DNA of 64,000 nucleotides from positions 141,282 through 205,281 of the forward strand of contig CAWFEM010000008.1 in assembly GCA_963814905.1 (NCBI GenBank). Direction: 5' to 3'. Position numbers and translations under genes: made by a program. The notes below the pieces were generated by a model, which worked only from the letters and a program-made list of their open reading frames with translations, did not search any database and was not told the DNA's origin. How positions within the stretch are numbered: position 1 is the stretch's first letter; the number at the start of each line of letters is the position of its first letter. Source of the stretch: an uncultured Alphaproteobacteria bacterium. GTDB lineage: Bacteria; Pseudomonadota; Alphaproteobacteria; Rhizobiales; Afifellaceae. This document shows positions 1 through 64,000 of the stretch, piece by piece.

Positions 1-631
1 GGATGGATTCCACGAGATACTGATAGGATTCCGCGTCGCCGGCGACGGCGTGTCCGAGCCGCGGGATGACGTTGAAGGAAAAAGCGTCGTAGAGGCGGTC
101 GAGCATCGGCGTCTCCACCGCGGAGAATTCCAGGCAGAGGAAGCGCCCGCCATGCTTCAGCACGCGAAACGCCTCGCTGAGCGCGGCCTCGATGCGCGGC
201 ACGTTGCGGATGCCGAAGGCGATCGTGAAGGCGTCGAAGCTCGCGGTCTCGAACGGAAGCGTCTCGGCGTTTCCCTCCACGAAGGCGACGTTTGCGAAGC
301 CGCGCTTCTCGGCCCGCGCGCGGCCGACATCGAGCATCGACGCGTTGATGTCGACGACCGTGCAGTCGGCGTGCCCGTCGGAGCGCTCCGAAACGCGGAA
401 GGCGATGTCGCCGGTGCCGCCTGCGACGTCCACCAGCAGCCAGGGCCGGCCGCGCTTCGGCGGATTGAGCGCGGAGACCATGGCGCTTTTCCAGGCGCGG
501 TGCAGGCCGCCGGACATCAGATCGTTCATGAGATCGTAGCGCCGCGCGACGCTGGAGAAGACGTCGTCGACCATCGCCTGCTTGTCGGAAAGCGGGACGT
601 TCTCGAAGCCGAAGGAAACGCGGTCACTCAT
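1..631 (-). CDS. ubiE: Ubiquinone/menaquinone biosynthesis C-methyltransferase UbiE (N-terminal ~210 aa; C-terminus runs off the window start)
   Basis: Own minus-strand translation from ATG 631-629 gives [48 protein letters not shown]...[14 protein letters not shown]...[11 protein letters not shown]...YQYLVESI. This shows the SAM-MTase glycine loop and UbiE-typical blocks. The ORF is absent from the track because it is open at the window edge. Track ORFs 50..700(+) and 192..539(+) are its antisense shadows. Confidence 0.9.
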
Positions 632-725
632 GGTTCGGCGGTGTTTTGCTGTATGAAGCCCGCGCGGACCATAAAGGAACGCGTCTTGCCGCGCCATTAA
701 GGCGGGAACCCTGGGAAAAGCCCGA

Positions 726-1610
726 ATGCCCGAGCTTCCGGAAGTGGAGACGGTCCGGCGCGGCCTTGAGCCCGTGCTGGCGGGCGCGAGGATCGCGCGG
801 GTCGAGCAGAGACGGCCGGATCTGCGCTTTCCCCTGCCAAAACGGTTTGCCGCACGCCTGACCGGCCGCCGCGTCACCGCGCTTCGCCGCCGCGCCAAAT
901 ACCTGCTGGCGGAACTCGACGACGGCAATGTGCTTCTCATGCACCTCGGGATGTCGGGGTCGTTCCGGGTGGAGAGCGATGCCATCGTCCGCCAGGCGGG
1001 GATCGATCCCCGCTACTATCCGGCCGGCAAGGACAGCGCCCACGACCACGTCGTGATCCACCTGAAGGGGGGCACGCGCGTCGTCTATAACGATCCGCGC
1101 CGCTTCGGCTTCATGCTTCTCGTTGCGCCGCGTGCGCTGGCCGGGCATCCGCTCCTGAAAGGGCTTGGCCTGGAGCCGACCGGCAACGAATTGTCGGCCG
1201 AAGCGCTCAGCCCCCGCTTCAAGGGCCGCGCCGCGCCTTTGAAGGCGGTGCTTTCCGACCAGCGGGTGATTGCCGGGCTCGGGAACATCTATGTCTGCGA
1301 GGCGCTGTGGCGCGCGCGGCTTTCGCCGCGTCGCGCCGCCGGAACCCTGGTCCGGGCGGACGGCAAACCGACCGAGCGGCTTCAGCGCCTCGTGGAGGCG
1401 GTGCGGGCGGTGATTGCGGAGGCCGTCGCGGCGGGCGGCTCTTCTCTGCGCGACTACGTGCAGGCGAATGGCGAACTCGGCCTGTTCCAGCATCGTTTCG
1501 CCGTCTATGACCGCGAGGGGAGCCCGTGCCCGCGCGCCGACGGCGGCACGATCCGGCGCATCGTTCAATCCGGCCGCTCGACCTTCTATTGTCCGGTCTG
1601 CCAGCGGTAA
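726..1610 (+). CDS. mutM: Formamidopyrimidine-DNA glycosylase (Fpg/MutM)
   Basis: Track ORF of 294 aa. It has the catalytic N-terminus MPELPEVE and the C-terminal zinc finger ...STFYCPVCQ. It lies divergent from ubiE, as in many alphaproteobacteria. Confidence 0.95.
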
Positions 1611-1643
1611 GCCGCCAATCGCCAATTCAACCTGGAGGGCTTG

Positions 1644-2417
1644 ATGGCCTACGAGAACATCCTGGTCGAGCGCCACGGCCGCGCAGGGCTGATCCGGCTG
1701 AACAGTCCCAAGACCCTGAACGCGTTGTCGAAGAGCCTGGTCGCCGACGTGAACGATGCGCTCAGCGCCTTCGAAGCGGACGAAGGGATCGGCGCGATCG
1801 TCATCACCGGCTCTGAAAAGGCGTTCTGCGCCGGCGCCAATATCCGCGAGGTCGCGGGCGCCGATTTCGAGACGGTCTACCGCGACGACCCGGTGCGCGA
1901 ATGGGACCGCGTCGCGGATTGCCGCAAGCCGATCGTCGCGGCGGTCGCCGGATACGCGCTCGGCGGCGGCTGCGAGCTTGCCATGATGTGCGACATCATC
2001 CTTGCCGCCGACACCGCGAAATTCGGCCAGCCGGAGATCACGCTCGGCATTATTCCGGGCGCCGGCGGCACGCAGCGCCTGACCCGCATGATCGGCAAGG
2101 CGAAGGCGATGGAGTTGTGCCTGACCGGACGGCTGATCGACGCCGCGGAGGCGGAGCGGGCGGGCCTTGTCTCCCGCATCGTCCCTGCGGCGGAACTGGT
2201 GGAGGAAGCGCTGAAGGTGGCCGAGAAGATCGCCTCCTTTCCGCTCTCTGCGGTGATGATGGCGAAGGAGAGCGTCAACCGTGCCGAGGAGACGCCGCTT
2301 TCGGAGGGGCTGCGCTTCGAGCGCCGGCTCTTCCACGCGCTTTTCTCGACCGAGGACCAGAAGGAGGGGATGGCCGCCTTCCTGGAGAAGCGCGCCCCGA
2401 AGTTCCGCGGCGTCTGA
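1644..2417 (+). CDS. Enoyl-CoA hydratase (crotonase family)
   Basis: Track ORF 1641..2417 starts at TTG and was trimmed to ATG 1644, which follows GGAGGG at 1634-1639. Crotonase blocks are present: [44 protein letters not shown]. Confidence 0.9.
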
Positions 2418-2439
2418 GGTCGAAAAACCCGCGCTTTTC

Positions 2440-2468
2440 CTTGACGGGAGGGGGCGCGATACCTATAG
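2440..2468 (+). promoter_or_regulatory. Candidate sigma70-type promoter of rpsT
   Basis: CTTGAC (2440-2445), a 17-nt spacer, then CTATAG (2463-2468). This matches the alphaproteobacterial consensus CTTGAC-N17-CTATAT. It lies ~110 nt upstream of the rpsT ATG, and the leader contains an 8-bp hairpin acccgcgg/ccgcgggt. Confidence 0.5.
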
Positions 2469-2579
2469 GACTGCGCTCAAACCCGCGGCCGCGACCGCGG
2501 GTGTCCTTTATCGCGGTCCCGCGCCGCTTTCCCGGCGCGCCGCCCCGGTCGGAAGACCCGGAAGACTTAAGGAACGAAC

Positions 2580-2843
2580 ATGGCGAATACCCCGTCGGCC
2601 AAGAAGGCCATGCGCAAGATGACGCGCCGGACGGCGATCAACAAAGTTCCGCGCACGCGCATGCGCGGCTTCATCCGCAAGGTCGAAGAGGCGATCGCCT
2701 CCGGCGACAAGGCGGCGGCGCGCGCCGCGCTGCAGGCGGCGCAGTCGCAGATCATGAAGGCCGCCTCCAGAGGCATCGTCCATCGCAACACCGCCTCGCG
2801 CAAAGTCTCGCGTCTCAACCATCGCGTCGAAGCGCTTGCCTGA
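2580..2843 (+). CDS. rpsT: 30S ribosomal protein S20
   Basis: 87 aa basic protein [22 protein letters not shown]...[16 protein letters not shown], a typical S20 sequence and length. Confidence 0.95.
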
Positions 2844-2871
2844 GGTCGTTGAGACGTCACTCGAACAAAAA

Positions 2872-2900
2872 GGCTCGATCCATTCGGATCGGGCCTTTTT
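2872..2900 (+). terminator. Rho-independent terminator after rpsT
   Basis: ggctcgatcc-attc-ggatcgggcc forms a 10-bp stem with one G-U pair. It is followed by TTTTT, 29 nt after the rpsT stop. Confidence 0.7.
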
Positions 2901-3483
2901 CGTTACTGCGTGGTGTGACAAGGGCTTACAGGTAGTCGCGGCGACAAGCGGTAACGGACTTCCGCGGATTTCATTGGGCGGGCGAGTCTGGTCGCTGCGA
3001 CACTCACTAAATTCACGATAGATCGCAATTGGTTAACGACGAGAGCGAAAGCGGGCCTCGATTTCGGATGCGGTCAGTGTGAGTCAAGGCGCGCGCAGAA
3101 AAAAAACATGATGTGACTTTCGCATCGCATCGTCGCGGCGCACTCAGTGCAATTGATTTGGTATCACCGAGGCTTGCCATAATTTCGCCTATCGGCCCGT
3201 CGCGTCCCTCGTCGCCCCGATCGTCTCAGCCACCTCTTGACCCGTTTACTAGCGAACTCGGTTTGCTATGGTCTCGGCGGACGGGGCGAGCCCGGCAGCG
3301 GAACGAGTAAGTAAGAGGCGGTGGGAGCGAAGTTCCAAAAAGCGTCCTCCTGCGCGAAGAAGGTTTTTCGTTCCTCGTAGAGTCAAGTTGCCTGCGTCGC
3401 GTCTCTCCCATCTGGGAGTTCATGGCATGCTCTCCGTGTCGGGGGCTGCCGTTTCTATCTCGATTGCGTAGAGGCGTGGCCGA

Positions 3484-3951
3484 ATGCGTTCGGCCGCAAC
3501 GGGGGTGCTTTGTCTGATGCCGCAGGGGTATCTGGCCGATGCGACGCCGAGGGAGACGTGGGACGTCCTGGCGAGTGAGCCGAAGGCTGCGCTCGTCGAC
3601 GTGCGCACCGCCGCGGAGTGGAGCTATGTCGGCCTGCCCGATCTCTCTGCGATTGAAGTCCCGCTGTTGCGTGTCGAGTGGCAGCTGTTTCCCTCCGGCG
3701 CCGTCAATCGAGAGTTCGTTGAGGCGTTGTCGGATGCGTTGGACACGGCGGGCGTCGGGCGGGACGGGCCGCTCTACTTCATCTGCCGCTCCGGCGCGCG
3801 CAGCGCCTCGGCGGCGGCGGCGATGACGGAGGCGGGTTATGCGCGTTGCTACAACGTGGCGGGCGGCTTCGAAGGGCCGCGCGACGCGGAGGGGCACCGC
3901 GGCACGGTTGAAGGCTGGAAGGCGGCGGGTCTGCCGTGGGTCCAGGCGTGA
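3484..3951 (+). CDS. Rhodanese-like (sulfurtransferase) single-domain protein
   Basis: The track ORF contains the active-site loop context ...LYFICRSGARSASAAAAMTEAGYARCYNVAGGFEG (CRSGxR). The start is uncertain; the in-frame ATG at 3517 (MPQGY...) is an alternative. Confidence 0.75.
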   Translation: MRSAATGVLCLMPQGYLADATPRETWDVLASEPKAALVDVRTAAEWSYVGLPDLSAIEVPLLRVEWQLFPSGAVNREFVEALSDALDTAGVGRDGPLYFICRSGARSASAAAAMTEAGYARCYNVAGGFEGPRDAEGHRGTVEGWKAAGLPWVQA

Positions 3952-4018
3952 GCGTCATTCCTCGGTATGCGTGTGCGTTTGAGAACAAACACATGAAATT
4001 TGATCTTGGAGGCCTTGA

Positions 4019-5470
4019 ATGTCAGCGGGTGCGGCAAGCGAGCGGGAGTTCGCCGGAAAAGACCCCGATGGGGCCGATTCTGCGAACAAAAAAGAAGCCG
4101 CCGGCATATGGGATCGCGTAAGACGCCGGCTACGCGCGGAATTGGGTGAAGACGTTTTCAGTTCTTGGTTCGCCAGAGTCGATCTTGAGAGTACCGACGC
4201 GGGCGTCGTACGCCTTTCGGTGCCGACGGTCTTTCTTAAGGGATGGATCAAATCCCATTACGGTGACCGCATGCTCGCGCTTTGGCGCGAGGAGGATGCG
4301 AACGTGCGCCGCGTCGATGTCCTGCGGCGGACGGCGCTCAGGGTGGTTCAGGAGGAGCCGCGTTCCGCATTGGCCGGCCGGCCCGCACAGGCGCCGGCGG
4401 CCGAGATTGCCGGCGATCGCTTCGGCGGCTCGCCGCTCGATCCGCGGCTGACTTTCGTGACCTTTTGCGAAGGCCGTTCAAACGACGTCGCATGCCGCGC
4501 CGCGCGTGCCGTCGCATCTGCGCCGGAAGGGAGCGCGCCGCCCTACAACCCGCTCTATATCCATGCGGGCGTGGGGCTCGGGAAGACGCACCTCCTTCAG
4601 GCCATCGCCAACGAGGCGCGCGCGCTCAATCCGAGCCGTCGCGTCCGCTACCTGACGGTGGAGCGCTTCACGATCCAGTTCGTCGGAGCGTTGCGCGACC
4701 GCTCCGCGCTCGACTTCAAGGAGCAGCTTCGCTCGATCGACATCCTCCTGATCGACGACATGCAGTTCCTGACCGGGCGCGCCGTGCAGCAGGAGTTCTG
4801 CCACATGCTGAACCAGCTCCTCGACAGCGGCAAGCAGGTGGTTGTCGCCGCCGATCGGCCGCCGGCGGAGCTGGAAGGGGTCGACGAGCGCGTGCGCTCG
4901 CGAATGAAGGGCGGTGTCGTCGTCGGCATGGCGCCACCGGACCTCGCCATGCGCCGGCGCATATTGGAGAACCGGCTCGCCGCCGCCTGCGACCGCAACC
5001 CGAGCCTCGTCATCCCCGAGCCGGTGCTCGACTACGTGGCGCAGGTGGTGACCAGCAACGGCCGCGATCTCGACGGAGCGCTGAACCGTCTCGTCTGCCG
5101 CTCCGAATTCTCCGACGCGGCGATGACGATGGAGGTCGCCGAGATGGCGATCGCCGACCTCGTCGGCGTGCGCGAACCGAGGCGCATCCGCATCGAGGAC
5201 ATCCAGAAGGTCGTTGCCAGCCACTACAACGTCTCCAAGCAGGACCTTCTGTCGGCGCGGCGTACCCGCGCCATTGTGCGACCGCGCCAGATCGCGATGT
5301 ACCTGGCGAAAACGATGACGCCGCGCTCCTTCCCGGAGATCGGCAAACGCTTCGGCGGACGCGACCACACCACCGTACTGCATGCTGTGCGTAAGGTGGA
5401 GGAGCTTGCCGCCGCGGACGAGACGCTGGCCCAGGAGATCGAGCTTTTGAAGCGCTTGATCCAGGATTAG
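4019..5470 (+). CDS. dnaA: Chromosomal replication initiator protein DnaA
   Basis: 483 aa with GGAGG 6 nt upstream of the ATG. It has N-terminal [17 protein letters not shown], Walker [11 protein letters not shown], Walker B LLIDDMQF, and the C-terminal DNA-binding domain ...[10 protein letters not shown]...[15 protein letters not shown]. Confidence 0.97.
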
Positions 5471-5484
5471 CGTCTGCCGCGAGT

Positions 5485-5551
5485 GCCGGAAGGGGCCGTC
5501 GCGACCCGCCTCCCTGGGCGCGACCGGCGCTCCTTCCGGCTCTTGTCTTTC
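5485..5551 (+). terminator. Candidate terminator / structured element after dnaA
   Basis: A long hairpin forms between gccggaagg (5485-5493) and ccttccggc (5532-5540), with an inner gtcgcg/cgcgac pairing. It is followed by the T-rich tcttgtctttc. Confidence 0.45.
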
Positions 5552-5630
5552 ATGACATGCCGGGTCAAGTTCCTGCGTTGCCAATGGCCGGGCATCCACC
5601 GATTCTGCCCGGTCTCCACGGATTGAAATC

Positions 5631-6746
5631 ATGCGCGTCAGAATTGAACGGGCGAACCTCCTAAAGGCGCTCAACCACGTCCATCGGGTCGTCGAGCGGC
5701 GAAACACGATCCCGATCCTCGCCAACGTGCTGCTCAAGGCGGAGGGCGACGAATTATCGCTGAAAGCCACCGACCTCGACCTGGAGATCGTCGACAAAGC
5801 GCCCGCCGCCGTCGAGCAGCCGGGCGCCGCCACCGTCCCCGCCCACATGCTCTACGACATCGTTCGCAAGCTGCCGGACGGGGCGGAGATCGCGCTCGAC
5901 ACCGAATCCGGGCAGTCGATGGCGCTGAAGGCCGGACGCGCCCGTTTCGCGCTGCAAATGCTGCCGGATTCCGACTTTCCCGATCTGAACGCCGGCGACC
6001 TGCCGGTCGCCTTCACGCTCACCGCCGAGGTGCTGAAGCGGCTGATCGATCGCACGCAGTTCGCCATCTCCACCGAGGAGACGCGCTACTATCTGAACGG
6101 CATCTATTTCCACGTGGTCGGCGAGGGCGCCGATGCGCGGCTGCGCGCGGTTGCGACCGACGGGCATCGGCTCGCCAAGGCGGAAGTGCCGGCCCCGAAG
6201 GGAAGCGCCGGCATGCCCGGGATCATCGTGCCACGGAAGACCGTCGGCGAGATCCAGAAGCTCTTGGAGGACCCGACCGCCGACGTCGCCGTTAGCCTTT
6301 CCGATTCCAAGATCAGGCTGGCGATGGGCGAAATGGTGCTCACCTCCAAGCTGATCGACGGCACCTTCCCCGACTACGAGCGCGTGATCCCGAAGGCGAA
6401 CGACAAGGTGCTGACCCTCGACAAGTCGGAGTTCAAGAACGCCGTCGACCGCGTCTCCACCATCTCCTCTGACCGCGGCCGGGCCGTGAAGCTCAGCTTG
6501 GCGGACGACAAGATGACGCTCGCGGTGAACAATCCGGATTCCGGCTCGGCCACCGACGAACTCGCCGTCGGCTATGAGGCGGAGCCGCTCGATATCGGCT
6601 TCAATTCCAAGTATCTGCTCGATATCGCCGACCAGCTCACCAGCGAGGAAGCGATCTTCAAGCTCGCCGATCCGGGCTCGCCCACGCTCATCCAGGATGC
6701 CGGCGACGGCGACGCGATCTACGTGCTGATGCCGATGCGGGTGTGA
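5631..6746 (+). CDS. dnaN: DNA polymerase III beta sliding clamp
   Basis: 371 aa; MRVRIERANLLKALNHVHRVVERRNTIPILANVLL...YVLMPMRV. It sits in the canonical position after dnaA. Confidence 0.97.
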   Translation: MRVRIERANLLKALNHVHRVVERRNTIPILANVLLKAEGDELSLKATDLDLEIVDKAPAAVEQPGAATVPAHMLYDIVRKLPDGAEIALDTESGQSMALKAGRARFALQMLPDSDFPDLNAGDLPVAFTLTAEVLKRLIDRTQFAISTEETRYYLNGIYFHVVGEGADARLRAVATDGHRLAKAEVPAPKGSAGMPGIIVPRKTVGEIQKLLEDPTADVAVSLSDSKIRLAMGEMVLTSKLIDGTFPDYERVIPKANDKVLTLDKSEFKNAVDRVSTISSDRGRAVKLSLADDKMTLAVNNPDSGSATDELAVGYEAEPLDIGFNSKYLLDIADQLTSEEAIFKLADPGSPTLIQDAGDGDAIYVLMPMRV

Positions 6747-7948
6747 GTCGCGGCCCCGCCGCGCCGGATGCCTTGCCGTTAGAACCGCCCGCCGCGACGC
6801 CCGCGCCCGACCGCGTGACGCTGAGCGCGCTCGCGCTCACCGACTTCCGCAACTATTCAACCGCGCGCCTCGCGCCGGAAGCAGCGCTTGTGGCGCTGAC
6901 CGGCGAGAACGGCGCCGGCAAGACAAACCTGCTTGAGGCGATCTCGCTGCTGACACCCGGACGCGGGCTCCGCCGCGCGCGCTACGAGGAGATCACGCGG
7001 ATCGGCGCGCCTGCGGGCTGGGCCGTGTCCGCAACGATTTCGCGCAACGGCGAGGAGGCCCGCCTCGGCACCGGGCTTGCAGAGAACGGCGCTGGGGACG
7101 CGCGCCCCCAGGATCAACGACGCGTCGTTCGGATCAACGGCGCGCCGGCCGCGTCCGCCGATCTTCTTCTCGAATATCTCCGCGTGCTTTGGCTGACGCC
7201 GGCCATGGATGGGCTCTTCACCGGTCCGGGGTCGGAGCGGCGGCGCTTCCTCGACCGGCTCGTCCTGGCGATCAACTCCGCCCACGGACGCCGCGTCAGG
7301 GAATTCGACAGGCTGATGACACAGCGGAACCGCCTGCTCGACGAGAATGCCGGCGCACGATGGCTCGACGCCGTGGAGGCGGAGCTTTCCGGCCGCGCCA
7401 TCGCCGTGGCGCTGGCGCGCGCGGAGACGGTGACGCTCCTTTCCGCCCGCATGGAGCGCGCGGAGGCTTCGCTCTTCCCCGCCGGGCGGCTATCGCTTCT
7501 CGGCGACTTCGACGCTGCGCTGGCCGGACGCAGCGCCGCGGAGGCGGAGCTTGCCTATCGCGAGGCCCTAGGCCTCGGCCGTGCCGCCGACCGGGCCGCA
7601 GGCCGGACCCTCTCCGGCCCGCACCGCAGCGATCTCGACGTCGTTCTCGTGGCAAAGGAGATGCCCGCCGCCCGCTCCTCGACCGGCGAGCAGAAGGCGC
7701 TGCTGATCGGGCTGATCCTCGCCTATGCCGAGATCGTCGCGGAAACGAGCGGGATGACACCGCTCCTGCTCCTCGACGAGGTGGCGGCGCATCTCGATCA
7801 GGGCCGGCGTCTGGCGCTTTTTGAGCGGCTTTCGAGGCTTGGCTGCCAGGCGTTCCTGACAGGTGCCGACCCGGCGCTTTTCGCTGACCTGCCGGCCGCC
7901 GCCGTCCGCTTTCGGGTGGCCGCGGGGACCGTCGGTCCGCTAGAGTGA
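6743..7948 (+). CDS. recF: DNA replication and repair protein RecF
   Basis: Walker A GENGAGKTNLLEAISLL, signature-like STGEQKALLIGL, and Walker B LLLDEVAAHLD are present. The GTG start at 6743 overlaps the dnaN TGA (GTGA). Confidence 0.93.
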   Translation: MSRGPAAPDALPLEPPAATPAPDRVTLSALALTDFRNYSTARLAPEAALVALTGENGAGKTNLLEAISLLTPGRGLRRARYEEITRIGAPAGWAVSATISRNGEEARLGTGLAENGAGDARPQDQRRVVRINGAPAASADLLLEYLRVLWLTPAMDGLFTGPGSERRRFLDRLVLAINSAHGRRVREFDRLMTQRNRLLDENAGARWLDAVEAELSGRAIAVALARAETVTLLSARMERAEASLFPAGRLSLLGDFDAALAGRSAAEAELAYREALGLGRAADRAAGRTLSGPHRSDLDVVLVAKEMPAARSSTGEQKALLIGLILAYAEIVAETSGMTPLLLLDEVAAHLDQGRRLALFERLSRLGCQAFLTGADPALFADLPAAAVRFRVAAGTVGPLE

Positions 7949-7964
7949 GCCAAAGGCATCGGCC

Positions 7965-8576
7965 ATGGATCCCGCCGCTCTCGCAATCTTCGCGCTCGTA
8001 CTCTTCGTCGCCGCCGCTTCGCCGGGACCGGCGATCGTGGCCCTCGTCGCGCGTGTGCTTATCCAAGGGACAGCGGGCGCGTTTGCATACATGCTCGGGC
8101 TCGCCGTCGGCGACCTCTTCTGGTTGACCTGCGCGGTTCTGGGCTTGGCTTTCGTCGCGAAGACGTTTGTGTGGCTGTTCCTGGCGCTGAAATATGCGGG
8201 CGCCGCCTACCTCCTTTATCTTGCGTGGCGGATGTGGACGGCGCCGGCCGAGGTGGCGACTACCGATGCGCCGAAGGCGGAGCACCCCTTCCGCCTCTTC
8301 CTGACCGCGCTTTCGATCATGCTTGGCAACCCTAAGGTGATGATCTTCTACCTCGCTTTGCTACCCAATCTGATCGATCTCGCCCACGTTTCCGCGCTCG
8401 GCTTTGCCGAACTGGCCGTGGTCACGGTCCTCGTGGTGACCACGGTTGACGGGGGCTACGTGCTGATGGCGGCGAGGGTCGGGAGGCTGCTTCGTCGGCC
8501 CACAATTATCCGCTCCGTGAGACGGGCTTCCGGCGCGCTCATGGCCGGCGCCGCGGCCGTTGTCGCAAGCCGCTGA
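7965..8576 (+). CDS. LysE/RhtB family amino-acid exporter
   Basis: 203 aa polytopic membrane protein. It has the family-typical N-terminus ...AASPGPAIVALVARVL and overall LysE-like length and topology. Confidence 0.85.
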   Translation: MDPAALAIFALVLFVAAASPGPAIVALVARVLIQGTAGAFAYMLGLAVGDLFWLTCAVLGLAFVAKTFVWLFLALKYAGAAYLLYLAWRMWTAPAEVATTDAPKAEHPFRLFLTALSIMLGNPKVMIFYLALLPNLIDLAHVSALGFAELAVVTVLVVTTVDGGYVLMAARVGRLLRRPTIIRSVRRASGALMAGAAAVVASR

Positions 8577-8661
8577 AAAACCTTAATTTTCCGGCATAAA
8601 GAAAGCGCTCGTGAAGGCCCTTTTGGGGCTTCATTTCCATGCCCGGAATGACCATCTATAA

Positions 8662-11157
<2,496 letters not shown>

Positions 11158-11274
11158 TCGAGGTAACCTTGTTACTCACAGGTTCCTCACGATTTACTGA
11201 GCGTGCGGATTAGGAATTCGACCGCCGCCGAGGCTCGGCTACTAAGACGCCGCAACACGCCTTACGGAGAACCA

Positions 11275-11676
11275 ATGTTCGACCGCCTTTCCGCGTATTC
11301 GCCTTACGCTCTCGCTGTCCTCAGAATCATCGTGGCCCTGCTCTTCATCGAGCACGGGACGATGAAGCTCTTCGGCTTTCCCTCCGCGATGCCGATGGAG
11401 GTATCGCTCTTCTCGTTGTTCGGGCTGGCGGGCGTGATTGAGATCGTCGGCGGGGTATTGATCCTGCTCGGGTTCTTCACTCGGATCGTCGCCTTCGTGC
11501 TTTCCGGGGAAATGGCCGTCGCCTATTTCATGGCGCACGCGCCGCAGGGCTTCTGGCCTGTCGTGAACCAGGGCGAGGCGGCGATCCTCTTCTGCTTCGC
11601 CTTCCTCTATCTCGTCTTCGCGGGGCCGGGCGCGTGGAGCGTGGACGGCGCAACGCATTCAAAAGCCTCCGCCTAA
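11275..11676 (+). CDS. DoxX family membrane protein
   Basis: The track ORF was trimmed to ATG 11275, preceded by GGAGA. The 133 aa sequence MFDRLSAYSPYALAVLRIIVALLFIEHGTMKLFGFP... has four TM segments, a typical DoxX pattern. Confidence 0.8.
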   Translation: MFDRLSAYSPYALAVLRIIVALLFIEHGTMKLFGFPSAMPMEVSLFSLFGLAGVIEIVGGVLILLGFFTRIVAFVLSGEMAVAYFMAHAPQGFWPVVNQGEAAILFCFAFLYLVFAGPGAWSVDGATHSKASA

Positions 11677-12095
11677 TCCTCCGGCGCGGGCCTTCCGCGC
11701 AGACGCTTCACGTCGCCGCGCTCGCTCTTCGCCTTGAGCCGCCGCGCCTTCGAGGCGAGGGTAGGCTTCGTCGGCCGACGCGCCTTCGGCACCACCGATG
11801 CGCGGCGGATCAGCGAGACGAGCCGCTCCAGCGCGTCGGCGCGGTTGCGCTCCTGCGTGCGGTAGCGGTCGGCGAAGATCACCACGACGCCGTCCTTGGT
11901 GAGCCGCGCGCCTGCAAGCCGCTCTACGCGTGCCTTGACGGGCTCGGGCAAGGAGGGCGAGCGGCGCGCGTCGAAGCGAAGCTGCACGGCGGTCGCGAGC
12001 TTGTTGACGTTCTGCCCGCCGGGGCCGGAGGCGCGCACGAAGCTCTCCGAAATTTCCCATTCGGCTATGGCGATGTCGTCGGTGACGCGGATCAT
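11673..12095 (-). CDS. arfB: Alternative ribosome-rescue factor ArfB (YaeJ-type peptidyl-tRNA hydrolase)
   Basis: Trimmed to the internal ATG at 12095, giving 140 aa. It has the GGQ motif SGPGGQNVNK and a basic C-terminal tail KARRPTKPTLASKARRLKAKSERGDVKRLR. Its stop overlaps the DoxX stop in convergent orientation. Confidence 0.85.
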   Translation of the reverse strand: MIRVTDDIAIAEWEISESFVRASGPGGQNVNKLATAVQLRFDARRSPSLPEPVKARVERLAGARLTKDGVVVIFADRYRTQERNRADALERLVSLIRRASVVPKARRPTKPTLASKARRLKAKSERGDVKRLRGRPAPED

Positions 12096-12105
12096 GCCAC
12101 GAGAT

Positions 12106-12175
12106 TTAGAGCATCGTCCTGAAAAGTGGGAACCGGTTTTCCCGCCTTCGTGAAGCCGCTTCGGCGGGCGAAGCA
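12106..12175. repeat. Short Rhizobiales-type intergenic repeat (spurious translation ...ENRFPLFRTML*) with an adjacent GC hairpin
   Basis: The minus-strand reading of 12106-12141 gives ENRFPLFRTML-stop, with GKPVPTFQDDAL and KTGSHFSGRCS in the other frames. I recognise this peptide pattern from many spurious small ORFs in Bradyrhizobiaceae/Methylobacteriaceae genomes. It is followed by the hairpin cccgcc...ggcggg. Only one clear copy is present in this window. Confidence 0.3.
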
Positions 12176-12361
12176 AGGTCGAATGAGGCCATGCCCGGGC
12201 ACGACGCATGATCCGGAGAGCATACCTTGGCCTTGACCCGGGGCGGGGGCCGCTCTTGGGGGCCGTGACGCGCCGAGGAGCGGGGCTTCACGCGCGCGGC
12301 GCGCTTGCATTGCGGGCCGCGCCCGGATCGGCTATGAGCCGAGCTTGCGACTTGGACGCAA

Positions 12362-12438
12362 GCACCCGTAGCTCAGCTGGATAGAGTGCTGCCCTCCGAA
12401 GGCAGAGGTCACAGGTTCGAATCCTGTCGGGTGCGCCA
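12362..12438 (+). tRNA. tRNA-Arg (anticodon CCG)
   Basis: The sequence folds by hand into a cloverleaf. Acceptor stem is gcacccg/cgggtgc, D-arm gctcagctggatagagt, anticodon stem ctgcc/ggcag with loop cTCCGaa (CCG), T-arm acaggttcgaatcctgt, and an encoded CCA. Confidence 0.9.
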
Positions 12439-12619
12439 ATCTTTTCAATAAGTTAGGGCGTTCGCTCAAGCGGCCTTTGCTTCCCGCGGAAGCATGGCGG
12501 AAGCAGCTGGAAGGGCGCTCTTGGACAGATTGTCGCGTTTTCGTCGGAGTGGCCCGCCTTGGCACCGTCGGCGGCACGCTCATGTTCGGTCTGCGCCAAA
12601 ATCCGCGAGGAATCTCCCT

Positions 12620-12800
12620 CGCCGTCTGATGGCCGAGATTGGCCTGAGCGAGCGCCGGAGCTGCCGGATCGTCGGTCTGGCGCGTTCGGTGCAGCAATAT
12701 CATCCGGTCGTGCGCAACGATGCCGAGGTCATCGCCCCGCTGCGTTCACCAGGAGAACCGGCTTCGGACGGCGAGATGGCAGCAACTGCCGTGTCGACGA
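12620..12800 (+). pseudogene. Degenerate IS3-family transposase fragment (HTH region only, frameshifted and truncated)
   Basis: The frame of ORF 12494..12928 reads ...[41 protein letters not shown]. This resembles the conserved (V/L)SERRACR(L/V)LG..RS...Y segment at the N-terminus of IS3/IS481-type transposases. The similarity breaks off after ~12740 and no DDE domain follows. It lies directly downstream of the tRNA-Arg. Confidence 0.45.
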
Positions 12801-12959
12801 TATCTTTCTCGGTCGCCATGTCATTTCTGATTGTCGCCGTCGGGTTTTATTCAGAGATCGGACAGCCGCTCGAAATGTCTTCGGCGCGGCGCCCGATCTC
12901 AGTGAAAGGCGTCAGTCGATTGAACTGAGACCCAACGTTTTTTCGTGGATGGTCGACGC

Positions 12960-13457
12960 TCAGTTGGCGGGCGGAATCAGAACGGTGTCGATCACGTGGA
13001 TTACGCCGTTAGAGGCTGCGATATCGGTCGCCGTAACCGTCGAGTCGTTGATCATCACCGCGTTGCCCTTGGTCGAAATATTCAGCATCGCCCCCTCGAC
13101 AGTTTTCGCTTCGTCGAGCTTGACGACATCGGCGGCCATCACGTCACCGGGCACGACATGGTAAGTCAGGATGGCCGTAAGCTTTGCCTTGTTCTCCGGC
13201 TTCAGCAGGCTCTCGACCGTGCCGGCCGGCAGCTTGGCGAAGGCATCGTCGGTCGGGGCAAAGACAGTAAACGGTCCAGCTCCCTTCAGCGTGTCGACGA
13301 GACCGGCGGCGGTCAGCGCTGCCGCAAGCGTCTTAAACTGACCCGCTTCGACCGCGGTGTCGACGATGTCCTTGCCGGTCGCGTAGGCGCTTGAAGTCAC
13401 AACCGCCAGGCCAATCGCCGTCGCGGCAAGAGCGGATTTCAAAGTATTGAGTGTCAT
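12960..13457 (-). CDS. Secreted fasciclin (FAS1) domain protein
   Basis: Trimmed to ATG 13457, giving 165 aa. It has a signal peptide [26 protein letters not shown] and the FAS1 H1/H2 blocks [11 protein letters not shown] and [13 protein letters not shown]. Confidence 0.85.
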
Positions 13458-13532
13458 GATTGATCTTCCCTGAGTTTGTAAGCGGCCCGTGTGGACCTTT
13501 CGATCGCGACCCGGACTGACCGCGCTCGTAAT

Positions 13533-13600
13533 TTGCATATAGTGCAATCGATTTAGCACAACAGGCACATTATCGTGATGCGAATAGTAAGTTGCATCAC
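13533..13600. promoter_or_regulatory. AT-rich divergent promoter region with two inverted repeats (candidate XRE operator)
   Basis: Two inverted repeats: ttgca-tatag-tgcaa (13533-13547) and gtgatgc-N12-gcatcac (13575-13600). Both contain TTGCAT/ATGCAA-like half sites. They lie between the divergent fasciclin and XRE-cupin genes. Confidence 0.3.
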
Positions 13601-13650
13601 AAGACAAAAGCGCTATGGTGATTTGAATGGTGCGAAAGGAGTCCGGAGCA

Positions 13651-14235
13651 ATGCTCTCAGACGCGTTGGCCAAAGGCCTGGAGAGCTATCAGATCGGTCC
13701 AAAGATCCGTGCGCTGCGCCTGGAGAAGAACCTTGGGCTCGTACAGCTCGGCGAACACACGGGCCTTTCCTCGGGCATGCTGTCGAAGATCGAACGCGGA
13801 CAGCTTTTCCCGACGCTGCCAACCCTGCTCAAGATCGCTATGGTCTTCGGCGTCGGCCTTGAGCACTTCTTCATCGATACAACCGACCTGCCGACCGTTG
13901 CAGTCGTCAGGAAAGAGGACCGTATTCGCTTGCCAGACCGTCCAAAAGAAGGATCGCCGACATATTTTTTTGAGAGCCTCGATTTTCCTGTAAGCGACCG
14001 CAAGATGGAGGCCTACTATGCGGAATTCGAGCCGCACTCAACTCCGACTGAGCCTCACCAACATTCGGGCGCAGAAATCATTTATGTGATCTCTGGGCAC
14101 CTCGTCGTGAATGTTGACGGCGAAGACACGCAGCTCGGCGAAGGCGACTCAATGTACTTTGACTCGGGCTTTCCTCATAGCTACCGCCGACAAGGGAGAG
14201 CGGCCTGCTCGGCCATCGTCGTTGTCGCTCGCTAG
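13651..14235 (+). CDS. XRE-family transcriptional regulator with C-terminal cupin domain
   Basis: Trimmed to ATG 13651, with AAGGAG 9 nt upstream. The HTH_3 block is [33 protein letters not shown]. The C-terminal cupin is [18 protein letters not shown]...[14 protein letters not shown]. Confidence 0.85.
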
Positions 14236-14330
14236 AAATCGCTGCCGGCTCATAAAGCCGGTTTCGCTTTGACGACGTTTCGCCTGATCCCGGAAAGCTC
14301 AATTAGAGACTTCAATCGAGGAGCCATTGA

Positions 14331-14816
14331 GTGGATATCTCTTCGACCATCGGACTCGCTGGCTTCATCGCCGCCTGCTTCCTCGCTGCTCTGACGGGCG
14401 CTTTTTTTCGTCCGGGCGAATGGTACGACCGCCTGAAGAAGCCGTCTTGGCGGCCGCCGAACCGGATTTTCGCGCCGGTATGGACAATTCTGTATTTCAC
14501 GATCGCCATCTCCGGTTGGTTGGTTTGGCAGCGAGCGGGTTTTGCCGGGGCGGCATTGCCACTCGCGGTCTATGCTGTGCAGCTCGCTCTGAACGCCGCT
14601 TGGACGCCGCTTTTCTTTGGCCTGCACCGTCCCGATCTCGGCTTCCTGGACATTGTGCTGGTGTGGCTGTCCATCGTCGCAACGAGCGCCCTTTTCTACC
14701 CAATCTACCCGGGGGCGGCTTTGTTGCTCATACCCTACCTGGCCTGGGTCACCTTTGCCGCGGCACTCAATTTCGCCGTCTGGCGTCTCAATCGCGCGGC
14801 CGCCACGCAAGACTAA
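14331..14816 (+). CDS. tspO: TspO/MBR family tryptophan-rich sensory protein
   Basis: 161 aa with five TM segments and a GTG start after GAGGAG. The family block GEWYDRLKKPSWRPPNRIFAPVWTILYFTIAISGW is present. Confidence 0.9.
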   Translation: MDISSTIGLAGFIAACFLAALTGAFFRPGEWYDRLKKPSWRPPNRIFAPVWTILYFTIAISGWLVWQRAGFAGAALPLAVYAVQLALNAAWTPLFFGLHRPDLGFLDIVLVWLSIVATSALFYPIYPGAALLLIPYLAWVTFAAALNFAVWRLNRAAATQD

Positions 14817-14859
14817 TCAAGGCCGCACGTTCGTCACATTTTTCAGGGGAACCCGCCGA

Positions 14860-16128
14860 TCAGGCGCACGTCCACACCTGTACGGGCAAACTCACACCCC
14901 TTAAACGGTGGTGGCCCGCATCGGTAAGTCGTGTCCGCCCTCTTGGCTTTTTGCCACTTTCCTCGCAAGCTCGTTCGATCAAAGACTGGCTAGCAACAAG
15001 CCGCACGTTCAGACCTCGGCACAGCTCCTGCATTCTGCTCGCGGTGTTTACGGTGTCGCCAATGGCCGTAAAACTCATGGACTCGCGAGTGCCAATATCG
15101 CCGAGGACAGCTATTCCAAAATTGACGCTGATTCCAAAATCAATGCGGCTGCGGCCGGCTCTGGTTCGCTTTGAGTTCCAGCGCTCCATTTCCTCCATCA
15201 TTTCGATTGCTGCTTTCAGTGCATTGGTGGCTTCCGACCCCGTGGGGTTTGGGACGCCGAACAGCGCCATCAGGGCGTCACCGGAGAACTTCTCAACGGA
15301 GCCGCCTTGGGCAAAGATCACCCTTGCCAGCCGTCGATAGAAGGAGCGAAGAAGAGCGACGACGCGCTCCGGCGGCAGGCTCTCGCTCAGCCCAACAAAT
15401 CCGACGATATCAACGAAGAGAACAGCTATCTCCTGTCGACGCACTGGGCCGAGGGGGCGATCTCTTTGTGCCAACGTCTCAACCATCCCCGGCGAGAAGT
15501 AGCGGGCCAGATTCGTCTTCTTCCTGTCCGACTCGCGAGCCGCCGCTTGCGCCTTGGCGAGCCGCGTCTCAGCCTCGACACGCGCACTCACGTCACGCTG
15601 AACCGCGACGAAATGAGCAATGCGCCCGGTCGCGTCTCGCAGCGGCGTAATCGACCATTCCATCACAAATTCAGTGCCGTCCTTGCGGTAGTTGACCGCC
15701 TGACCTTCCCAGCGATCTCCGCGTCTCAATGTTTCCTGCATCCCGAAGAATACGGACGGATCGGTCTTCTCCCCCTGAAGGATGCGCGGCGACTTGCCGA
15801 CAACCTCTTCGGCCGTCCATCCCGTCATGCGCTCAAAATTCGGGTTAACATAGACAATTGCGGGTCCCGGCGGTTCCAGATCAGCAACAGTGACCAAGAT
15901 GCTTTCAGATGCCGCTTCAAGCACGGCAGATGCATCAATTCCGCTTTCATCGAATCTCACCCTGGACTCTCCCGATAACAGCCGAAAAGCGTTGCCGCCT
16001 CCATGATCTAGGCCGAAGCGACATAGTGCCTGAGGGCGCAGCCCTCTCACTCTATGTCGGTTGATTGAAATAACAGAGGGGCCACGATTGCGGGCACTCG
16101 TGCGATGGAACCTAAAAGCGTAGGGCAT
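14860..16128 (-). CDS. PAS domain-containing class III adenylate/guanylate cyclase
   Basis: The PAS block is ILVTVADLEPPGPAIVYVNPNFERMTGWTAEEVVGKSPRILQG...YRKDGTEFVMEWSITPLRD. A coiled linker follows. The cyclase blocks are AVLFVDIVGFVGLSE, KFSGDALMALFG and IGDTVNTASRMQ. The start is uncertain: there is no internal ATG before the PAS domain, so a non-ATG start downstream of 16128 is possible. Confidence 0.85.
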   Translation of the reverse strand: MPYAFRFHRTSARNRGPSVISINRHRVRGLRPQALCRFGLDHGGGNAFRLLSGESRVRFDESGIDASAVLEAASESILVTVADLEPPGPAIVYVNPNFERMTGWTAEEVVGKSPRILQGEKTDPSVFFGMQETLRRGDRWEGQAVNYRKDGTEFVMEWSITPLRDATGRIAHFVAVQRDVSARVEAETRLAKAQAAARESDRKKTNLARYFSPGMVETLAQRDRPLGPVRRQEIAVLFVDIVGFVGLSESLPPERVVALLRSFYRRLARVIFAQGGSVEKFSGDALMALFGVPNPTGSEATNALKAAIEMMEEMERWNSKRTRAGRSRIDFGISVNFGIAVLGDIGTRESMSFTAIGDTVNTASRMQELCRGLNVRLVASQSLIERACEESGKKPRGRTRLTDAGHHRLRGVSLPVQVWTCA

Positions 16129-16324
16129 AGTCGGCGAGCTTGGCGCCTAGAGGTCGGGTGGCTCCCGACCTGGGCGAGAGACAGGCAGAAGGGATCCGCG
16201 CTCTGCGCCGTGGCAAACCCAACTCGACGATACTTCCTCCTCATGGCCTTCGCTCCACGCCCTTATTCCCAGGTACGTGTTGCGTCGATCAGTTGAGAGC
16301 ACTACCAAAACGGACCTTGACCTT

Positions 16325-16759
16325 TTATGACCGGACCCCTTCCGCGATCGCTCGCACGGCGGCGCGATAGCCGGCCGGACCGAGGCCGGCGATCACCGCG
16401 GTTGCAACGAGCGACACGTAGGAGCGGTGATAGTGGGCCTCCCGCTTGTGGATATTGGAGATGTGCACCTCGACGATCGGTCCGGGAAACATCTTGAGGG
16501 AATCAAGAAGCGCAATTGAGGTGAAGGAGTAGCCGGCGGGGTTGATCACGATCCCGCACGCGCTCTCGATCGCCTCCTGAACCCACTCGACAAGTTCGCC
16601 CTCATGGTTCGTCTGTCGGAAGTCGATGGCATGGCCTGGAACTTCCGCCCGGCACATCGCCTCAATGTCTGCCAGGTTGGTCGTTCCGTAGATATGCGGC
16701 TCGCGTGTGCCGAGGCGGTTTAAATTCGGCCCGTTCAGAACGAAAATTGGTTTTGACAT
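16325..16759 (-). CDS. aroQ: Type II 3-dehydroquinate dehydratase
   Basis: 144 aa; MSKPIFVLNGPNLNRLGTREPHIYG...QTNHEGELVEWVQ...INPAGYSFTSIAL...VEVHISNIHKREAHYH. This is a classic DHQase II sequence. Confidence 0.93.
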   Translation of the reverse strand: MSKPIFVLNGPNLNRLGTREPHIYGTTNLADIEAMCRAEVPGHAIDFRQTNHEGELVEWVQEAIESACGIVINPAGYSFTSIALLDSLKMFPGPIVEVHISNIHKREAHYHRSYVSLVATAVIAGLGPAGYRAAVRAIAEGVRS

Positions 16760-16768
16760 CGATCTCTC

Positions 16769-18070
16769 CTATCCGGCGTAGCCGAGCAGCCGCGGGAGCC
16801 ACAGGACGACATCGGGAACAAAAGTGATGAGTGCGAGCGCCGTGAGCAATGCGACCAGGAACGGGAGCACGTCGCGGACGATTTCCAAGAGACCCGTGCG
16901 GGCGATGTTCGCGACGATGAAAAGAAGCAGCCCGTAAGGCGGCGTGATCAGACCGATCATCAGGTTGACGACCACGACGACACCGAAGTGCACCATGTCG
17001 ATTCCCAGCGCCCGCGCGGTCGGAATGAAGATCGGCACGATGACGAGCAGAATGGTCGTACCCTCGAGCACGCAGCCGAGGACGAGGAGGGTCAGATTGA
17101 CGATGATCAGAAAGGACGTGGGCGAGAGCTGCATCCCGTCGAGCATCGCGGCGAGACTGTACGGGATGTTTTCGATGGTGACGACGTAGTTGAAGACGAG
17201 TGCGCCGCCGATCAGAAGTCCGATGGATGCGCTCGACCGCGCACTTGCAAGGACGGCGCCGTAGAGCTGTCGCGCGGAGACGTCGCGATAAAGCACGATT
17301 GAGATGAACAGCGCGTAGGCTGCCGCCACGGCCGCTGCCTCGGTCGGAGTCGTAACGCCCCCGTAAATTCCTCCGAGCAGGATCACCGGCATCAGCAGCG
17401 CGGGCAAAGCGCGAAGCGTGGTGGCGGGGAGCGCTCTTATCTCCACCGGCGGTTCCACAGGGAAATTTCGTCGGCGCGCAATGACGGCGTTCATCGTCAT
17501 TAGCGCGGCTGCCATCAGCAGCCCCGGCACGGCGCCGCCGAGAAAGAGGTATCCGATCGATGCATCCGAAACGAGCGCGAAGAGAACCATCGGGATCGAC
17601 GGCGGAATGATCGGCCCGATCACGGCGCCGGCGGCGGTGATGGCGGCCGCGTAGCTCCGCGGATAACGGCCATCGCGCACCATCATTTTGATGATAAGCC
17701 GGCCGATGCCGACGGCGTCCGCGATGGCGGACCCGGACATTCCGGCGAAGATCACGCTCTGCACCACGTTGACGTGACCGAGCCCGCCACGAAATCGGCC
17801 AACGATGGCGTTGCAGAAGTCGAGCAGCCGATTGGAGAGGCTCCCGACATTCATCAGCTCGGCGGAGAGAATGAAGAGTGGGATGGCGAGGAGCACGAAA
17901 CTGCCCCGCAGGCCCTGCAGCAACTGCTCCGCTGCGATGCTCATGTCCTGTCCGGCGGAGATCAGGTAGACGATCGATCCCGCGATCATGGCGTAGCCAA
18001 TCGGCAGGCCGAGGATCGCAAGCCCTGTGATCGCGATGAGGCAGATCGAGAACGGGCTGGCGAAACTCAT
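16769..18070 (-). CDS. TRAP transporter large permease (DctM family)
   Basis: The 625-aa track ORF was trimmed to ATG 18070 (MSFASPFSICLIAITGLAILGLPIGYAMIAG...), giving 433 aa. This is the typical DctM size and hydrophobicity. Its ATG overlaps the dctQ stop (ATGA). Confidence 0.9.
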   Translation of the reverse strand: MSFASPFSICLIAITGLAILGLPIGYAMIAGSIVYLISAGQDMSIAAEQLLQGLRGSFVLLAIPLFILSAELMNVGSLSNRLLDFCNAIVGRFRGGLGHVNVVQSVIFAGMSGSAIADAVGIGRLIIKMMVRDGRYPRSYAAAITAAGAVIGPIIPPSIPMVLFALVSDASIGYLFLGGAVPGLLMAAALMTMNAVIARRRNFPVEPPVEIRALPATTLRALPALLMPVILLGGIYGGVTTPTEAAAVAAAYALFISIVLYRDVSARQLYGAVLASARSSASIGLLIGGALVFNYVVTIENIPYSLAAMLDGMQLSPTSFLIIVNLTLLVLGCVLEGTTILLVIVPIFIPTARALGIDMVHFGVVVVVNLMIGLITPPYGLLLFIVANIARTGLLEIVRDVLPFLVALLTALALITFVPDVVLWLPRLLGYAG

Positions 18071-18621
18071 TCTTCCCTCAGCAACGAGGGGTCGGTGATT
18101 TCGACGGGCTCGCCGCGCAACGCCTTGAAGCCAAGCCAGAGATAGCGTGCGATGGCCGCGACAGCGAACAGGAGATAGACCGAGAAAAGGTAGTCCAAGC
18201 GTATGGCGATGTATGACGCGCGCTCCACCTTCATGAAGGTGACATAGTCGAATACGGCGGGGAGCGACCATGCGAAAAGGGCGACGACGGCGAGGGCCGT
18301 CACGATCGTGAAGCCACGGCGCATCCGATCGCTGACCGCGCCATAGAGGATATCGAAGCGGATTTCGTCGCGCTCCGTTACGACGAAGGCGCCGCCCCAC
18401 AGCACCAGCCACATCCAGGCGAGCGTGCTGACTTCGAGCGTCCAGCCGACCGGCCAGCCGAGCACGTAGCGGAACAGGATCTGCAGCAGAAACGAGACGA
18501 AGACGGTGGCGAGCAGCGCGACGGCCACGACTTCGGCGAGCCACCGCATCCACCGGACGATCGCGGAGAGGACAGTCATCACCGAAGCGCCCGATTGCTG
18601 ATGAAACGCCGCGGGGATCAT
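18067..18621 (-). CDS. TRAP transporter small permease (DctQ family)
   Basis: About 170-184 aa with four TM segments, in the position between DctP and DctM. The start may be ATG 18621 or ATG 18579. Confidence 0.8.
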   Translation of the reverse strand: MIPAAFHQQSGASVMTVLSAIVRWMRWLAEVVAVALLATVFVSFLLQILFRYVLGWPVGWTLEVSTLAWMWLVLWGGAFVVTERDEIRFDILYGAVSDRMRRGFTIVTALAVVALFAWSLPAVFDYVTFMKVERASYIAIRLDYLFSVYLLFAVAAIARYLWLGFKALRGEPVEITDPSLLREE

Positions 18622-18675
18622 GCCGCGCGGCGCGGTCTCCCGCCACCAGGCCGGAGACCGGTGTCCGGAAGGAAA

Positions 18676-19665
18676 TTACATCGCGTTGATCTTGTCGAGC
18701 ATGCCCGCCGGCCAGTCCTTGGCGAAGTCGGACTCAAGATACTTCTTCTGGGCGTATTCGCGGAAGGCGGCAAGGTCGGGCTCGTAAACCTTCAGCCCCT
18801 TATCCTTGAAGAACTGCACGAGTTCCGCCTCGCGGGCGACGTGCTTGCCCGTGCTCCAGTCAATCGCTTTGTTGACCTCGGTCTCGAGCTTCTGTTGCTG
18901 GTCGGCGCTGAGCGAATCCCAGGTTTTCTTCGAGACGACGAACAGGTCGAAGCCGATGAGGTGGCTGGTCAGCACGATCTGCGACGTCACCTCGTAGAAC
19001 TTCATGTTGTAGTCGTTGGGAAGCGGGTTGTCCTGGCCGTCGATCGCGCCGGTCTGCAGCCCGGTGTAGACCTCGGCGTAAGCCATCGGCGTCGGATTGG
19101 CGCCGAGCGCGGTGCCGAGGAACTGCCACGCGTCGCCGCCCGGCATGCGGAGCTTGACGCCGGCCATATCCGCCGGCGTCTTGATCTCCTTGTCGGGCTT
19201 CAGGTTCACCTGACGGGCGCCGAAATAGACCGGAGCGACGATGTGGATGCCGAGCTGATCCTCGGCCATCTTCACCATCTCCTTTCCGGCGTCGCTCTCG
19301 AAGAATTTCTTCAGATGATCGGCGTCGCGGAAGAGGTAGGCGGCGGTAAGAAGCGACCACGCTGGAAGCTGGTTTGCGATGTCCTGCGGCGCGACGATGC
19401 CGGTCTCGAGATTGCCGCGCTGGAGGGCGACGAGCTCCGTTCCCTGCTTGAAGAGCGTGGCGCCGAAGTGCGGCTCGAATGTGAAGTCGTCCTTCAGCGC
19501 GTCGCCGAGCTGACGCATCGCGTCGGCGCGGATGTCGGTGTCGCTGAAGACGGCCGAGAATTTCAGCGTGGGCTTGTCCTGCGCGAGCGCACCGCCGGCG
19601 ACGCCGACAGCAGCAAGCATCGCGCTTGCCAGGATAGCGGCACGACGGCTGATCGAGAATTTCAT
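18676..19665 (-). CDS. TRAP transporter substrate-binding protein (DctP family)
   Basis: Trimmed to ATG 19665, preceded by GGGAGGAG. It has a signal peptide MKFSISRRAAILASAMLAAVGVAGGALAQ. The length of 329 aa and DctP-like blocks (FKFSAVFSDTD, VAPVYFGARQV) fit the family. Confidence 0.85.
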   Translation of the reverse strand: MKFSISRRAAILASAMLAAVGVAGGALAQDKPTLKFSAVFSDTDIRADAMRQLGDALKDDFTFEPHFGATLFKQGTELVALQRGNLETGIVAPQDIANQLPAWSLLTAAYLFRDADHLKKFFESDAGKEMVKMAEDQLGIHIVAPVYFGARQVNLKPDKEIKTPADMAGVKLRMPGGDAWQFLGTALGANPTPMAYAEVYTGLQTGAIDGQDNPLPNDYNMKFYEVTSQIVLTSHLIGFDLFVVSKKTWDSLSADQQQKLETEVNKAIDWSTGKHVAREAELVQFFKDKGLKVYEPDLAAFREYAQKKYLESDFAKDWPAGMLDKINAM

Positions 19666-19725
19666 GATCTCCTCCCTTGGCGGAGCAGGCTTCGTTCCGG
19701 CCTGCACTTGAATTTGCAATAAATA

Positions 19726-19751
19726 TGGACGAAATAGTTCGTTTATGTCAA
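19726..19751. promoter_or_regulatory. Candidate TetR operator, copy A (upstream of the TRAP operon)
   Basis: TGGACGAAATAGTTCGTTTATGTCAA contains the palindrome ACGAAA-TA-GTTCGT. It is near-identical to copy B at 20746-20770. Confidence 0.4.
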
Positions 19752-19778
19752 CGCGCAGGAATGCTTCTCTTCCGGTGC

Positions 19779-20693
19779 TCAACCTTCGACGAAGTGGCGG
19801 GCCATCTGGTCCCGATCGGGCGGATGGCCAGTGATGAGTTCGAAAGCCCGAACAGCCTGGAACACGGCCATGCCCGCGCCGGGAAGCGTCTGACAACCCG
19901 CCGCCCTGGCGTGCCGAAGAAGCTCCGTCTCCGCCGGGAAATAGACGATGTCCGCCACCCAAATTTCCGGGCGCAACCAGTCCGCATTCACGGGCATGCC
20001 GGGATATTTCGCCATGCCCAGCGGCGTCGCGTTCACCACGCCGTCGGCGTCGGCTAGCCCCACCTCGACATCGACGAGCCTCGATGCACGCCCTTCGCCG
20101 AGCGCTTTCGCGAGTCGAGACGCCTTGCCGGAATCCGTGTCGAAGATCGAAATACGCTGCGCGCCGAGATCGAAAAGGGCTTTCGTGACCGCTCGTCCGG
20201 CCCCGCCGGCGCCGAGGAGCACGACATGATCGAGCCGCGGCGCCTTCAGCCCCTGTCGGAAACTCTCGGCGAAGCCCCAGCAGTCGGTGTTGTGGCCGAC
20301 GACCTCCTCGCCCCCAAAGACAACGGTATTGACCGCGCCGACGGCCGCGGCGTCCTCGGACAAGCGATCGAGCGACACAACCACGCGCTCCTTGAAGGGA
20401 TGCGTGACGTTGAACCCGGAATATTTGGCAGCCCTCAGCTTACCGATCAGCTGCGGGAGTTCGGAGTCCTTGAGCCCGAGGCGATCAAAATCGAAGAGCC
20501 GATATTCGTAGCGAAGACCAAGCCGCGCGCCCTCGGCTTCGTGCATTCGTGGCGAAAGCGATTCTTGGATCCCGCGGCCGAGCAGGCCCGCGCGCAGCAC
20601 AGGTCGCGCGTCCCTGTCGGCCCGGTGGCCGATCAGCGCGGTCAGGTCGCTCCCGATGTCGCCGAGGTCCGGCCGCCGCGCTTCGCCGACCAC
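19779..20693 (-). CDS. Quinate/shikimate dehydrogenase (AroE/YdiB family)
   Basis: Blocks LLGRGIQESLSPRMHEAEG, GFNVTHPFKE, GHNTDCWGF and VLLGAGGAGRAV (Rossmann) are present. The track start is GTG and the true start is uncertain. Confidence 0.8.
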   Translation of the reverse strand: MVGEARRPDLGDIGSDLTALIGHRADRDARPVLRAGLLGRGIQESLSPRMHEAEGARLGLRYEYRLFDFDRLGLKDSELPQLIGKLRAAKYSGFNVTHPFKERVVVSLDRLSEDAAAVGAVNTVVFGGEEVVGHNTDCWGFAESFRQGLKAPRLDHVVLLGAGGAGRAVTKALFDLGAQRISIFDTDSGKASRLAKALGEGRASRLVDVEVGLADADGVVNATPLGMAKYPGMPVNADWLRPEIWVADIVYFPAETELLRHARAAGCQTLPGAGMAVFQAVRAFELITGHPPDRDQMARHFVEG

Positions 20694-20745
20694 CTGTCGC
20701 TCCCGTTTCGTGCGCTATAAGGATCGCGGGGTGAAAGACAAAGAG

Positions 20746-20770
20746 TGGACGAACCAGTTCGTATAGTCAA
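20746..20770. promoter_or_regulatory. Candidate TetR operator, copy B (tetR / dehydrogenase divergent region)
   Basis: TGGACGAACCAGTTCGTATAGTCAA contains a perfect palindrome ACGAAC-CA-GTTCGT. It lies 25 nt upstream of the tetR ATG. Confidence 0.4.
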
Positions 20771-20794
20771 TTATGCGGTTCGCAAAGGAGGGCC

Positions 20795-21454
20795 ATGGCA
20801 AGAATGGACGTCCAGGTCGCTAAAGCGGCGCCGGGTCGCGTGAACGATCCCGAAGGCACCAAGCGCAACATCATCGAAGTCGCCATGAAGGAGTTCGCGG
20901 AGAACGGCCTTTCAGGCGCCCGCATCGACGAGATCGCTGCGAAGACGAAATCCAGCAAGCGGATGATCTACTACTATTTCGGCGACAAGGAAGGGCTCTA
21001 TCTCAAGGTCCTCGAGGAAGCCTACAGCCGGATGCGCGCAACCGAGGCGACGCTCGACCTGCAGGATCTTCCGCCGCTCGACGCGCTCAAGAAACTCGCT
21101 GGCTTCACATTCGACCATCACAACAGCCATGAAGCCTTCATCCGCCTCGTGATGATAGAGAACATCCACCACGGCGCGTTCCTGGCGAAGTCGCAGGTCA
21201 TCCAGAAACTTAACGTCACGGCCATCGACACTGTTCGGGAACTTTACGATCGCGGCGTGGAGGCGGGAACTTTCCGGGCCGGCCTCGATCCCGTCGACCT
21301 GCACTGGCAGATCAGCGCGCTTTGCTTCTTCAACGTCTCCAACCGCGCGACGTTCTCGAAGATTTTCAAGCGCGACCTCGGGTCGAAGAAGTCGCTCGCC
21401 TCGCTGCGGGAGGCCGTCGTGGAGATGATCGTCCGCCATGTCCGCAAGGACTGA
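20795..21454 (+). CDS. TetR family transcriptional regulator
   Basis: 219 aa with AAGGAGGG upstream. The N-terminal TetR HTH is RNIIEVAMKEFAENGLSGARIDEIAAKTKSSKRMIYYYFGDKEGLY. Confidence 0.85.
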   Translation: MARMDVQVAKAAPGRVNDPEGTKRNIIEVAMKEFAENGLSGARIDEIAAKTKSSKRMIYYYFGDKEGLYLKVLEEAYSRMRATEATLDLQDLPPLDALKKLAGFTFDHHNSHEAFIRLVMIENIHHGAFLAKSQVIQKLNVTAIDTVRELYDRGVEAGTFRAGLDPVDLHWQISALCFFNVSNRATFSKIFKRDLGSKKSLASLREAVVEMIVRHVRKD

Positions 21455-21457
21455 AAT

Positions 21458-23344
21458 GTGAAGACTTCGATCGCGACCGTTTCAATCAGCGGCGACCTTC
21501 GCGAAAAGCTCGCGGCGATCGCGGCGGCGGGGTTCGACGGCGTCGAGCTCTTTGAGAGCGACTTCCTCGCATTCGACGGTTCGCCCGCAGAGGTCGGCCG
21601 GCTCGTACGCGATCACGGGCTGGAAATCACCGTCTTTCAGCCGTTCCGCGATTTCGAGGGCATGCCCGAGCCGCAGCGGGTCCGCACCTTCGACCGCGCC
21701 GAGCGCAAATTCGACCTGATGCAGGAACTCGGCACCGACCTGATCCTGATCTGCTCGAACGTATCACCGCTCGCCCTTGGCGGCATCGACCGCGCCGCCG
21801 AGGATTTTCGCGAACTTGGCGAGCGAGCGGCCATGCGCGGGCTTCGCGTAGGCTACGAGGCGCTCGCCTGGGGGCGCCATGTCCACGACCATCGCGATGC
21901 GTGGGAGACCGTTCGGCGCGCCGATCATCCGAACATCGGTTTGATCCTCGATTCCTTCCATACGCTTGCGCGCAAGATCGATGTCGGCTCGATACGCGCC
22001 ATCCCCGGCGATCGAATCTTTTTGGTGCAGCTCGCCGATGCGCCGCTCATCGACATGGACCTGCTCTATTGGAGTCGCCATTTCCGCAACATGCCTGGGC
22101 AGGGCGATCTGCCGGTCGTGGACTTCATGCGGGCCGTGGCCGCCACCGGCTATGGAGGTCCGCTTTCGCTCGAAATCTTCAACGACCAGTTCCGCGGAGG
22201 CTCGCCGAAGTCGATCTCCGTCGATGGCCGCCGCTCGCTCGTCTACCTCATGGACAGGGTCGTGCGCGCCGAGCCTCAAATTGCGATCGATGTGCCGAAG
22301 ATGCCGGATCGCGTGGGCGCGAAGAGCGTCGAGTTCATCGAATTCGCAGCCAACGAAAGCGAGGCGGAAGACCTCGCCTCGCTGCTTCTGACGCTCGGGT
22401 TCGCCAGCAAGGCGCGCCACAAGAACAAGGACGTCACGCTCTACCGCCAGGGCGAAATCAACCTCGTGATCAACACGGAGAAGGAAGGGCTCGCGCATTC
22501 ATCCTATCTGATGCACGGGGCATCCGCTTACGCGATCGGGCTGAAGGTCGACGACGCGGCAGCGACGGTGGCGCGGGCGAAGATGCTCGGGGCCGATCCC
22601 TTCGAGCAGCCGCTGGGGCCCGGTGAACTGGCGATCCCCGCCATCCGCGGTGTCGGCGGCGGCATCATCTATTTCCTCGATGACAAGAGCGAACTGGGCC
22701 GGGTCTGGGACATCGAATTCGATCCGATCAATTCACCACCGGGCACCGCGGCCGGCCTGACGCGGGTCGACCATGTCGCGCAGACGATGAGCTATGAAGA
22801 GATGCTCACTTGGCTGCTCTTCTACACGTCGATCTTCCGGACGCGGAAACTGCCGATGGTCGACGTGATCGACCCCGGCGGGGTCGTCCGCAGCCAGGTC
22901 ATCGAAAGCGACGATAAGGCACTGCGGCTGACGCTGAACGGCGCGGAGAACACGAAGACGCTCGCCGGACGCTTCTTTGCCGACAGCTTCGGCTCGAACG
23001 TGCAGCATCTCGCCTTCGCGACCGCCGACATCTTCGCGACTGCGGCCGCCCTGAGGTCCGGCGGCTTCGACGCGCTTCCGATCTCACCGAATTACTACGG
23101 CGACCTGGAAGCCCGCTTCGGGCTCGACCCCGACCTCAGCTCGCGTCTTCAGGCATTCAACCTGCTCTACGACCGCGACGAGCGGGGAGAATATTTCCAG
23201 CTCTACAGCCGCACCTACGGCGACGGCTTCTTCTTCGAGATCGTTGAGCGCAGGAAGGGCTATCAGGGCTACGGTGCGCCGAACGCACCCTTCCGCATCG
23301 CCGCTCAGCAGCGAGCGATGGAAAGCATGAAAGCATTGATCTAG
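21458..23344 (+). CDS. quiC: 3-dehydroshikimate dehydratase, QuiC1/QsuB type (sugar-phosphate-isomerase-like TIM barrel fused to an HPPD-like domain)
   Basis: 628 aa. The N-terminus MKTSIATVSISGDLREKLAAIAAAGFDGVELFESD matches the xylose isomerase-like TIM fold. The C-terminal half (..VDHVAQTM...VQHLAFAT...FFFEIVER) matches the vicinal-oxygen-chelate/HPPD-like fold. The GTG start lies 3 nt after the tetR stop. Confidence 0.85.
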   Translation: MKTSIATVSISGDLREKLAAIAAAGFDGVELFESDFLAFDGSPAEVGRLVRDHGLEITVFQPFRDFEGMPEPQRVRTFDRAERKFDLMQELGTDLILICSNVSPLALGGIDRAAEDFRELGERAAMRGLRVGYEALAWGRHVHDHRDAWETVRRADHPNIGLILDSFHTLARKIDVGSIRAIPGDRIFLVQLADAPLIDMDLLYWSRHFRNMPGQGDLPVVDFMRAVAATGYGGPLSLEIFNDQFRGGSPKSISVDGRRSLVYLMDRVVRAEPQIAIDVPKMPDRVGAKSVEFIEFAANESEAEDLASLLLTLGFASKARHKNKDVTLYRQGEINLVINTEKEGLAHSSYLMHGASAYAIGLKVDDAAATVARAKMLGADPFEQPLGPGELAIPAIRGVGGGIIYFLDDKSELGRVWDIEFDPINSPPGTAAGLTRVDHVAQTMSYEEMLTWLLFYTSIFRTRKLPMVDVIDPGGVVRSQVIESDDKALRLTLNGAENTKTLAGRFFADSFGSNVQHLAFATADIFATAAALRSGGFDALPISPNYYGDLEARFGLDPDLSSRLQAFNLLYDRDERGEYFQLYSRTYGDGFFFEIVERRKGYQGYGAPNAPFRIAAQQRAMESMKALI

Positions 23345-23454
23345 CTCTCCATGCCCATGTCCGCTCCTGGCGCTTAACTGAAGTCGGGACCGACGGGGAG
23401 CATGTCTTCTCTAGAGGGTGAAGCGGACATACTAACAGTGTTGTCGGGAGTCCG

Positions 23455-23628
23455 AATCTGACCCGCTACGGGCTGTTCTTCAAGCAGCTGCGGCGACAGC
23501 ATCGCATGGCGGTCCCTTCTCCGGCGACGGCTTCGGAATTGGGCCGGGCGCCGGCCGCCTGTTGGCGGACTTGACGAGCGGCAAGGCTTCGATCGTCGAT
23601 CCTCGACCCTTTCGTTACGAGCGGTTTA
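23455..23628 (+). pseudogene. C-terminal remnant of an FAD-dependent (DAO-family) oxidoreductase
   Basis: The frame reads ...HGGPFSGDGFGIGPGAGRLLADLTSGKASIVDPRPFRYERF. This is a typical DAO-family C-terminus (GHxGxGfxlaPaxGrxlAdlixG...dlxpFxxxRF). No N-terminal body or start codon is present. Confidence 0.45.
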
Positions 23629-23862
23629 GAGCATCACGAAACGCGACCTAGGGCCGTCCGCTACTGGCGCAAAATCGAGGCCCGGCCTTAAAGCGCGCCC
23701 GTCCGCTTCCGGCGATCGCGGGAAAGGAGGCGTATCGTCGTCTTCGGCGACAGCGACGCGAAGGTAAGACACCGCCGCAAAAAGTGATGCTCCTGCGGCC
23801 GTCGATTGCAACATATGTGAATTATATGCTCTAATGTGAATTACGAAGACACGGAGACACTG

Positions 23863-24879
23863 ATGCGCGCTGCGGTTCTCTACGCTCCCGGGGATATTCG
23901 GGTCGAGGACGTGCCCAAGCCGGAGCCGAAAAGCGACGAGGCGCTCATCCGGGTGGCCGCCGTCGGCGTATGCGGCTCCGACATTCCGCGCCTTCTGACC
24001 AAGGGCGCGCATAAGATGCCGCTCATCTGCGGCCACGAATTCTCCGGCCGGATCGTCGCGCTCGGCGATGCGGTTGCAGGCTTCGCCAAGGACGAGCTTG
24101 TCGCCATCCCGCCGCTCATCCCCTGCTTCGAATGCGACCAGTGCCGGCAGGGTTTCTTCTCGCGCTGCCGCGACTACGACTATTTCGGCAGCCGTCGCGA
24201 CGGCGCCTACGCCGAATATGTGCGCGTCCCGGCGACCAATCTCTTGAAGGTGCCGTCGGGCTCGGACGCGACGGCGGTCGCCATGGCCGATCCCGCCTCG
24301 ATCGCGCTGCACGCGATCTGGAAGGCGCCGTTCGCGATCGGCCAGCGCGCCGCGATCGTCGGCGCTGGCCCGATCGGGCTCTTCGCCATCCAATGGTTCC
24401 GCCTGATGGGGGCGGCCGAGGTTATGGCCGTCGATCTCTCGGAGCAGAAGCTTGAGCTAGCCCGCGAGGCCGGCGCCACCCACGCCGCCTTGAGCGACGA
24501 TCCCGCCGTCGCAGATTTCTCCGCCGATGTCGTCATCGAGGCGGCGGGCCATCCGGCGTCGGAGAACCTCGCGCTCTCCATGGCGGCATCCGGCGGCCAT
24601 GTCGTCTTCATCGGCATCCCGACCGGCGACGTGACGTTTTCGAACAAGGTCTGCAACCATCTCCTCAGGCAGGAGATTTCACTGCACGGCGCATGGAATT
24701 CCTTCGGGGCGCCGTTCCCGGGTCGGCAATGGACGGTGACGCTCGAGAAGCTCGCCTCCGGCGATCTCAAATGGGCATTCATGATCTCGCATGACCTCGG
24801 CCTGGACGCGCTGCCCGACATGTTCCAGAGCTTCCGGGCGCGGAATGCCTTCTATTCGAAGGTGATGTTCCGCCCCTGA
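23863..24879 (+). CDS. Zinc-dependent alcohol/polyol dehydrogenase (MDR family, sorbitol/threonine dehydrogenase-like)
   Basis: Trimmed to ATG 23863, preceded by GGAGA. Blocks GVCGSDIPR, GHEFSGRIVALG, the structural-Zn cysteines CFECDQCRQGFFSRC, and the Rossmann motif IVGAGPIGL are present. Confidence 0.85.
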   Translation: MRAAVLYAPGDIRVEDVPKPEPKSDEALIRVAAVGVCGSDIPRLLTKGAHKMPLICGHEFSGRIVALGDAVAGFAKDELVAIPPLIPCFECDQCRQGFFSRCRDYDYFGSRRDGAYAEYVRVPATNLLKVPSGSDATAVAMADPASIALHAIWKAPFAIGQRAAIVGAGPIGLFAIQWFRLMGAAEVMAVDLSEQKLELAREAGATHAALSDDPAVADFSADVVIEAAGHPASENLALSMAASGGHVVFIGIPTGDVTFSNKVCNHLLRQEISLHGAWNSFGAPFPGRQWTVTLEKLASGDLKWAFMISHDLGLDALPDMFQSFRARNAFYSKVMFRP

Positions 24880-24911
24880 GAGGGGAGCGAGACGAGAAGG
24901 GCGGCAATCCA

Positions 24912-25967
24912 ATGGCCACCGATCCTGTTGTGAGATTTCGTCCGCCGGACGCGGCGAACGAAACGCGTGAGCCGGCTGGAGCGGAGACCGGTGCCGTCCG
25001 CTCGGAGCCGCACCACGCGAACCTCCCCCGCAACGAGGGCGTGCCTCTGCGCGTCGACTGGGTGGAAGCGGCGCGCGTGAACCTTTCCGCCGTGGAGCGT
25101 CGCGCCGCGACCTTGGTCACGCGCCGCACGGTCAAGAAGGAATGGCAGGCGGCGTGGCTGGTGAAGGCGATGACGTGCATCGATCTGACAACGCTTGCCG
25201 GCGACGACACGCCGGAGCGTGTCCGGCGGCTCTGCGCCAAGGCGAGGCAGCCGCTCCGCGCCGACCTCGTCGAAGCGCTCGGTCTCGACCACATGCCGAC
25301 CGTCGGCGCCGTCTGCGTCTACCCGACCATGGTCGGAACGGCGGTGAAGGCGCTGGAAGGCTCCGGCATTCCCGTCGCCTCCGTCGCGACAGGCTTTCCC
25401 GCGGGGCTGACGCCGCTGCCGCTCCGGCTGGAAGAAATCCGCTATGCCGTGGGCGAGGGCGCGCGCGAGATCGATATCGTCGTCACCCGCGCCCACGTCC
25501 TCGACCAGAACTGGCGGGCGCTCTACGACGAGATCCGCGCCATGCGCGAAGCCTGCGGCGCGGCGCATCTGAAGACGATCCTCGCGACCGGTGATCTGAA
25601 GACGCTCAGGAACGTCCACCGCGCCTCGATGGTCGCGATGCAGGCCGGCGCCGATTTCATCAAGACCTCGACCGGCAAGGAGGACGTGAACGCCACGCTT
25701 CCTGTCTCGATCGTCATGGTGCGCGCCATCCGCGATTATCTCGAAGAGACCGGCGCCAAGGTCGGCTTCAAGCCGGCGGGCGGGCTGAAGACGGCGAAGG
25801 ACGCGCTCTCCTGGCTGATCCTGATGAAGGAGGAGCTTGGGCGGGAGTGGCTGGAGCCGGAGCTCTTCCGGATCGGCGCAAGCTCCATGCTCGGTGACAT
25901 CGAGCGCCAGATCGAGCATTTTGTGACCGGCCGCTACTCCTCGGCCACGCGCCATGCAATGGCGTGA
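24912..25967 (+). CDS. deoC: Deoxyribose-phosphate aldolase, long form (DeoC/DERA family)
   Basis: 351 aa. Blocks CIDLTTLAGDDT, VCVYPTMV, EIDIVV and the Schiff-base lysine context ADFIKTSTGK are present. An N-terminal extension of ~90 aa precedes the barrel. Confidence 0.85.
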   Translation: MATDPVVRFRPPDAANETREPAGAETGAVRSEPHHANLPRNEGVPLRVDWVEAARVNLSAVERRAATLVTRRTVKKEWQAAWLVKAMTCIDLTTLAGDDTPERVRRLCAKARQPLRADLVEALGLDHMPTVGAVCVYPTMVGTAVKALEGSGIPVASVATGFPAGLTPLPLRLEEIRYAVGEGAREIDIVVTRAHVLDQNWRALYDEIRAMREACGAAHLKTILATGDLKTLRNVHRASMVAMQAGADFIKTSTGKEDVNATLPVSIVMVRAIRDYLEETGAKVGFKPAGGLKTAKDALSWLILMKEELGREWLEPELFRIGASSMLGDIERQIEHFVTGRYSSATRHAMA

Positions 25968-26013
25968 GCCTCACGAAGCGAGGAATTGCCTACGCAATCA
26001 TCTCAACGTCGTC

Positions 26014-26089
26014 ATGCCCGGACTTGATCCGGGCATCCAGTCCGTGACACCACCGCGACGGAATGGATTGCCGGGTCACGCCCGGCAAT
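26014..26089. repeat. REP-like double-hairpin intergenic element
   Basis: There are two perfect 9-bp hairpins: atgcccgga-cttga-tccgggcat (26014-26036) and attgccggg-tcacg-cccggcaat (26067-26089). The spurious translations (...PGLDPGIQ.. / MDCRVTPGNDD) match a repeat I recognise from many Rhizobiales intergenic regions. A related half (ccccgga-cttaa-tccgggg) occurs at 48738-48756. Confidence 0.6.
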
Positions 26090-26140
26090 GACGACAGTGG
26101 AGACGGGGAGGCGACAAGCCAGCGGCGAGGAGAGGAAACA

Positions 26141-28546
26141 ATGACAGCCGTCACCGAGATCCTGCGAAGCATGGAATACGGGCCCGCGCCGGAGGCGAGC
26201 GACCATGTGACCGCCTGGCTGGAAAAGCACGAGGGCCGCTTCCTGCATTTCATCGGCGGTAAGTTCGTCGCGCCGGCGGAGGGGAGCTACTTCCCCGTCA
26301 TCAATCCGGCGCGCGGCAACCGCCTCGCCGAATGCGCGGAAGGGACGGCGAAGGACGTCGACAAGGCGGTCGTCGCCGCGCGCAAAGCGCAGAAGGGATG
26401 GGCCGCGCTCTCCGGCGACGCGCGCGCCCGCTACCTCTATGCGATCGCGCGCATCATCAACAAGCGCGAGCGCTTCTTCTCCGTGCTGGAGTCGATGGAC
26501 AACGGCAAGCCGATCCGCGAGAGCCGCGACATCGATATCCCGCTCGTCATCCGCCACTTCTATCATCACGCCGGCTGGGCGGAGCTGATCGACAGCGAGC
26601 TTCCCGGCCATCAGCCTGTCGGCGTCTGCGGGCAGATCATCCCGTGGAATTTCCCGCTCTTGATGCTCGCCTGGAAGATCGCGCCAGCGCTCGCGGCCGG
26701 GAACACGGTGGTGCTGAAGCCGGCGGAGTACACGCCGCTCACCGCGCTCGCCTTCGCCGAAATCTGCATGGAGGCGGGGCTTCCCGCCGGCGTCGTCAAC
26801 ATCGTCACCGGAGACGGTGCGACCGGCGCTCTGATCGTCGAGCACAAGGACATCGACAAGATCGCCTTCACCGGATCGACCGAGGTCGGGCGCATCATCC
26901 GTGCGGCGACGGCGGGGACGGGCAAGAAGCTGTCGCTGGAACTTGGCGGCAAGTCGCCCTTCATCGTCTTCGACGACGCCGATCTCGACAGCGCGGTCGA
27001 AGGTGTCGTTGACGCCATCTGGTTCAACCAGGGCGAGGTCTGCTGCGCCGGCTCGCGGCTCATCGTGCAGGAGGCGGTGGCGGAGAAGATGTACGCCAAG
27101 CTGCGTGCCAGGATGGCAACGCTGCGCGTCGGCGATCCGCTCGACAAGTCGACCGACATCGGCGCCATCGTCGCCGACGTGCAACTCGACCGCATCCGCG
27201 AGCTCGTGGAGCAGGGGCGCGCCGACGGCGCGGTCTGCCACCAGCCGAACACGGCGCTCCCGGGCGAAGGTCTCTTCTATCCGCCGACGCTCGTCACCGG
27301 CGTCGCGCCCGCCTCTATCCTGGCACAGGAGGAGATTTTCGGGCCGGTGCTCGTGTCGATGACCTTCCGCACGCCGGAGGAGGCGCTGGCGCTTGCCAAC
27401 AACTCCCGCTACGGGCTCGCCGCCTCCGTCTGGTCGGAATCGATCAACGTTACGCTCGACGCCGCGGCTCGGCTCAAGGCTGGCGTCGTGTGGGTCAACT
27501 CCACCAACCTCTTCGACGCCGCGGCCGGCTTCGGCGGCTACAAGGAATCCGGCTTCGGCCGGGAAGGGGGGCGCGAGGGACTGTTCGAATATCTGGTGCC
27601 CGCGACTGAGAAGAAGGCCGCGAAGCCTGTGAAGACCACGGTCGCGAGCTTCTCAGCCGCGCCCTCCACCCATCCGCATGAATCGGCCGGCGATCACCCG
27701 CGCCTCGATCGCACGGCGAAGCTCTATATCGGCGGAAAGCAGACGCGGCCGGATTCCGGCTACAGCTACGCCGTCACCGACGCGAGCGGCACGGAGGCGG
27801 GGCAGGCGGGCCTTGGCAATCGCAAAGATATCAGGAACGCCGTGGAGGCCGCGCACAAGGCCGGCGGCTGGGGCGGGGTCAGCGGCCATAACCGCGCACA
27901 GGTGCTCTTCTTCCTGGCGGAGAATTTGGAGGCGCGCGCGGAGGAATTCGGCGAGCGCATCGCGACGCTGACCGGCATGCGCGGCCGTGCCGCGGACGAG
28001 GAGGTCGCGCAGGCGATCCGCCGCATCACCTTCTATGCCGCCCACGCCGACAAGTATGACGGGCGCGTGCATGCGACGCGCGCCCGCCACGTCACGCTCG
28101 CCATGAATGAGCCGTGGGGCGTCATGGGCATCTCATGCCCGGACGAGGCGCCGCTTCTCGCCCTGGTCTCGCTGGTCGCGCCGGCAATCGCCATGGGCAA
28201 CCGCGTGATCGTCACGCCGTCGCCGGTCTATCCGCTCGTCGCCACCGATCTCTATCAGGTCATTGAGACGAGTGATATTCCCGCCGGCGTCGTCAACATC
28301 GTGACCGGCGACCGCGAGGCGCTTGCGAAGACGCTCGCAGAGCACGATGACATCGCCGCCTATTGGTATTTCGGCAGCGCGGAGGGGAGCGCGGCCGTGG
28401 AGCGCGCCTCCGCCGGCAATCTCAAGGCGACCTGGGTCAATCACGGCCGCGCCGTCGACTGGTCTAGCGCCGCGGACGGGCAGGGGCGCCGTTACCTCCG
28501 TCACGCCACACAGGTGAAGAACATCTGGGTGCCTTACGGCGAGTAG
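26141..28546 (+). CDS. Two-module aldehyde dehydrogenase family protein (complete ALDH plus a C-terminal degenerate ALDH-like module)
   Basis: Trimmed to ATG 26141, preceded by GGAGAGGAA, giving 801 aa. Module 1 has FTGSTEVGR, ELGGKSPFIVF and the catalytic NQGEVCCAGSR. Module 2 starts at about residue 520 and retains an ALDH N-terminal/Rossmann-like half (EPWGVMGISCPDEAPL.., IVTGD...). It ends at ..AGNLKATWVNHG with no ELGG glutamate or catalytic Cys. Confidence 0.9.
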   Translation: MTAVTEILRSMEYGPAPEASDHVTAWLEKHEGRFLHFIGGKFVAPAEGSYFPVINPARGNRLAECAEGTAKDVDKAVVAARKAQKGWAALSGDARARYLYAIARIINKRERFFSVLESMDNGKPIRESRDIDIPLVIRHFYHHAGWAELIDSELPGHQPVGVCGQIIPWNFPLLMLAWKIAPALAAGNTVVLKPAEYTPLTALAFAEICMEAGLPAGVVNIVTGDGATGALIVEHKDIDKIAFTGSTEVGRIIRAATAGTGKKLSLELGGKSPFIVFDDADLDSAVEGVVDAIWFNQGEVCCAGSRLIVQEAVAEKMYAKLRARMATLRVGDPLDKSTDIGAIVADVQLDRIRELVEQGRADGAVCHQPNTALPGEGLFYPPTLVTGVAPASILAQEEIFGPVLVSMTFRTPEEALALANNSRYGLAASVWSESINVTLDAAARLKAGVVWVNSTNLFDAAAGFGGYKESGFGREGGREGLFEYLVPATEKKAAKPVKTTVASFSAAPSTHPHESAGDHPRLDRTAKLYIGGKQTRPDSGYSYAVTDASGTEAGQAGLGNRKDIRNAVEAAHKAGGWGGVSGHNRAQVLFFLAENLEARAEEFGERIATLTGMRGRAADEEVAQAIRRITFYAAHADKYDGRVHATRARHVTLAMNEPWGVMGISCPDEAPLLALVSLVAPAIAMGNRVIVTPSPVYPLVATDLYQVIETSDIPAGVVNIVTGDREALAKTLAEHDDIAAYWYFGSAEGSAAVERASAGNLKATWVNHGRAVDWSSAADGQGRRYLRHATQVKNIWVPYGE

Positions 28547-28570
28547 GGCAGGCGGGGCTCACGCGCCGGC

Positions 28571-29554
28571 TCAGCTCAACAGGAAGAGCGCGGTCTCCTC
28601 GTCGGTGACGAGCACGTTGATATAGCCGGCGCGCAGACAGGCGAGCGCCACGGCATGTTTGGCCTCGCCGGCGCAGACGCCGATCGAATAGGCGCGGTCC
28701 GCGCAATAGCGAAGCTCAAGCCCGATCGTGCGGGCGTCAAGCTCGGGATCGGCGATGTTGCCTTCCGCGTCGATATAGCGGCTCAAGATGTCGCCGACCG
28801 CGCCCTTCTCCTTGAGGGCACGCGTTTCCGCCTCGGAGACGAATCCCGATTGCACCAGAACCGATTGCGGGCTGATGGCGCCGAGGCCGAAGCAGATGAC
28901 CTGCGCGCGCCGGCCGAGCTCCAGCACCTTGGCGATGGTCGGATCGTTTTCGAGCGCGATCCGTGTCGCCGCCTGGCCGAGGATCGCCGGCACCGGCAGC
29001 AGCGTCGCCGTGCCGTTTGCCGTGCGCGCGAAAAGCTCCGCCGTGTTGTTGGTGCGCACCGACGGCGAGCGGATGTTCATGGCGCCGTTCAGGAGCACCA
29101 CCTCGACGCCCTCGTTCCAGAAGGGCGGGAGGCGCCGCGCGACTGCGCTCATCGTGCTTCCCCAGGAGACGCCGATCAGTGGAATCTTGCCGAGGCTCGC
29201 GAGGAACCGTCCCGCCGCCTGCGCCACGCTGTCGAGAAGGACGCCGTCGTCCTCGTCGCCGCTCCGCGGCACCACGACCGCTTCCCTGAGGTGATAGCGG
29301 CGCTGCAGGCGGCTTTCGATCTCGGGCGCGCGCGGCGCGCGCGGGATGATCTCGATCCGCACGATGCCGCTCTCGCGCGCCTCGGTCAGCAGCCGGCTCG
29401 CCTGCCAGCGGGTGAGGCCGAGCTCCTTGGCAAGCTCGCCCATTGTCATGTCGAGCTCGTAGTAACGCTTCGCGACCTGCAGCATCAGGAGCTCGCGCTG
29501 CTCCGCCGACAGGGCGCGGAACTGGACCTCCCGCTCGAGATTATCGGCCCTCAT
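28571..29554 (-). CDS. SorC/DeoR(Bacillus-type) family sugar-binding transcriptional regulator
   Basis: 327 aa. The N-terminal HTH is LMLQVAKRYYELDMTMGELAKELGLTRWQASRLLTEARESGIVRIEI. A sugar-phosphate-binding domain follows. The ATG overlaps the stop of the upstream kinase gene (ATGA). Confidence 0.85.
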   Translation of the reverse strand: MRADNLEREVQFRALSAEQRELLMLQVAKRYYELDMTMGELAKELGLTRWQASRLLTEARESGIVRIEIIPRAPRAPEIESRLQRRYHLREAVVVPRSGDEDDGVLLDSVAQAAGRFLASLGKIPLIGVSWGSTMSAVARRLPPFWNEGVEVVLLNGAMNIRSPSVRTNNTAELFARTANGTATLLPVPAILGQAATRIALENDPTIAKVLELGRRAQVICFGLGAISPQSVLVQSGFVSEAETRALKEKGAVGDILSRYIDAEGNIADPELDARTIGLELRYCADRAYSIGVCAGEAKHAVALACLRAGYINVLVTDEETALFLLS

Positions 29555-31071
29555 GCCTCCGGCTCTCCCAATTGCCGCGCCGCCAGCCGATGGGAGAGCG
29601 GCGTCAGCAGCTCCGTCGCCTCAAGATACTCGCTCAGCAGCTCACTATAGCGTGCATGGTCGGCAAGGTCTGGCTCTAAAGTTGTGGTCGGCTGCGTCAC
29701 CGCCTCCGCAGCCGCGAAGAGGTCGGGCACGAGACCGGCGCCTGTCGCCGCAGAACCGGCCGTGCCGATGATCGTGAGATTGGCGTCCACCGGAAGCTCG
29801 ATCGGGCGGCCGATAGCATCGACCGTCGCTCTCAGCCAGAGCGGATTGCGGGCGTAGCCGCCGGAGCTCACGATGCGGTGCGACTCGATCCCGAGCTCGT
29901 CCATGCGCTTCAGCACATTGGCCGATGCGAGCGCCACGCCCTCGACGGCCGAGCGGTAGAGCGCCGCGCGGTCGTGACCGAGCGAGAGGCCGAGCACCGC
30001 GCCGCGGAGCAGCGGATCGCGGTAGGGCGTGCGGTTCCCCATGAAATAATCGAGCGTCAAAAGCCCGGTGCTGCCGACCGGAAGCGCCTCTGCCGTCCGC
30101 CGCAGCTCCTCCGCGCCCGCCGGAGCGAGCTTGAACATCTCCTCGGCGAACCATGAGAGCACCGATCCCGCCGACACCTGGCCGGCCTCGACCAGCCAAT
30201 GGCCGTCGACGAGCGCGCGGGGGTAGGGGCCCCAGAAGCCGGCGACAGGCTGCTCGGCGGAGAGCTGGAACAGATGGACGACCGAGGTGCCGCCGATCAA
30301 CAGGAGCTCCCCCGGCGCGAGCGTGCCCGCGCCGATCATGCCCATATGCGCGTCGATGCCGCCCTGCGCGACGATCGGGTGATCGGCGAGGCCGAGATGC
30401 GCGGCCGCCTTCTCGCTGATCGGCGCGATCGGCGCGCCGACCGGGAGGATCTCGCTCGGGAGCTTCTCGGCAAGGTCGGGCACGCCGAATTCGGCGTAGA
30501 GCTCGTCATGGAAGATCGCGGCGGTCGAATCGTAGTTCCACTTGCAGGTCGCGTTCATGCGCGAGCCGACCCAGCGGCCGGTGAGCATGAAGTTCACGTA
30601 GTCGAGGCACTCGCAGATGATGTCGGCTTCGGCATAGGTCGCGGGCTCGTTCGCGGCGAGCCACATCGCCTTCGGCACCAGCCATTCGGCGGCGTCGCTG
30701 CCGCCCGAATAGGCGAGCACCTTGTGATTTGAGCGCGCCGTGCGGTCCGCTTCGGCCGCTGCGCGGCAGTCCATCCACAGAAGCGCCGGGCGGAGCGGCA
30801 TGCCGTCGCGCTTCGCGACGACGACGGTAGAGGCGGTGGTGGCGACGCAGATGCCGGCGATCGATGGCGTGCCGAGGTCGCGCATCAGGCCGCGCGTCGC
30901 CTCGCCGAGCGCGTTCCACCAGGCGACCGGCGACTGTTCGGCCCAGCCCGGCCGCGGATAGGTCGTGGCGTATCTGACCTCGTTTTCGCCGCGCATCGTG
31001 CGGGTCGCAAGGTCGAACACGCCGACCCGGATGCCGCCAGTGCCGAAGTCGAGACCGAGAAGCAGTGCCAT
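29551..31071 (-). CDS. FGGY-family carbohydrate (pentulose/polyol) kinase 1
   Basis: 506 aa. It has the N-terminal actin-fold phosphate-1 motif LGLDFGTGGIRVGVFD, then ..GWAEQSP..WW, and a C-terminal FGGY domain ..SSGGYARNPLW. Confidence 0.85.
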   Translation of the reverse strand: MALLLGLDFGTGGIRVGVFDLATRTMRGENEVRYATTYPRPGWAEQSPVAWWNALGEATRGLMRDLGTPSIAGICVATTASTVVVAKRDGMPLRPALLWMDCRAAAEADRTARSNHKVLAYSGGSDAAEWLVPKAMWLAANEPATYAEADIICECLDYVNFMLTGRWVGSRMNATCKWNYDSTAAIFHDELYAEFGVPDLAEKLPSEILPVGAPIAPISEKAAAHLGLADHPIVAQGGIDAHMGMIGAGTLAPGELLLIGGTSVVHLFQLSAEQPVAGFWGPYPRALVDGHWLVEAGQVSAGSVLSWFAEEMFKLAPAGAEELRRTAEALPVGSTGLLTLDYFMGNRTPYRDPLLRGAVLGLSLGHDRAALYRSAVEGVALASANVLKRMDELGIESHRIVSSGGYARNPLWLRATVDAIGRPIELPVDANLTIIGTAGSAATGAGLVPDLFAAAEAVTQPTTTLEPDLADHARYSELLSEYLEATELLTPLSHRLAARQLGEPEA

Positions 31072-31260
31072 GGCGCGGCGAAGCCTAAAGTCCGCCCGCC
31101 GGCATGGCGAGCCGCGGCGATTGGCGCGCGACCGTCATGCCGCGGCGCTCGCCGTCGCGGCGCTGGTGAAGGCGCCGTGCGCTCTGCCGGTCGCTGCGCG
31201 CCATCCCCCTGTCCTTGTCATCTCTTCTCCGTTCAAGTTTGCTTCGCTCGGCCCGCGGGC

Positions 31261-32022
31261 TCAGATGTTGCCGCCGACGACGTAGCCGCCGTCGACGGGG
31301 AGTGTCGTGGCGGTCACGAAGGCCGCCGCGGGCGAGGCGAGGAAGAGCGTCGTCCCCACGAGGTCGTCGACCGTGCCCCAACGCTTCAGCGCCGACCGCT
31401 CGGCGATCTTTTCGGCCGACACCGGGTCGGACCACAAAGCCTTGGTCATCGCCGTCTTGTGGTAGCCGGGCGCGATCGCGTTGACGCGGATGCCCTCGGG
31501 TCCGAATTTGTGCGCAAGCGCGCGCGTGAGCCCGAGAATGCCGGCCTTGCTGGCGCAATAGGCGGGTACCGTATCGTCGGCGAGGTAGCTCAGCATCGAC
31601 GCGGTATTGATGATGACGCCCTTGGAGCGGGCGAGAAGCGGCCGCGCCGCCATGGAAAGGCGCATGGTGCTGTTCATGTTGACGTCGATCACGTCGAGAT
31701 AGATCGCCTCCTCGTATTCGGCGTCGGCGCGGGCGATGCCGGCCGCGTTGATCAACACGTCGAGGCCGTCGAGGGCGCCGACGAAGGCGTCGATCGCCTT
31801 GCGGTCGCGCACGTCGAGGAGCTCGAAGCGGATGCCCTTGTTCGCCGCATCCGCACGCTGGGCGGCGAGCTTTTCGTTGGAGCTGCCGGTGGCGATGACC
31901 TCGGCTCCGAGGCGCGCGAAACCCTGCGCGATGGCAAGCCCGATGCCGCTCGAAGCCCCGGAGACGAGCACGCGTTTCTTGGCAAAGAGATCCGGCCGGA
32001 AGGTCGCGATAATCTCGTCCAT
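31261..32022 (-). CDS. Short-chain dehydrogenase/reductase (SDR)
   Basis: Trimmed to ATG 32022, giving 253 aa. It carries the cofactor loop VSGASSGIGLAIA, NAAG, and the catalytic YCASKAG (YxxxK). Confidence 0.9.
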   Translation of the reverse strand: MDEIIATFRPDLFAKKRVLVSGASSGIGLAIAQGFARLGAEVIATGSSNEKLAAQRADAANKGIRFELLDVRDRKAIDAFVGALDGLDVLINAAGIARADAEYEEAIYLDVIDVNMNSTMRLSMAARPLLARSKGVIINTASMLSYLADDTVPAYCASKAGILGLTRALAHKFGPEGIRVNAIAPGYHKTAMTKALWSDPVSAEKIAERSALKRWGTVDDLVGTTLFLASPAAAFVTATTLPVDGGYVVGGNI

Positions 32023-32056
32023 CAGGATTTCCCACCTTTGTTCGCCGGTCGCCGGC

Positions 32057-33559
32057 TCAATGCGTGAGCGCATCGAGGTCGTCATAGAGCGCCTGGCTGT
32101 GATGATAGATGCGGTCGAAAAGCGGCTGCATACGCGCGTAGCGCTCCACCCATTCCGGATCGGGGGCGATCTCGTCGGCGGTGCGGACGAAGGCGTCGAC
32201 CGCGTCCTCGACGCGCGCGAAGCGGCCAGTCGCGGTCGCCGCCATGGCCGCGCAGCCGACCACGCCGCACTCGGCTTCCTTCGGCACGACGATTGGGATG
32301 CCGTAGATGCTGGCCTTTATGCGCAGCCAGAGCTCCGTCTTCGCGCCGCCGCCTGAGGCGATCACCTTTTCGATCCGGCGACCGGCGGCACGCTCCATGA
32401 TCCTCAGGTGCCGCGCCGCGGCGAATGCGACGCCTTCGAGCACGGCGCGATGAAGATGCGAGAGGCCATGCGCCGCCCCGAGCCCGAAGAACTGGGCCCG
32501 GGCATTGCGGTGCGCGCCGAGCCGTTCGCCGGCGAGGTAGGGGATGAAGAAAAGTCCGTCCGCACCGGCAGGCGCCTCCGCCGCCTTGGCGACGATGTCG
32601 TCGTAGGAGAGCGCCTTCTCGTGGAAGGCGCGGCGCGCCCAGCGCATGGCATCGCCACCTGTCTCAAGCAGCACGAACGGGCCCCAATGGCCTTCGACCG
32701 TGGCAACGTTGCAGATTTCCGGATCGAGGAGCGGCGTCTCGGCGATCAGCGTCAGAATGCAGGAGGTGCCGGTCACGTCGGAGGCGAGGCCCAGGCGACA
32801 GGCGCCCGAGCCGAGCAGGGCTACCGGATAGTCGGCCCCCCCGACGAGGACGGGCGTTCCTTCCACGAGCCCGGTCTCCGCGGCCGCCACGGCGGTGACG
32901 GCGCCGAGAATCTCGAGCGGGTCGCGGATCGGCGGCAGCTTCGCCGCGTCGATGCTGAGCAGGTCGATCATCGCCGGCGACCAGGCGCGCTTCGCCGGGT
33001 TCATCAGGAAGCTGCAGGAGGCGTCGCCGGAATCCATCGCGACCTCGCCGGTGAGCCGCAGATTGATGAAATCCTTCGGCATGATCACGGCCGTTGCCGC
33101 GCGATAGGCCTCGGGGTCGTTGTCGCGCAGCCACGCGAGCTTGAAGCCCGGCCAGGCCGGCGTCGGCGGATTGCCGCTTTCCTTGAGGTAGGTGTCGGGC
33201 GCGTTGCCGCGCTCGAACGCGGCGACGATGTCGATCGTGCGCTTGTCGTTCCACAAGGGCACGAGCTCGCGGGTCGGCTCCCCGGCCGCGTCGACGAGCA
33301 CGGTTCCGTGCATCTGCCCGCAGGCGCACACGGCCGCGATCCTTTCACGCGCGCCCTCGACCGCGGCGAGCGTCGCGCGGATGGCGTGGACAACGCCGGC
33401 CCACCAATCCCGGGGCCGTTGCTCCGCCCAGCCGAAGGTCGGCACGATCTGGTCGTGCTCGCGGGCGGCGATATGGAGGATCGCGCCCGCCTGATCGACC
33501 AGCGCCGCGCGCACGCTCCCCGTGCCGACGTCGATCGCAAGGGTGAGGTCACGGGGCAA
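32057..33559 (-). CDS. FGGY-family carbohydrate kinase 2 (xylulokinase-like)
   Basis: 500 aa; LAIDVGTGSVRAALVD, FGWAEQRPRDWW, ...ASGGGAKTELW. The track start is TTG at 33559, 18 nt after the permease stop. Confidence 0.85.
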   Translation of the reverse strand: MPRDLTLAIDVGTGSVRAALVDQAGAILHIAAREHDQIVPTFGWAEQRPRDWWAGVVHAIRATLAAVEGARERIAAVCACGQMHGTVLVDAAGEPTRELVPLWNDKRTIDIVAAFERGNAPDTYLKESGNPPTPAWPGFKLAWLRDNDPEAYRAATAVIMPKDFINLRLTGEVAMDSGDASCSFLMNPAKRAWSPAMIDLLSIDAAKLPPIRDPLEILGAVTAVAAAETGLVEGTPVLVGGADYPVALLGSGACRLGLASDVTGTSCILTLIAETPLLDPEICNVATVEGHWGPFVLLETGGDAMRWARRAFHEKALSYDDIVAKAAEAPAGADGLFFIPYLAGERLGAHRNARAQFFGLGAAHGLSHLHRAVLEGVAFAAARHLRIMERAAGRRIEKVIASGGGAKTELWLRIKASIYGIPIVVPKEAECGVVGCAAMAATATGRFARVEDAVDAFVRTADEIAPDPEWVERYARMQPLFDRIYHHSQALYDDLDALTH

Positions 33560-33577
33560 GGCGACGCCGCTTTCGGA

Positions 33578-34570
33578 TCAGTGCTTCAGCGATCCGGTGC
33601 TGTACTGCAGCAGCAAGGCCACAAGGATGATCAGGCCCATATAGACCTGCTGGTGATAGCCGGGCACGCCGCCGAGATTCATGATGTTGGCGATGATGCC
33701 CATGACGAGCGCGCCGAGCAGCGTGTTGATGACGCTGCCGCGCCCGCCCATCAGGCTCGCCCCGCCGATGACCACGGCGGCGATGACGTTAAGCTCCGCG
33801 CCGACGCCAACCTGCGATGATCCGACCCCGGTCCGGCTCGCCGAGATGATGCCGGCGACCGCGGCGAGCGCGCCGGAGATGATGTAGACGGCGAGCACGT
33901 AGCGCGGGACCGCGATTCCGGAAAGGCGCACGGCCTCCTCGTTCGAGCCGATCGCCGTGATGATGCGCCCGAAGCGCGTGAAGTTCAGCACGATGCCGCC
34001 GACGATGAAGACCACGAACATCAGGATCACCGGCTGCGGAATGCCGAAGAGATAGCCCGCCCCGAAGTTCGACAGCGCGTCGCCCGGCGCGCCGCCGATC
34101 ATGATCGGGCGGCCCTCCGAGATGATGAGCGAGAGGCCGCGCGCAATCGCCATCATGGCGAGCGACATCACGAAGGAAGGAAGCCTGAGATAGGCGACGA
34201 AGCTGCCGGTCACGAGACCGCATGCGGCGCCGGAGAGAATGACGAGGATGACCGTCGTCACAATGCCGAAGCCCGAGCTGGCCACGAAATAGCCGGTCAG
34301 CACGCTCCCCAGGGCGACGATCGAGCCGACCGAGAGGTCGATCCCGCGCGTCAGGATCACGAACAGCATGCCGACCGCCATGATGCCGGAGCCGGCCGCC
34401 ACCTGGCGCAGCACGTTGAGGATGTTCAGCTTGGTCAGGAAGCTGTCGGACCAGAAGCTGGCGACGATCACCATCGCCACGAAGATGGCGAGCGTGCCGA
34501 ACCGCTGCAGCAACTCGCGGAAGTCGATCTTGTTGCGGGGTTCCGATCGCGGCTCGCTGATGACTGTCAT
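33578..34570 (-). CDS. CUT2-family sugar ABC transporter permease (RbsC-like)
   Basis: 330 aa polytopic protein. It has the family block ..LTRGIDLSVGSIVAL.. and the C-terminal ..GGASLMGGRGSV... The ATG overlaps the ATPase stop (ATGA). Confidence 0.9.
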   Translation of the reverse strand: MTVISEPRSEPRNKIDFRELLQRFGTLAIFVAMVIVASFWSDSFLTKLNILNVLRQVAAGSGIMAVGMLFVILTRGIDLSVGSIVALGSVLTGYFVASSGFGIVTTVILVILSGAACGLVTGSFVAYLRLPSFVMSLAMMAIARGLSLIISEGRPIMIGGAPGDALSNFGAGYLFGIPQPVILMFVVFIVGGIVLNFTRFGRIITAIGSNEEAVRLSGIAVPRYVLAVYIISGALAAVAGIISASRTGVGSSQVGVGAELNVIAAVVIGGASLMGGRGSVINTLLGALVMGIIANIMNLGGVPGYHQQVYMGLIILVALLLQYSTGSLKH

Positions 34571-36072
34571 GGTTGTGCCTGGCCCTCATTGGGACGTCCG
34601 ACCATGGCCAGCGCGAGAAGGTTCTCGTCGCTGTAGCGGTCGGGCGTCAATTCCCCCCGTAGCTCACCTTCGCCCATGACGAGGACGCGGTCGCAAAGCC
34701 CGAAAAGCTCCTGATGCTCCGACGAGATCATGAGCACGGCTTTCCCCGACTCCGCCATCCTGTTGATCAGGGCGTAAATCTCCGACTTGGCCCCGACATC
34801 GACGCCGCGCGTCGGCTCGTCAAGCAGGATGACGTCGCCGTCCGCGTGAAACCACTTGGCGAGCACCACTTTCTGCTGGTTGCCCCCGGAAAGGCTTGAG
34901 ACCGGCGCGTCGACGCTCGCCGCTTTCAGCCGGAGGCTTTCGCCGAGCTCGGTCACCGTGCGCCGCTCAAGCGCGCGCCGCAAGAAGCCGAACGCGTTCA
35001 CCACCGAGGAAAGACGCGCCATCGTGGCGTTGACGCGGACCGACTTGTCGAGGATGACACCATGCTGTTTGCGGTCCTCCGGAACGAGGCCGATCCCGGC
35101 ATTGACGGCGTCCTTCGGCGAGCGGAAGCGCACCGTCTTGCCCTTCAGCGTGATGGCGCCGCCGTTCAGGCGATCGGCGCCGAAGATCAGCCGCGCGACT
35201 TCGGTGCGGCCGGAGCCGACCAGGCCGCCAAGCCCGATGATCTCGCCGGCGCGGATGGAAAGGCTGATGTCGCGCAGCTTGTGCCCGTCGGTTGCGCCGT
35301 TGATCCGCAAGAGCTCCTCGCCGATCTCGCGGTGGCCGCGCTCGGGGAACATCGCCGAAAGCGGCCGCCCCACCATCATGCGGATGACCCCGTCGATCGT
35401 CGCGTCCTCGACCGCCAGCGTGTCGACCACCTGGCCGTCCTTCATCACGGTCACGCGGTCGGCGATCTCGAGAACTTCGTCGAGGCGATGGGAGATGTAG
35501 ACGATGCCGACGCCCTGCGACCGCAGGTCGGCGATGATCTGGTGCAGACGCTCGGCATCGCGGCCGGAAAGTACCGCCGTCGGCTCGTCGAACACGATGA
35601 TCCTGACCTCGTGCGACAGCGCCTTGGCGATCTCGACGACCTGCTGGTGCGCCACCGAGAGACTGCCGACGCGGCTCGTCGGATTGATCTCGAAGCCGAG
35701 CCGGCTGATCAGCGCGGTCGCCCGCTGCTTGAGCGCGCGCCAGGAGATCACCCCGGGAAGCTCGCCGAGAAAGAGATTCTCGGCCACCGAAAGATCGGGG
35801 GCGAGCGCCAGTTCCTGGTGGATGACCGTGACGCCAAGCGCGAGCGCGGCGCGCGGATCGCGCAGGCTGACCTTCTCGCCGCCGATCATGATCTCGCCGC
35901 TGCTCGGCTGTATCTCGCCGCCGAGAATGCGGATGAGGGTGGACTTTCCGGCGCCGTTCTCACCGACGAGCGCGTGCACCTCGCCGCTTTGCACGTCGAA
36001 GTCCACGCCCGTCAGGGCGTGGACTCCACCATAGGATTTGGTGATCGCCGTGAGCCGTGCGAGTTCCGTCAT
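34567..36072 (-). CDS. CUT2-family sugar ABC transporter ATP-binding protein (duplicated ATPase, RbsA-like)
   Basis: 501 aa. Walker A GENGAGKSTL, Walker B IIVFDEPTA, a second signature LSGGNQQKVVLAKW and a second Walker B ILLDEPTRGVDV are present. Confidence 0.93.
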   Translation of the reverse strand: MTELARLTAITKSYGGVHALTGVDFDVQSGEVHALVGENGAGKSTLIRILGGEIQPSSGEIMIGGEKVSLRDPRAALALGVTVIHQELALAPDLSVAENLFLGELPGVISWRALKQRATALISRLGFEINPTSRVGSLSVAHQQVVEIAKALSHEVRIIVFDEPTAVLSGRDAERLHQIIADLRSQGVGIVYISHRLDEVLEIADRVTVMKDGQVVDTLAVEDATIDGVIRMMVGRPLSAMFPERGHREIGEELLRINGATDGHKLRDISLSIRAGEIIGLGGLVGSGRTEVARLIFGADRLNGGAITLKGKTVRFRSPKDAVNAGIGLVPEDRKQHGVILDKSVRVNATMARLSSVVNAFGFLRRALERRTVTELGESLRLKAASVDAPVSSLSGGNQQKVVLAKWFHADGDVILLDEPTRGVDVGAKSEIYALINRMAESGKAVLMISSEHQELFGLCDRVLVMGEGELRGELTPDRYSDENLLALAMVGRPNEGQAQP

Positions 36073-36093
36073 GGCGCCTGGCCCGATTACGTT

Positions 36094-36126
36094 TGCGGGC
36101 GGCGGTGGGAGGTTCCGCCGCCCGCA
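36094..36126 (-). promoter_or_regulatory. Intercistronic 12-bp perfect stem-loop between the SBP and ATPase genes
   Basis: tgcgggcggcgg-N9-ccgccgcccgca lies 25 nt downstream of the SBP stop and is not followed by a U-tract. Structures like this are common in ABC operons, where they may stabilise the SBP transcript or partially terminate. Confidence 0.5.
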
Positions 36127-36150
36127 CGAGACAAATACGTGGTCGCAGTC

Positions 36151-37125
36151 TTAGAACACTGCATCCGGATTGTAGTATTTGTCGACGTTCTCCTTCGTAA
36201 TCGCCGCTGGCGTCGTGAGGTCGAGCTTCGGGAAGCCGGCCGGCAGCTCGCCCTTGAGCGCCTGCAGGCCGACGTCGACCGCGGTGCGGGCGACGAGCGC
36301 CGGATCGTTCAGGCCGGTTGCGCCGTACTTGCCATCCTGGATGAGCTTCAGCGCTTCCTTCTGGCCATCGGCGGCGGCGAGCACGAGCACGTCGTTCTCC
36401 TTGCCGATCGCCTGCAGCGCCTTGATCGCGCCGAGCACCATTGAATCGTTCTCGCCGAGAATCACGTTGGCGTCGGGATGCGCCTGCAGCAGGTCTTCAG
36501 CCGCCTTCAGCCCGCCTTCCTGCGCCCATGAGCCCCAGCCCTGGCCGAGGACCTCGAAGCCGGCATGGCCTTCGTTGACGAGCTGGCCTTCGATCAGGCC
36601 GCTGAACACGCCGAGACGGCGGTCGCGTCCGACCTCGTTGCCCTGGGAGCCGGAGAGCAGGATGATCTTGATCGGCTTGCCTTGCATCTGCTTGGCGAGC
36701 CACTGGCCGACCAGATAGCCGTTCTGGGAATTCGACGACCGCACTTGCGTGATGACATCCGCCTTCGTGTCGAGGCTGGAGTCCATGATGATGACCTTCA
36801 CCCCGGCCTTGGTCGCGGCGTCGGCGGTGGAGACGAGGCCCTCCGGATCGCGCGGATTGAGGATCAGGAGATTGATGCCCTGGGCGACCATGTCCTCGAC
36901 GTCGGAGATCTGCTTGTTCATGTCGTTCTGGCCGTCGGACGTGACCACCTCGCATCCGGCCTCCTTCGCCTGAGCTTCGGCGGCCTTCACCTGGGCGACG
37001 AAATAGGGTGCGCTCAAGGTGTACATCGCAATGCCGACCTTGCAGTCGGCCGCCTGCGCGGCGGCGCCTGCGGTGCCCACCAAGAAGGCCGCCCCAAGCA
37101 AACATGCAGGAAGAAATTTCCTCAT
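36151..37125 (-). CDS. CUT2-family periplasmic sugar-binding protein (RbsB-like)
   Basis: Trimmed to ATG 37125, preceded by GGAGGG. It has a signal peptide MRKFLPACLLGAAFLVGTAGAAAQA. The type I periplasmic binding fold blocks are KVGIAMYTLSAPYF and LILNPRDPEG. Confidence 0.9.
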   Translation of the reverse strand: MRKFLPACLLGAAFLVGTAGAAAQAADCKVGIAMYTLSAPYFVAQVKAAEAQAKEAGCEVVTSDGQNDMNKQISDVEDMVAQGINLLILNPRDPEGLVSTADAATKAGVKVIIMDSSLDTKADVITQVRSSNSQNGYLVGQWLAKQMQGKPIKIILLSGSQGNEVGRDRRLGVFSGLIEGQLVNEGHAGFEVLGQGWGSWAQEGGLKAAEDLLQAHPDANVILGENDSMVLGAIKALQAIGKENDVLVLAAADGQKEALKLIQDGKYGATGLNDPALVARTAVDVGLQALKGELPAGFPKLDLTTPAAITKENVDKYYNPDAVF

Positions 37126-37396
37126 CAGTTCCCTCCACGATTGATTTCGCTGGGCTGTTCTCAATGGGCCCAGTTATGTAGCATAGATACATGCGCTCGC
37201 TTCGGTCAAGCCGTCGCTGGTCTCACAAATTTCAATGAGAGAGACATTCGTGAGATCGCTAGCTTGGAACAATGCTCCACCGAGGAGACGTCATCCGCCT
37301 CGTCACCGCACTTGCCTTTCGGATATCTTCCGATTTATGTAGCAAAATTACAGAACTTGCGGCGCTGGTCGCAGTTCTGAGAGCGGGAGGAGCGGC

Positions 37397-38017
37397 ATGC
37401 GCGAACCCGGATTCTGCCGGGTCGATGTTGAGAAGGGCGAGCTTGCGGGCGCCACCGGTCGCTACGCGAAGACGCTGGGCGACCTGGACGGCATCTACGC
37501 CGACGAGGCGGCCTATCGAGCGCTTCTCGACGAGATGGCCGACACGGCCGTCTACGAGGTGAGCGACTACAGGCCCTCCAGCGATGCCGGGGACATGATC
37601 GTCGGCGTGACCCGCATGCTGCCCGGCAAGGTCGGTCGTGAGTTCTTCCTGACGCGCGGCCATATCCACGCCAACGCCAATCGGCCGGAGCTCTATTATG
37701 GCGAGAGCGGCCATGGGGTGATGCTGCTGGAATCGCCGGCCGGCGAGGTACGGACGGTGGAGATCGCGCCGCGCACGATGTGCTACGTGCCGCCTTTTTG
37801 GATCCACCGCTCGGTGAATGTGGGCAGCGACATTCTGGTGATGACCTTCGCTTATCCGGCGGATTCTGGGCAGGACTACGATATCATCGCCAAGGCGGGC
37901 GGGATGCGCAGCCGCATCGTCGACGACGGCAATGGCGGCTGGACGACCGTCGACAACGAGCGCTACTGCTTCCGGCCGCCCGAGCTTGTCGAAAGCATCC
38001 TCGCGCAGTCGCGCTGA
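37397..38017 (+). CDS. Cupin-type (archaeal-type) glucose-6-phosphate isomerase family protein
   Basis: 206 aa with GGGAGGAG upstream. Both published cPGI signatures are present: TRGHIHANANRPELYYG (TxGHxH...ExY) and VPPFWIHRSVNVG (PPxxxHRxxN). Confidence 0.75.
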   Translation: MREPGFCRVDVEKGELAGATGRYAKTLGDLDGIYADEAAYRALLDEMADTAVYEVSDYRPSSDAGDMIVGVTRMLPGKVGREFFLTRGHIHANANRPELYYGESGHGVMLLESPAGEVRTVEIAPRTMCYVPPFWIHRSVNVGSDILVMTFAYPADSGQDYDIIAKAGGMRSRIVDDGNGGWTTVDNERYCFRPPELVESILAQSR

Positions 38018-38087
38018 GAACGGCTCGCGCCATGACCAGCCTGGCTCGTTCGGCCGACGCGCGCGATGCAGCAAGGCACTTGCGCTC

Positions 38088-39041
38088 ATGACCGATCTTG
38101 CGCCGGCCACGCGGCCAACTCTCTACTTCATCGGCGTCACCACGACGCAAAGCTCGATCATGAAGGTCTTTCCCGCCTGGGCGGAGCACCTCGGGCTCAA
38201 GGATGCCGCGATCAAGGGGATCGATTTCCCGCTGCGCGCCGACCCGCAGGCCTATCGTGCCGCCGTGAGCTTCATCAAGGACGACCCGCTCTCGCTCGGC
38301 GCACTCGTCACCACGCACAAGATCGACCTCTTCAAGGCCTGCCGCGACCTTTTCGACGAGATCGGCCCCCATGCCCGCGTGATGGAGGAGACGAGCTGTC
38401 TCTCGAAGCAGGGCGGAAAATTCGTCTGTCACGCCAAGGATCCGATCTCCTCCGGCCTGGCTTTGAAGGGCTTCCTGCCGAGGAACCATTTCGCCGAGAC
38501 GCGCGCGGAGCTCTTTGCGATCGGGGCGGGCGGCTCGACGATCGCCATCACCTGGTATCTGTCGCAGCCGGAGCTGGGCGCCGACCGGCCCTCCCGCATC
38601 GTCGTCTCCGACCGCAATTCCGAGCGTCTGCAGGAGGTCGCGCGCATCCACCGCGAGTTCGGCATGGCCATCCCGGTCGACTACGTGATCGCTTCCGATC
38701 TGGCGGAGAACGACGCGGTCCTGGCGGGCCTGAAGCCCGGCTCGCTGGTCGTCAACGCGACCGGGCTCGGCAAGGACGCGCCCGGCTCGCCGCTTTCCGA
38801 CGCCGCGGGCTTCCCCGAAGGCGGCATCGCCTGGGACCTCAACTATCGCGGTGACCTGGTTTTCCTCGATCAGGCGCGGGCGCAAGAGAAGGAGCGCAAT
38901 CTCCAGGTCGAGAACGGCTGGACCTATTTCATCCACGGCTGGACGCAGGTGATCGGCGAGGTCTTTCACGTCGCCATCCCGACCGGTGGCCCTGGCTTCG
39001 ATGCGATCGCGGCGATCGCCGCCAAGGCGACGAGCGGGTGA
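38088..39041 (+). CDS. Shikimate dehydrogenase-like (AroE-family) protein of unknown substrate
   Basis: Trimmed to ATG 38088, giving 317 aa. AroE-like blocks are LYFIGVTTTQSSIMKVFPAWAEHLGL, GALVTTHKIDL, CHAKDPISSGLAL and a Rossmann motif FAIGAGGSTIAI. It diverges from canonical AroE motifs. Confidence 0.6.
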   Translation: MTDLAPATRPTLYFIGVTTTQSSIMKVFPAWAEHLGLKDAAIKGIDFPLRADPQAYRAAVSFIKDDPLSLGALVTTHKIDLFKACRDLFDEIGPHARVMEETSCLSKQGGKFVCHAKDPISSGLALKGFLPRNHFAETRAELFAIGAGGSTIAITWYLSQPELGADRPSRIVVSDRNSERLQEVARIHREFGMAIPVDYVIASDLAENDAVLAGLKPGSLVVNATGLGKDAPGSPLSDAAGFPEGGIAWDLNYRGDLVFLDQARAQEKERNLQVENGWTYFIHGWTQVIGEVFHVAIPTGGPGFDAIAAIAAKATSG

Positions 39042-39045
39042 TCCG

Positions 39046-39330
39046 ATGCCGGGACGGATCCTCGTCACGCCCCGCTCGTTGACGGCATCGCCGCATCCGC
39101 GCGTCGAGAAGCTGCGCGAGCTGGGTTTCGAGAACGTCTATTCGGCACCGGGGCGACAGCCGGACGAAGCCGAGTTGCTGCGGGAGCCGCGCACGCTTGC
39201 TCTTGTCGGACACCCGCGCGTCATTGCGACGAGCCATGTCGGCGCCTTCACCGAGGAGAGCGTCGAGCGCGCGACCGAGATGGCGGTAGCAAATCTTCTC
39301 GATGCGCTCGCGTCGGGAGGCGTCGCATGA
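39046..39330 (+). pseudogene. D-2-hydroxyacid dehydrogenase with an in-frame deletion, lacking the NAD-binding domain (94 codons)
   Basis: MPGRILVTPRSLTASPHPRVEKLRELGFENVYSAPGRQPDEAELLRE resembles the N-terminus of the 2-HADH substrate domain. It is joined directly to ..HPRVIATSHVGAFTEESVERATEMAVANLLDAL, the family C-terminus with the catalytic-His context. The GxGxxG NAD domain is missing. Confidence 0.5.
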
Positions 39331-39430
39331 ACGCCCGCGCCCGCACTTCGCGCGGAGCGCCGGATCGCCTGGTCCGATCCGGCGCCTGTGGAGTCTCCGC
39401 TCGCGGTAAGCTAGGTTCAGCCGGCTAGGA

Positions 39431-40324
39431 ATGCATTCCATGCTGCTCACCGATCAACCGATCGCGCCTACCGCCGGCCAGAACATCCTGGAGGTGGTGA
39501 GAACGGCGTACGCGCGGCTGCGCAAGTCGGAGCGCAAGGTGGCCGACCTTGTGCTCGAGCATCCGCGCAAGGTGCTTGGCGCGACGGTCGCGGAGACGGC
39601 GGAGCTCGCTGACGTCAGCCAGCCGACCGTGATCCGCTTTTGCACCGCGCTCGGCTGCGTGGGCTTCCAGGATTTCAAGCTGCGGCTCGCGCACAGTCTG
39701 GCGCTCGGGACGCCCGCGACGCATTCCGTCCTGTCGGAGGACGACGCCGCCTCGACGGTGGCTGAGAAGATCTTCGACTATACGATCTCGAGCCTCGACT
39801 GGGCCAGGCATCACCTCGACAGGGAAGCGGTGGAGACGGCCGTCACGTTTTTGGAGAAGGCGCGCTCCATCGAGTTCTTCGGCTTCGGCGCCTCCGGCAT
39901 CGTGGCGAGCGACGCGCAGCAGAAGTTCCCGCTCTTCGGGGTTCCCTGCGGCGCCCAGCTCGACTCGCACCAGCAGATCATGGCCGCGACGATGATGGGG
40001 CCGAGCGACGTCGCCGTCGTCATCTCCAATACCGGCCGCACGCGCTCGATCCTCAACGTCGCGCGCACCGCGCGGGAGAACGGCGCCAAGGTCGTCGGCA
40101 TCACCGGCTCGCGCTCGCCGCTCGTCGACGAGTGCGACGTCGCGCTGATCGTCGAGACGCTGGACAACACCAACGTCTATACGCCGACGATCTCGCGCAT
40201 CGCCGCGCTCGTCGTGATCGACATTCTCTCCACCGCGGTGGCGCTGAGGCGCAATGACGAGCGCCTGCGGCGCTTCCAGACGATGAAGCAGCGTCTTGCC
40301 GAGTTGCGCACGATCGAGGAGTGA
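39431..40324 (+). CDS. MurR/RpiR family transcriptional regulator (HTH_6 + SIS domain; HexR-like)
   Basis: 297 aa. The HTH block is LRKSERKVADLVLEHPRKVLGATVAETAELADVSQPTVIRFCTALGCVGFQDFKLRLA. The SIS domain block is IEFFGFGASGIVASDAQQKF.... Confidence 0.9.
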   Translation: MHSMLLTDQPIAPTAGQNILEVVRTAYARLRKSERKVADLVLEHPRKVLGATVAETAELADVSQPTVIRFCTALGCVGFQDFKLRLAHSLALGTPATHSVLSEDDAASTVAEKIFDYTISSLDWARHHLDREAVETAVTFLEKARSIEFFGFGASGIVASDAQQKFPLFGVPCGAQLDSHQQIMAATMMGPSDVAVVISNTGRTRSILNVARTARENGAKVVGITGSRSPLVDECDVALIVETLDNTNVYTPTISRIAALVVIDILSTAVALRRNDERLRRFQTMKQRLAELRTIEE

Positions 40325-40337
40325 TCGGGCGCGGCTC

Positions 40338-42710
40338 CTAGTCGTCGACCGCGACGTGAAAATCCTCGCCCACCCACGCTTGCGTATCGCGCCAGCGGAA
40401 GGTGAAATCGACACGGCGCACATTCTCCAAGCCGGACAGGCTGACCTCGAAAGCGTGTGAGCCGAGCCCGGCCTCTTTCGTTTCGCCGTCGCTGACGTTC
40501 TGCCACCCGTCGACGCCCCAATGGACGCGCGCGGGGCGCGGGAGCGCGATCACCAGCGTTCCGCCGCGCTCGGTCCGTGCGATTTGCGCGTGCGGACACC
40601 AGATCGCGTATCTGATCGTCGGGCGCCGGCCGCCATAGCGGCGCCAGACCGCCGGCGGCCGGTCGAACGGATATCCGAGATGGCGCGAGACCATGAGCTT
40701 GATGAACTCCGCGTGCGCCCAGGCGAGCGGCATCGCCGATCCGGTCGGCTTGCCCGGAAATAGCCCCTGCGCGCGCAGCGCCTCGGCGTCCCACACCTGC
40801 TCGGGCATCATCCCGCCAGCTCCGGTCATCGACGCCATGGTGCGGAGATAGGGTGCCGGATCGTTGCCCGCGACCAGCTCATAGTGGCCGCGCTCGCCGG
40901 CAAGAAGCGGCCATCCGCGCCCGCGCCCCGTGCCGTCGAAGGGACCGCCATCGTCGTGCTCGCCGTAGCCGTCGCCGTTGTAGCGGTGCCAGACCGGGCC
41001 CTTCGGCGTGTCGGTCTTCAGGATCGCATCCACCACCTTCACGCTGTCGCGGATCAGCGCGTCCGTCGGGGCGCGAAGCCCGAAGCGCACGAGCTGAAGA
41101 AAGTCGACGCCGACCTCCTCGTCGTAGGTGATGTGACTCGCTTCGCGAAGGTTGCGGATGTCGAACCGGCCCTTGACGGCCGTCGGATCGTGCAGCACCT
41201 CCGGCGGCGCGATGCGGATATAATAGCCCTCTACGCCGACGGTCCTGGCGAGGGTCGTACCTTCGACCGCGGTCCATGCCTCGATGTTGGCGTTCCAGAA
41301 GTCGGCGAGGGCAAGCGCGGAGGTTCGCGACGGCTCCGGGAGGAACTCCGCACCGGCGACGAGAGCGGCGATGCTTGCGGCAAGCGTGAAGCCGTTGACC
41401 CCGGCATTCTCCTCCCATCGGTCCTGGCTGCTCGACGGACCAGTGCGGGCGATATAGGAAAGCGCCTTCAGCACCATGTCGTGCACGTCCGTTCCGTGCA
41501 GCGCCTGGCGGTCGGCGAGCGCTGCGGCGAGCAGCACCGGAAACGCCGTCTCGTCGAGCTGCATGCCCTGCCAATAGGCGGTGCCGCCGAGCCATTGGTT
41601 CTGGTACCAGCTGCCGTCCGGCTTCTGCGTGGCGATCAGGTAGCGCAGCGTCTCGCGCGCCTCGTGCTCCGCGCCGAGCGCGAGCAGCCCGGTGGCGCAC
41701 TCGACCAGGTCACGCGGCCAAACCAGATGATAGCCGCCGAGGTTGTCGCCGCTGTTGCCCCACGGCACGCTCAGGCTGGCGACCATGGCGCCCGGATAGG
41801 TCTTGTCGCGATGCGTGCGCAGCACCATCGAGGAGAGCTGCAACTGGTCGGCCAGCTCCATCGACGGCTCATCCGGCAGCATCGAGCGCTTCTTGCGGCG
41901 CTCGTGCCATCGCCGCCAGTCGGCGACCTGTTGCTGCACGAGGTTGTCGAAGGGCTGCATGAGGCTTGAGAGTGTAAGCGTCGCGGCGGCCTGGATGGTG
42001 TCGCCGAAGCCCAAGGCGAGGACGGCGTTGCGGGCAAGTGCCCCGACGAGGGCGACGTTGCCCGGCCCGGCGGAGGCATATTGCCAGGTCAGCGCGCCGT
42101 TGCGGTGAAAGTCCTGCCAACCGTCGGTCTCGCCGACATAGCCTGCGCCAAGCGCGCCGAATGCCTCGCGCTGGTTGTCGTCGACGGCCGCGACCGCCAG
42201 TGCAAAGGGGCCTTGCTCGGCGGTGAGCAGCCGGCGCCCGCTTTGGCGGCGGATGGTGGCGAGGTTATGCGTGCCGTCGGTGCCGAGCCGCGGCGCGAGA
42301 AGCACATAGGGCTTGAGCTCCGCATCGCCCGCGAGGTCGACCTCGATCGCCAGCACGTCACGATCCGGATCGGGGGTGACGCGCAGCGTGAGCGTGAAGC
42401 GCGCATGCGTGTGCACGATCTCGACCGCCGGCGTGCCCGGCGCCAGGAGACGCAAGGTGTAGTTCTGCAGCCGCTTGACCTCGACCCAGAAGCCGTGGCC
42501 GTCGCCGACGATGAAGCCGAGATCGCGGATCTGCGGAAGGTCGACGCGTGGGTAGTAGACCTCGTTCAGTATGCCGTAGCCGAGCGTGAACCAGACGCGC
42601 GAACGGCCGAGCGCGCAGCCGACGACGTCCTTGGCGCTGCTCGTCCAGGTCGGAGCGATGCCGGGGCCGCCGGGTGCTGAGCCGCGGGATACCTCGATCG
42701 GCTCAAGCAT
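40338..42710 (-). CDS. Bacterial glucoamylase / glucan 1,4-alpha-glucosidase (GH15 with N-terminal beta-sandwich)
   Basis: 790 aa. GH15-typical blocks are YHLVWPRDL and QDRWEENAGVNGFTLA (general-acid region). The N-terminal domain ..TWTSSAKD..FTLGYGILNEVYYPRVD.. is also present. The ATG overlaps the ppgK stop by 8 nt. Confidence 0.85.
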   Translation of the reverse strand: MLEPIEVSRGSAPGGPGIAPTWTSSAKDVVGCALGRSRVWFTLGYGILNEVYYPRVDLPQIRDLGFIVGDGHGFWVEVKRLQNYTLRLLAPGTPAVEIVHTHARFTLTLRVTPDPDRDVLAIEVDLAGDAELKPYVLLAPRLGTDGTHNLATIRRQSGRRLLTAEQGPFALAVAAVDDNQREAFGALGAGYVGETDGWQDFHRNGALTWQYASAGPGNVALVGALARNAVLALGFGDTIQAAATLTLSSLMQPFDNLVQQQVADWRRWHERRKKRSMLPDEPSMELADQLQLSSMVLRTHRDKTYPGAMVASLSVPWGNSGDNLGGYHLVWPRDLVECATGLLALGAEHEARETLRYLIATQKPDGSWYQNQWLGGTAYWQGMQLDETAFPVLLAAALADRQALHGTDVHDMVLKALSYIARTGPSSSQDRWEENAGVNGFTLAASIAALVAGAEFLPEPSRTSALALADFWNANIEAWTAVEGTTLARTVGVEGYYIRIAPPEVLHDPTAVKGRFDIRNLREASHITYDEEVGVDFLQLVRFGLRAPTDALIRDSVKVVDAILKTDTPKGPVWHRYNGDGYGEHDDGGPFDGTGRGRGWPLLAGERGHYELVAGNDPAPYLRTMASMTGAGGMMPEQVWDAEALRAQGLFPGKPTGSAMPLAWAHAEFIKLMVSRHLGYPFDRPPAVWRRYGGRRPTIRYAIWCPHAQIARTERGGTLVIALPRPARVHWGVDGWQNVSDGETKEAGLGSHAFEVSLSGLENVRRVDFTFRWRDTQAWVGEDFHVAVDD

Positions 42711-43437
42711 GGGGCTTACGCTCGTCCCAGAGCCGAAATCCTCCGATGAAGGCGTTTTCGTTGTCGCCGAGCCGCGCGTGCGGCGGCAGCGTTTTCAACT
42801 TCGTCGCGTTGCCGCCGCCCAGAACGACATAATCGGGCTCAAGCGCGGCCGTAAGATGCTCGACCGCGGAGGCGACGACGTGGCGCCACCTCTTGAGCCC
42901 CATCCGTTTAAGGCCGTCGCGGCCGAGATATTGCTCGAACGTCTTTCCGTGCCGATAGCCGAGATGCGCCAATTCCATCGGTTGCACCGCGCCGTCGACA
43001 ATCATGGCCGCGCCCAGACCTGTTCCGAGGCCTAGGAACAGCATGCGCCCGCCTGAATAGCTGCCGAGCGCCTGCATGACGGCGTCGTTGACGATCTTGA
43101 TCGGTCGGGCGAACGCGGCGTGAAAATCGAACCCGACCCAGCCGCTGCCGAGATTGTGCGGCTCGGCGATGGGCCGATTGTGAATGACCGGCCCGGGATA
43201 TCCCATCGACACGACATCGTAGTCCCAGTCCTTCGTCAGCTCCAGGACCTGGGCCGCCATTTCCCGAGCGCTGAGATCAGGGCCGGACTCGAACGCGCGC
43301 CTCTCCGATTTTGAGTTCAGCAGAACTTTGACATGCGTTCCGCCGACGTCGATCGCAAGAATCTTGCGGCGCTTTCCACGCTGACCGGATCGGGGCGGTT
43401 TTACGGGCGTCGCAGCTTTTCCACGCTTATTGCTCAT
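42703..43437 (-). CDS. ppgK: ROK-family polyphosphate/ATP glucokinase (PpgK-like)
   Basis: Trimmed to ATG 43437, giving 244 aa. Blocks [39 protein letters not shown] and ELAHLGY are present. The start overlaps the zwf 3' end by 11 nt. Confidence 0.8.
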
Positions 43438-44830
43438 GATTCGATCCGCCGGCGACGCTCGGCTCGCGCCAGCCGCCGGCGCCTTTCGCGATTTCAGCTG
43501 CCTCGGCCGGCCCCATGGATCCGCGATCGTATTCGTGCAGCGGCGTCTTGTTGCCGAGGATAGGGTCGACGATGCGCCATTGCGCTTCGGCGCTGTCCTG
43601 TCGCGCGAACAGCGTCGCGTCTCCGAGCATCGCATCGCCGATGAGCCGCTCGTAGGCGCTCATCTCGTCGCCGCTGCTGTGCATCACCTTGAGTTCGGCC
43701 TGCTCGCCGGTCATCGCCTCGCCGGGCTTCTTGGTTCGCGCGCCGAGGGCGATCACCACGTCGGGACTGAGGCGGAAGCGGAGATAGTTCGGCCGCCGCG
43801 GTCGGCTCGTGCCGAAAACGATCTTCGGCGGATAGTCGAAATCGACCACCACTTCGGTTGCCGTAACCGACAGACACTTGCCCGCCCGCACCAGGAACGG
43901 CACGCCCTGCCACCTCCAGGAATCGATGTGCAGGCGCAGGGCAGCGAACGTCTCGACCTCGGAGTCCGGCGCTACACCCGGCTCGCTTCGGTAGCCGTTG
44001 AATTGGCCGCGGACGAGCTCCGCCGGGTCGAGCGGCCGCACGGAGTTGAACAGCTTGATCTTCTCGTCACGCACAAAGTTGGCGTCGTCGCTGACCGGAC
44101 ACTCCATCGCCAGAATAGCGACGATCTGCAGAAGATGGTTCTGGATGACATCGCGAAGGGCGCCGACCTCCTCGTAGAAGCGGCCGCGGCCGGCGACGCC
44201 GAAACTTTCGGCCATCGTGATCTGGACGCTGCGCACATAGTTGCGGTTCCAGATCGGCTCCAGAAACGCGTTGGCGAAGCGGAAATAGAGAAGGTTTTGG
44301 ACCGGCTCCTTGCCGAGGAAGTGGTCGATCCTGAAAATAGCGTTTTCCGCCAGAACCTTGTGCAGCGTCTGATCGAGAGCCACCGCCGATTGGAGATCCC
44401 GCCCGAAGGGCTTTTCGATGACGACGCGAGCGCCCTCGACACCGCCGGAACTGGCCAGGCCATCGACGACGTCGGGAAACATGCTCGGCGGGATGGCGAG
44501 GTAGTAGAGCGGCCGCTGGCAACCGCTTAGCGCCGAACGCAATTGCCGGAATGTCTCGGCATCTCGGTAGTCGCCATCGATGTAGCGCAAGAGTCCGGCG
44601 AGCCGCGCGAAGACGTCCGCATCGAAGTCGGGCGCTTCTTTCACGGCGTCTCGCGCGTGCGCCTTCAGGTCGTCGAGTGTCCAGCCGGATTTCGCCACGC
44701 CGACAACCGGGACGTGGAGCTTGCCGCGCCGGCACATCGCGTAAAGGGCGGGAAGAATCTTCTTGTGCGCGAGATCGCCGCTCGCGCCGAACAGGACCAA
44801 TGCGTCCGAGGGTGCGGCGGTCGTCGTCAC
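43427..44830 (-). CDS. zwf: Glucose-6-phosphate 1-dehydrogenase
   Basis: 467 aa. It carries the coenzyme loop [20 protein letters not shown] and the active-site block [11 protein letters not shown]. The GTG start lies 1 nt after the gnd stop. Confidence 0.93.
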
Positions 44831-44831
44831 G

Positions 44832-45851
44832 CTATTTGTCCGCGGGTTTCTCGACGTGGCCGCCGAACTCGTCGCGCATCGCGGAGAGCATCTTGTCGGC
44901 GAAATCGGCGGCGCCGCGCGAAGCGAAGCGCTCGAAGAGCGCCGTGCTCAACACCGGTACCGGCACACCTTCGTCGATCGCCGCCTTCACCGTCCAGCGC
45001 CCCTCTCCGGAATCGGAAACCCGTCCCTTGAAGGCCGAGAGTTCGGGGTCGTTCAGAAGCGCCTCCGCCGTCAGGTCGAGAAGCCAGGAGGAGATGACGC
45101 TGCCGCGGCGCCACACCTCGGCGACCTCCGCGACATCGATTTCGTAGCGGTAGGCCTCCGGATCGGCGAGAGGCGCGGTCTCCGCGTCGGCGACGCCCGT
45201 CTTCGCGCCGACATTGGCGTGGCGCAGCACGTTGAGACCTTCGGCGTAGGCGGCCATGAGGCCGTATTCGATCCCGTTATGGACCATCTTGACGAAGTGG
45301 CCGGCGCCGCTCGGGCCGCAATGCAGATAGCCGTGCTCGGCCGTCGTGGCGCGGTCCGCGCGTCCAGGGATGCGCGGCGCGGAATCGATCGCGGGCGCGA
45401 GCGTGGCGAAGATCGGATCGAGCCGCCTGACCGGCTCGTCTTCCCCGCCGATCATTTGACAGTAGCCGCGCTCCAGGCCCCAGACGCCGCCGCTGGTGCC
45501 GACATCGAGATAGTGGATGCGCTTTTGCTGAAGCGCCTTCGCGCGGGCGATGTCGTCGCGGTAGTAGGAATTGCCGCCGTCGATCAGCACGTCATCCGCC
45601 GCGAGAAGACCGGTCAATTGGCCGATCGTGTCGTCGACGATAGCCGCCGGTAGCATCATCCAGACGGCGCGCGGGGCTTTCAGCTTGGCGACGAGATCGG
45701 CCATCGAATCCGCGCCGACGGCGCCTTCACCGGCGAGCGCCGCCACCGATTGCGGCCTGATGTCGAAGACGACGCACTCATGCCCGCCGCGCATGAGCCG
45801 GCGCGCAATGTTGGCGCCCATCCGTCCGAGCCCGATAATGCCTAGCTGCAT
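44832..45851 (-). CDS. gnd: 6-phosphogluconate dehydrogenase, short (about 340 aa) decarboxylating form
   Basis: Trimmed to ATG 45851. [19 protein letters not shown] is the Rossmann motif, followed by GGNSYY and [13 protein letters not shown]. Confidence 0.9.
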
Positions 45852-46003
45852 GGTCGCTCCAAATTCCGGCGGGCCAGCGGCCGAGCCGCTCAAAGGAGGA
45901 AATAGAGCATTGCCCGCGATGTCGCTACCCGTCAGCGAATACGTTTAAGAAAGCCTCGACGCCCGGCGTATTTCCGAAGCGATGCAGCTTTATTCGGGCG
46001 AGC

Positions 46004-47230
46004 TCATCGCAGCCGTGCGGACGCGTTCGCGCGCGCCCGATCGTTCGCGGCCCCAAGCAGCGCGGCGGCGAGGCCGACCAGTGCGACCAGAGCGCCCGCG
46101 AGCGGCACGGCCGGCAGGCTGAAGCCTTGATCGATGATAACGCCGCCGAGAAAAGCGCCCCCGGCGTTGCCGAGGTTGAAGGCCCCGATATTCAAAGTCG
46201 ACGCGAGGTTCGGCGCGTGGCTCGCCTTGTCCACGACGCGCGACTGAAGGCCGGGCACGACACCGAAGGCGGCCATCGCCCAGATGAAGATGACGATCAG
46301 CGTGGCGACCTTGCTATGGGCGACGAGCGAGACCGCGGCCAGCGAGACGACGAGCACGGCGAGCATCGTGATCATCGCGCGCATCGCGCCGCGGTCGGAA
46401 AACTTGCCGCCGAGGGTGATTCCGATCGTCAGCGCGATCCCGATCATGAACAGGATCAGCGTGACGTTGGAGGGCGTGAAGCCGGTCACCGTCTGGAGCA
46501 GCGGCACGATATAGGTGAAGAGCGTGAAGGTGCTGGCGGAGGCGATGATCGTCGTGGCGATCGCCAGCAGCACGTCCCCTTGGCGGAGGACCGAGAGCTC
46601 GCGGCGCATGCCTTCTGAGCGCCGCGCGGCGATCTCGGGCACGAGCCAGTAGACGGGGACGAGGGCGACCAGGCCGAGCACTGTGATCACCCCGAATGTT
46701 GCCCGCCAGCCGAACGTCTGTCCGACCAGGGTTCCGAGCGGCACGCCGAGGATATTGGCGAGCGTCAGACCGAGGAACATCAGGCCGATCGCGCTAGCCT
46801 GGCGGTTCACGGGCACCATGCCGGCCGCGACCACCGCGCCGACGCCGAAGAGCGTCCCGTGCGCGAAGGCTGCAAGCACGCGCGCAACGACCAGGAGCCA
46901 GTAGCTCGGCGATAAGGCAGAGATGAAATTGCCGACGATGAACACGCCGACCATCATGATGAGCACGCGCTTGCGCGGCTGGTTGGCGGTCAGCGCGGCG
47001 AGGATCGGTGCCCCGATCACGACGCCGAGGGCATAGGCGGTGACGAGCTGCCCGGCGAGCGGGATTGAGACGGAAAGATCGCGGGCGATATCCGGCAAAA
47101 GCCCCATCACCACAAATTCGGCGGTACCGATGCAAAAGGCGCACATGGTGAGCGCAAGCACTGGGATCGGAATCCCGCGCCACATCGCGATCGGCGGGGT
47201 CTCCGCGCCAAGCTCTCGTTCCGCTGTCAT
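46004..47230 (-). CDS. MFS transporter (DHA1/sugar-efflux-like, 12 TM)
   Basis: 408 aa hydrophobic protein. It has an MFS-like loop motif ..LTANQPRKRVL.. after TM2 and 12 predicted TM segments by eye. Confidence 0.85.
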   Translation of the reverse strand: MTAERELGAETPPIAMWRGIPIPVLALTMCAFCIGTAEFVVMGLLPDIARDLSVSIPLAGQLVTAYALGVVIGAPILAALTANQPRKRVLIMMVGVFIVGNFISALSPSYWLLVVARVLAAFAHGTLFGVGAVVAAGMVPVNRQASAIGLMFLGLTLANILGVPLGTLVGQTFGWRATFGVITVLGLVALVPVYWLVPEIAARRSEGMRRELSVLRQGDVLLAIATTIIASASTFTLFTYIVPLLQTVTGFTPSNVTLILFMIGIALTIGITLGGKFSDRGAMRAMITMLAVLVVSLAAVSLVAHSKVATLIVIFIWAMAAFGVVPGLQSRVVDKASHAPNLASTLNIGAFNLGNAGGAFLGGVIIDQGFSLPAVPLAGALVALVGLAAALLGAANDRARANASARLR

Positions 47231-47330
47231 CCTGTGTCTTTCGTCGCTGCGACCGACCGGCGGTCGAGGGAATGGGAGGAGCCGAGGTCGGAACGTTCCG
47301 GCCTGAAGGCGCTTTCCGGTGCCGCGAGGG

Positions 47331-48590
47331 TCAGCCGGAATATTCCATGATGTAGAGGCCTGCGCCGCTCCAGTCGGTCACGTAGCAAAGTCCGTTCCGG
47401 TCGACGAAGACGTCGGCGGAATGGAGCACGATCGGGCGGTTCGGGCGCGGATCGACCAGCTTCTTCGGCGCCGGCGGGACGCAGGCTCCGACCTCGATCG
47501 GGCGGAGCGGGTCGCTGATATCGTGGACGCGCAGGCCGGCATTCTGCCAGGTCGAGAAGATCAGCGTCTCGCTTTGCAAGCCTTCCGGCCGGTTCTCATA
47601 GATGTTGTGCGGGCCGAAATGGCCGCCGACCGCGATATAGTCGCGATCCTCGGGCGGCGGCAGGATCGAGATCGAGATCGGGTTCGCCTTTACCTGGTTG
47701 TCGAAGACCCAGATCGGCTTGAACCCGTCCTCTCCGCCATCGAGCACGGCTTCGTCGAGCACGATCAGCAGATTGCGCTTCGGCAACGGCAGGCAATTGT
47801 GCGTGCCCCCGCCGAAGGGCGGCGACCAGTTCTTATGCACGATGAGCTTCGGCTTCGCCTTGTCTTTCACGTCGACCACCGCGAGGCATCCGTCGCGCCA
47901 GGCGCAATAGGCGACGTCGTCATGCACGACCGCGTGATGGAGCCCGTAGCGTCCGCGCTTTAGCGGCCAGTCCGCCACCTCGTCGCGCGCCACGTTCATG
48001 CCGGGCAGCCAGTATTTCCCGACAATTCGCGGTTTCGTTGGATCCTGCATGTCGATGGTGACGAGGATGTAGTCGCTGAATCCGTCGAGCATGGCGGAGG
48101 CGTAGGCCCAGCGTCCGCCCGTGTACCAGATGCGGTGCAGCCCCGTTCCCTTGACCGGCATGAAGCCGATGCGGCGCGGCTCGGCCGGCTTGGAGATGTC
48201 GTAGACCGCCATCCCGGCCGACCAGTCGCGCCTCTTCTTCTCAGCGGCGTGGCCGTGCGTGCCGGCCTTCGGTTTGTAGTAGTTCCGTTCGTCCGCCATC
48301 TCCGTCTGCGCGAACATGTCATGCGCGTGGATCAGGAGGAGCAGGTCGCCGTGGACCTGCAGGTGCAGGCTCCACGTGTTGGGCGGGTTCTCCACATAGT
48401 TGACCGTTTTTGGCTTCGTCGGATCGCGCACGTCGACGACGCTGAAGCCACGCGAGCAGACATGCCCGATATAGGCATGGCCGCGATGCACCATGATCTG
48501 CTGGCCGTCGCCCCGCCCGTTCTGGTCGGTGTGGCCGACGATGCGCATGTTCTGCGCGTAAGACGGCTTCGGGAAATCGGGGCGGGGCAT
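47331..48590 (-). CDS. LVIVD-repeat beta-propeller protein, paralogue 1 (function unknown; no signal peptide)
   Basis: 419 aa. It has repeated hydrophobic-VxDVxDPxxPxxVG units: GFSVVDVRDPTKPKTV, GMAVYDISKPAEPRRIG, ILVTIDMQDPTKPRIVG, CLAVVDVKDKAKPKLI and GLRVHDISDPLRPIEVG. Long blocks are identical to 48790..50037 and 50165..51418. Confidence 0.8.
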   Translation of the reverse strand: MPRPDFPKPSYAQNMRIVGHTDQNGRGDGQQIMVHRGHAYIGHVCSRGFSVVDVRDPTKPKTVNYVENPPNTWSLHLQVHGDLLLLIHAHDMFAQTEMADERNYYKPKAGTHGHAAEKKRRDWSAGMAVYDISKPAEPRRIGFMPVKGTGLHRIWYTGGRWAYASAMLDGFSDYILVTIDMQDPTKPRIVGKYWLPGMNVARDEVADWPLKRGRYGLHHAVVHDDVAYCAWRDGCLAVVDVKDKAKPKLIVHKNWSPPFGGGTHNCLPLPKRNLLIVLDEAVLDGGEDGFKPIWVFDNQVKANPISISILPPPEDRDYIAVGGHFGPHNIYENRPEGLQSETLIFSTWQNAGLRVHDISDPLRPIEVGACVPPAPKKLVDPRPNRPIVLHSADVFVDRNGLCYVTDWSGAGLYIMEYSG

Positions 48591-48639
48591 CTTTCGTTCC
48601 TAGTCTCGCATGCGGTTCGGGAAGACGTGCATGAGCGCC

Positions 48640-48770
48640 TTGCGTCCTTCGAGGCCCGGCCCCTAGGTGCCGAGCGCCTCAGGATGAGGGGCGTTGGGGA
48701 TTGCAGCCCTCCCTGCCTCCCTCATGCTGAGGTGCGACCCCGGACTTAATCCGGGGGAGCCTCGAAGCAC
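48640..48770. repeat. Rhizobiales-type mosaic intergenic repeat between propeller paralogues 1 and 2
   Basis: Spurious translations ASFEARPLGAERLRMRG and LMLRCDPGLNPGEPRS match peptide patterns I recognise from REP-like elements. Hairpins are ccccgga-cttaa-tccgggg (48738-48756) and two cctca-N3-tgagg units. The element is related to the one at 26014-26036. Confidence 0.45.
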
Positions 48771-48789
48771 GCAGCGACGCTTCCGCCAC

Positions 48790-50037
48790 TCACCCCTTAT
48801 ATTCGACGATGTAGAGGCCTGCCGAGAAGTCGGTCACGTAGCAAAGCGCGTTCTTGTCGACGAAGACGTCGGCGGAATGCAGCACGATCGGACGGTTCGG
48901 CCGCGGATCGACCCACTTCTTGGGCGGCGGCGGAACGAAGGCGGCGATCTCTTTCGGCCGGAACTGGTCCTTGATGTCGTAAACCCGGAGACCGGCGTTC
49001 TGGTAGGTCGCGAAGATCGTCTCCGAGCTCTGGAAGCTTCCCGGCCGGTTCTCATGCACGTTATGCGGCCCGAAGTGCCCGCCGACCTTCAGGTAGTTCT
49101 TGTCTGAGGGCGCGGGGAAGGTGGAGATCGAGATCGGATTCGACTTCACCTGGTTGTCGAAGACCCAGATCGGCTTGAAGCCGTCCTCCTGGTTGTCGAG
49201 CACGGTCTCGTCGACCACGACCAGAAGATCGCGGTCGGGGAGGGGAAGGGCGTTGTGCGTGCCCCCACCGAAGGGCGGCGCCCACGTCTTGTGGACGATC
49301 AGCTTCGGCTTGGACTTGTTCTTGACGTCGACCACGGCGAGGCAGGCGTCGCGCCACGAGCAATAGGCGACGTCGTCGTGGATGATGGCGTGGTGCAGGC
49401 CGAAGCGTCCGTTCGGGGTCGGCCAGTTCGCCTTCTCTCCCGCCGCCGTGTTCATGCCGGGCAGCCAATATTTTCCCGCCAGCTTCGGCTTCTTCGGATC
49501 CTTCAGGTCGATGGTGATCAGGATGTAGTCGGAGAAGCCGTCGAGGAGCGCTGAGGCGTAGGCCCAGCGCCCGCCCACATACCAGAGGCGATGGAGCCCG
49601 GTTCCTTCCACCGGCATGAAGCCGATCTGTTTCGGGTCGCCGGGCTTGGAGATGTCGTAGACGGCCATGCCCGCCGACCAGTCGCGCTTCGCCGATTTCG
49701 GCTCGGCGTGATGCGCCACCTTGCCCTTGTAATACGCCTTCTCGTCGGCGAGCTCGGGCTGCGCGAACATGTCCTTGTTGTGGATGACGAGGAGAAGGTC
49801 GTCATGCGCCTGCAGGTGCAGCGTCCAGGTGTTCGGCGGTGCGGCGACATGTTTCACGGTCTTCGGGTTCTTCGGGTCGCGCACGTCGACGACCGAAAAG
49901 CCCTTGGAGAAGATGTGCCCGATATAGGCGAAGCCGCGGTGCACCATGATCTGCACGCCGTCGCAGCGGCCGTCCTGGTCGCTGTAGCCGACGAGTTTCA
50001 TGTTCTTGGTTGCGTAGTCGGGTTTGGGAAGCGCCAT
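48790..50037 (-). CDS. LVIVD-repeat beta-propeller protein, paralogue 2
   Basis: Trimmed to ATG 50037, with GGAG upstream, giving 415 aa. It is colinear with paralogues 1 and 3. Identical blocks include GFSVVDVRDP, DWSAGMAVYDISKP, GGRWAYASA, GFSDYI, KPIWVFDNQVK and VDPRPNRPIVLHSADVFVD. Confidence 0.8.
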   Translation of the reverse strand: MALPKPDYATKNMKLVGYSDQDGRCDGVQIMVHRGFAYIGHIFSKGFSVVDVRDPKNPKTVKHVAAPPNTWTLHLQAHDDLLLVIHNKDMFAQPELADEKAYYKGKVAHHAEPKSAKRDWSAGMAVYDISKPGDPKQIGFMPVEGTGLHRLWYVGGRWAYASALLDGFSDYILITIDLKDPKKPKLAGKYWLPGMNTAAGEKANWPTPNGRFGLHHAIIHDDVAYCSWRDACLAVVDVKNKSKPKLIVHKTWAPPFGGGTHNALPLPDRDLLVVVDETVLDNQEDGFKPIWVFDNQVKSNPISISTFPAPSDKNYLKVGGHFGPHNVHENRPGSFQSSETIFATYQNAGLRVYDIKDQFRPKEIAAFVPPPPKKWVDPRPNRPIVLHSADVFVDKNALCYVTDFSAGLYIVEYKG

Positions 50038-50164
50038 GGCGATCGTCTCCTCGGTCCGACGCCCCGCATTTGCGGCCGGCGCCTGCATCTTGGTCGGTGG
50101 TTATGTCAGGCCTGACGGCCTCGCCGCGCGCTCGATCGGCGTCGATCGGCGAGCGCGAAGCCGG

Positions 50165-51418
50165 TCAGCCCGAAAACTCGCAGATATAAAGCCCCACGCT
50201 GAAGTCGGTGAAATAGACGAGGCCGGCCTTGTCGACGAACACGTCCGCTGAGTGGAGCACCAGCGGCCGGTTCGGCCGGGGATCGACGAGCTTCGTCGGC
50301 GGCGCCGGGACGAACGCGCCGATCTCCTTCGGCTGGTAGGCGTTGTCGATGTCGAAGACGCGCACACCCGCGTTCTGATAGGTGGTGAAGATCGTGCGGT
50401 CGCTGACGAATGCGTCCGGCCGGTTCTCATAGACGTTGTGAGGGCCGTAATGGCCGCCGACCTCCAAATAGTCGGTGTCGGTGGCGAGCGGGAAGGTGGA
50501 GATCGAGACCGGATTCGTCGGCTCGCGATTGTCGAACACCCAGATCGGCTTCATCCCGTCCTCCATCTTGTCGAGGACGGCTTCGTCGAGGACGAGGAGC
50601 AGATCGCGCTCCGGAAGCGGCAGGCAATTATGCGTGCCGCCCTGGAACGGCGGCGACCAGCTCTTGTGGACGATCAGCTTCGGATCGCTGCGGTCCTTGA
50701 CGTCGACGACGACGAGGTTGGCGTCGCGCCAGGCGCAGTAGGCGGTGTCGCCATGGACGACGCCGTGGTGGCAGCCGTAGCGTCCGGTCTCCGTCGGCCA
50801 GTTCGTCTTCTCGCCGGCGGCCAGATTCATGCCCGGGAGCCAGAACCGTCCCGCCTCGCGCGGATTGGTCGGGTCCGACATGTCGATGGTGATGAAGATG
50901 TAGTCCGAAAAGCCCTCGATCAGGGCCGATGCGTAGGCCCAGCGCCCGCCCACGTACCAAAGGCGGTGAATGCCGCCGCCGTCGACCGGCATGAAGCCGA
51001 TCTGCTTCGGCGCGGCCGGCTTTGAGATGTCCCAGACGGCCATGCCCGCCGACCAGTTGCGCTCGCCCTTCGCCTCCGACTGCCCGTGGAAGTCGGTCTT
51101 GCCTTTGTAGTAGTTGCGCTCGTCGGCGAGTTCCGGCTGCGCCCACATGTTCTTGGCATGCACGACGAGGAGCAGGTCCTCATAGGCCTGGCAGTGCAGG
51201 TTCCAGGTATTGTCCGGGCAGGGGTAGTAGCCGAGCGGCTTCGGGTTCTTCGGATCGCGAACGTCGATGACGCTGAAGCCGTTGGAGAACAGGTGGCTGA
51301 CGTAAGCATGGCCCTTGTTGACCATCACCTGCACGGCATCCGGGCGGCCGCCCTGGTCGCTGTGGCCTATGGCGCGCATGTTGTGCGCATAAGCGGGTTT
51401 CGGAATATCGCCGGCCAT
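50165..51418 (-). CDS. LVIVD-repeat beta-propeller protein, paralogue 3
   Basis: 417 aa with AGGGGA upstream. It is colinear with the other two paralogues (GFSVIDVRDP, NWSAGMAVWDISKP, GGRWAYASAL, KPIWVFDN, VDPRPNRPLVLHSADVFVD). It starts 81 nt downstream of the SBP gene. Confidence 0.8.
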   Translation of the reverse strand: MAGDIPKPAYAHNMRAIGHSDQGGRPDAVQVMVNKGHAYVSHLFSNGFSVIDVRDPKNPKPLGYYPCPDNTWNLHCQAYEDLLLVVHAKNMWAQPELADERNYYKGKTDFHGQSEAKGERNWSAGMAVWDISKPAAPKQIGFMPVDGGGIHRLWYVGGRWAYASALIEGFSDYIFITIDMSDPTNPREAGRFWLPGMNLAAGEKTNWPTETGRYGCHHGVVHGDTAYCAWRDANLVVVDVKDRSDPKLIVHKSWSPPFQGGTHNCLPLPERDLLLVLDEAVLDKMEDGMKPIWVFDNREPTNPVSISTFPLATDTDYLEVGGHYGPHNVYENRPDAFVSDRTIFTTYQNAGVRVFDIDNAYQPKEIGAFVPAPPTKLVDPRPNRPLVLHSADVFVDKAGLVYFTDFSVGLYICEFSG

Positions 51419-51499
51419 CTTCGTCCCCTTATGTGGGAGACGGCGCGCGCGGCGCCGTCTCCTTTTCTCGTCGAGACTCTTTGATCTCTGCGTCCGGGC

Positions 51500-52618
51500 T
51501 TACTTGCCCCAGATTTTCTTGTACTCGTCGCGATAGCCGTTGCCGGGATCGAAGATGTTGTCCTTGCCACCGTCCGCGTCGATGTTGGCGCGGATGAAGA
51601 GGTGCGGCGGGGCGACGTAGCCGCTCGGAGCCTCGCCGGCGAACGCGCGGTTCAGCTCGTCGATCGTCTCCCAGCCATGCAGGTAGAGCGGCTCGGCGAC
51701 CGTGGCGACCTGGTACTGGCCGTCGCGGATGCGCTGGAACGCCGGAACGGAGCCGTCGCCGGCCGAGATATTACGCGGATATCCCTCGGCGGGGTCGATG
51801 CCGGCGCTCTGCAGCGACGGTGCGGCAAAGTCGTAGTAGAGGTCGTTGACCGCGACCGAATAGGTCCACTGGTCGCCGTATTTCGTGAGCAGCGACGTCG
51901 TGAGCTGGCCCATGCGGTTTTGCAGGTCGCCGATCGGCGTATCGACCGTCTCAAGCACCTTGCAGCCCGAGCAGCCTTCGACGGCCTTCGCGGTCGCGTC
52001 GCTCTTCGCGATCGCGATCGCGTAGATGGAGTCGGTGAAGATGATGACACCGGCCTTGCCGCCGGAATCCACCACCGCGTAGAGGCCCGACGCCTTGGCG
52101 ACCTCAAGCGGGTCGGTCGTGATGTTGGTGATCACGCCCGGCACGCCCTCGATCGGGCCAGGAGCGCCGCCGGAGTGCCATCCGACGACCTTGATGCCCT
52201 GCGCCACCGCCTGCTCGATCAGCGGCGCCTGTTCGCGTGCGTCGATGGTACCGAGGATGATGCCGTCGGGCTTCAGCGCGATCGCCTGCGTCAGGGCGGA
52301 AGCACGAGTGGACGGCTGCCCCTGCCCGTCGAGCAGGCGGAAGTCCCAACCAATCGCCTTCGCCGCTTCTTCCGCGCCGTCGCCGACGCCCTTGGCGCCG
52401 CCGTTGCGCTGATCGTCGGAGACGTAGATGACCAGCTTGTCGGGCTGTGCCTTGGGGCCGGTGGTCGGACCGGTCCATTCCGTCACCGGCGCGGTGACGG
52501 TGTCGATATAGGCTTTCGCCTCGTCCATGAAGGCATCTTGCGCGAAGCTCGTGCCTGCCGTGAGCGTGACGATCGCGGTGGAGACGAACAGTGCTTCACC
52601 GATGGTTCTCAATCTCAT
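51500..52618 (-). CDS. Periplasmic sugar-binding protein (type I PBP, CUT2-like)
   Basis: The 666-aa track ORF was trimmed to ATG 52618, preceded by GGGAGAAATAAG. It has a signal peptide MRLRTIGEALFVSTAIVTLTAGTSFAQ and is 372 aa. PBP blocks are LVIYVSDDQRNGG and IKVVGWHSG. Confidence 0.85.
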   Translation of the reverse strand: MRLRTIGEALFVSTAIVTLTAGTSFAQDAFMDEAKAYIDTVTAPVTEWTGPTTGPKAQPDKLVIYVSDDQRNGGAKGVGDGAEEAAKAIGWDFRLLDGQGQPSTRASALTQAIALKPDGIILGTIDAREQAPLIEQAVAQGIKVVGWHSGGAPGPIEGVPGVITNITTDPLEVAKASGLYAVVDSGGKAGVIIFTDSIYAIAIAKSDATAKAVEGCSGCKVLETVDTPIGDLQNRMGQLTTSLLTKYGDQWTYSVAVNDLYYDFAAPSLQSAGIDPAEGYPRNISAGDGSVPAFQRIRDGQYQVATVAEPLYLHGWETIDELNRAFAGEAPSGYVAPPHLFIRANIDADGGKDNIFDPGNGYRDEYKKIWGK

Positions 52619-52674
52619 CTTATTTCTCCCTTCTGGCGCTCGACGGGTCGAATCCCGCCGATGCACGGCCGGCT

Positions 52675-53784
52675 TTATGCTCTGCCGGCCTTCTCTTCGC
52701 GGGCGGCCGCCGCGGCGACGCTGCCCGGATCTTCTTCCGGTGTGACAGTTATCCTTGTCGGTGCCGCCCGCACCGCCGCACGGCGGCGCTGGGCGAAGCC
52801 CGCAAGCGCGATCGAGACGACGAGGGTCGTCCCGTTGAACAGCGGCTCCACGAAGAAGGCGCCGCCGAGCTGCTGAATCCCCGAAATGCCGACGGCGAGG
52901 ATCGCCACGCCGAAGATTGTTCCCCAGACGTTGACCCGGCCGGGCTTGATCGTCGTCGATCCGAGAAAGGCGCCGACCAGCGCGGGCAGAAGATAGTCGA
53001 GCCCGACATTCGCCTGCCCGATCCTGAGCTTCGCGGCGAGCACGCAGCCGGCGAAGCCCGCGATCAGCGCGGAGCCGACGAAGACGCCGATAATGTAGTA
53101 GCGAACCGGAATGCCGTTCAGCGCGGCCGCCTTCTCGTTGGCGCCTATCGCATAGACGTGCCGCCCGAGCGGCAATCGCTCGCTCATGATCCACAGCGCT
53201 ATGGCCAGCGCGAGGACGTAGAGGGCGGGGATCGGAATGCCGAGGACGGAGGTCGTGTTGATCGCGATGAAGCTGGGCGAAAGCGAGCCGACGAGCTGGC
53301 GCCCGTCGGTGAACCACAGCGCCAGGGCGTAAAGCACGGTGCCGGTCCCAAGCGTGGCGATGAACGAGTCGATCTGCGCCACCTCCACAAGGAGGCCGTT
53401 GAAGAGGCCGACAAGCGCGGCGCACACAAGCACGGCCAGGATCGCAAGTGGCCACGGCACGCCGTATTTGACCTGCAGACCGATCGCCAGGATGTGCCAC
53501 ATCACGATGCCGAAGCCGACATTGAGGTCGATGCGGCCTGCCATCATCGGAACGGTCGCCGCCAGCGAGAGGAGGGCAATGATCGCCTTGTCGGCGAGGA
53601 TCGAGCGGAAGTTCAGGTAGGTCGGAAAGGTCCTGGGCAGGAGCAGCGAGAAGAAGATGATGAGCAGGACCGTCAGGATCGGCAGGCCGTAGACCGGAAT
53701 CAGCCGCAGGATCTGGCGGCCCCGAGAGAGGCTGGCCAGCTCCGAGCGCGTCGGCTCGAGCGCGTTGGACCTAATGGACGGCAT
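52675..53784 (-). CDS. CUT2-family ABC transporter permease
   Basis: Trimmed to ATG 53784, giving 369 aa. It is polytopic with the family blocks ..MAGRIDLNVGFGI.. and ..GSTTIKPGRVNVWGT... It overlaps the ATPase 3' end by 14 nt. Confidence 0.85.
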   Translation of the reverse strand: MPSIRSNALEPTRSELASLSRGRQILRLIPVYGLPILTVLLIIFFSLLLPRTFPTYLNFRSILADKAIIALLSLAATVPMMAGRIDLNVGFGIVMWHILAIGLQVKYGVPWPLAILAVLVCAALVGLFNGLLVEVAQIDSFIATLGTGTVLYALALWFTDGRQLVGSLSPSFIAINTTSVLGIPIPALYVLALAIALWIMSERLPLGRHVYAIGANEKAAALNGIPVRYYIIGVFVGSALIAGFAGCVLAAKLRIGQANVGLDYLLPALVGAFLGSTTIKPGRVNVWGTIFGVAILAVGISGIQQLGGAFFVEPLFNGTTLVVSIALAGFAQRRRAAVRAAPTRITVTPEEDPGSVAAAAAREEKAGRA

Positions 53785-55426
53785 TGCGGCCACCGCCGGC
53801 TTCGTGGGGATTCGCGTAGACGCCCATTCGCCCCACGCGAGCGGAGGCCGCCGCGAGCAGGTTCTCCACCGACAGATCGTGGGCACCGAGCTCCGCAACG
53901 ACGCGGCCGCGGTCGAAGACCAGCGCGCGATGGCAGACCTTGGCGACTTCCTCGAAATCCGTCGAGACGATGATGATCGCCGCGCCTGCCTGCAGAGCGA
54001 CGTCGAAGAGCCGATAGATCTCGGCCTTGGCGCCGACGTCGACGCCCGCCGTCGGATCCTCGAAGATGTAGACCTTGCTCGCTAGGTGAAGCCAGCGTCC
54101 CACGACCACCTTCTGCTGGTTGCCGCCGGAGAGGAGTTCGATGGCGAGGTTCGGATCGTTCGGCCGCAGCCCGACCTTGCGGCCTAGATCCAGGGCCGCG
54201 TGGTTCTCGCGGCGCGGCGGCAGGAAGGAGAAGAGGCCGAGCCCTGCGGCCAGCGGATTGAGGAACAGGTTCTCCCTGACGCTCAGATTGGGCATCACGG
54301 ATTCGCCGACCCGGTCGGCGCCGACCATGTTGATGCCGCACGCCATCGCCTGTCCCGGGGAGTCGACGTCCAACGCATCACCGTCGAGCATCGCACTGCC
54401 CGATGTTATCGGGAAAAGCCCGAAGAGGGCGCGGCCGATGCACTCCTGTCCGGCGCCGCGCAGGCCGACGAACCCGACGACTTCGCCGGCATGCAGCGAG
54501 CAGTCGACCGGACCGACGTCCTCTGTGATCATCGCCTTCAAGACGAGGCGCGCCATCCCCTCGCGGTGCGCCGGGCGGCGGAACACTTGCGACGGCTCGC
54601 GCCCGACGATCAGCAGGATCGTCTCCTCCGGTGTCGTCTCCGACAGACGGCGCTCGCCGGCGACGCGGCCGTCGCGCAGCACGACCATGCGGTCGGCGAT
54701 CTCGAATACTTCGTCAAGCCGGTGCGAGACGTAGATCATCCCGACACCGCGATCGCGCAGTCTGCGAAGCGCGGAGAAGAGCCGCACCACCTCGTCGGCG
54801 GGGAGACTCGCGGTCGGCTCGTCGAGCACCAGAATCTCCGCCTCGGCGGCCAAAGCGCGTGCGATCGCGACGAGCGATTTCTCGGTCCGGGTGAGGCTCT
54901 CGATGCGCACGTCCGGATCGATGTCGGCGCCGAGGATCTCAAGCGCCGCCGCCGCGCGTTCGCGGGCCGCGCGCCAGTTCACCATGCCGATCCGCCGCGG
55001 ATAGCCGAGCGTGAGGCAGATATTCTCGGCGACCGTCATCCAATCGATCAGCCCGAGGTCCTGATGGATGAAGGAGATCGGCAGACGGCGGAGCATATGC
55101 GCGGCATCGCGGCCGCGATATTTAACCGCGCCGTCGTCGAGCGTGTAGACGTTTGCAAGGATCTTGATGAGCGTGGATTTGCCGGCGCCGTTCTCACCCA
55201 GGAGAGCGACGATCTCGCCGGCGCCGACCTGTAGGCCGACCTGGTCGAGCGCCCGCGTCCCGCCGAACTGCTTGGAGATGTCGTGCATCACCAGAAGCGG
55301 CTCGCCGCGGTTCGCGGCCGCGCCGGCGTCGCTGCTTACGCTGGTTGACCCAACGGGCCGCCCTTCGCCATCCACCCGGCTCACTCCTCCCGTCCCCGGT
55401 TCGCCTAGTCGACCGAAGCCCCGCAT
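53771..55426 (-). CDS. CUT2-family ABC transporter ATP-binding protein (duplicated ATPase)
   Basis: Walker A GENGAGKSTL, Walker B ILVLDEPTA, a second signature LSGGNQQKVVVGRW and a second Walker B IFEDPTAGVDV are present. The start is uncertain: ATG 55426 has no SD, while the in-frame GTG at 55375 follows GGGAGGA. Confidence 0.9.
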   Translation of the reverse strand: MRGFGRLGEPGTGGVSRVDGEGRPVGSTSVSSDAGAAANRGEPLLVMHDISKQFGGTRALDQVGLQVGAGEIVALLGENGAGKSTLIKILANVYTLDDGAVKYRGRDAAHMLRRLPISFIHQDLGLIDWMTVAENICLTLGYPRRIGMVNWRAARERAAAALEILGADIDPDVRIESLTRTEKSLVAIARALAAEAEILVLDEPTASLPADEVVRLFSALRRLRDRGVGMIYVSHRLDEVFEIADRMVVLRDGRVAGERRLSETTPEETILLIVGREPSQVFRRPAHREGMARLVLKAMITEDVGPVDCSLHAGEVVGFVGLRGAGQECIGRALFGLFPITSGSAMLDGDALDVDSPGQAMACGINMVGADRVGESVMPNLSVRENLFLNPLAAGLGLFSFLPPRRENHAALDLGRKVGLRPNDPNLAIELLSGGNQQKVVVGRWLHLASKVYIFEDPTAGVDVGAKAEIYRLFDVALQAGAAIIIVSTDFEEVAKVCHRALVFDRGRVVAELGAHDLSVENLLAAASARVGRMGVYANPHEAGGGRNAVH

Positions 55427-55483
55427 ACGCAGTCAGGCTTGGGTTCTGAACCCCAGCAACATCCGCTGAAGATGACAGAGGCG

Positions 55484-55500
55484 TCTGCGTCTCACGCAGA
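55484..55500. promoter_or_regulatory. Candidate GntR-family operator palindrome
   Basis: TCTGCGT-CTC-ACGCAGA is a perfect 7-bp inverted repeat. Its central GT-N3-AC fits the generic GntR/FadR operator pattern. It lies in the divergent region between the ABC operon and the GntR gene. Confidence 0.35.
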
Positions 55501-55674
55501 GCCAGGCAAATTCCGAGTCTAATTCACGGCGACAGTCGTCGCTTCACACTAGATTTAACGTAAGGAAATCAGTAAAGGTGTCAATCTGATTTTTGGGCGA
55601 TGTCGCTGAGATTCCCGCCGCGGTGCGGGGCCAGCGGCGGTTTCTCGCTAAAGGCGCGCAAGCGAAGGAGCGGT

Positions 55675-56469
55675 ATGCCACCACAATCTGTCAGACAACT
55701 TTTCCGAGAGGACCTGACAAGCGATTGGGACGCGCTGCCGCCGGGCGCACGCCTCGGTGACCGGCTCTGCCAGCGAATGGTCACTTTGATCGAACGTGGC
55801 GAGTTCAGCGAGGGCGGACGGCTTCCGGCGGAGAGCGAGCTCGCCTTGCGCTTCGGGGTGTCGCGCCCGGTGATCCGGGAAGCGTTGTCGCGCCTGCGAA
55901 TGATGGGGGTCATCATTTCGCGCAAGGGGTCGGGAAGCTACGTGCAGAAGCGCGCCAGCCCGCCCTCGGACGTGCCGGCGATCGGGTTCGGTCCGGTCAG
56001 CAGCCTGGCGCAGGTGCGTAAGTGTTACGAGTTTCGGATGAGCTTCGAGGGCGATGCGGCGTATTACGCGGCGCAGAACCGCACCGCCGAAACGCTGCTT
56101 CCCATGAAGGACGCGCTCGATCGGATGGCGCGCGCGGTCAACGAAGGCGCGCTCGGCATGAGCGCCGACCTGGAATTCCATTTCGCCGTTGCCCGCGCGT
56201 CCGGGAACGAGTTCTTCGAGGCGGTGATGGAGGCGATGCGGACGCCTTTGGAGTTCGCCGTCAATCTCGCGCGCAGCCTGACGCTGACGCGGCCGCTCGA
56301 GCACCTGCTGACGGTGCAGGCTGAACACGTCGCCATGTTCGACGCGATCGAAGCCGGGGACAGGGAGGCCGCTCGTCTCGCGATGCGAACGCACATCGGG
56401 AATGCGTGCGAGCGGGTCTTCGAGGGGCCGGGCAAAGGCCAGGGCGAACCGGAGGCCGACGCAAAATGA
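55675..56469 (+). CDS. GntR family transcriptional regulator (FadR subfamily, FCD domain)
   Basis: Trimmed to ATG 55675, preceded by GAAGGAG. The HTH is LPAESELALRFGVSRPVIREALSRLRMMGVIISRKGSGSYV. The C-terminal all-helical FCD-like domain contains ..DLEFHFAVARASGNEFF... Confidence 0.9.
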   Translation: MPPQSVRQLFREDLTSDWDALPPGARLGDRLCQRMVTLIERGEFSEGGRLPAESELALRFGVSRPVIREALSRLRMMGVIISRKGSGSYVQKRASPPSDVPAIGFGPVSSLAQVRKCYEFRMSFEGDAAYYAAQNRTAETLLPMKDALDRMARAVNEGALGMSADLEFHFAVARASGNEFFEAVMEAMRTPLEFAVNLARSLTLTRPLEHLLTVQAEHVAMFDAIEAGDREAARLAMRTHIGNACERVFEGPGKGQGEPEADAK

Positions 56470-56482
56470 GCGTCCGAAACGC

Positions 56483-57460
56483 GTGAGCCTGCCCCGCGTC
56501 TTCGTTCCGCATCCGATCCACGCTGACGGGCTTGCCAGGCTGGCGGAGCATTTCGTCGTCGATGCCCCGCTCAGCCAGGATGAGGACGAGCAGTGGCTGT
56601 CGTTCTCTATGGCCGACGCGGTCGTCGTCAGAAATATCGGGATCGACGCCGAGCTGATCGCGGCGCTTCCACGTCTCAGGGTGATCGCCAAGCACGGGGC
56701 CGGGGTCGACAACATCGACATCGCCGCGGCGACCGCGCGCGGTATCGTCGTCGCGAGCGTTCCCGGCGGCAATGCGGATGCCGTCGCGGAGGCGACCGTG
56801 ACCATGATGCTCGCCGCACTGCGGCGTGTTCCGGCCGTGCATGAAATGGTCGTCGGCGGGCGCTACGCGGCGCGCTGGGAGCTGCAATACGAACAGCTCC
56901 TCGATCGGACTCTGGGGCTTGTGGGAATCGGGAATATAGGCGCGCGCGTCGCGCGTATATGCGCGAGCGGGTTCAGGATGCGCGTGCTGGCCTACGATCC
57001 GGGGCTCTCAGAAGCGGCCGTCAAGGAGCGCGGGGCGGAGAAGGTGGGGAGCCTCGAAGCACTCCTGTCGGCGTCCGACGCCGTCTCCCTGCATGTGCCG
57101 CTGACGGCGGAGACCCGCCACATCATCGGCCGGGAAGAGCTGAAGGCCATGAAGCCGACCGCGATTCTCGTCAACGCGGCGCGGGGGCCGCTCATCGACG
57201 AGCGCGCGCTGGCGGAGGCTTTGCACGACGGACGGATCGGCGGCGCGGCGCTCGACGTCTTCGAGGTCGAGCCCCCGGCACCGGACAATCCGATCCTGAC
57301 GGCGCCAAACGTCGTGCTTTCGCCCCACACCGCCGGCAACACGGTGGCGGCGGCGCGCACGCTTGCGCTCGCATCGGCCGACATTGCGATCTCCGTCCTC
57401 TGCGGCCGCCGGCCGGAGGGATTTCTCAATCCCGAGGTCTGGGAGCGACGGCGAAAATAG
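56483..57460 (+). CDS. D-isomer-specific 2-hydroxyacid dehydrogenase (phosphoglycerate dehydrogenase-like)
   Basis: Blocks LGLVGIGNIGARVA (GxGxxG), VNAARGPLIDE and LSPHTAGNT (catalytic His) are present. The start is assigned to the GTG at 56483, which is uncertain because the track ORF extends to 56402. Confidence 0.85.
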   Translation: MSLPRVFVPHPIHADGLARLAEHFVVDAPLSQDEDEQWLSFSMADAVVVRNIGIDAELIAALPRLRVIAKHGAGVDNIDIAAATARGIVVASVPGGNADAVAEATVTMMLAALRRVPAVHEMVVGGRYAARWELQYEQLLDRTLGLVGIGNIGARVARICASGFRMRVLAYDPGLSEAAVKERGAEKVGSLEALLSASDAVSLHVPLTAETRHIIGREELKAMKPTAILVNAARGPLIDERALAEALHDGRIGGAALDVFEVEPPAPDNPILTAPNVVLSPHTAGNTVAAARTLALASADIAISVLCGRRPEGFLNPEVWERRRK

Positions 57461-57550
57461 CATCCGGGCGACAGCCGATCGGCGGCGAGAACACGGGCTC
57501 CGGCGGGACTTTCCCGCGGCGCCTCCGAAAGAGAATCCTGCGGGAGAGCC

Positions 57551-58504
57551 ATGGGTGAGATTCTCGGCATCGTCCTGCCGGTCTTCGGGCTGATCGGCAT
57601 CGGGGCGGCGGTCGCGTGGATGAAGCTTCTCGGCGAGGCTTCGGGCGAAGCTCTGTCGGAATTCGTCTTCGTCGTCGCGATCCCGCTCCTGATCTTCCGC
57701 ATCATGGCAACCGCGGATTTGGGCGGCGTCTCGGCATGGCGTCTCTGGCTCGCGTTCTTCGCCGCCTTCGCCGTCGTCTGGATCGCCGGCACCGTGCTGA
57801 CGCGCCGCTTCTTCGGCCGGGATGCGCGCGCCGGGCTCGTGGCTGGACTGGCCGCAGCCTACGGGAATACCACGCTGATCGGCATTCCGCTCGCATTCGC
57901 CGCCTTCGGAGCGGAGGGATCGGTTCCGATGGCTCTCATCGTCGCCGTGCAGCTTCCGGTGATGATGACCGCCGTGGCGCTTCTGATGGTGCGGGCCGAG
58001 CGAGACGACAATACCAAGCCGGCGGCTCCGCGGGTCGGCGCGCTCCTTCGTTCGATCGCGGAGAACCTGGTGCGCAATCCGATCGTTATCGGCCTCGCCG
58101 CCGGCCTGGCGTGGCGCCTTTCGGGCGTCCCGCTTTCCGGCCTGCCGGCCGATTTGGTGAACCGCCTTGCCGACGTCGCGGGCACCCTGGCGCTCTTCGC
58201 GCTGGGGATGACGCTCAAGCGATACGGCATCCGGGGAAATGTTTCCGCGGGCTTCGCGCTCACGGTCCTCAAGCTCCTGGCGATGCCGGCGCTTCTCCTT
58301 CTTTTCGCGCGCCTCGTCGGTCTTCCGCCGGTTGCCGCCAAGGTCGCCGTCATCGCCGCAGCCTGCCCGACCGGCGTGACGCCGTTCCTGGTCGCCGGCC
58401 GGTTCCGCACAGGCGAGGGTCTCGCATCGACCACGATCACGCTGTCGACGGCGCTCGCGGTCGTGTCCGCGGCGCTTTGGCTCAACGTCATCGGCTGGCT
58501 CTAG
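57551..58504 (+). CDS. AEC (auxin efflux carrier) family transporter
   Basis: 317 aa with about 10 TM segments. MGEILGIVLPVFGLIGIGAAVAW... is the family-typical N-terminus. Confidence 0.85.
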   Translation: MGEILGIVLPVFGLIGIGAAVAWMKLLGEASGEALSEFVFVVAIPLLIFRIMATADLGGVSAWRLWLAFFAAFAVVWIAGTVLTRRFFGRDARAGLVAGLAAAYGNTTLIGIPLAFAAFGAEGSVPMALIVAVQLPVMMTAVALLMVRAERDDNTKPAAPRVGALLRSIAENLVRNPIVIGLAAGLAWRLSGVPLSGLPADLVNRLADVAGTLALFALGMTLKRYGIRGNVSAGFALTVLKLLAMPALLLLFARLVGLPPVAAKVAVIAAACPTGVTPFLVAGRFRTGEGLASTTITLSTALAVVSAALWLNVIGWL

Positions 58505-58525
58505 CGGCGCGGGGCCGCTTCTCCG

Positions 58526-59227
58526 CTATTTCGGCTTGGACGCGAGGTAGCGGTCCTTGGTCTCCGCGTTCATGGGGTAAAGGCCGGGGAGGGACGCGCC
58601 CTTCTCCACCTCCGCCACGATCCACGCCTCCATGCGCTCCTGTTCGGGCGCCTCCGCCAGCACTTCGTCCACGAGCGCCTGCGGGATGACGACTGCGCCG
58701 TCCCCGTCGAGAACGACGATGTCGTCGGGCATCACCGCGACCCCACCGCAGCCGATCGGCTCCTGCCAGCCGACAAAAGTCAGCGCGGCGACCGAAGGCG
58801 GCGCTGCGCCGCCCTGGCACCAAACGGGGAGGCCGGTCTCCTTCACGCCGGCGAGATCGCGCACCATGCCGTCGGTGACCAATGCCGCCACCTGGCGCTT
58901 GACCATGCGGGCGCAGAGGATGTCGCCGAATATCCCGGCATCCGTCACGCCCCTCGCGTCGGCGACCACCACGCAATCCGGCGGCATGGCCTCGATCGCT
59001 GCGCGCGTGGAGGTGGGCGAGGACCACGACGCGGGGGTCGCAAGATCCTCGCGCGCCGGCACGAAGCGGAGCGTGAAGACGCTGCCGACCACGCGCGGCT
59101 GATTTGGGTGCAGCGCCTGCGGACCGCGCATCCAGATATTGCGCAGCCCCTTCTTCAGCAGGACCGTCGTTATCGTCGCGGTCGAGGTCTGGGCGAGAAT
59201 TTCTTTCACGTCCGGATTGAGCGGCAT
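58526..59227 (-). CDS. RraA-like / 4-hydroxy-4-methyl-2-oxoglutarate (HMG/CHA) aldolase family protein
   Basis: Trimmed to ATG 59227, giving 233 aa. Blocks are ..TATITTVLLKKGLRN.., VVVADARGVTDAGIFGDILCARM and GDGAVVIP, typical of the RraA fold. Confidence 0.8.
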   Translation of the reverse strand: MPLNPDVKEILAQTSTATITTVLLKKGLRNIWMRGPQALHPNQPRVVGSVFTLRFVPAREDLATPASWSSPTSTRAAIEAMPPDCVVVADARGVTDAGIFGDILCARMVKRQVAALVTDGMVRDLAGVKETGLPVWCQGGAAPPSVAALTFVGWQEPIGCGGVAVMPDDIVVLDGDGAVVIPQALVDEVLAEAPEQERMEAWIVAEVEKGASLPGLYPMNAETKDRYLASKPK

Positions 59228-59447
59228 GGCCCTTCTTCTTTCAAAAGTCGGCGAGGTCGACGCCGGGCACCAATAGCTTTGGAAAGCATGGCGGGTCCAG
59301 TCGTGGGGGAGCGGCATCGTCTCCGGCCCTTGTCACCGGGAAGCACCGTCTCGCGTCATGGGAGGGTTAAGAGCCGGATTCGGCGGAACACCGCGCCTTG
59401 TGGACGAAGCGTCGTGCAAGCCGGCGAAGAACGGTCGCGTCTCGCGA

Positions 59448-59477
59448 TTGACCGGACTTCTCTCCACGGCGCAATAT
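59448..59477 (+). promoter_or_regulatory. Candidate sigma70-type promoter of the dioxygenase operon
   Basis: TTGACC (59448-59453), an 18-nt spacer, then CAATAT (59472-59477). It lies about 29 nt upstream of the ATG 59506, which is preceded by GAGGAGGAGG. Confidence 0.35.
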
Positions 59478-59505
59478 CATCGCAGGTTGCGGTGAGGAGG
59501 AGGCC

Positions 59506-61335
59506 ATGCTCGGGAGACTGGCCGAGGCGTTGTTCGCGCAGATCAATCGCGTGCGCGTTTGGCACCGGCTGCCATTCCTGCCGTTGCGTATCGCTAATCT
59601 CCTGATCATCCGTCGCGGCCTGCGCCGCCTCAACCTTCACGATACGCAACGCGGCGGCTTTCCGCGGCCCGAGAACGACGTCGGGCCGGAGTTGTATCGC
59701 GTCGGCCGCACGGTCGATGGCAGCTACAACGATCTCGCCACACCCGCGATGGGCATGCGCGGCATGCGCTTCGGCCGCAACGCCCCCGTCGACAGCCTCA
59801 AGATCCCGACGGCGCGCGACATCATGGAGCCGAACCCGCGCGAGGTGAGCCGCCGGCTCCTGGCGCGGCGTAACGGCGAGTTCCACGCCGTCCCCTATTT
59901 GAACGTCTTCGCCGCCGCCTGGCTGCAATTCCAGACGCATGACTGGTTCGGCCATCCGCGCGACGATCAGAATCCGCATGAGATCCCGCTTGCCGACGGC
60001 GACGAATGGCCGAGCGCGGAGCGCAAGATCCGCTTCGGCCGGTCGCAGCCCGACAAGGAAGCCTATGCAGATCGCGGTCTGCCGCCGGCCTTCGTGAACA
60101 CCGAATCGCACTGGTGGGATTGCGGCCAAGTCTACGGCAAGGATGAAACGCGTCAGCAGGCACTGCGCACCGGGGTGGAGGGCAAGCTCAAGGTCGGGTC
60201 GGACGGTCGGCTCGAAAAAGAGGCGACGGGGCTTGAGCTGACCGGCGTCAACGACAATTGGTGGGTCGGTCTGTCGCTGCTCCACACGCTCTTCACGCGC
60301 GAGCACAATGCGATCTGCGACCGGCTGATCGCGGCCTATCCGTCGCGCCGCGGCGACGACGAATGGCTCTACCAGAAGGCGAGGCTCGTCACCATCGCCG
60401 TGATCGCCAAGATTCACACCGTCGAATGGACGCCGGCGCTCCTGAACAACCCGACCATGCGCTTCGCCATGCGCGCCAATTGGTGGGGCGCCTTCGGCGA
60501 GACCTTCTACCGCGAGCGCGGGCGCGTCACCCAGGGCGAGACGCTGCAGGGGATTCCGGGCTCCGTGACCGATCACCACACCGCGCCCTATTCGCTGACC
60601 GAGGAGTTCGTCGCCGTCTACCGGATGCATCCCCTGATGCCGGATGTCTTCGATTTCCGCTCGCTTGCCGACGATTCGCCGATACGCGGCGCCGAAGCGC
60701 TCGATTTTCGCGGTGTCTCCGGCAAGCGCACCGTCGACCTTTACGAGCGCATGTCGCAGGCCGACGCCGCCTATTCGCTCGGCACCCGCAATCCCGGCCA
60801 GGTCAGGCTGCGCAATTATCCGAGCGGGCTCTCGCACTTCGAGCGGCAGGATTCCCTTTCGGGCACGGAGAGCAGCGACTTCTTCGATCTCGGGACCGTC
60901 GACGTCGTGCGCGACCGCGAGCGCGGCATCCCGCGCTACAACGATTTCCGCCGCATGCTGCGCATGCCGCCTTTCGAGACGATCGATCAGATCACGTCGA
61001 ACAAGGAATGGGCGGCGGAGATCGGCGCCGTCTACGGCGGCGACGTGGAGAAGGTAGACACCATCGTCGGACTTCTCGCCGAGGACCTGCCGGAAGGCTT
61101 TGGCTTCTCCGACACGGCGTTCCGCATCTTCATCGTGATGGCATCGCGGCGGCTGAAGAGCGACCGCTTCTTCACCGTCGACTTCACCTCCGATATGTAC
61201 ACGCCGGAAGGCATGGACTGGATCAATCGCACCTTCATGACGGATGTGCTTTTGCGCCATATGCCGGAGCTTGAGCCGGCGCTGCGCGGGGTAAAGAACG
61301 CGTTCTTCAAATGGCGGGAAGCGAAACCGCAGTAA
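59506..61335 (+). CDS. Haem peroxidase-cyclooxygenase superfamily protein, plant alpha-dioxygenase (alpha-DOX/PIOX)-like fatty-acid dioxygenase
   Basis: 609 aa. The distal-His block is FAAAWLQFQTHDW (His codon 59938-59940). The radical-Tyr/proximal-His block is EEFVAVYRMHPLMP (Tyr codon 60619-60621, His three residues later). Other blocks are LFTREHNAICD, IAKIHTVEWTP and DRERGIPRYNDFRR. It is colinear with plant alpha-DOX as I remember it. Confidence 0.85.
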   Translation: MLGRLAEALFAQINRVRVWHRLPFLPLRIANLLIIRRGLRRLNLHDTQRGGFPRPENDVGPELYRVGRTVDGSYNDLATPAMGMRGMRFGRNAPVDSLKIPTARDIMEPNPREVSRRLLARRNGEFHAVPYLNVFAAAWLQFQTHDWFGHPRDDQNPHEIPLADGDEWPSAERKIRFGRSQPDKEAYADRGLPPAFVNTESHWWDCGQVYGKDETRQQALRTGVEGKLKVGSDGRLEKEATGLELTGVNDNWWVGLSLLHTLFTREHNAICDRLIAAYPSRRGDDEWLYQKARLVTIAVIAKIHTVEWTPALLNNPTMRFAMRANWWGAFGETFYRERGRVTQGETLQGIPGSVTDHHTAPYSLTEEFVAVYRMHPLMPDVFDFRSLADDSPIRGAEALDFRGVSGKRTVDLYERMSQADAAYSLGTRNPGQVRLRNYPSGLSHFERQDSLSGTESSDFFDLGTVDVVRDRERGIPRYNDFRRMLRMPPFETIDQITSNKEWAAEIGAVYGGDVEKVDTIVGLLAEDLPEGFGFSDTAFRIFIVMASRRLKSDRFFTVDFTSDMYTPEGMDWINRTFMTDVLLRHMPELEPALRGVKNAFFKWREAKPQ

Positions 61336-62312
61336 ACGCCGCGCCGCTTGCGGCGGGGTCGGATCGGAACATGGCTCGACATTTGCGGATACCGGGCTTG
61401 GCTGATCTCTTCACCGCCGATGAGGCGGGGTCGATCCGCACGCTCGACGCGCATCCGCGCATCGATCGCGTCTTCGACCCGGAGGGTCCGCTCCTGACGC
61501 GCATCCTGCGCGCGCGCATCCGTACAGTCTTCCATATCGACGGCCGGCTCTGGCCCGCCTTCCTGCCGCGCGGCGACGAAGCTCGTCAGAGGGACGGGGA
61601 GGCGCTACATGCGCGCCTCAGCAGCCACGCGCGCCGCAACGCCTTCGACGTCGACGCGCTCGACAGTCTCGCCGCTCTGCTGCTCGCGCCGGACGCCACC
61701 CGTCCGGCGATCGGAGAGGCGATGCAGCAGGCCGTGGGGCGCGCCTTCCATTCCGGATTCCAGGCGACGCCGGAGACCTATGCCGCCGCCGACCGCCTCG
61801 CGAACTGGCCGCAGGCCGGGCCCTTGCGGTCGTTGTGGATGACGCTTTCCGGCTCCATCCAGCGCTCGCGGCGCGTGATCCTGGAGGCGGCGAAGAACGA
61901 TCCCTATTGCGCCCACGCCATCTCGCTGGCGCTTCCGAACATGATCGCGAGCTTCGAGCGGATGCGGGCGCTCCGGCGCGCGACGCCGGACCTGACGGAG
62001 ATGCGCTCCACGGCCGCGGCGCTCAGTGTCATACGCGGTCCGCGCACGCTGATCCGCGGCGTGCGGCCGCTCGTGCTTCCCGCCGATCCGCGGCTCGCGC
62101 TGCGCCGTCCGAACGTCAAGATCGACGTGCCGGAGACGAAGAAGCCACTCAGGCGCGGTGCGCTCGTCCGCTTCGATCGCGGCAAGGCGCAAAGCGTCGA
62201 CCACCGGCTCGTCTTCGCCGAGGACAATTGGTCGGCCTGCCCGGCGCGCGACTGGGTCCCGGAGCTCTTTGCCGAGATATGGCGGCGCGCCATTCGCCGA
62301 GGTGAGCCGTGA
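61311..62312 (+). CDS. Orphan protein in the dioxygenase operon (no family recognised; possible distant P450-like C-terminus)
   Basis: 333 codons from ATG 61311, which overlaps the dioxygenase 3' end by 25 nt. ATG 61371 is an alternative start. Codon usage is coding-like, and the stop overlaps the GTG of the next gene (GTGA). The C-terminal ..FAEDNWSACPARDWVPELFAEIW weakly resembles a P450/CYP74 Cys-ligand loop. Confidence 0.6.
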   Translation: MAGSETAVNAAPLAAGSDRNMARHLRIPGLADLFTADEAGSIRTLDAHPRIDRVFDPEGPLLTRILRARIRTVFHIDGRLWPAFLPRGDEARQRDGEALHARLSSHARRNAFDVDALDSLAALLLAPDATRPAIGEAMQQAVGRAFHSGFQATPETYAAADRLANWPQAGPLRSLWMTLSGSIQRSRRVILEAAKNDPYCAHAISLALPNMIASFERMRALRRATPDLTEMRSTAAALSVIRGPRTLIRGVRPLVLPADPRLALRRPNVKIDVPETKKPLRRGALVRFDRGKAQSVDHRLVFAEDNWSACPARDWVPELFAEIWRRAIRRGEP

Positions 62313-63643
62313 ACGACGACCCGATCTTCCGGCCGCTGCGCTTCAAGAGCGGGCTCAGGGTGAAGAACCGCATCTTCCGCTCGTCGATCTCCGGGCAGTT
62401 CGACAACGAGGACGGCTCCGGCACGCAGACCCGCATCAACTGGGAGGCGCGCTTCGCGCGCGGCGGGGTGGGCGCCATCATCTCCTCCTACGTGCCGGTA
62501 ATGATGCGCGGCCGCATCCTTCCCTTCTACGCCACCATCCATCGCGACGAGCACATTCCGTTCTGGCGGACGGTCGGCGAGCAGGCGCGCAAGTTCGAAT
62601 GCCGCTTCATCATGCAGCTCAGCCATTCGGGGCGGCAGCAGGACCGGCCCGGCGTGTCCAACCGCTGGCGCAAGGCGCTCTCCTCCACCTCGCGCACAGA
62701 ATCGCTGCACGGCTTTCCCTGCCAGGCGATGACGCGCTGGCAGATCGACGACGTGATCGACGCCTTCGGCCACGGCGCGCGGCGCGCCCAGGAGGCGGGG
62801 CTCGACGGCGTCGAACTGCACGCCGCGAACGGCTACCTCTTCACGCAGTTCTTGAGCTCCGGCATCAACGACCGCACCGACGAATATGGCGGCTCGCTTT
62901 TTAATCGCGCCCGCTTCCTGCTCGACGTGATCGCCAGGGTCCGAGACTTCGTCGGCCCGGGCTTCCACCTCCAGGTGAAGCTCTCGGCGATCGACCAGAA
63001 CGACGTCATCCCCTGGGAGCCGAAAGGCGACGGGCTGGCGGAGACGGTGCAGGTGGCGAAGTGGGTGGAAGCGGCCGGCGCCCACGCGATCCACGTCTCC
63101 ACCGGCAGTCTCTTCCCGCATCCGCTCAATCCGCCCGGCGGCTTCTCCTTCAACTCGATCGCCGCGACCTACGACGCCATGATCTCGTCGGGCACGCGCA
63201 CGATGCGCAACTACCTGCTCTTCCGCTACCACCTGCTGCGCCCGATCTTCGCGTTCGTCTGGGAGCGCAAGAAGAAGCTCAATCCGCCTGAGGGTGTCGG
63301 CCTCGACGAGGCGCGCGCCATCAAGCAGGCGGTCTCCATTCCCGTGATCTCGACCGGCGGCTACCAGGACGCGCGGCTGATCCGTTTGGGGATCGAGGAA
63401 GGGTCGTTCGACGCGGTTGCGATCGCGCGGCCGCTCATCGCCAATCCCGACCTCGTGCGCTGGTTCGAGAAGGGCTACGATCTGCCGGAGCGGCCCTGCA
63501 CCTATTGCAACAAGTGCCTCTTGAATGCGCCGAAGAATCCGCTCGGCTGCTACGAGCTGCCGCGCTTCGACGGCGACGTGGAGAGGATGCTCGCCGAGAT
63601 CCTCTCCATCTACGACACCGCCCCGAACTACCGGGTCACTTAG
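62309..63643 (+). CDS. NADH:flavin oxidoreductase, Old Yellow Enzyme family
   Basis: 444 aa. Blocks are GVGAIISSYV, FIMQLSHSGRQ, DGVELHAANGYLFTQFLSSGINDRTDEYGGSLFNRARF and AVAIARPLIANPDL. Confidence 0.9.
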   Translation: MNDDPIFRPLRFKSGLRVKNRIFRSSISGQFDNEDGSGTQTRINWEARFARGGVGAIISSYVPVMMRGRILPFYATIHRDEHIPFWRTVGEQARKFECRFIMQLSHSGRQQDRPGVSNRWRKALSSTSRTESLHGFPCQAMTRWQIDDVIDAFGHGARRAQEAGLDGVELHAANGYLFTQFLSSGINDRTDEYGGSLFNRARFLLDVIARVRDFVGPGFHLQVKLSAIDQNDVIPWEPKGDGLAETVQVAKWVEAAGAHAIHVSTGSLFPHPLNPPGGFSFNSIAATYDAMISSGTRTMRNYLLFRYHLLRPIFAFVWERKKKLNPPEGVGLDEARAIKQAVSIPVISTGGYQDARLIRLGIEEGSFDAVAIARPLIANPDLVRWFEKGYDLPERPCTYCNKCLLNAPKNPLGCYELPRFDGDVERMLAEILSIYDTAPNYRVT

Positions 63644-63659
63644 GGAACGGAGCGAAGCT

Positions 63660-64000
63660 ATGCTAAGTCCCGATCCCCCGGTCACGCTCGTTCAAGAGGT
63701 GGGCGACCGCGCTCGGCGCAGACGCTTCTGGACTCTCGGGCCGATCCTGCTGGTCCTCGTCATCCTCGCGATCGTCGCCATCGCCAATATCTGGCGCCTC
63801 TACACCAACGAGCCGGTTCGCTACGCCAATATCGGCGACCACTTCAAATACGGCTCGATCGGCAGCGAGCCGGAGAGCGGGCTTCCCTATTGGATGTGGC
63901 GCGCGCTGCCGATCATGTTCGAGAACGAGCTCGGGCCGGACGGGCTCTCCGTCTTCGGGTTCCTCTACGAGGCGGGGCGCGATCTGCCGATCGGCGTCTC
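63660..64000 (+). CDS. Membrane-anchored hypothetical protein (N-terminal part; continues beyond the window)
   Basis: ATG 63660 follows GGAACGGAG, 17 nt after the OYE stop. One TM segment (FWTLGPILLVLVILAIVAIANIW) is followed by DHFKYGSIGSEPESGLPYWMWRALPIMF. No CxxCH or other diagnostic motif is seen in the visible part. Confidence 0.55.
   Translation, partial: MLSPDPPVTLVQEVGDRARRRRFWTLGPILLVLVILAIVAIANIWRLYTNEPVRYANIGDHFKYGSIGSEPESGLPYWMWRALPIMFENELGPDGLSVFGFLYEAGRDLPIGV

Follow-up and report, generated by a model that had tools for sequence, protein, structure and literature searches.

Tandem cytoplasmic LVIVD-repeat propellers behind a CUT2-type importer are remote homologues of the phosphotriesterase Sb-PTE

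The window analysed here, a 64,000-nucleotide stretch of DNA from an uncultured alphaproteobacterium, encodes three tandem LVIVD-repeat propellers, referred to as A, B and C (Table 1), which belong to a large and uncharacterised family. The family shows remote but significant homology to the phosphotriesterase Sb-PTE (PDB 5HRM), a relationship that is new. Because the proteins are cytoplasmic, conserve the metal residues and hold a near-constant place behind an importer, the likeliest reading is that they are uncharacterised enzymes acting on whatever is imported. We consider it probable that A, B and C are cytoplasmic, seven-bladed metallo-propeller enzymes related to Sb-PTE, and that they act hydrolytically on the compound delivered by the adjacent importer; the best reading is that of metallo-hydrolases, specialised by copy, that open or cleave this compound.

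Table 1. Features of the propeller locus in the window.
Feature	Position	Strand	Description
MFS transporter	46004..47230	-	AraJ/Cmx-like; 100 nt downstream of paralogue A
Propeller paralogue A	47331..48590	-	419 aa ORF; last propeller gene; lineage-specific additional copy
Propeller paralogue B	48790..50037	-	415 aa from ATG at 50037; universal, ancestral-type copy
Propeller paralogue C	50165..51418	-	417 aa; adjoins binding-protein gene; rarest, most derived copy
GC-rich hairpin	51435..51463	-	12-bp stem, 5-nt loop; inside 81-nt SBP-to-C spacer
Periplasmic solute-binding protein (SBP)	51500..52618	-	Peripla_BP_4 (Pfam E 1e-26), CUT2 type, 372 aa
ABC permease	52675..53898	-	Pfam BPD_transp_2
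Fused two-domain ABC ATPase	53771..55426	-	CUT2 type; two Pfam ABC_tran stretches
Divergent GntR/FCD regulator	55600..56469	+	LldR/NanR/PdhR-like
D-isomer-specific 2-hydroxyacid dehydrogenase	56402..57460	+	Pfam 2-Hacid_dh_C E 1e-59; downstream of regulator

The three genes are similar and arranged in tandem on the minus strand, as the initial annotation had described them; all are intact, and every motif quoted there was found. The longest open reading frame for B (48790-50088) extends beyond the ATG at 50037, which is the most likely start (MALPKPDY...); a GAGGAG Shine-Dalgarno sequence is located about 10 nt upstream of this ATG. The proteins are colinear end to end, with pairwise identities of 65-72% (A/B 72%, A/C 65%), in line with an estimate by eye of well over half of all positions, and the mean column identity across their alignment is 82%. 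The genes themselves share 66-78% of their nucleotides and repeat with periods of 1456 and 1375 nt; no long identical tracts were found among them, so nothing points to recent gene conversion. Membership in Pfam LVIVD (PF08309) was confirmed for A, B and C, which score 45.2, 31.2 and 42.3 bits, respectively, against a gathering score of 20.2. The NCBIfam 'choice-of-anchor B' model is matched far under its cut-off (28 versus 100 bits), and matches to the Pfam families SGL and Lactonase are absent at E of 1 or below.

No hydrophobic segment or leader was found in the first 45 residues of A, B or C, where the maximum Kyte-Doolittle 9-residue mean is 0.5-1.2, whereas distant relatives that clearly have leaders reach at least 2.1; the absence of signal peptides noted earlier therefore stands. 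The same leader scan indicates that all members of the subfamily are cytoplasmic. LVIVD proteins are thus not always found at the surface, although Sec- or Tat-like leaders are present in some distant members.

A seven-bladed propeller is predicted for A by AlphaFold2 (pLDDT 82, pTM 0.87). The best Foldseek match of this model is Sb-PTE (5HRM, E 6e-17), and the remaining matches are generic WD40 propellers with E of 4e-9 or worse, that is, eight orders of magnitude behind. The relationship is also detected without the model: the family profile retrieves 5hrm_A from the PDB sequences at E 6e-18, and hhalign aligns the window family with Sb-PTE at a probability of 99% and E 9e-18.

This alignment matches five of the six metal ligands that Mabanglo et al. 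are said to have listed for Sb-PTE in 2016. H152, H218 and H264 are directly aligned with the Sb-PTE histidines at 258, 317 and 389 (full-length numbering), E280 lies opposite Glu407 in the HMMER alignment, and H328 lies opposite His475 after a 3-residue indel, within a common R-(F/L)-G...H motif. Together with D53 and D393, these five residues are invariant or nearly so in 29 sequences down to 30% identity, and A, B and C alike keep the complete conserved set. Alignment and strand register, rather than model coordinates, place a ring of conserved residues in the central channel, one per blade and carried by its innermost strand, namely Q31, H76/Q78, H152, H218, H264 (with E280), H328 and D393. 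The motifs GLHR, GLHH, GGTHN and GPHN, which had been proposed to form a metal site, hold residues that align with the Sb-PTE ligands, and the notion of an enzyme with a propeller metal site is thus well founded. However, no conserved acidic counterpart was found for the bridging Glu201 of Sb-PTE, whose alignment partner varies with the method between W73 and Q78. A mononuclear or otherwise built site is therefore possible, and hydrolysis is not guaranteed. Forty positions show fixed differences among the A, B and C groups, several of them beside ligands; substitutions found only in C, beside ligand residues, are C217, Q260 and Y325.

The propeller genes follow the ATPase, permease and binding-protein genes of a CUT2-type transporter, with a gap of exactly 81 nt between the binding-protein stop and the start of C (51419-51499) and with a divergent GntR regulator, as the initial annotation had it. 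Its proposal of a single transcription unit has to be qualified, since the gap contains a strong GC-rich hairpin. Nearly all of the SBP-to-propeller spacers from about 30 related loci hold an equivalent hairpin that differs in sequence and is followed by a T-run in some. Propeller expression is probably by attenuated read-through past this hairpin. The start of the binding protein was corrected to about 52618 (MRLRTIGEALFVSTAIVTLTAGTSFAQ, a normal signal peptide), which gives 372 aa, and the real start of the permease is probably near 53750. The name 'sugar' operon is merely that of the transporter family. No NCBIfam equivalog was found for the binding protein, which has no close solved relative (best PDB sequence match just E 1e-5); the matches of the permease to NCBIfam monosaccharide permeases are all under cut-off; and the ATPase is nearest to AraG, XylG and RbsA, yet under every NCBIfam equivalog cut-off. 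Distant members of the family, moreover, accompany other transporter types (CUT1, TRAP/TAXI, NitT/TauT, peptide/opine-type ABC, MFS) and aromatic ring-cleavage genes.

The linkage to the transporter is tight and widespread. An orthologous ATPase-permease-SBP set adjoins a propeller gene in about 50 of 80 related loci, and orthologues of the binding protein (62-94% identical) do so in about 40 of the 80; the arrangement also occurs in Klebsiella pneumoniae, Rahnella and metagenomic contigs. In at least 11 loci an orthologue of the regulator is encoded divergently to the transporter, and L001, L005 and L088 likewise have a GntR/FCD gene. Orthologues of the 2-hydroxyacid dehydrogenase share the neighbourhood in 11 loci, and the same MFS gene comes after the propellers in L008, L015-L017, L024, L025 and L066. 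The triplet, however, is not a unit. Each locus has one, two or three propellers in the constant order SBP-[C]-B-[A]: B is present throughout and is commonly alone, other loci have B+A or C+B with the same transporter, and the full C-B-A order is kept in L016 and L017. A-type orthologues (78-85%) occur in 20 or more loci, C-type orthologues (88-93%) are limited to L016, L017, L052 and L066, and the sole propeller of single-copy loci, e.g., in Bradyrhizobium, is best matched by B (82-90%). Orthologue omega values are 0.18 for A, about 0.16 for B and 0.07-0.14 for C (0.06-0.19 overall); all three copies are under purifying selection and are not decaying.

Depending on the lineage, the propeller adjoins one of four non-homologous hydroxy-acid oxidoreductases, namely 2-Hacid_dh, an FMN alpha-hydroxyacid oxidase, a FAD/FeS protein and a YbdH-like Fe-ADH. 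Other recurrent neighbours are ThDP enzymes, aldehyde dehydrogenase, and DHDPS-like and RraA-like aldolases. Intradiol and extradiol dioxygenases and Rieske and FAD mono-oxygenases are found near distant members, a context that also fits redox or ring-cleavage chemistry.

In the mechanism we propose, the CUT2-type system would import the substrate of the propellers, and induction would occur via the GntR/FCD regulator, with transcription from the transporter promoter passing through the attenuating hairpin into the propeller genes. FCD-type GntR regulators are typically carboxylate sensors. Four His and one Glu of the channel ring, as counterparts of the ligands of the binuclear Mn centre in Sb-PTE, would hold a divalent metal, and water activated by this metal would attack an electrophilic centre of the substrate. 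Only tentatively do we specify the reaction as the hydrolytic opening of a lactone ring or cleavage of an ester. The product would then be a hydroxy-carboxylic acid, which the 2-hydroxyacid dehydrogenase encoded nearby would oxidise before it passes to ThDP decarboxylase or aldolase-type enzymes. For phosphotriesterases of other folds, a lactonase origin has been proposed (review PMC11277490). The lactonase idea is weakened by the SMP30-type lactonase genes already present in some propeller neighbourhoods. B would be the ancestral enzyme, and A and C retained duplicates with fixed ligand-adjacent substitutions, most likely taking different isomers or related substrates.

It is rather unlikely, though the best of the alternatives, that the propellers are non-haem Fe/Mn oxygenases or C-C cleaving enzymes, rather than simple hydrolases, that open a polyhydroxylated ring, such as one derived from a hydroxyquinone, a cyclitol or an aromatic compound. 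Such enzymes would carry a mononuclear 4-His(+Glu) centre along the propeller axis, akin to carotenoid-cleavage oxygenases in architecture and not by descent. The carboxylate that bridges the binuclear centre of Sb-PTE is indeed absent, whereas four His are retained, one in each of four successive blades, and a LigK/RraA-like aldolase gene lies 2 kb away in the window. Distant members are encoded beside an intradiol dioxygenase and Amidohydro_2; beside a LigB extradiol dioxygenase, FAD hydroxylase, ThDP enzyme and ALDH; and beside a Rieske oxygenase and GFO_IDH_MocA. The LVIVD protein CadB1, alike at the level of annotation, is among the enzymes of a cluster for chloranilic acid, a dihydroxy-benzoquinone, that has no conventional ring-cleavage dioxygenase (PMC13191619). 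However, the only homologue that can be detected and has a known function is a hydrolase, the RPE65/CCO family shows no sequence similarity at Pfam E of 1 or below, dioxygenases could cleave the rings themselves where they are encoded, and the nearest relatives of the window genes accompany hydroxy-acid enzymes, not oxygenases.

The homology to a phosphotriesterase and the ligand conservation could also point to hydrolysis, for carbon, phosphorus or sulfur acquisition, of an imported phosphodiester, cyclic phosphate, or sulfate- or sulfonate-bearing sugar derivative, a reading that we regard as improbable. The numerous conserved Arg (R153, R160, R214, R232, R354) suggest an anionic substrate; some contexts are those of sulfur acquisition (NitT/TauT ABC with SfnB in Rhizobium NXC24, TauE exporters, an NMT1-type ABC in L001), and a Rhodobacterales operon includes a HAD phosphatase and a kinase. 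Yet the window operon combines a carboxylate-type GntR/FCD regulator with hydroxy-acid enzymes and lacks phosphate- or sulfate-starvation genes, and the triester activity of Sb-PTE is a recent, lineage-restricted trait (PMC13611039). Sb-PTE is, in addition, exported and disulfide-bonded, whereas the window propellers stay in the cytoplasm and lack conserved Cys.

An obligate hetero-oligomer, in which catalysis requires A, B and C jointly, is very unlikely given a copy number of one to three with B universal. The constant C-B-A order in L016 and L017 and the selection on all three would fit it, and Sb-PTE is a homodimer, so subunit contacts exist in this fold; but most related genomes make do with B, B+A or C+B, and each copy has a complete ligand set, as expected of independent enzymes. 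Least probable is a non-catalytic, cytoplasmic ligand-binding, scaffold or regulatory partner of the transporter: the propellers are linked most tightly to transporter genes, not to any single catabolic enzyme, and most propellers, including the other Foldseek matches, are interaction modules, but the invariant His/Glu/Asp ring matches a catalytic metal centre, and the many transporter types beside family members argue against a specific protein-protein partnership.

Among known systems, Sb-PTE, the haloalkylphosphorus hydrolase of Sphingobium sp. TCM1 (PDB 5HRM, 5IOJ), shares with the window proteins the seven-bladed propeller, the four His and one Glu that in Sb-PTE serve a binuclear Mn centre, and a best Pfam score against LVIVD, which for Sb-PTE is sub-threshold. 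Identity is merely about 17-22%, the Glu201 bridge is missing, and the window proteins, of about 420 aa and without leader or conserved disulfide cysteines, belong to a nutrient-uptake operon, whereas Sb-PTE belongs to a xenobiotic-phosphorus pathway. Sb-PTE has 583 aa and is disulfide-bonded (bioRxiv 10.64898/2026.02.02.703255). The description of LVIVD repeats is based on cell-surface proteins of archaea and bacteria (PMC2447325). The repeated '...VxDVsDPxxP' blade motifs are common to both groups, but those descriptions concern multi-domain surface proteins, whereas the window propellers are single-domain and cytoplasmic, with a metal-ligand ring and catabolic operons. SMP30/gluconolactonase/PON1 (six blades, Ca/Zn) and Pgl/YbhE (seven blades) are likewise propeller hydrolases with an axial active site, and the lactonase-to-phosphotriesterase relationship of PON1 and SMP30 motivates the lactonase hypothesis; they lack a sequence relationship to the window propellers and differ in blade number or metal ligands.

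In Klebsiella pneumoniae (VK055_1911-1916, WP_002894038) and on Rahnella/Erwinia plasmids, an orthologue about 60% identical, annotated just as 'LVIVD repeat family protein', directly follows a sugar-type ABC ATPase-permease-SBP set, with divergent YbdH-like Fe-ADH and SDR genes; it is single-copy, versus three in the window. The Klebsiella gene was removed within a large-region deletion in a virulence study, which ascribed no phenotype to the propeller (PMC5566837). CadB1 of Herbaspirillum lusitanum (formerly Pseudomonas putida) TQ07 resembles the window propellers in annotation, size and gene context and is a candidate member of the same subfamily; its transporter is TAXI-TRAP rather than CUT2 ABC. 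The gene for this 409-aa 'LVIVD repeat-containing protein' adjoins those for a solute-binding protein and a flavoprotein, the cluster also includes a DHDPS-family aldolase and a lactone (pyrone-dicarboxylate) hydrolase, and its authors count the protein as a pathway enzyme (PMC13191619).

The three minus-strand LVIVD propeller genes of the window, here A, B and C, are arranged head to tail, and their products are colinear end to end, with two indels of 1 to 3 residues. The initial description of three colinear minus-strand paralogues is borne out, as is every motif quoted in it, and all three match LVIVD by HMMER, as proposed (A 45.2, B 31.2 and C 42.3 bits, against a gathering cut-off of 20.2). 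Translation of B most likely begins at the ATG at 50037, given the ribosome-binding site before it. Protein identity is 72% between A and B and 65% between A and C, while DNA identity among the three genes is 66-78%, with periods of 1456 and 1375 nt. Because no long identical DNA tracts are found among them at this level of identity, the duplication is old and the copies have not been homogenised.

Features of the propeller locus and of other regions of the window
Feature	Position	Strand	Description
tRNA-Arg(CCG)	12362-12438		
Low-G+C stretch	12000-24000		~12 kb; G+C 0.58-0.63, against ~0.66 elsewhere
Glucoamylase gene cluster	40338-45893	-	directly downstream of MFS gene
Propeller A	47331-48590	-	419 aa, ORF
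B-A spacer	48591-48789		199 nt
Inverted repeat in B-A spacer	48641-48655 / 48759-48773		93% complementary
Propeller B	ORF 48790-50088; likely ATG 50037	-	415 aa from 50037; upstream GAGGAG ribosome-binding site
Propeller C	50165-51418	-	417 aa, ORF
Hairpin in SBP-C spacer	51435-51463		12 bp, GC-rich
Solute-binding protein (SBP)	51500-52618 (from 52618)	-	372 aa; normal signal peptide MRLRT...SFAQ (ORF translation); Peripla_BP_4
LigK/RraA-like aldolase	58526-59317	-	
Haem peroxidase ORF	59506-61335	+	609 aa; animal haem peroxidase family, Pfam E 3e-100
Old-Yellow-Enzyme-type flavin oxidoreductase	62309-63643	+	

Upstream of the propellers, on the same strand, Pfam identifies a fused two-domain ABC ATPase, a BPD_transp_2 permease and the SBP; together with the signal peptide of the latter, this is the gene set of a CUT2 importer. 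Divergent from this set is the gene of a GntR/FCD regulator, beyond which lie those of a D-2-hydroxyacid dehydrogenase and an auxin-efflux-carrier-type transporter. At the other end, an AraJ/Cmx-like MFS transporter lies 100 nt downstream of A. Next to it is a tight cluster that resembles an alpha-glucan-to-pentose-phosphate module, with a GH15 glucoamylase/glucodextranase, a ROK-family glucokinase-like protein, glucose-6-phosphate dehydrogenase and a short 6-phosphogluconate-dehydrogenase-like protein. Elsewhere in the window, the haem peroxidase ORF, of a family uncommon in bacteria, lies between the LigK/RraA-like aldolase and an unannotated 333-aa ORF, after which comes the flavin oxidoreductase.

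An 81-nt gap separates the SBP gene from C, as first noted. The strong hairpin within it directly follows the SBP stop codon and has no U-tract on the coding strand. Comparable hairpins occur in almost every SBP-to-propeller spacer of about 30 related loci (L008-L081), conserved in position and not in sequence, and some are accompanied by T-runs (e.g., L011, L015, L017 and L025). The hairpin resembles an intercistronic attenuator or a stabiliser of mRNA. A hairpin after the gene of a binding protein is a classic layout, in which SBP mRNA is made in excess and the downstream genes are expressed by read-through. The idea of one transcription unit thus stands insofar as this layout is compatible with a single operon, but co-expression of its genes would not be one to one. 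A promoter scan detected no promoter-like sites above chance inside the cluster. Between B and A, the unusually long spacer contains an inverted repeat and a CCCCGGA...TCCGGGG hairpin, which may constitute an internal regulatory or REP-like element. A search of the window against Rfam yielded no riboswitch or other RNA family except one tRNA; the low-G+C stretch that follows this tRNA gene may be an integrated island.

No N-terminal hydrophobic segment is present in A, B or C (maximum KD9 at most 1.2, against at least 2.1 in leader-bearing relatives), and the first propeller strand begins at about residue 10-11, in line with the absence of a signal peptide noted at first. Several more distant relatives have obvious Sec- or Tat-like leaders, e.g., MPTRRQLLSVLSVASAGLCAPA... 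Selection was assessed with orthologues only, since the paralogue-to-paralogue dN/dS values (0.32-0.40) are unreliable owing to saturated dS and were discarded. Relative to the orthologues in L016 and L017, two Hyphomicrobiales metagenome-assembled genome (MAG) loci, omega is 0.07-0.18 (A 0.18, B 0.16, C 0.07-0.14). None of the three is pseudogenised, and none shows relaxed selection.

The family to which these proteins belong is large and wholly uncharacterised. It comprises 4181 clusters at 90% identity with E <=1e-5, every one of them named 'hypothetical' or 'LVIVD repeat-containing'; representatives at 50% identity number 283 at E <=1e-30 and 9260 at E <=1e-3. An AlphaFold2 model of A, built from a 41-sequence alignment, has seven four-stranded blades (pLDDT 82, pTM 0.87). 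The first match to this model in the PDB by Foldseek is 5HRM, the seven-bladed, binuclear-Mn phosphotriesterase of Sphingobium sp. TCM1 (Sb-PTE), with E 6e-17 and TM 0.67; the remaining matches are generic WD40-type propellers, at E 4e-9 or worse. A profile of 29 family members (30-72% identity) retrieves 5hrm_A by hmmsearch at E 6e-18 over profile positions 14-360, i.e., nearly full length, and hhalign of the family with Sb-PTE gives a probability of 99% and E 9e-18. The family profile is needed for this result, as A alone finds Sb-PTE among PDB sequences at E 0.01 only. The best Pfam score of Sb-PTE itself is for LVIVD, below threshold. Membership of the carotenoid-cleavage oxygenase/RPE65 family (PF03055) was rejected, with no match at E <=1 and a position outside the top 50 structural matches; so was membership of the selenium-binding proteins (SBP56, 15.3 bits vs a cut-off of 34) and of the methanethiol oxidases (MtoX, 12.3 bits vs a cut-off of 650).

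In the 29-sequence alignment, which extends down to 30% identity, the invariant or near-invariant polar residues are D53, H152-R153, D180, H218, D240, H264, E280, D297, H328-N329, R354, E366 and D393. Four of these, D53, D180, D240 and D297, are the Asp of the repeated blade motif and probably structural. The His residues and E280 were compared with Sb-PTE in full-length numbering, obtained from the 5hrm chain with an offset of +87 derived from two PDB constructs. H152 aligns with His258, H218 with His317 (directly in hhalign), H264 with His389, and E280 with Glu407, a direct match in HMMER that hhalign shifts by two residues. H328 matches His475 once a 3-residue indel within a common R-(F/L)-G...H motif is allowed for. 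These five Sb-PTE residues are what we take to be its terminal metal ligands; along with the bridging Glu201, they are reportedly those of the binuclear Mn centre described by Mabanglo and colleagues in 2016. This ligand list is supported by the independently computed alignment positions, which land on the same numbers. Thus, by alignment, the conserved His and Glu of the window propellers correspond to five of the six Sb-PTE metal ligands. An acidic counterpart of the sixth, Glu201, is not conserved: this position aligns with W73 in hhalign or L77 in HMMER. Close to it, T72, H76 and Q78 are conserved, whereas blade 2 lacks any conserved Asp or Glu. According to the strand list of the model, Q31, H76/Q78, H152, H218, H264, H328 and D393 occupy the equivalent strand of blades 1-7, which would be the geometry of a ring of ligands around the central channel. 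The site may hold a single metal, or else two that are bridged differently. The proposal that these propellers are cytoplasmic enzymes, using a His-based metal site on the imported compound, is supported; their chemistry we infer.

Related loci were collected in a scan of one genome per species, which gave 585 confirmed relatives, of which the best 80, 67-85% identical, were examined. Because the scan was seeded with the closer alignment A2, and not the diverse alignment A3, these 80 loci are biased to relatives of at least 67% identity. Most derive from Hyphomicrobiales MAGs, Bradyrhizobium, Methylocapsa, Roseiarcus, Acetobacteraceae and Rhodobacterales, the nearest to the window being the Hyphomicrobiales MAGs L008, L016 and L017. 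Linkage to the transporter holds in most of these genomes, with orthologous ATPase, permease and SBP genes (60-94%) adjoining the propeller in about 50 of the 80 loci. The usual order, ATPase-permease-SBP-propeller, recurs in metagenomic contigs, in a 47%-identical relative and, at about 60% identity, in Klebsiella pneumoniae (VK055_1911-1914), Rahnella and Erwinia.

Each locus has one to three propeller copies, whose order, SBP-[C]-B-[A], never varies. Where there is a single copy, it is of the B type (82-90% identical to B); B+A is common in the clade of the window, C+B is found in L052 and L066, and C+B+A, with the GntR regulator, 2-hydroxyacid dehydrogenase and MFS transporter, occurs in L016 and L017 in exactly the layout of the window. 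From the varying copy number and the occurrence of B alone, we conclude that the triplet elaborates, in a particular lineage, what is basically a one-enzyme system. Among the A, B and C orthologue groups, of which C is the most derived, forty sites carry different fixed residues, and several of these sites flank the putative ligands (217, 221, 260, 266, 278 and 325). Copy number and fixed sites agree better with independent enzymes that have specialised than with an obligate hetero-oligomer; the A/B/C hetero-oligomer suggested in the initial annotation, with B encoded alone in single-copy genomes, is not supported.

Nor is the label 'sugar' for the importer. All scores of the CUT2 transporter against NCBIfam equivalogs are far below cut-off, the SBP matches no model, and the best PDB relative of the SBP has E 1e-5; since there is neither an equivalog match nor a close solved relative, a sugar substrate is unproven. 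In the clade of the window, recurrent neighbours are a 2-hydroxyacid dehydrogenase, a ThDP enzyme, an SMP30-type lactonase, SDRs, an MFS transporter and a DHDPS-like aldolase or dehydratase. Beside the propeller are an FMN alpha-hydroxyacid oxidase in Caballeronia; a FAD/FeS protein, ThDP enzyme, aldehyde dehydrogenase, glyoxalase and SDR in Leisingera; a YbdH-like Fe-ADH in Klebsiella and Rahnella; and an enolase-superfamily enzyme in locus L005. The hydroxy-acid oxidoreductases that accompany the propeller in other lineages are non-homologous. In a Rhodobacterales operon (L075 99-19107; L084-L086), the propeller is the last gene, after a CUT1 ABC transporter, a transglutaminase-like protein, an FGGY kinase, a VOC protein, a class II ketose-bisphosphate aldolase, a HAD phosphatase and an MBL-fold protein; a divergent RpiR regulator comes with it, then acetoin-dehydrogenase-like E1/E2, transaldolase and transketolase. 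None of the inositol, apiose, erythritol, sulfoquinovose or AI-2 routes fits this operon.

The neighbours of distant members (38-47% identical) are, in one case, an intradiol dioxygenase and Amidohydro_2; in another, a LigB extradiol dioxygenase along with an FAD hydroxylase, a ThDP enzyme and ALDH; and in a third, a Rieske oxygenase plus a GFO_IDH_MocA oxidoreductase. TauE exporters accompany others. On metagenomic contig L098 (4660-8197), two divergent LVIVD propellers (446 and 398 aa) lie on either side of an Amidohydro_2 gene within a peptide/opine-type (SBP_bac_5) ABC operon, an independent multi-propeller uptake operon. CUT2-type ABC genes lie inside aromatic ring-cleavage clusters at two other loci, one with the intradiol dioxygenase (L088 3099-10175) and one with the LigB extradiol dioxygenase and FAD hydroxylase (L096 3689-13938), a hint that the substrates of this transporter subfamily may be polyhydroxylated aromatics or hydroaromatics, not sugars. 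The Klebsiella Fe-ADH was ruled out as a maleylacetate reductase, being YbdH/glycerol-dehydrogenase-like, which removes one argument for a hydroxyquinol route.

As the common denominator of these contexts, we infer that the propellers act early on an imported compound, probably anionic and rich in oxygen, which is then processed via hydroxy- and oxo-carboxylic acids. Phosphotriesterases with other folds are considered lactonase-derived (PMC11277490). By this analogy, and given the hydroxy-acid theme among the neighbours, we rank first that the propellers might hydrolyse a lactone or ester, a possibility held tentatively. Metal-dependent ring cleavage or oxygenase chemistry ranks second and appears improbable; hydrolysis of phospho- or sulfo-esters, third, is more improbable still.

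One speculative reading, in which our confidence is limited, is that the propellers represent a natural cytoplasmic progenitor family of the Sb-PTE hydrolases, an unrecognised class that would catalyse the first intracellular step on the imported compound. This compound would be cyclic, polyhydroxylated or carboxylated, with three specialised paralogues perhaps widening the substrate range, and the reaction could open the ring of a compound derived from a lactone, hydroxyquinone or cyclitol, through either hydrolysis or metal-dependent C-C/C-O cleavage, at a metal site conceivably re-modelled without the bridging carboxylate. Were the progenitor reading true, it would define an activity new among enzymes and also reveal what is bound by an orphan transporter whose conservation extends from Klebsiella to Bradyrhizobium; this importer-enzyme pair occurs in soil Alphaproteobacteria as well as in Klebsiella, Enterobacter, Rahnella and Erwinia. 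To our knowledge, Sb-PTE is the sole characterised enzyme with this fold and metal centre. It is reported as limited to Sphingomonadaceae, its origin unexplained (PMC13611039). A family that keeps the ligand set, inside the cell and behind a nutrient importer, is a concrete candidate for its ancestral function. Present in model and clinical bacteria, this family could explain, in a way open to testing, where an enzyme of biotechnological relevance came from, and it supplies natural scaffolds for engineering organophosphate hydrolases.

Among known systems, the Pfam family LVIVD (PF08309) formally includes A, B and C, yet they contradict its description as surface proteins, lacking the cell-surface or secreted location of the founding account; the default view of LVIVD proteins is corrected in this respect. 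The published enzyme list of the chloranilic-acid cluster of Herbaspirillum lusitanum TQ07 (PMC13191619) includes CadB1 (WP_265212042.1), 409 aa long and annotated 'LVIVD repeat-containing protein', which is a candidate member of the subfamily. The closest system, functionally and structurally, is Sb-PTE. The window proteins differ from it in location, size and genomic context and lack the bridging carboxylate, but share its fold, homology and five of its six ligands. On these features they may be grouped, though not as phosphotriesterases, with the metallo-propellers of the Sb-PTE type.

Follow-up and report, generated by a model that had tools for sequence, protein, structure and literature searches.

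The window, the 64,000-nt stretch of a soil alphaproteobacterium that was analysed as a whole, ends in four closely spaced genes on one strand (59506–64000), the last of which is cut by the window end (Table 1). The same-strand packing, overlaps and spacings described in the initial annotation are all present. Two start codons had been considered for gene 2, an orphan. Of these, ATG 61371 lies 35 nt downstream of the gene 1 stop (ending at 61335) and agrees with the homologues, which are 313 aa long and begin MARHLRIPGL, while ATG 61311, overlapping the end of gene 1 by 25 nt, is an unlikely alternative. GTGA at 62309–62312 serves at once as the orphan stop and the start of gene 3, with GAGGTG shortly 5' of it, and a gap of 16 nt separates the gene 3 stop from ATG 63660 of gene 4 (start 17 nt past the stop). 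No signals were found inside the operon, between its genes. Upstream of gene 1, a -35-like GATTGAC (59446–59452), a -10-like GCGCAATATCATC (~59469–59481) followed by GGTTG, and a Shine-Dalgarno sequence, GAGGAGGAGG, preceding ATG 59506 are invariant in six orthologous loci, the remaining intergenic region being unalignable. This footprint is a candidate promoter or operator, although a consensus sigma-70 scan called no promoter in it. We read the four genes as an operon because of their overlapping or near-zero spacing, the lack of internal signals and the conserved upstream footprint.

Table 1. Features of the operon and its upstream region
Feature	Position	Strand	Details
Conserved upstream control region (putative function)	59446..59505	+	phylogenetic footprint, six orthologous loci
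Gene 1, alpha-dioxygenase-type haem fatty-acid dioxygenase (DOX)	59506..61335	+	609 aa; PF03098
Gene 2, orphan, cryptic miniature P450-fold protein (predicted)	61371..62312	+	313 aa; AF2/Foldseek
Gene 3, Fe-S flavoprotein, OYE/FadH N-terminal type	62309..63643	+	444 aa, GTG start; PF00724
Gene 4, N-terminally membrane-anchored RoxA-family di-haem cytochrome c	63660..64000	+	5' 113 codons; orthologues

Both Pfam models proposed for checking the operon find their targets, An_peroxidase (PF03098) in gene 1 (E 3e-100) and Oxidored_FMN (PF00724) in gene 3 (E 7e-57). Gene 1 had been called a plant alpha-DOX/cyclooxygenase type enzyme, and comparison with both groups places it, by E-values, with the plant alpha-DOXs: it matches rice alpha-DOX 4kvj at E 8e-120 (residues 14–603) and the Arabidopsis enzyme at E 6e-105, far exceeding the similarity to COX (just ~1e-15). 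The distal His, Tyr/proximal His and His/Arg-Arg carboxylate-site motifs are retained, and HDW, KIHTxEW, YR[ML]H and SRR are kept in every DOX orthologue and fusion. Full-length homology and the catalytic and substrate-binding motifs are thus shared with plant and cyanobacterial alpha-DOXs (rice 4KVK, Arabidopsis 4HHS, CalDOX/LepDOX), and alpha-DOX activity is proven for cyanobacterial enzymes ~40% identical to the plant one (PMC9305512; PMC8720084). It is well supported by homology that the DOX tyrosyl radical would oxygenate a free fatty acid at C-2, yielding a 2-hydroperoxy fatty acid.

Gene 3 had been annotated as a member of the OYE family, to which plant OPRs belong. The family assignment holds, but gene 3 is not of the OPR type: it has FadH/enoate-reductase-type matches and a four-Cys Fe-S motif (C-x2-C-x2-C-x10-C, residues ~397–414). 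Its best NCBIfam matches are FadH/BaiCD-type, all far under the cut-offs; PDB matches are YqjM-type OYE and FadH, and it aligns to residues 1–363 of E. coli FadH (E 1e-34). An FMN TIM barrel followed by the four-Cys motif is common to gene 3, E. coli 2,4-dienoyl-CoA reductase FadH and clostridial 2-enoate reductases. Unlike FadH, gene 3 lacks the whole FAD/NADPH half and keeps the OYE His/Asn and Tyr site (HAANGY), and thereby the ene-reductase His/Asn/Tyr substrate-binding triad; this active site and the Cys motif are kept in all orthologues. There is also a ~50-aa insertion past residue ~270. Judged by its sequence, gene 3 is a truncated FadH/enoate-reductase-type Fe-S flavoprotein.

The visible part of gene 4 encodes RRRR and a TM segment, followed by FKYGSIGSE...PYW. 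The anchor agrees with its earlier description as a membrane protein, which was nevertheless incomplete: full-length orthologues (~520 aa) carry, besides the N-terminal anchor, two CxxCH motifs and a RoxA-like domain (PF21419), and the family profile matches RoxA best in the PDB (4b2n, E 1e-18). The gene 4 product belongs, by homology, to the RoxA family of di-haem cytochromes c and is membrane-anchored. The closest known systems are the rubber oxygenases RoxA/RoxB, with which it shares the haem motifs and PF21419, and the di-haem CCP/MauG superfamily. Relative to RoxA it is ~140 aa shorter and has an N-terminal membrane anchor instead of being secreted, and the two resemble each other mainly in the C-terminal haem domain. 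Di-haem CCP-family enzymes of P. aeruginosa (10S-DOX/7,10-diol synthase) are reported to oxygenate fatty acids (PMC4496055), extracellularly according to a preprint (bioRxiv 10.1101/2021.09.08.459554).

Sequence comparison leaves gene 2 without relatives beyond its own family, whose 372 representative clusters are all named "hypothetical". It has no match in Pfam or NCBIfam and no profile-level similarity to anything: a PF00067 search of 66 family members gave zero matches at E≤10, the family profile matched PdxS alone in the PDB, spuriously, and hhalign against a CYP101 profile returned a probability of 0.2%. The canonical FxxGxRxCxG and ExxR signatures of P450s are not kept across the family. 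The AF2 model (pLDDT 93.4, pTM 0.90), in turn, has P450s as all of its top 50 Foldseek matches in the PDB, and two independent models (pLDDT 75 and 93) match P450s only (probability 1.00, TM ~0.55–0.61). A P450 fold is predicted with high confidence from these models and, together with natural DOX fusions (see below), strongly reinforces the earlier idea that an unassigned protein takes the place of the P450. R33, W287, C290 and P291 are invariant among the 66 members. The invariant motif F-x4-W-x2-C290-P-A sits before the C-terminal helix; in the model, Cys290 occupies the loop ahead of the last long helix. The thiolate Cys of P450s precedes helix L. Judged on topology only, Cys290 may be equivalent to this ligand. 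Several invariant Arg residues lie at topologically plausible propionate-binding positions, and a near-invariant His is found, together with an Asn, at a kink of the long central helix; hydroperoxide-converting P450s typically have an axial Asn in SRS4 (PMC13049297). We infer that the orphan has a shortened and highly diverged cytochrome P450 fold and binds haem via Cys290.

It may instead be a P450-fold relic, a DOX subunit without haem whose role is structural or regulatory, and the likeness to DOX-CYP systems would then be superficial. Alternatively, the substrate of the whole module may be a carboxylate other than a fatty acid, in a pathway to a natural product. Cys-less P450 homologues serve as helper proteins of glycosyltransferases, and the undetectable P450 sequence signature would fit such a role, as would the length of the orphan (289–328 aa, against at least 358 aa in every PDB P450 match) and its faster divergence (74% identity versus 85–92% for neighbour genes). 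The genes flanking the block also vary, with transposases beside one copy. We consider these readings improbable, since an absolutely invariant W-x-x-C-P-A at the expected thiolate position and the invariant Arg residues are hard to explain without a cofactor, and the DOX keeps its fatty-acid carboxylate-binding residues.

A survey of gene neighbourhoods confirmed that the block is conserved across genomes. The gene order recurs in 7/7 genome loci, where the window's genes upstream of the block are not conserved with it, and the block is also found at orphan identities down to ~28–33%; the arrangement is therefore far beyond chance. The module is not confined to the four genes first proposed: a small 4-TM protein is encoded next in all orthologous loci, which here falls beyond the window. 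Some genomes carry it as a fusion with the P450-like protein, and stop-to-stop ORFs suggest that others join it to a RoxA-like paralogue. The orphan adjoins or is fused to DOX in about 29/29 independent loci inspected, and at least five fusion proteins, mutually <50% identical, include both DOX-orphan and orphan-DOX orders. Of 80 loci with a DOX homologue at ~50% identity, 59 lack the orphan, OYE and RoxA-like genes as neighbours (32 of these with at least 1.5 kb downstream), so DOX can work alone.

We suggest, with a probability of about 0.55, that the region holds the first four of five conserved genes that make up a membrane-associated module for fatty-acid oxygenation, in which the DOX hydroperoxide is passed to the P450-fold orphan. 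The orphan, with haem on Cys290, would convert it without O2 or an external reductase, so that an unstable intermediate ends in a defined product instead of decarboxylating spontaneously. CYP74, prostacyclin and thromboxane synthases and the P450 domains of fungal DOX-CYP fusions likewise use hydroperoxide substrates and need no O2 or external reductase. No double bond adjoins a 2-hydroperoxide, so classic AOS/HPL chemistry is not directly transferable. Less securely, the Fe-S/FMN ene-reductase might then reduce the activated C=C of an enal, enone or 2-enoate formed further down the pathway. Most tentatively, the periplasm-facing di-haem cytochrome and the 4-TM protein might tether the system to the membrane and act on an outer-face lipid or lipid peroxide, by oxidative cleavage or as a peroxidase. 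For the OYE and the RoxA-like protein, these roles are guesswork.

The same genes could serve catabolic alpha-oxidation or detoxification, in which DOX would take one carbon off the fatty acid by way of 2-hydroperoxides and Cn-1 aldehydes. As an auxiliary enzyme, like FadH in beta-oxidation, the flavoprotein would remove a conjugated C=C bond that blocks further rounds, or it would detoxify enals; the P450-like protein would merely reduce or decompose the hydroperoxide in a controlled way, and the periplasmic di-haem protein would be a lipid-peroxide peroxidase. The carboxylate-site residues of the DOX, the breakdown of alpha-DOX products to Cn-1 aldehydes (PMC9305512), the FadH/enoate-reductase character of the OYE and a weak similarity of gene 4 to di-haem peroxidases agree with this, as do DOX+OYE+RoxA-like sets without the orphan and an alternative module type whose FAD_binding_4/ALO oxidases and alpha/beta-hydrolase suit degradation via 2-hydroxy/2-oxo acids. 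However, the conserved block contains no aldehyde dehydrogenase or acyl-CoA genes, the flanking genes are not fatty-acid catabolic, and obligate DOX pairing and repeated fusion with a dedicated P450-fold partner are a hallmark of product-defining oxylipin synthases rather than of bulk catabolism. A catabolic role is unlikely, though the strongest of the alternatives.

The orphan is probably self-sufficient, given that orphan-DOX fusions occur without OYE, DOX-OYE loci occur without the orphan, and the inspected modules showed no gene for ferredoxin or ferredoxin reductase. It could otherwise be an oxygenase, conventional or peroxide-driven, that depends on the flavoprotein. The Fe-S/FMN protein might be its electron donor in a new two-component P450 system, or OYE (as NADH oxidase) or the FAD_binding_4/ALO oxidases might produce H2O2, which would both activate DOX and drive the orphan as a CYP152-like peroxygenase working on the fatty acid alongside DOX. 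A flavoprotein is common to both module types, the OYE has an Fe-S motif and no NAD(P)H/FAD domain and so must exchange electrons with something, the Foldseek matches include the H2O2-dependent fatty-acid enzymes OleT, P450BSbeta and P450SPalpha, and tyrosyl radical formation in alpha-DOX requires H2O2 (PMC9305512). Yet OYE and orphan each occur without the other and are thus not an obligate redox pair, the OYE retains its ene-reductase triad, and CYP152 enzymes are no better matched than other P450s. To this reading we give the slimmest chance of all.

Characterised alpha-DOXs act alone and their hydroperoxide decays spontaneously, whereas the clade described here has a dedicated companion with a predicted P450 fold, a flavoprotein, a cytochrome and membrane partners. 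With fungal DOX-CYP fusions (Ppo/linoleate diol synthases, 8R/9S-DOX-AOS, 10R-DOX-EAS) our self-sufficient-orphan model shares a DOX of the peroxidase-cyclooxygenase superfamily coupled to a P450-fold partner, by adjacency here and by fusion in other bacteria, the partner presumably converting hydroperoxides without external electrons. The natural bacterial fusions mirror the Ppo/LDS logic noted in the initial annotation, but occur in both domain orders; moreover, the DOX is alpha-DOX-type (C-2 oxygenation) rather than 8R/9/10-DOX, and the ~300-aa partner has no P450 sequence signature, F-x4-W-x2-C-P-A replacing FGxGxHxCxG. A review treats DOX-CYP fusions as fungal and discusses one prokaryotic DOX alone (PMC13049297), and we found no earlier description of such a module. 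The logic of a dioxygenase followed by a self-sufficient P450 is shared with the plant jasmonate route (LOX, CYP74 AOS, AOC, OPR3) and with animal COX and PGIS/TXS. The gene order also mirrors the later OYE-family ene-reductase step of the plant route, although the OYE here is a truncated Fe-S flavoprotein, there is no cyclase and the dioxygenase is of another type. Taken with its predicted P450 fold, the operon looks like a bacterial counterpart of the lipid-signal DOX-P450 pairs of fungi, plants and animals.

Four genes packed on one strand at the 3' end of the window make up the module: an alpha-dioxygenase-type enzyme (DOX), an orphan protein for which we predict a cytochrome P450 fold, a putative Fe-S flavoprotein of the Old Yellow Enzyme (OYE) family and, cut short by the window end, a RoxA-like di-haem cytochrome c (gene 4). 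The ORFs and tight junctions claimed by the initial annotation were borne out by the ORF list and by a reading of the junctions themselves. The DOX stop, ending at 61335, overlaps the first ATG of the orphan (61311) by 25 nt, and a second ATG (61371) begins 35 nt downstream of it; GTGA at 62309-62312 combines the orphan stop with the OYE start and has GAGGTG immediately 5'; the spacer between OYE and gene 4 is 16 nt long and includes GGAG; and AGGAGG lies upstream of the DOX ATG. Both ATGs that had been offered as orphan starts are present, but 61311 did not hold up as the true one: since the homologues are 313 aa long with the N-terminus MARHLRIPGL, and 313 aa is also the length called for the gene on an identical contig, we place the start at ATG 61371.

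Features at the 3' end of the window
Feature	Position	Strand	Remarks
ABC ATPase, two ATP-binding domains	53771-55426	-	upstream of module
GntR/FCD regulator	55600-56469		upstream of module
D-2-hydroxyacid dehydrogenase	56402-57460		upstream of module; listed start overlaps GntR gene by 68 nt, probably mis-set
AEC-family transporter	57551-58504		upstream of module
RraA-like aldolase	58526-59317	-	upstream of module
Gene 1, DOX	59506..61335	+	609 aa, complete ORF
Gene 2, orphan	61311..62312 from first ATG	+	333 aa; 313 aa from ATG 61371; complete ORF
Gene 3, OYE	62309..63643	+	444 aa, GTG start, complete ORF
Gene 4	ATG 63660 to window end (64000)	+	113 codons, 5' part only

The block has the marks of an operon (one strand, overlaps or minimal spacing, and a gene order kept across taxa), and its GC content is the same as that of its flanks. 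A scan of the coding strand for promoter- or terminator-like consensus sequences inside the block found none, which may point, weakly, to a single transcript; an Rfam search of the block matched no family. About 60 nt 5' of the DOX start, the blocks GATTGAC ... GCGCAATATnATC ... GGTTG ... GGAGG are kept in six orthologous loci while the remaining intergenic DNA is unalignable; they are likely to be a promoter or operator footprint. An exact-sequence look-up found no entry identical to the DOX or OYE of the window, and the identical orphan only on a 1.3-kb contig.

By homology, gene 1 belongs to the alpha-DOX type, as had been proposed from the DNA. Its product matches the Pfam model An_peroxidase (PF03098) at E 3.4e-100 over residues 68-590, and its nearest relatives among PDB sequences are the rice fatty-acid alpha-oxidase, matched over residues 14-603 at E 8e-120, and the alpha-DOX of Arabidopsis, at E 6e-105, with lactoperoxidase (9e-25) and COX-1/2 (~1e-15) far weaker. 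The distal-His motif QTHDWF (HDW) and the Tyr/proximal-His motif VYRMH align with the rice motifs, and KIHTVEW and ASRRL lie opposite rice KVHTIDW and ASRRL. In the rice alpha-DOX structure of Zhu et al. 2013 the carboxylate is reportedly bound by His311 and Arg558/559, the positions that we take KIHTVEW and ASRRL to occupy. All four motifs are kept in 11/11 orthologues and fusion proteins examined. The role in alpha-DOX of the two His residues, distal and proximal, and of the catalytic Tyr has been described (PMC9305512); cyanobacterial enzymes ~40% identical to plant alpha-DOX yield 2-hydroperoxides and Cn-1 aldehydes, and proteobacterial homologues are mentioned only within a phylogeny (PMC9305512; PMC8720084). 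Formation of a 2(R)-hydroperoxy fatty acid is the putative activity of DOX; a rival view, that the module serves a non-fatty-acid pathway, sits less easily with the conserved motifs opposite the carboxylate-binding residues.

The order DOX-orphan-OYE-gene 4 recurs in 7/7 genome loci found with the orphan, all of them alphaproteobacterial MAGs, Propylenella and a Sphingomonadaceae among them, and it recurs again in divergent members, so that the block is conserved across genomes, a check that the initial annotation had proposed. None of the window's upstream genes was conserved in these seven loci, and the genes upstream (53771-59317) appear unrelated to the module. Among the divergent orphans, P0019 (33% identity; Skermanella aerolata) and P0132 (28% identity) keep the block, the former with transposases on its flanks and the latter with two RoxA-like genes, and P0161 lies in the order DOX-orphan-OYE. 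Further divergent orphans on short contigs show DOX-then-orphan or orphan-then-DOX, and in Qingshengfaniella alkalisoli, a cultured Rhodobacterales strain, the pair DOX-orphan lies on a plasmid of 517 kb. The two proteins are also found naturally fused, either as DOX-orphan (P0081, P0125) or as orphan-DOX (P0051, P0052, P0133); the five represent different 50%-identity clusters, and the Cys-motif region of the orphan is kept in the fusions checked. The orphan adjoins or is fused with DOX in ~29 independent loci, with no exception where flanks are visible, and homology indicates that the module genes are coupled and co-inherited.

At the S. aerolata locus (contig JBNPXK010000059.1, L009 1-11580), DDE transposase genes stand either side of a five-gene module, and upstream lie a reverse transcriptase fragment of the group II intron type and another Fe-S OYE (849-2252), a paralogue with 43% identity and the Cys motif shared, which suggests that here the module is mobile and its OYE duplicated. 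On two Microflora-type MAG contigs (L004 and L007) frameshifts split DOX, orphan and gene 4, and three database 'homologues' of the orphan (P0014-P0016, left out as frameshifted) are frameshifted translations. Long-read indel errors are the probable cause in all of these; for the two contigs the rival explanation is that the split genes are pseudogenes. The 439-aa homologue P0076 has a C-terminal tail that corresponds to the OYE N-terminus (...IFTPLRFRNLDVKNRIFRS...) and then degenerates, probably through read-through or a frameshift over the overlapping stop and start rather than a real fusion.

A metagenome scan queried with the DOX alignment returned at least 526 DOX loci, 80 of which (~47-52% identity) were analysed. 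Twelve of the 80 carry the orphan, 11 of them directly downstream of DOX and followed by OYE and then one or two RoxA-like genes; nine have an Fe-S OYE and no orphan, often with RoxA-like genes divergent upstream; and 59 are without any partner, with at least 1.5 kb of downstream sequence in 32 of the 59. At the loci inspected with visible flanks, every orphan has its DOX, but not every DOX has an orphan. Clustering for recurrent neighbours of the DOX-alone loci gave few small clusters, none consistent, which were without a Pfam match or were GMC oxidoreductases or metallo-beta-lactamases. On one contig (L048/L049) divergent DOX paralogues at 338-2104 (-) and 7001-8767 (+) have a GMC-family oxidoreductase (2161-4047) between them and no orphan, OYE or RoxA-like gene. 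In a neighbour-joining DOX tree the DOXs that have an unfused orphan downstream, that of the window included, all group in one clade, and the fusion DOXs fall in other lineages.

The orphan has no match in Pfam or NCBIfam, and its relatives, wherever a source name is available, are all called 'hypothetical protein'. A word-indexed search yielded 17 of them and was superseded by an exhaustive profile search, in which the family comprises 372 representative clusters at E<=1e-3 and 116 at E<=1e-30, usually of 290-315 aa; a tiny family of 17 proteins is thereby ruled out. Across 66 members (~30% identity) R33, W287, C290 and P291 are invariant, F-x4-W-[SAN]-x-C-P-A is universal, and H182 is near-invariant and N190 common in the stretch HATxIAVHN.

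AlphaFold2 models of the orphan reached pLDDT 74.7 with 14 sequences, and pLDDT 93.4 with pTM 0.90 with 66. For both models the best 50 Foldseek matches listed from the PDB are exclusively cytochrome P450s (E ~1e-4, probability 1.00, query-normalised TM up to 0.59-0.62), among them StaP, P450 BM3, AmphL/NysL, OleT, P450SPalpha and P450BSbeta, and every one of them is longer than the orphan (at least 358 aa). The model consists of beta strands at the N-terminus and a helical bundle, with a long central helix (178-204) that has a kink (186-187) at N190, a short helix followed by a strand (226-231) bearing the near-invariant R229, and C290 in a loop that runs straight into the terminal helix (295-311). 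A P450 has its thiolate Cys directly before helix L. The topology fits a P450 core, and we infer from it that C290 would be equivalent to the P450 thiolate ligand and that the orphan, a P450 fold by prediction, may bind haem through Cys290 as a thiolate. An Asn over the iron at the I-helix/SRS4 position is typical of PGIS, plant AOS and fungal LDS/EAS domains (PMC13049297).

Comparisons at the level of sequence gave a different picture. PF00067 matches 0/66 orphan members even at E<=10, a search of PDB sequences with the family profile brings up no P450 (the sole match, 59 residues of PdxS, is spurious), and hhalign returns a probability of 0.2% against a profile built from 32 true P450s of the CYP101 type, a narrow one with a mean identity of 60%. 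The Cys-pocket of the orphan, F-x4-W-x2-C-P-A, departs from the FxxGx(R/H)xCxG of P450s, and the canonical signature is absent; nor is the ExxR of helix K kept across the family, which has FERMR in the window's clade and a variable Glu family-wide. A regex search for a canonical P450 in the window and in the loci DNA examined found none. With these results a rival reading, in which the orphan is a haem-free helper subunit, agrees better than it does with the invariant W-x-x-C-P-A around C290.

The assignment of gene 3 to the OYE family stood (PF00724, E 7e-57, residues 6-268), whereas a closer kinship with plant OPR or class I enzymes was not borne out: its nearest PDB relatives are YqjM-type OYEs and FadH, with OPR3 matching partially, over residues ~115-252 only. 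The best NCBIfam matches, all far below cut-offs, are Fe-S flavoenzymes of the FadH, BaiCD and bilirubin-reductase types. Gene 3 aligns with residues 1-363 of the 672 of E. coli FadH (E 1e-34) and stops where the FAD/NADPH domains of FadH begin, and so differs from FadH and the enoate reductases in having no C-terminal FAD/NAD(P)H domains. HAANGY (a His/Asn pair plus Tyr) is kept in all orthologues and C-x2-C-x2-C-x10-C, aligned with the Cys region of FadH, in 7/7; on account of these motifs and the FadH alignment we read gene 3 as a putative ene-reductase-competent FMN barrel without a built-in NAD(P)H module and with a probable [4Fe-4S] cluster. A ~50-residue insertion at residues ~270-320 (...GGFSFNSIAATYDAMISSGTRTMRNYLLFRYHLLRPIFAFVWERKKKLNPPEG...) is found in neither YqjM-type OYEs nor FadH.

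Gene 4 had been described simply as a membrane protein. The fragment in the window does begin with RRRR and a TM anchor, followed by FKYGSIGSE..PYW, and full-length orthologues (509-626 aa, two CxxCH motifs, PF21419, RoxA-like_Cyt-c) identify it in addition as a RoxA-like di-haem cytochrome c. Searched against the PDB, a 7-sequence profile finds RoxA (4b2n) at E 1e-18, mostly over profile positions 315-527 and taking in a C-terminal GN-N-GH segment, presumably the site of a RoxA axial His; di-haem peroxidases and MauG-like enzymes match weakly. RoxA is secreted and soluble, whereas gene 4 has an N-terminal membrane anchor, and its positive-inside topology and c-type haem attachment together imply that the catalytic domain would be periplasmic.

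A fifth gene, beyond the window end, encodes a protein of ~125-145 aa with four TM segments (4-TM) that found no match in a Pfam search. It comes after the RoxA-like gene in loci L002-L009, L014, L022 and L036, stands as a gene of its own behind the orphan in Qingshengfaniella, and forms the C-terminal extension of ~440-aa orphan variants; in L022, L066 and L093 it makes up the N-terminal part of another RoxA-like ORF, an apparent fusion, the ORFs being read from stop to stop. The 4-TM protein is thus joined to the orphan and, apparently, to RoxA-like ORFs, and by Rosetta-stone reasoning it probably comes together at the membrane with both the P450-like protein and the RoxA-like cytochrome. 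Tandem duplicates of the RoxA-like gene lie downstream of OYE in L014 (10336-13787), L022 (7301-10710), L066 (9433-12456) and L093 (8521-11181), and in the second copy of the last three the apparent 4-TM domain replaces the single anchor helix.

The fusions, in either order, and the Qingshengfaniella locus represent a second type of module, in which the Fe-S OYE is absent, one or more FAD_binding_4/ALO flavoprotein oxidases take its place and, at some loci, an alpha/beta-hydrolase, a RoxA-like cytochrome or a 4-TM protein is added. The invariant core is DOX plus the P450-like protein; the flavoprotein and the RoxA-like cytochrome are recurrent accessories. Both DOX-orphan fusion genes have a Crp/FNR-family regulator divergent from them (L011, 795-1457; L102, 8127-8801), and the L102 neighbourhood (438-6669; 14627-17710) holds three guanylate/adenylate-cyclase-domain proteins, which together hint at cyclic-nucleotide control of these loci. 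On the Qingshengfaniella plasmid (NZ_CP042265.1, L101) an EthD-like protein (weak Pfam match) and a 137-aa hypothetical protein (831-1673 and 4162-4575) sit inside a divergent FAD-oxidase/RoxA-like/hydrolase cluster beside DOX-orphan.

The best-supported reading, to which we assign a probability of roughly 55%, places after DOX a P450-type converter of hydroperoxides that is self-sufficient, with the flavoprotein and the di-haem cytochrome as accessories located at the membrane. DOX would make a 2-hydroperoxide, on which the orphan would act, converting it self-sufficiently; the substrates of the OYE and of the RoxA-like cytochrome are likewise putative. Self-sufficiency is supported by the occurrence of the orphan with DOX and without OYE, and of OYE with DOX and without the orphan, and because of this separate pairing the OYE as a dedicated reductase of the P450-like protein was dropped as the main model. 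A rival is a flavoprotein-driven or H2O2-driven P450/peroxygenase system, which could call on the flavoproteins that recur beside the core; the separate pairing weighs against the OYE in such a role. Another is an alpha-oxidation or detoxification route, which the Cn-1 aldehydes of the cyanobacterial enzymes would suit, and to which the constant company of orphan and DOX lends less than it does to a hydroperoxide converter.

Beyond the converter reading, we put forward tentatively, at somewhat under even odds, a wider proposal: that the orphan family is an unrecognised minimal (~300 aa) haem-thiolate P450-fold lineage, invisible to sequence models; that with an alpha-DOX-type DOX it corresponds in prokaryotes to the DOX/COX-P450 oxylipin cascades of eukaryotes, to which it may be related by descent; that the two work in a trans-membrane multi-haem assembly (cytoplasmic DOX and P450-like protein, 4-TM tether, periplasmic RoxA-type di-haem cytochrome); and that its products are bacterial lipid mediators or volatiles of a class not seen before.

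Dioxygenase-P450 pairs produce jasmonates, prostacyclin, thromboxane and fungal psi-factors. A dioxygenase with a P450 partner is thus known in eukaryotes; what is probably new here is a bacterial variant with an unrecognised family of predicted P450 fold and new accessories. In the full-text literature searched, which lies mostly outside the subscription journals, neither a bacterial module of DOX, P450-like protein, OYE and RoxA-like cytochrome nor the orphan family is described, and a review from 2026 regards DOX-CYP fusions as a fungal feature and takes up a single prokaryotic DOX (PMC13049297). A module of this kind, conserved in bacteria and with natural fusions, would carry the DOX-P450 enzyme logic over to bacteria, and the orphan, if haem-thiolate, would be a compact ~300-aa P450-fold scaffold for studying how thiolate-haem handles hydroperoxides. 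Its 372 clusters mark an annotation blind spot, escaping Pfam, NCBIfam and profile-profile detection alike. Alpha-DOX enzymes already serve fragrance-aldehyde production, and a partner redirecting the 2-hydroperoxide could therefore give new products. With two cultured carriers, Skermanella aerolata (orphan WP_429650273.1) and Qingshengfaniella alkalisoli (orphan WP_146367006.1), the module is open to direct testing, and its link to a RoxA-type cytochrome and an Fe-S ene-reductase suggests that soil Alphaproteobacteria have a chemistry of membrane lipid oxidation yet to be explored.

Follow-up and report, generated by a model that had tools for sequence, protein, structure and literature searches.

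Towards the 3' end of the window (the whole 64,000-nucleotide stretch of DNA analysed here), a gene without obvious identity lies between those for an alpha-dioxygenase-like haem dioxygenase (DOX) and an OYE-family FMN enzyme (OYE); the locus therefore poses the question of what its product, here called X, might be, and what it does in such company. The initial annotation had proposed an orphan protein carrying a possible degenerate P450/CYP74-like cysteine loop.

Gene boundaries and extent of the X family

The open reading frame reported at 61311–62312 on the forward strand is present in the sequence. Its 333-amino-acid reading, with the ATG at 61311, is ruled out: this ATG falls within the final codons of DOX (K-W), the DOX–X spacer of relatives contains indels that break the frame, and the Met equivalent to position 61371 is the start in every homologue. 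On the strength of the spacer indels and homologue starts we place X at 61371–62312 (+; 313 amino acids), such that 61311–61370 (+), initially counted as an in-frame upstream extension, lies outside the gene; its description below as a minimal P450-fold protein draws on AF2 modelling, Foldseek, dN/dS and homologous clusters. The start is thus 35 nt 3' of the DOX stop (61335), and the translational coupling to DOX that had been proposed was mistaken. Coupling on the downstream side holds good, with the X stop (TGA, 62310–62312) and the GTG start of OYE (62309) sharing the sequence GTGA, a 4-nt overlap.

The region is approximately 70% G+C and carries many long spurious open reading frames on both strands; X could in principle be one more such chance frame, or its likeness to P450s a modelling artefact. 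The probability of this is negligible, the comparative data having already refuted it: its homologues number in the hundreds and share both length and motifs, X is under purifying selection (dN/dS 0.15–0.28 for five orthologues), the position of the gene is conserved, and two AF2 runs made from different alignments returned the same fold family.

The label ‘orphan’ did not survive a wider search, which found 17 close relatives and, at the level of a profile, matches to at least 372 protein clusters at 50% identity, mostly from soil metagenomes. A narrow X alignment found 7 loci when searched against genomes, and a phylum-wide sample (five first-look candidates scored per genome) gave one further carrier in 400 genomes, so that the survey of species genomes is nearly empty. 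It is correct, as first remarked, that X has no recognised family: all members are unnamed, those checked being annotated ‘hypothetical protein’ without exception, and X has no match in Pfam, NCBIfam, PADLOC or the PDB sequences. Among 97 family members tested there is no Pfam family in common and none (0/97) matches the Pfam p450 family (PF00067), with X itself unmatched at E<=1; a genome-wide PF00067 search produced matches at other loci and none at X. An hhalign comparison of the family with 29 genuine P450s from related genomes gave an insignificant probability of 1.9%, and is used here solely as a hint of colinearity. When the 97-sequence profile was searched against PDB sequences, the sole result was a weak 58-residue match to PdxS (E 0.003); being short, confined to a low-complexity loop and helix, and contradicted by the fold search, we attribute it to chance. 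As judged by sequence searching, X belongs to an unannotated family without detectable relatives outside itself.

Predicted fold and the conserved cysteine

The initial annotation had suggested a Foldseek comparison of an AlphaFold model. We obtained one AF2 model from 97 homologues (pLDDT 93.6, pTM 0.90) and another, independent model (pLDDT 74.7); for each of the two, all 50 of the 50 top PDB matches listed by Foldseek are cytochrome P450s, with no unrelated fold among them (E down to 3e-5, probability 1.00, query-normalised TM mostly ~0.5–0.6). The fold in question is a helix-rich triangular prism that has an N-terminal beta-sheet, a long I helix and an L helix. The similarity is moderate (TM 0.5–0.6, rmsd 6–7 Å). 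The P450-like shape originally suspected for X is, at the level of the predicted fold, borne out, and the models describe a very small, highly diverged P450-shaped protein in which the fold is pared down to ~300 residues; typical bacterial P450s are roughly 100 residues longer. Set beside normal P450s, the model has no A-helix region at its N-terminus, one helix fewer in the B'/J set and no C-terminal beta-sheet; this sheet is missing because the chain ends directly after the terminal helix (residues 295–311; 62253–62303, +; DSSP of the models), which we read as helix L. An alignment also reveals a clade-specific insertion of ~20 residues (232–252; 62064–62126, +) in which the confidence of the model is lowest (pLDDT 67–77) and which distant members such as P0017 lack.

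The longest helix (residues 178–204; 61902–61982, +) is probably the P450 ‘I’ helix, as read from DSSP, conservation and a colinear, low-confidence hhalign alignment; His182 within it is 97% conserved and Asn190 81%. The same helix holds the SFERMR segment (194–199). Both this and the quoted C-terminal segment, LVFAEDNWSACPARDWVPELFAEIW, are present and lie 94 residues apart, as originally described, but the proposal that SFERMR represents the ExxR of helix K is rejected on the basis of secondary-structure order, the weak colinear profile alignment and conservation: E196-x-x-R199 sits in the probable I helix, and Glu196 is less than 70% conserved in the wide family. The helix placed as K (213–220) has no ExxR and neither a conserved Glu nor a conserved Arg, and the long helix of the X family shows no evident conserved acid–alcohol pair of the kind that serves O2 activation.

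The cysteine first singled out as P450-type fares better. In the 313-residue numbering it is C290 (C310 of the initial annotation; codon 62238–62240), part of a loop F282-x4-W287-x2-C290-P291-A292 (62214–62246, +). Across 102 diverse members C290 and P291 are 100% conserved, W287 99%, A292 96% and F282 91%, with C290 the sole invariant Cys of the family; the motif W-x-x-C-P-A is also found in all 51 of 51 independently sampled metagenomic members. In the models C290 sits 2–5 residues ahead of the terminal helix, matching the position of the P450 thiolate before helix L. The hhalign alignment, insignificant as it is, is colinear and pairs C290 with the P450 haem Cys, and P224/R229 with the P-P...R that follows helix K. 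The P224...R229 motif (62040–62057, +) thereby takes the place of the post-helix-K ‘R-L-x-P-P...R’ by conservation (99% for each of the two residues across the family), hhalign and model alike. Given its invariance and its place before the last helix, C290 is most likely the haem thiolate ligand, with R229 a candidate ligand for a haem propionate.

The loop itself departs from the PROSITE PS00086-type pattern, F-x-x-G-x-[RH]-x-C-x-G: X reads F282-A-E-D-N-W-S-A-C290-P-A, in which Phe is at -8 rather than -7, position -4 lacks Gly, position -3 is Trp, and the fit is limited to C-[P]-[A]. The CYP74-like pattern ‘C-x-x-[KR]-D-[YFW]-V’ that had been noted is present in the clade to which the window belongs, whose A-C-P-A-R-D-W-V resembles the C-A-G-K-D-[YF]-V of CYP74, but does not extend to the family as a whole, positions 293–294 being unconserved; with R293-D294-W295 confined to this clade and no P450 HMM match, X falls outside CYP74 by sequence, membership of which calls for that match, the CYP74 insertion in the Cys loop and the motif N-K-Q-C-A-[GA]-K-D. 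P450s are among the most studied of enzyme families, and yet the X family escapes both the P450 HMM and every name-giving pipeline checked; at ~300 residues it may therefore show the minimum fold needed to hold a thiolate haem.

Extreme divergence, with the ExxR and the canonical signature both lost, would also suit a P450-fold protein that has given up haem and catalysis to become an accessory, serving DOX or OYE as chaperone, scaffold or membrane tether, on the model of EryCII and DesVIII, the P450-derived helpers of macrolide glycosyltransferases. X is the fastest-evolving gene of its cassette, as such a role might allow, and in five clusters it is fused to the cassette's small 4-TM protein, suggesting tethering. 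We nonetheless think an accessory role improbable: the invariant feature of the family is Cys-Pro at the thiolate position, accompanied by W287, F282, P224 and R229 at 91–99%, whereas hemeless helper P450s have lost the Cys at this position; moreover, stand-alone members of the family have no partner to assist.

The cassette and the linkage of X to DOX

DOX (59506–61335, +; 609 amino acids; PF03098, E 3e-100) is the first gene of the cassette, and its product matches rice fatty-acid alpha-oxidase (4KVJ, E 8e-120) and Arabidopsis alpha-DOX (4HHR, E 6e-105) over the full length. It retains the motifs YRMH, which aligns with YRMH of rice alpha-DOX, and MASRRL..DRFFT; the catalytic Tyr is present three residues before the proximal His, and sequence comparison indicates that the catalytic and carboxylate-binding residues of alpha-DOX are kept. 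OYE (62309–63643, +; 444 amino acids; PF00724, E 7e-57) combines the ene-reductase motif H-A-A-N-G-Y with a C-x2-C-x2-C-x11-C (4Fe-4S-type) motif, has no NAD(P)H/FAD domain and gives partial matches to FadH, BaiCD and bilirubin-reductase models. Beyond it, the 5' part of a gene for a membrane-anchored RoxA-like dihaem cytochrome c (63660–64000, +) runs off the window; it is assigned through its orthologue at locus L006, a protein of 520 amino acids that has a TM segment at its N-terminus, matches PF21419 and carries two CxxCH motifs. A RoxA-like gene is found 3' of OYE in 66 of the 67 loci with room downstream, and the full five-gene cassette consists of DOX, X, the Fe-S OYE, the RoxA-like dihaem cytochrome and the small (4-TM) membrane protein. 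The same cassette occurs in a Sphingomonadaceae MAG and other genomes, with X identities of 31–34%.

The initial annotation had proposed looking for co-occurrence of X with alpha-DOX homologues, and the linkage between the two is very strong. In 56 metagenome loci with room upstream, chosen by their neighbouring OYE gene alone, DOX is present in 46, and in all 46 X lies between DOX and OYE; the remaining 10 have neither, there being no locus with just one of the two. Within the genus, the genomes with an orthologous DOX are the same 6 that have X, the two genes being neighbours in every case, and DOX is found in 0/12 others. The OYE–RoxA loci without DOX were also checked for a divergent X; the ~290-amino-acid ORF 5' of OYE there proved unrelated to X and without a Pfam match. 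Five protein clusters are fusions of DOX and X, in the order DOX-X (P0081, P0125) or X-DOX (P0051, P0052, P0133), and all five retain the CPA motif, H182, P224 and R229.

There are exceptions. One tight soil clade (P0196, P0252) stands alone, with neither DOX nor OYE, and at locus L060 the run X-OYE-RoxA has no DOX next to it, from which it follows that X can do its work with no DOX close by. At one locus X is found between a DyP-like peroxidase and an An_peroxidase. This last setting, together with the glyoxalase-family, AraC/GyrI-like and efflux genes that surround the stand-alone clade and the CYP152 peroxygenases (OleT, P450BSbeta) among the listed Foldseek matches, would be in keeping with a haem-thiolate peroxygenase or peroxidase of broader role, in organic hydroperoxide detoxification or H2O2-driven oxidation, for which the link to DOX is protective. 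We regard this as quite improbable, as co-presence with DOX in 46/46 loci and fusions in both orders are a better fit to substrate channelling.

Proposed chemistry and related systems

The reading that we favour, by a modest degree, is that X is a minimal haem-thiolate enzyme transforming the hydroperoxide made by DOX. X travels with DOX, and is sometimes fused to it, such that the DOX lipid hydroperoxide would be its most likely substrate. Under this scheme, DOX would convert a fatty acid to a (2-)hydroperoxy fatty acid, and X, its putative haem lying between the last helix and the long central one with the thiolate supplied by C290 of C290-Pro-Ala, would transform this without an external oxidant, in the manner of class-III P450s and of the P450 domains in fungal DOX-CYP fusions. 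The O–O bond would be cleaved at the haem, and rearrangement, dehydration or oxygen rebound would follow. An activated C=C of the product would next be reduced by the Fe-S/FMN OYE, unless the latter instead passes electrons to X. Several observations weigh against the scheme: no sequence method links X to the P450s (Pfam 0/97, hhalign 1.9%); the structural match has a TM of 0.5–0.6 and an rmsd of 6–7 Å, with the canonical signature and K-helix ExxR both absent; it is not obvious how a 2-hydroperoxy acid made from a saturated fatty acid would lead to the activated alkene that an ene-reductase requires; and X, the fastest-evolving member of the cassette, has a stand-alone clade and, in L060, a locus without adjacent DOX.

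The second possibility for OYE, that of an electron donor, leads to an alternative in which X is a haem-thiolate protein requiring electrons and OYE its dedicated reductase, either in a peroxidase cycle taking the 2-hydroperoxide to the 2-hydroxy acid, such that DOX and X form an alpha-hydroxylase system, or with X as an O2-activating monooxygenase; taking the two versions together, we consider this possible though unlikely. The genes for X and OYE abut in most loci, overlap by 4 nt here, and stay together in L060 even without an adjacent DOX. Furthermore, with a 4Fe-4S-type motif and no NAD(P)H/FAD domain, the cluster of OYE must talk to some partner, and reductases combining FMN and Fe-S are known partners of P450s (CYP116B/P450RhF type). 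Set against this, OYE retains the H-x-x-N-G-Y residues, pointing to an alkene substrate of its own; OYE–RoxA modules without X or any P450 occur in 10/56 loci, so OYE is not there solely to serve X; and the family includes stand-alone X clades without OYE and has no evident conserved acid–alcohol pair.

A hydroperoxide-transforming X, as favoured above, has a close parallel in the fungal DOXs that are fused to self-sufficient P450s (PMC13049297, PMC11719350). These DOX-CYP fusions (Ppo/linoleate diol synthases, 9-DOX-AOS, 10R-DOX-EAS) unite a DOX of the peroxidase-cyclooxygenase superfamily with a P450-fold partner, as proposed here, and their P450 domain is believed to need no redox partner in acting on the DOX hydroperoxide, as may be true of X. 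Their order, N-terminal DOX and C-terminal P450, is matched by the X-family fusions P0081 and P0125, whilst the reverse, X-DOX, also exists (P0051, P0052, P0133); in the window itself DOX and X are two genes separated by the 35-nt spacer rather than one polypeptide. The fungal P450 domain has ~450 residues compared with ~300 for X, which the P450 HMM misses and whose C-P-A follows W-x-x in place of an H-x-C-x-G pocket. The window's DOX is of the alpha-DOX type (YRMH), not the 8/9/10-DOX type, and the cassette adds the Fe-S OYE and a periplasmic dihaem cytochrome. Strictly paired with alpha-DOX and occasionally fused to it, X would be the bacterial equivalent of what fungi have in DOX-CYP.

On the origin of the P450 partner in fungal DOX-CYP, a 2026 review went no further than to suggest ‘an ancient bacterial ancestor’ (PMC13049297). 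In the boldest version of our reading, which we rate as rather doubtful, the X family would be the smallest known self-sufficient haem-thiolate (P450-fold) enzyme family and a surviving bacterial form of the kind of P450 that fungi came to fuse to their dioxygenases, and the cassette would specify a bacterial oxylipin pathway. The sequence DOX to X to Fe-S ene-reductase would then parallel that of dioxygenase to allene-oxide synthase to OPR (OYE) in the jasmonate synthesis of plants, and lipid on the periplasmic side would be dealt with by the RoxA-like dihaem enzyme together with its small membrane partner. More generally, the favoured reading of X supplies a five-gene cassette that had lacked an explanation with a hypothesis of bacterial lipid oxidation open to direct testing, and X may prove useful as a new, compact biocatalyst in hydroperoxide chemistry.

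The logic proposed for X is also that of CYP74 and the class-III P450s (AOS, HPL, PGIS, thromboxane synthase), which rearrange a fatty-acid (hydro)peroxide without O2 or NAD(P)H. X differs from CYP74 in having no detectable sequence homology to it, in the family-wide lack of conservation of R-D-W and in being ~170–200 residues shorter; there are no CYP74 entries among the 50 listed Foldseek matches of either model. CYP152 enzymes (P450BSbeta, P450SPalpha, OleT) act at C-alpha/C-beta of free fatty acids with peroxide and without redox partners, and two of them, OleT and P450BSbeta, are among the structural matches of X; they are, however, full-length (~415–425 amino acids), Pfam-detectable and without linkage to DOX, and X has no detectable sequence similarity to them.

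A tandem logic like that proposed for DOX and X is reported for Nostoc punctiforme, in which a COX-related linoleate 10S-DOX is encoded next to a small haemoprotein, a catalase-related 10S-hydroperoxide lyase, that consumes its hydroperoxide (Brash et al. 2014, J Biol Chem 289:13101; cited in PMC9579011). The window differs in that its DOX is alpha-DOX-like and in that X is predicted to have a P450 fold, with a putative Cys ligand, where the Nostoc partner has the catalase core fold and a Tyr haem ligand; P450s make up all 50 listed Foldseek matches of both models. A paralogous DOX in the same genus (G007, G009) is itself fused to a catalase-related domain of the type described for Nostoc, with 3e4w as best PDB match.

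Lastly, a paralogous cassette in a sister genome of the same genus (L065) follows the same logic with a canonical P450 in addition to An_peroxidase, LOX-like, Fe-S OYE and RoxA-like genes. X has no significant similarity to this P450 by hhalign or HMM comparison. The L065 protein has 429 residues, matches PF00067 (E 1e-19), carries the full F-x-x-G-x-R-x-C-x-G and, unlike X with its place between DOX and OYE, is encoded after the RoxA-like gene; its Cys loop reads F-L-S-G-A-R-A-C-P-G-R-D, to be compared with A-C-P-A-R-D in X.

Gene boundaries and relatives of X

A reading frame of 333 codons is present at 61311–62312 (+). Its 5' neighbour is an An_peroxidase-family gene (the alpha-dioxygenase-like DOX, 59506–61335 (+); PF03098, E 3e-100), its 3' neighbour an Oxidored_FMN gene (the flavin enzyme OYE, 62309–63643 (+); PF00724, E 7e-57). 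The initial annotation placed the protein (~313–333 aa) at 61311–62312, coupled to its neighbours on both sides; we see instead that the start methionine of 17/17 close homologues falls at the position equivalent to 61371, that the ATG at 61311 coincides with K-W codons of the DOX C-terminus when the DOX–X junctions of six genomes are aligned, and that in the same alignment the spacer 3' of the DOX stop carries 3- and 19-nt indels, with conservation restarting at GGATCGGAAnATGGC. Homologue starts and junction alignment together place the true gene, X, at 61371–62312 (313 aa), beginning 35 nt past the DOX stop. Upstream coupling falls with the longer reading, its ATG being inside DOX; downstream coupling stands, the TGA stop of X and the GTG start of OYE overlapping as GTGA. 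No plus-strand terminator-like sites were found within 59250–64000. Values of dN/dS between 0.15 and 0.28 (five orthologues) mark X as a genuine gene on which purifying selection acts.

Nor is X an orphan, as had been supposed: profile searching recovers hundreds of relatives, though none is named. X has no match in Pfam, NCBIfam, PADLOC or the sequences of the PDB, and a word-indexed search yields 17 relatives; 1.84 billion representatives, searched exhaustively with a profile, yield 372 clusters at E<=1e-3, including 116 at E<=1e-30, and a second profile search lists 632 proteins, the sole recorded name being ‘hypothetical protein’. Carriers among titled genome records are uncultured Alphaproteobacteria, Propylenella sp. 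(Hyphomicrobiales) and Sphingomonadaceae MAGs. Among species-representative genomes X is rare, being present in 6/18 of the window's genus, 0/42 other relatives and 1/400 other genomes of the phylum.

Predicted fold and the cysteine loop

Two AF2 models of X, one from 14 close sequences (pLDDT 74.7) and one from 97 diverse sequences (pLDDT 93.6, pTM 0.90), were compared with the PDB by Foldseek; for both, all of the best 50 matches listed are cytochrome P450s—StaP/CYP245A1, NysL, AmphL, BM3, CYP175A1, OleT and P450BSbeta among them—with E-values down to 3e-5, a probability of 1.00 and TM-scores normalised to X of mostly about 0.5–0.6. The P450 resemblance originally proposed from a C-terminal motif is borne out by these matches, and, judging from the models, X very probably has a P450 fold. 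From the N-terminus onwards, the AF2 model comprises a beta-hairpin (residues 2–16), nine helices of which the last, 178–204, is also the longest, a short helix (213–220), two strands (226–231 and 265–269) followed by a loop, and a final helix (295–311); elements that we take to represent beta1, helices B to I, helix K, beta1-4/beta1-3, the Cys loop and helix L of the canonical P450 plan. The A-helix region, one B'/J helix and the C-terminal sheet appear to be absent from the model, which would account for roughly 100 missing residues. Membership of CYP74, also raised at the outset, was not upheld, with 0/97 X members matching PF00067 or any common Pfam family. As modelled, X would represent a new, miniature branch of the P450 fold, undetectable by sequence and tied to alpha-dioxygenases.

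The suggestion of a Cys loop ahead of an L-helix-like terminal helix proved largely right. Across 102 diverse X members, five fusion domains among them, C290 (Cys310 when counted from 61311) and P291 are 100% conserved, followed by W287, P224 and R229 (99%), H182 (97%), R33 and A292 (96%), R72 (92%) and F282 (91%); the motif W-x-x-C-P-A recurs in 51/51 further full-length members, sampled via a neighbouring gene rather than X. In the AF2 models C290 precedes the terminal helix by 2–5 residues, a placement like that of the P450 thiolate, which precedes helix L, and we consider it likely that X binds haem via this thiolate. That X might be a haem-free accessory protein is improbable, such a role being disfavoured by the invariant Cys-Pro.

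Run at permissive settings, an hhalign comparison of the X family with 29 genuine P450s of related genomes was insignificant (probability 1.9%) and colinear over 265 columns. The pairings resting on this insignificant alignment are of C290 with the P450 haem Cys, of L-x-A-P224-x-x-V-L-R229 with the post-helix-K R-L-y-P-P....R, of p-l-x-x-G-T-L-V with the P450 ‘i-p-x-G-x-x-V’ strand, and of the start of helix 178–204 with the segment of helix I around A-G-x-E-T-T. SFERMR (194–199), at first read as the P450 ExxR, falls in the long helix 178–204, where it would occupy the C-terminal half of helix I rather than being the K-helix ExxR; Glu196 is conserved in <70% of the 102 members and R199 in 82%. 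Candidate distal residues are H182 and H189/N190, separated by two turns of the long helix (family consensus H-A-T-x-I-A-x-H-N, position 189 being Pro in the window's clade). We infer these helix assignments, and any haem contacts, from predicted models and the alignment.

Linkage of X to the dioxygenase

All loci of the close X family share the order DOX, X, OYE, RoxA-like dihaem cytochrome c and small 4-TM protein, and the DNA outside this five-gene block varies from locus to locus. Cassette order is kept at just 31–34% X identity, in L001, L058 and the Sphingomonadaceae locus L054. An orthologous DOX (82–86% identity) occurs in exactly the six relatives that carry X, adjoining X each time, and in 0/12 others of the genus.

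For a sample unbiased by X, metagenome contigs were searched with OYE, which is better conserved, and the best 80 OYE loci were scored for X, DOX, the RoxA-like gene and the small protein (L102 being settled by eye), the upstream test being limited to the 56 loci having at least 1550 nt 5' of OYE. DOX is present in 46/56, and X lies between DOX and OYE in 46/46; the other 10/56, whose OYEs are more distant (57–65% identity), are without both. Given also that a RoxA-like gene lies 3' of OYE in 66/67 loci with downstream room, the core module is OYE–RoxA(–small), and DOX and X are present or absent as a pair. Directly 5' of OYE where DOX and X are absent lies a different ORF, conserved and some 290 aa long (FWY.FATNG..GFLLDL.RRP...; L129 3995–4948 (+), L138 4055–4984 (+) and L143 3968–4969 (+)), unrelated to X and with no Pfam match.

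DOX and X are also found fused in five representative clusters, as DOX–X (P0081, P0125) or X–DOX (P0051, P0052, P0133), with key residues kept in all five, and DOX-linked members populate both major halves of the X tree. The X–DOX partnership proposed initially is largely borne out by co-occurrence: in the OYE-anchored loci, in the exact match within the genus and in the fusions. The exceptions are a tight soil clade of stand-alone X in unrelated contexts (P0196, P0252), a locus with X–OYE–RoxA and no adjoining DOX (L060), and L062. The stand-alone clade fits a general peroxide detoxifier; the DOX/X fusions do not, and we regard such a role as very improbable. In L062 (4466–12815) one neighbour of X is a gene (499 aa) weakly resembling DyP-type peroxidases and the other a distant An_peroxidase in two ORFs, with an FAD_binding_4 oxidase next; another haem-peroxidase setting for the family.

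Comparing L001, L054 and L004–L008 with window 59506–63643, X outpaces its operon partners in evolution: identities in L001 are 44% for DOX, 31% for X, 65% for OYE and 51% for the RoxA-like protein, and within the genus 82–86, 68–75, 87–93 and 78–100%, respectively. Copies of DOX, X or the RoxA-like gene split by frameshifts or a TGA occur in MAGs (L050, L053, G003:C26:279140-280076, P0014–P0016), reflecting either assembly errors in long-read MAGs or decaying cassettes.

Neighbouring proteins and possible role of X

Over its full length DOX aligns with the fatty-acid alpha-oxidase of rice (4KVJ, E 8e-120) and with alpha-DOX1 of Arabidopsis (4HHR, E 6e-105), retaining Y-R-M-H, the distal AAAW(L/I)QF..HDW block and M-A-S-R-R-L..D-R-F-F-T; motifs we take to supply the radical Tyr, proximal His, distal His and carboxylate Arg pair of plant alpha-DOX. 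From these kept residues, a 2-hydroperoxy fatty acid is the expected product. The RoxA-like protein (gene from 63660 (+), running off the window) carries a TM anchor at its N-terminus together with two CxxCH motifs and should therefore be periplasmic; hydrophobic segments suggesting export or membrane insertion were found in none of X, DOX and OYE. Many cassettes (L066–L145) have tandem pairs of RoxA-like genes, often with a small membrane-protein gene behind each, and the small gene of L006 (13880–14293) has a weak DUF6041 match (E 8.5e-4). In five further clusters (P0027, P0068, P0075, P0107, P0121) the C-terminus of X continues into the small 4-TM protein known from the end of the cassette, with a shared ending ...LMTRP / LDSKP, an arrangement that suggests membrane attachment of X.

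The OYE at 62309–63643 is a short Fe-S flavoenzyme with an ene-reductase motif: its H-A-A-N-G-Y-L presumably corresponds to the H191/N194/Y196 pattern of OYE1, C-x2-C-x2-C-x11-C at residues 397–414 is like that of FadH-type Fe-S flavoenzymes, and at 444 aa it is without the NAD(P)H/FAD domain that its FadH-type or enoate-reductase-type relatives have. Such a flavoprotein could supply electrons to X, making X a hydroperoxide reductase (yielding 2-hydroxy acids) or a monooxygenase; this is the main rival reading, albeit an unlikely one. We lean slightly towards X as a P450-fold haem-thiolate protein transforming the DOX hydroperoxide without external electrons; for the direct, electron-independent transformation taken by itself the chances appear even. 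Against this reading, a 2-hydroperoxy acid derived from a saturated fatty acid gives no evident path to an activated alkene for the OYE ene-reductase.

Parallels exist. Two genomes of the genus, neither containing X (G007, G009), encode a paralogous alpha-DOX-like protein (43–46% identity) with a fused N-terminal catalase-like domain (954–1093 aa; PF00199, E 6.5e-9 and 1.9e-4), at L063 (G007:C77:5500-13500) 2896–6174 (-) and L064 (G009:C4:1030000-1039000) 3648–6509 (-); the closest PDB relative of this domain is 3e4w, which we take to be the 33-kDa catalase-related protein of M. avium paratuberculosis. G013 also has, some 25 kb from its DOX–X cassette, a second cassette (L065, G013:C1:600000-612000, 804–11568) comprising an An_peroxidase (973 aa), a weak lipoxygenase-like protein (584 aa), OYE (448 aa), a RoxA-like cytochrome c, a canonical P450 (429 aa, FLSGARACPGRD; PF00067, E 1e-19; loop F-L-S-G-A-R-A-C-P-G-R-D) and a phage-type integrase. 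The characterised partner of Nostoc 10S-DOX is, as related in a passage of PMC9579011, a catalase-related hydroperoxide lyase (Brash et al. 2014), and sections of PMC13049297 and PMC11719350 describe fungal DOXs as joined to self-sufficient P450s by which the hydroperoxide is isomerised or dehydrated; those sections of PMC13049297 describe no bacterial DOX–P450 pair, and no description of the X family or its cassette was found in the literature searched. Bacterial and fungal haem dioxygenases are recurrently accompanied by a second haemoprotein that consumes the hydroperoxide, a role that X, with its modelled P450 fold and invariant Cys at the predicted thiolate position, would fill here.

By coordinates alone, G004, G005 and G016 each have an An_peroxidase-like match and a PF00067 P450 match sharing a contig, some 6 kb from each other. 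In P0087 (550 aa) X runs in frame into sequence like the N-terminal end of the catalase-related domain (…LTFLDDLPKDLRAGFAQPGKHYKATVRFSS); X and the catalase-related protein may thus be neighbours or fused, beyond being alternatives, or this may be a read-through artefact.
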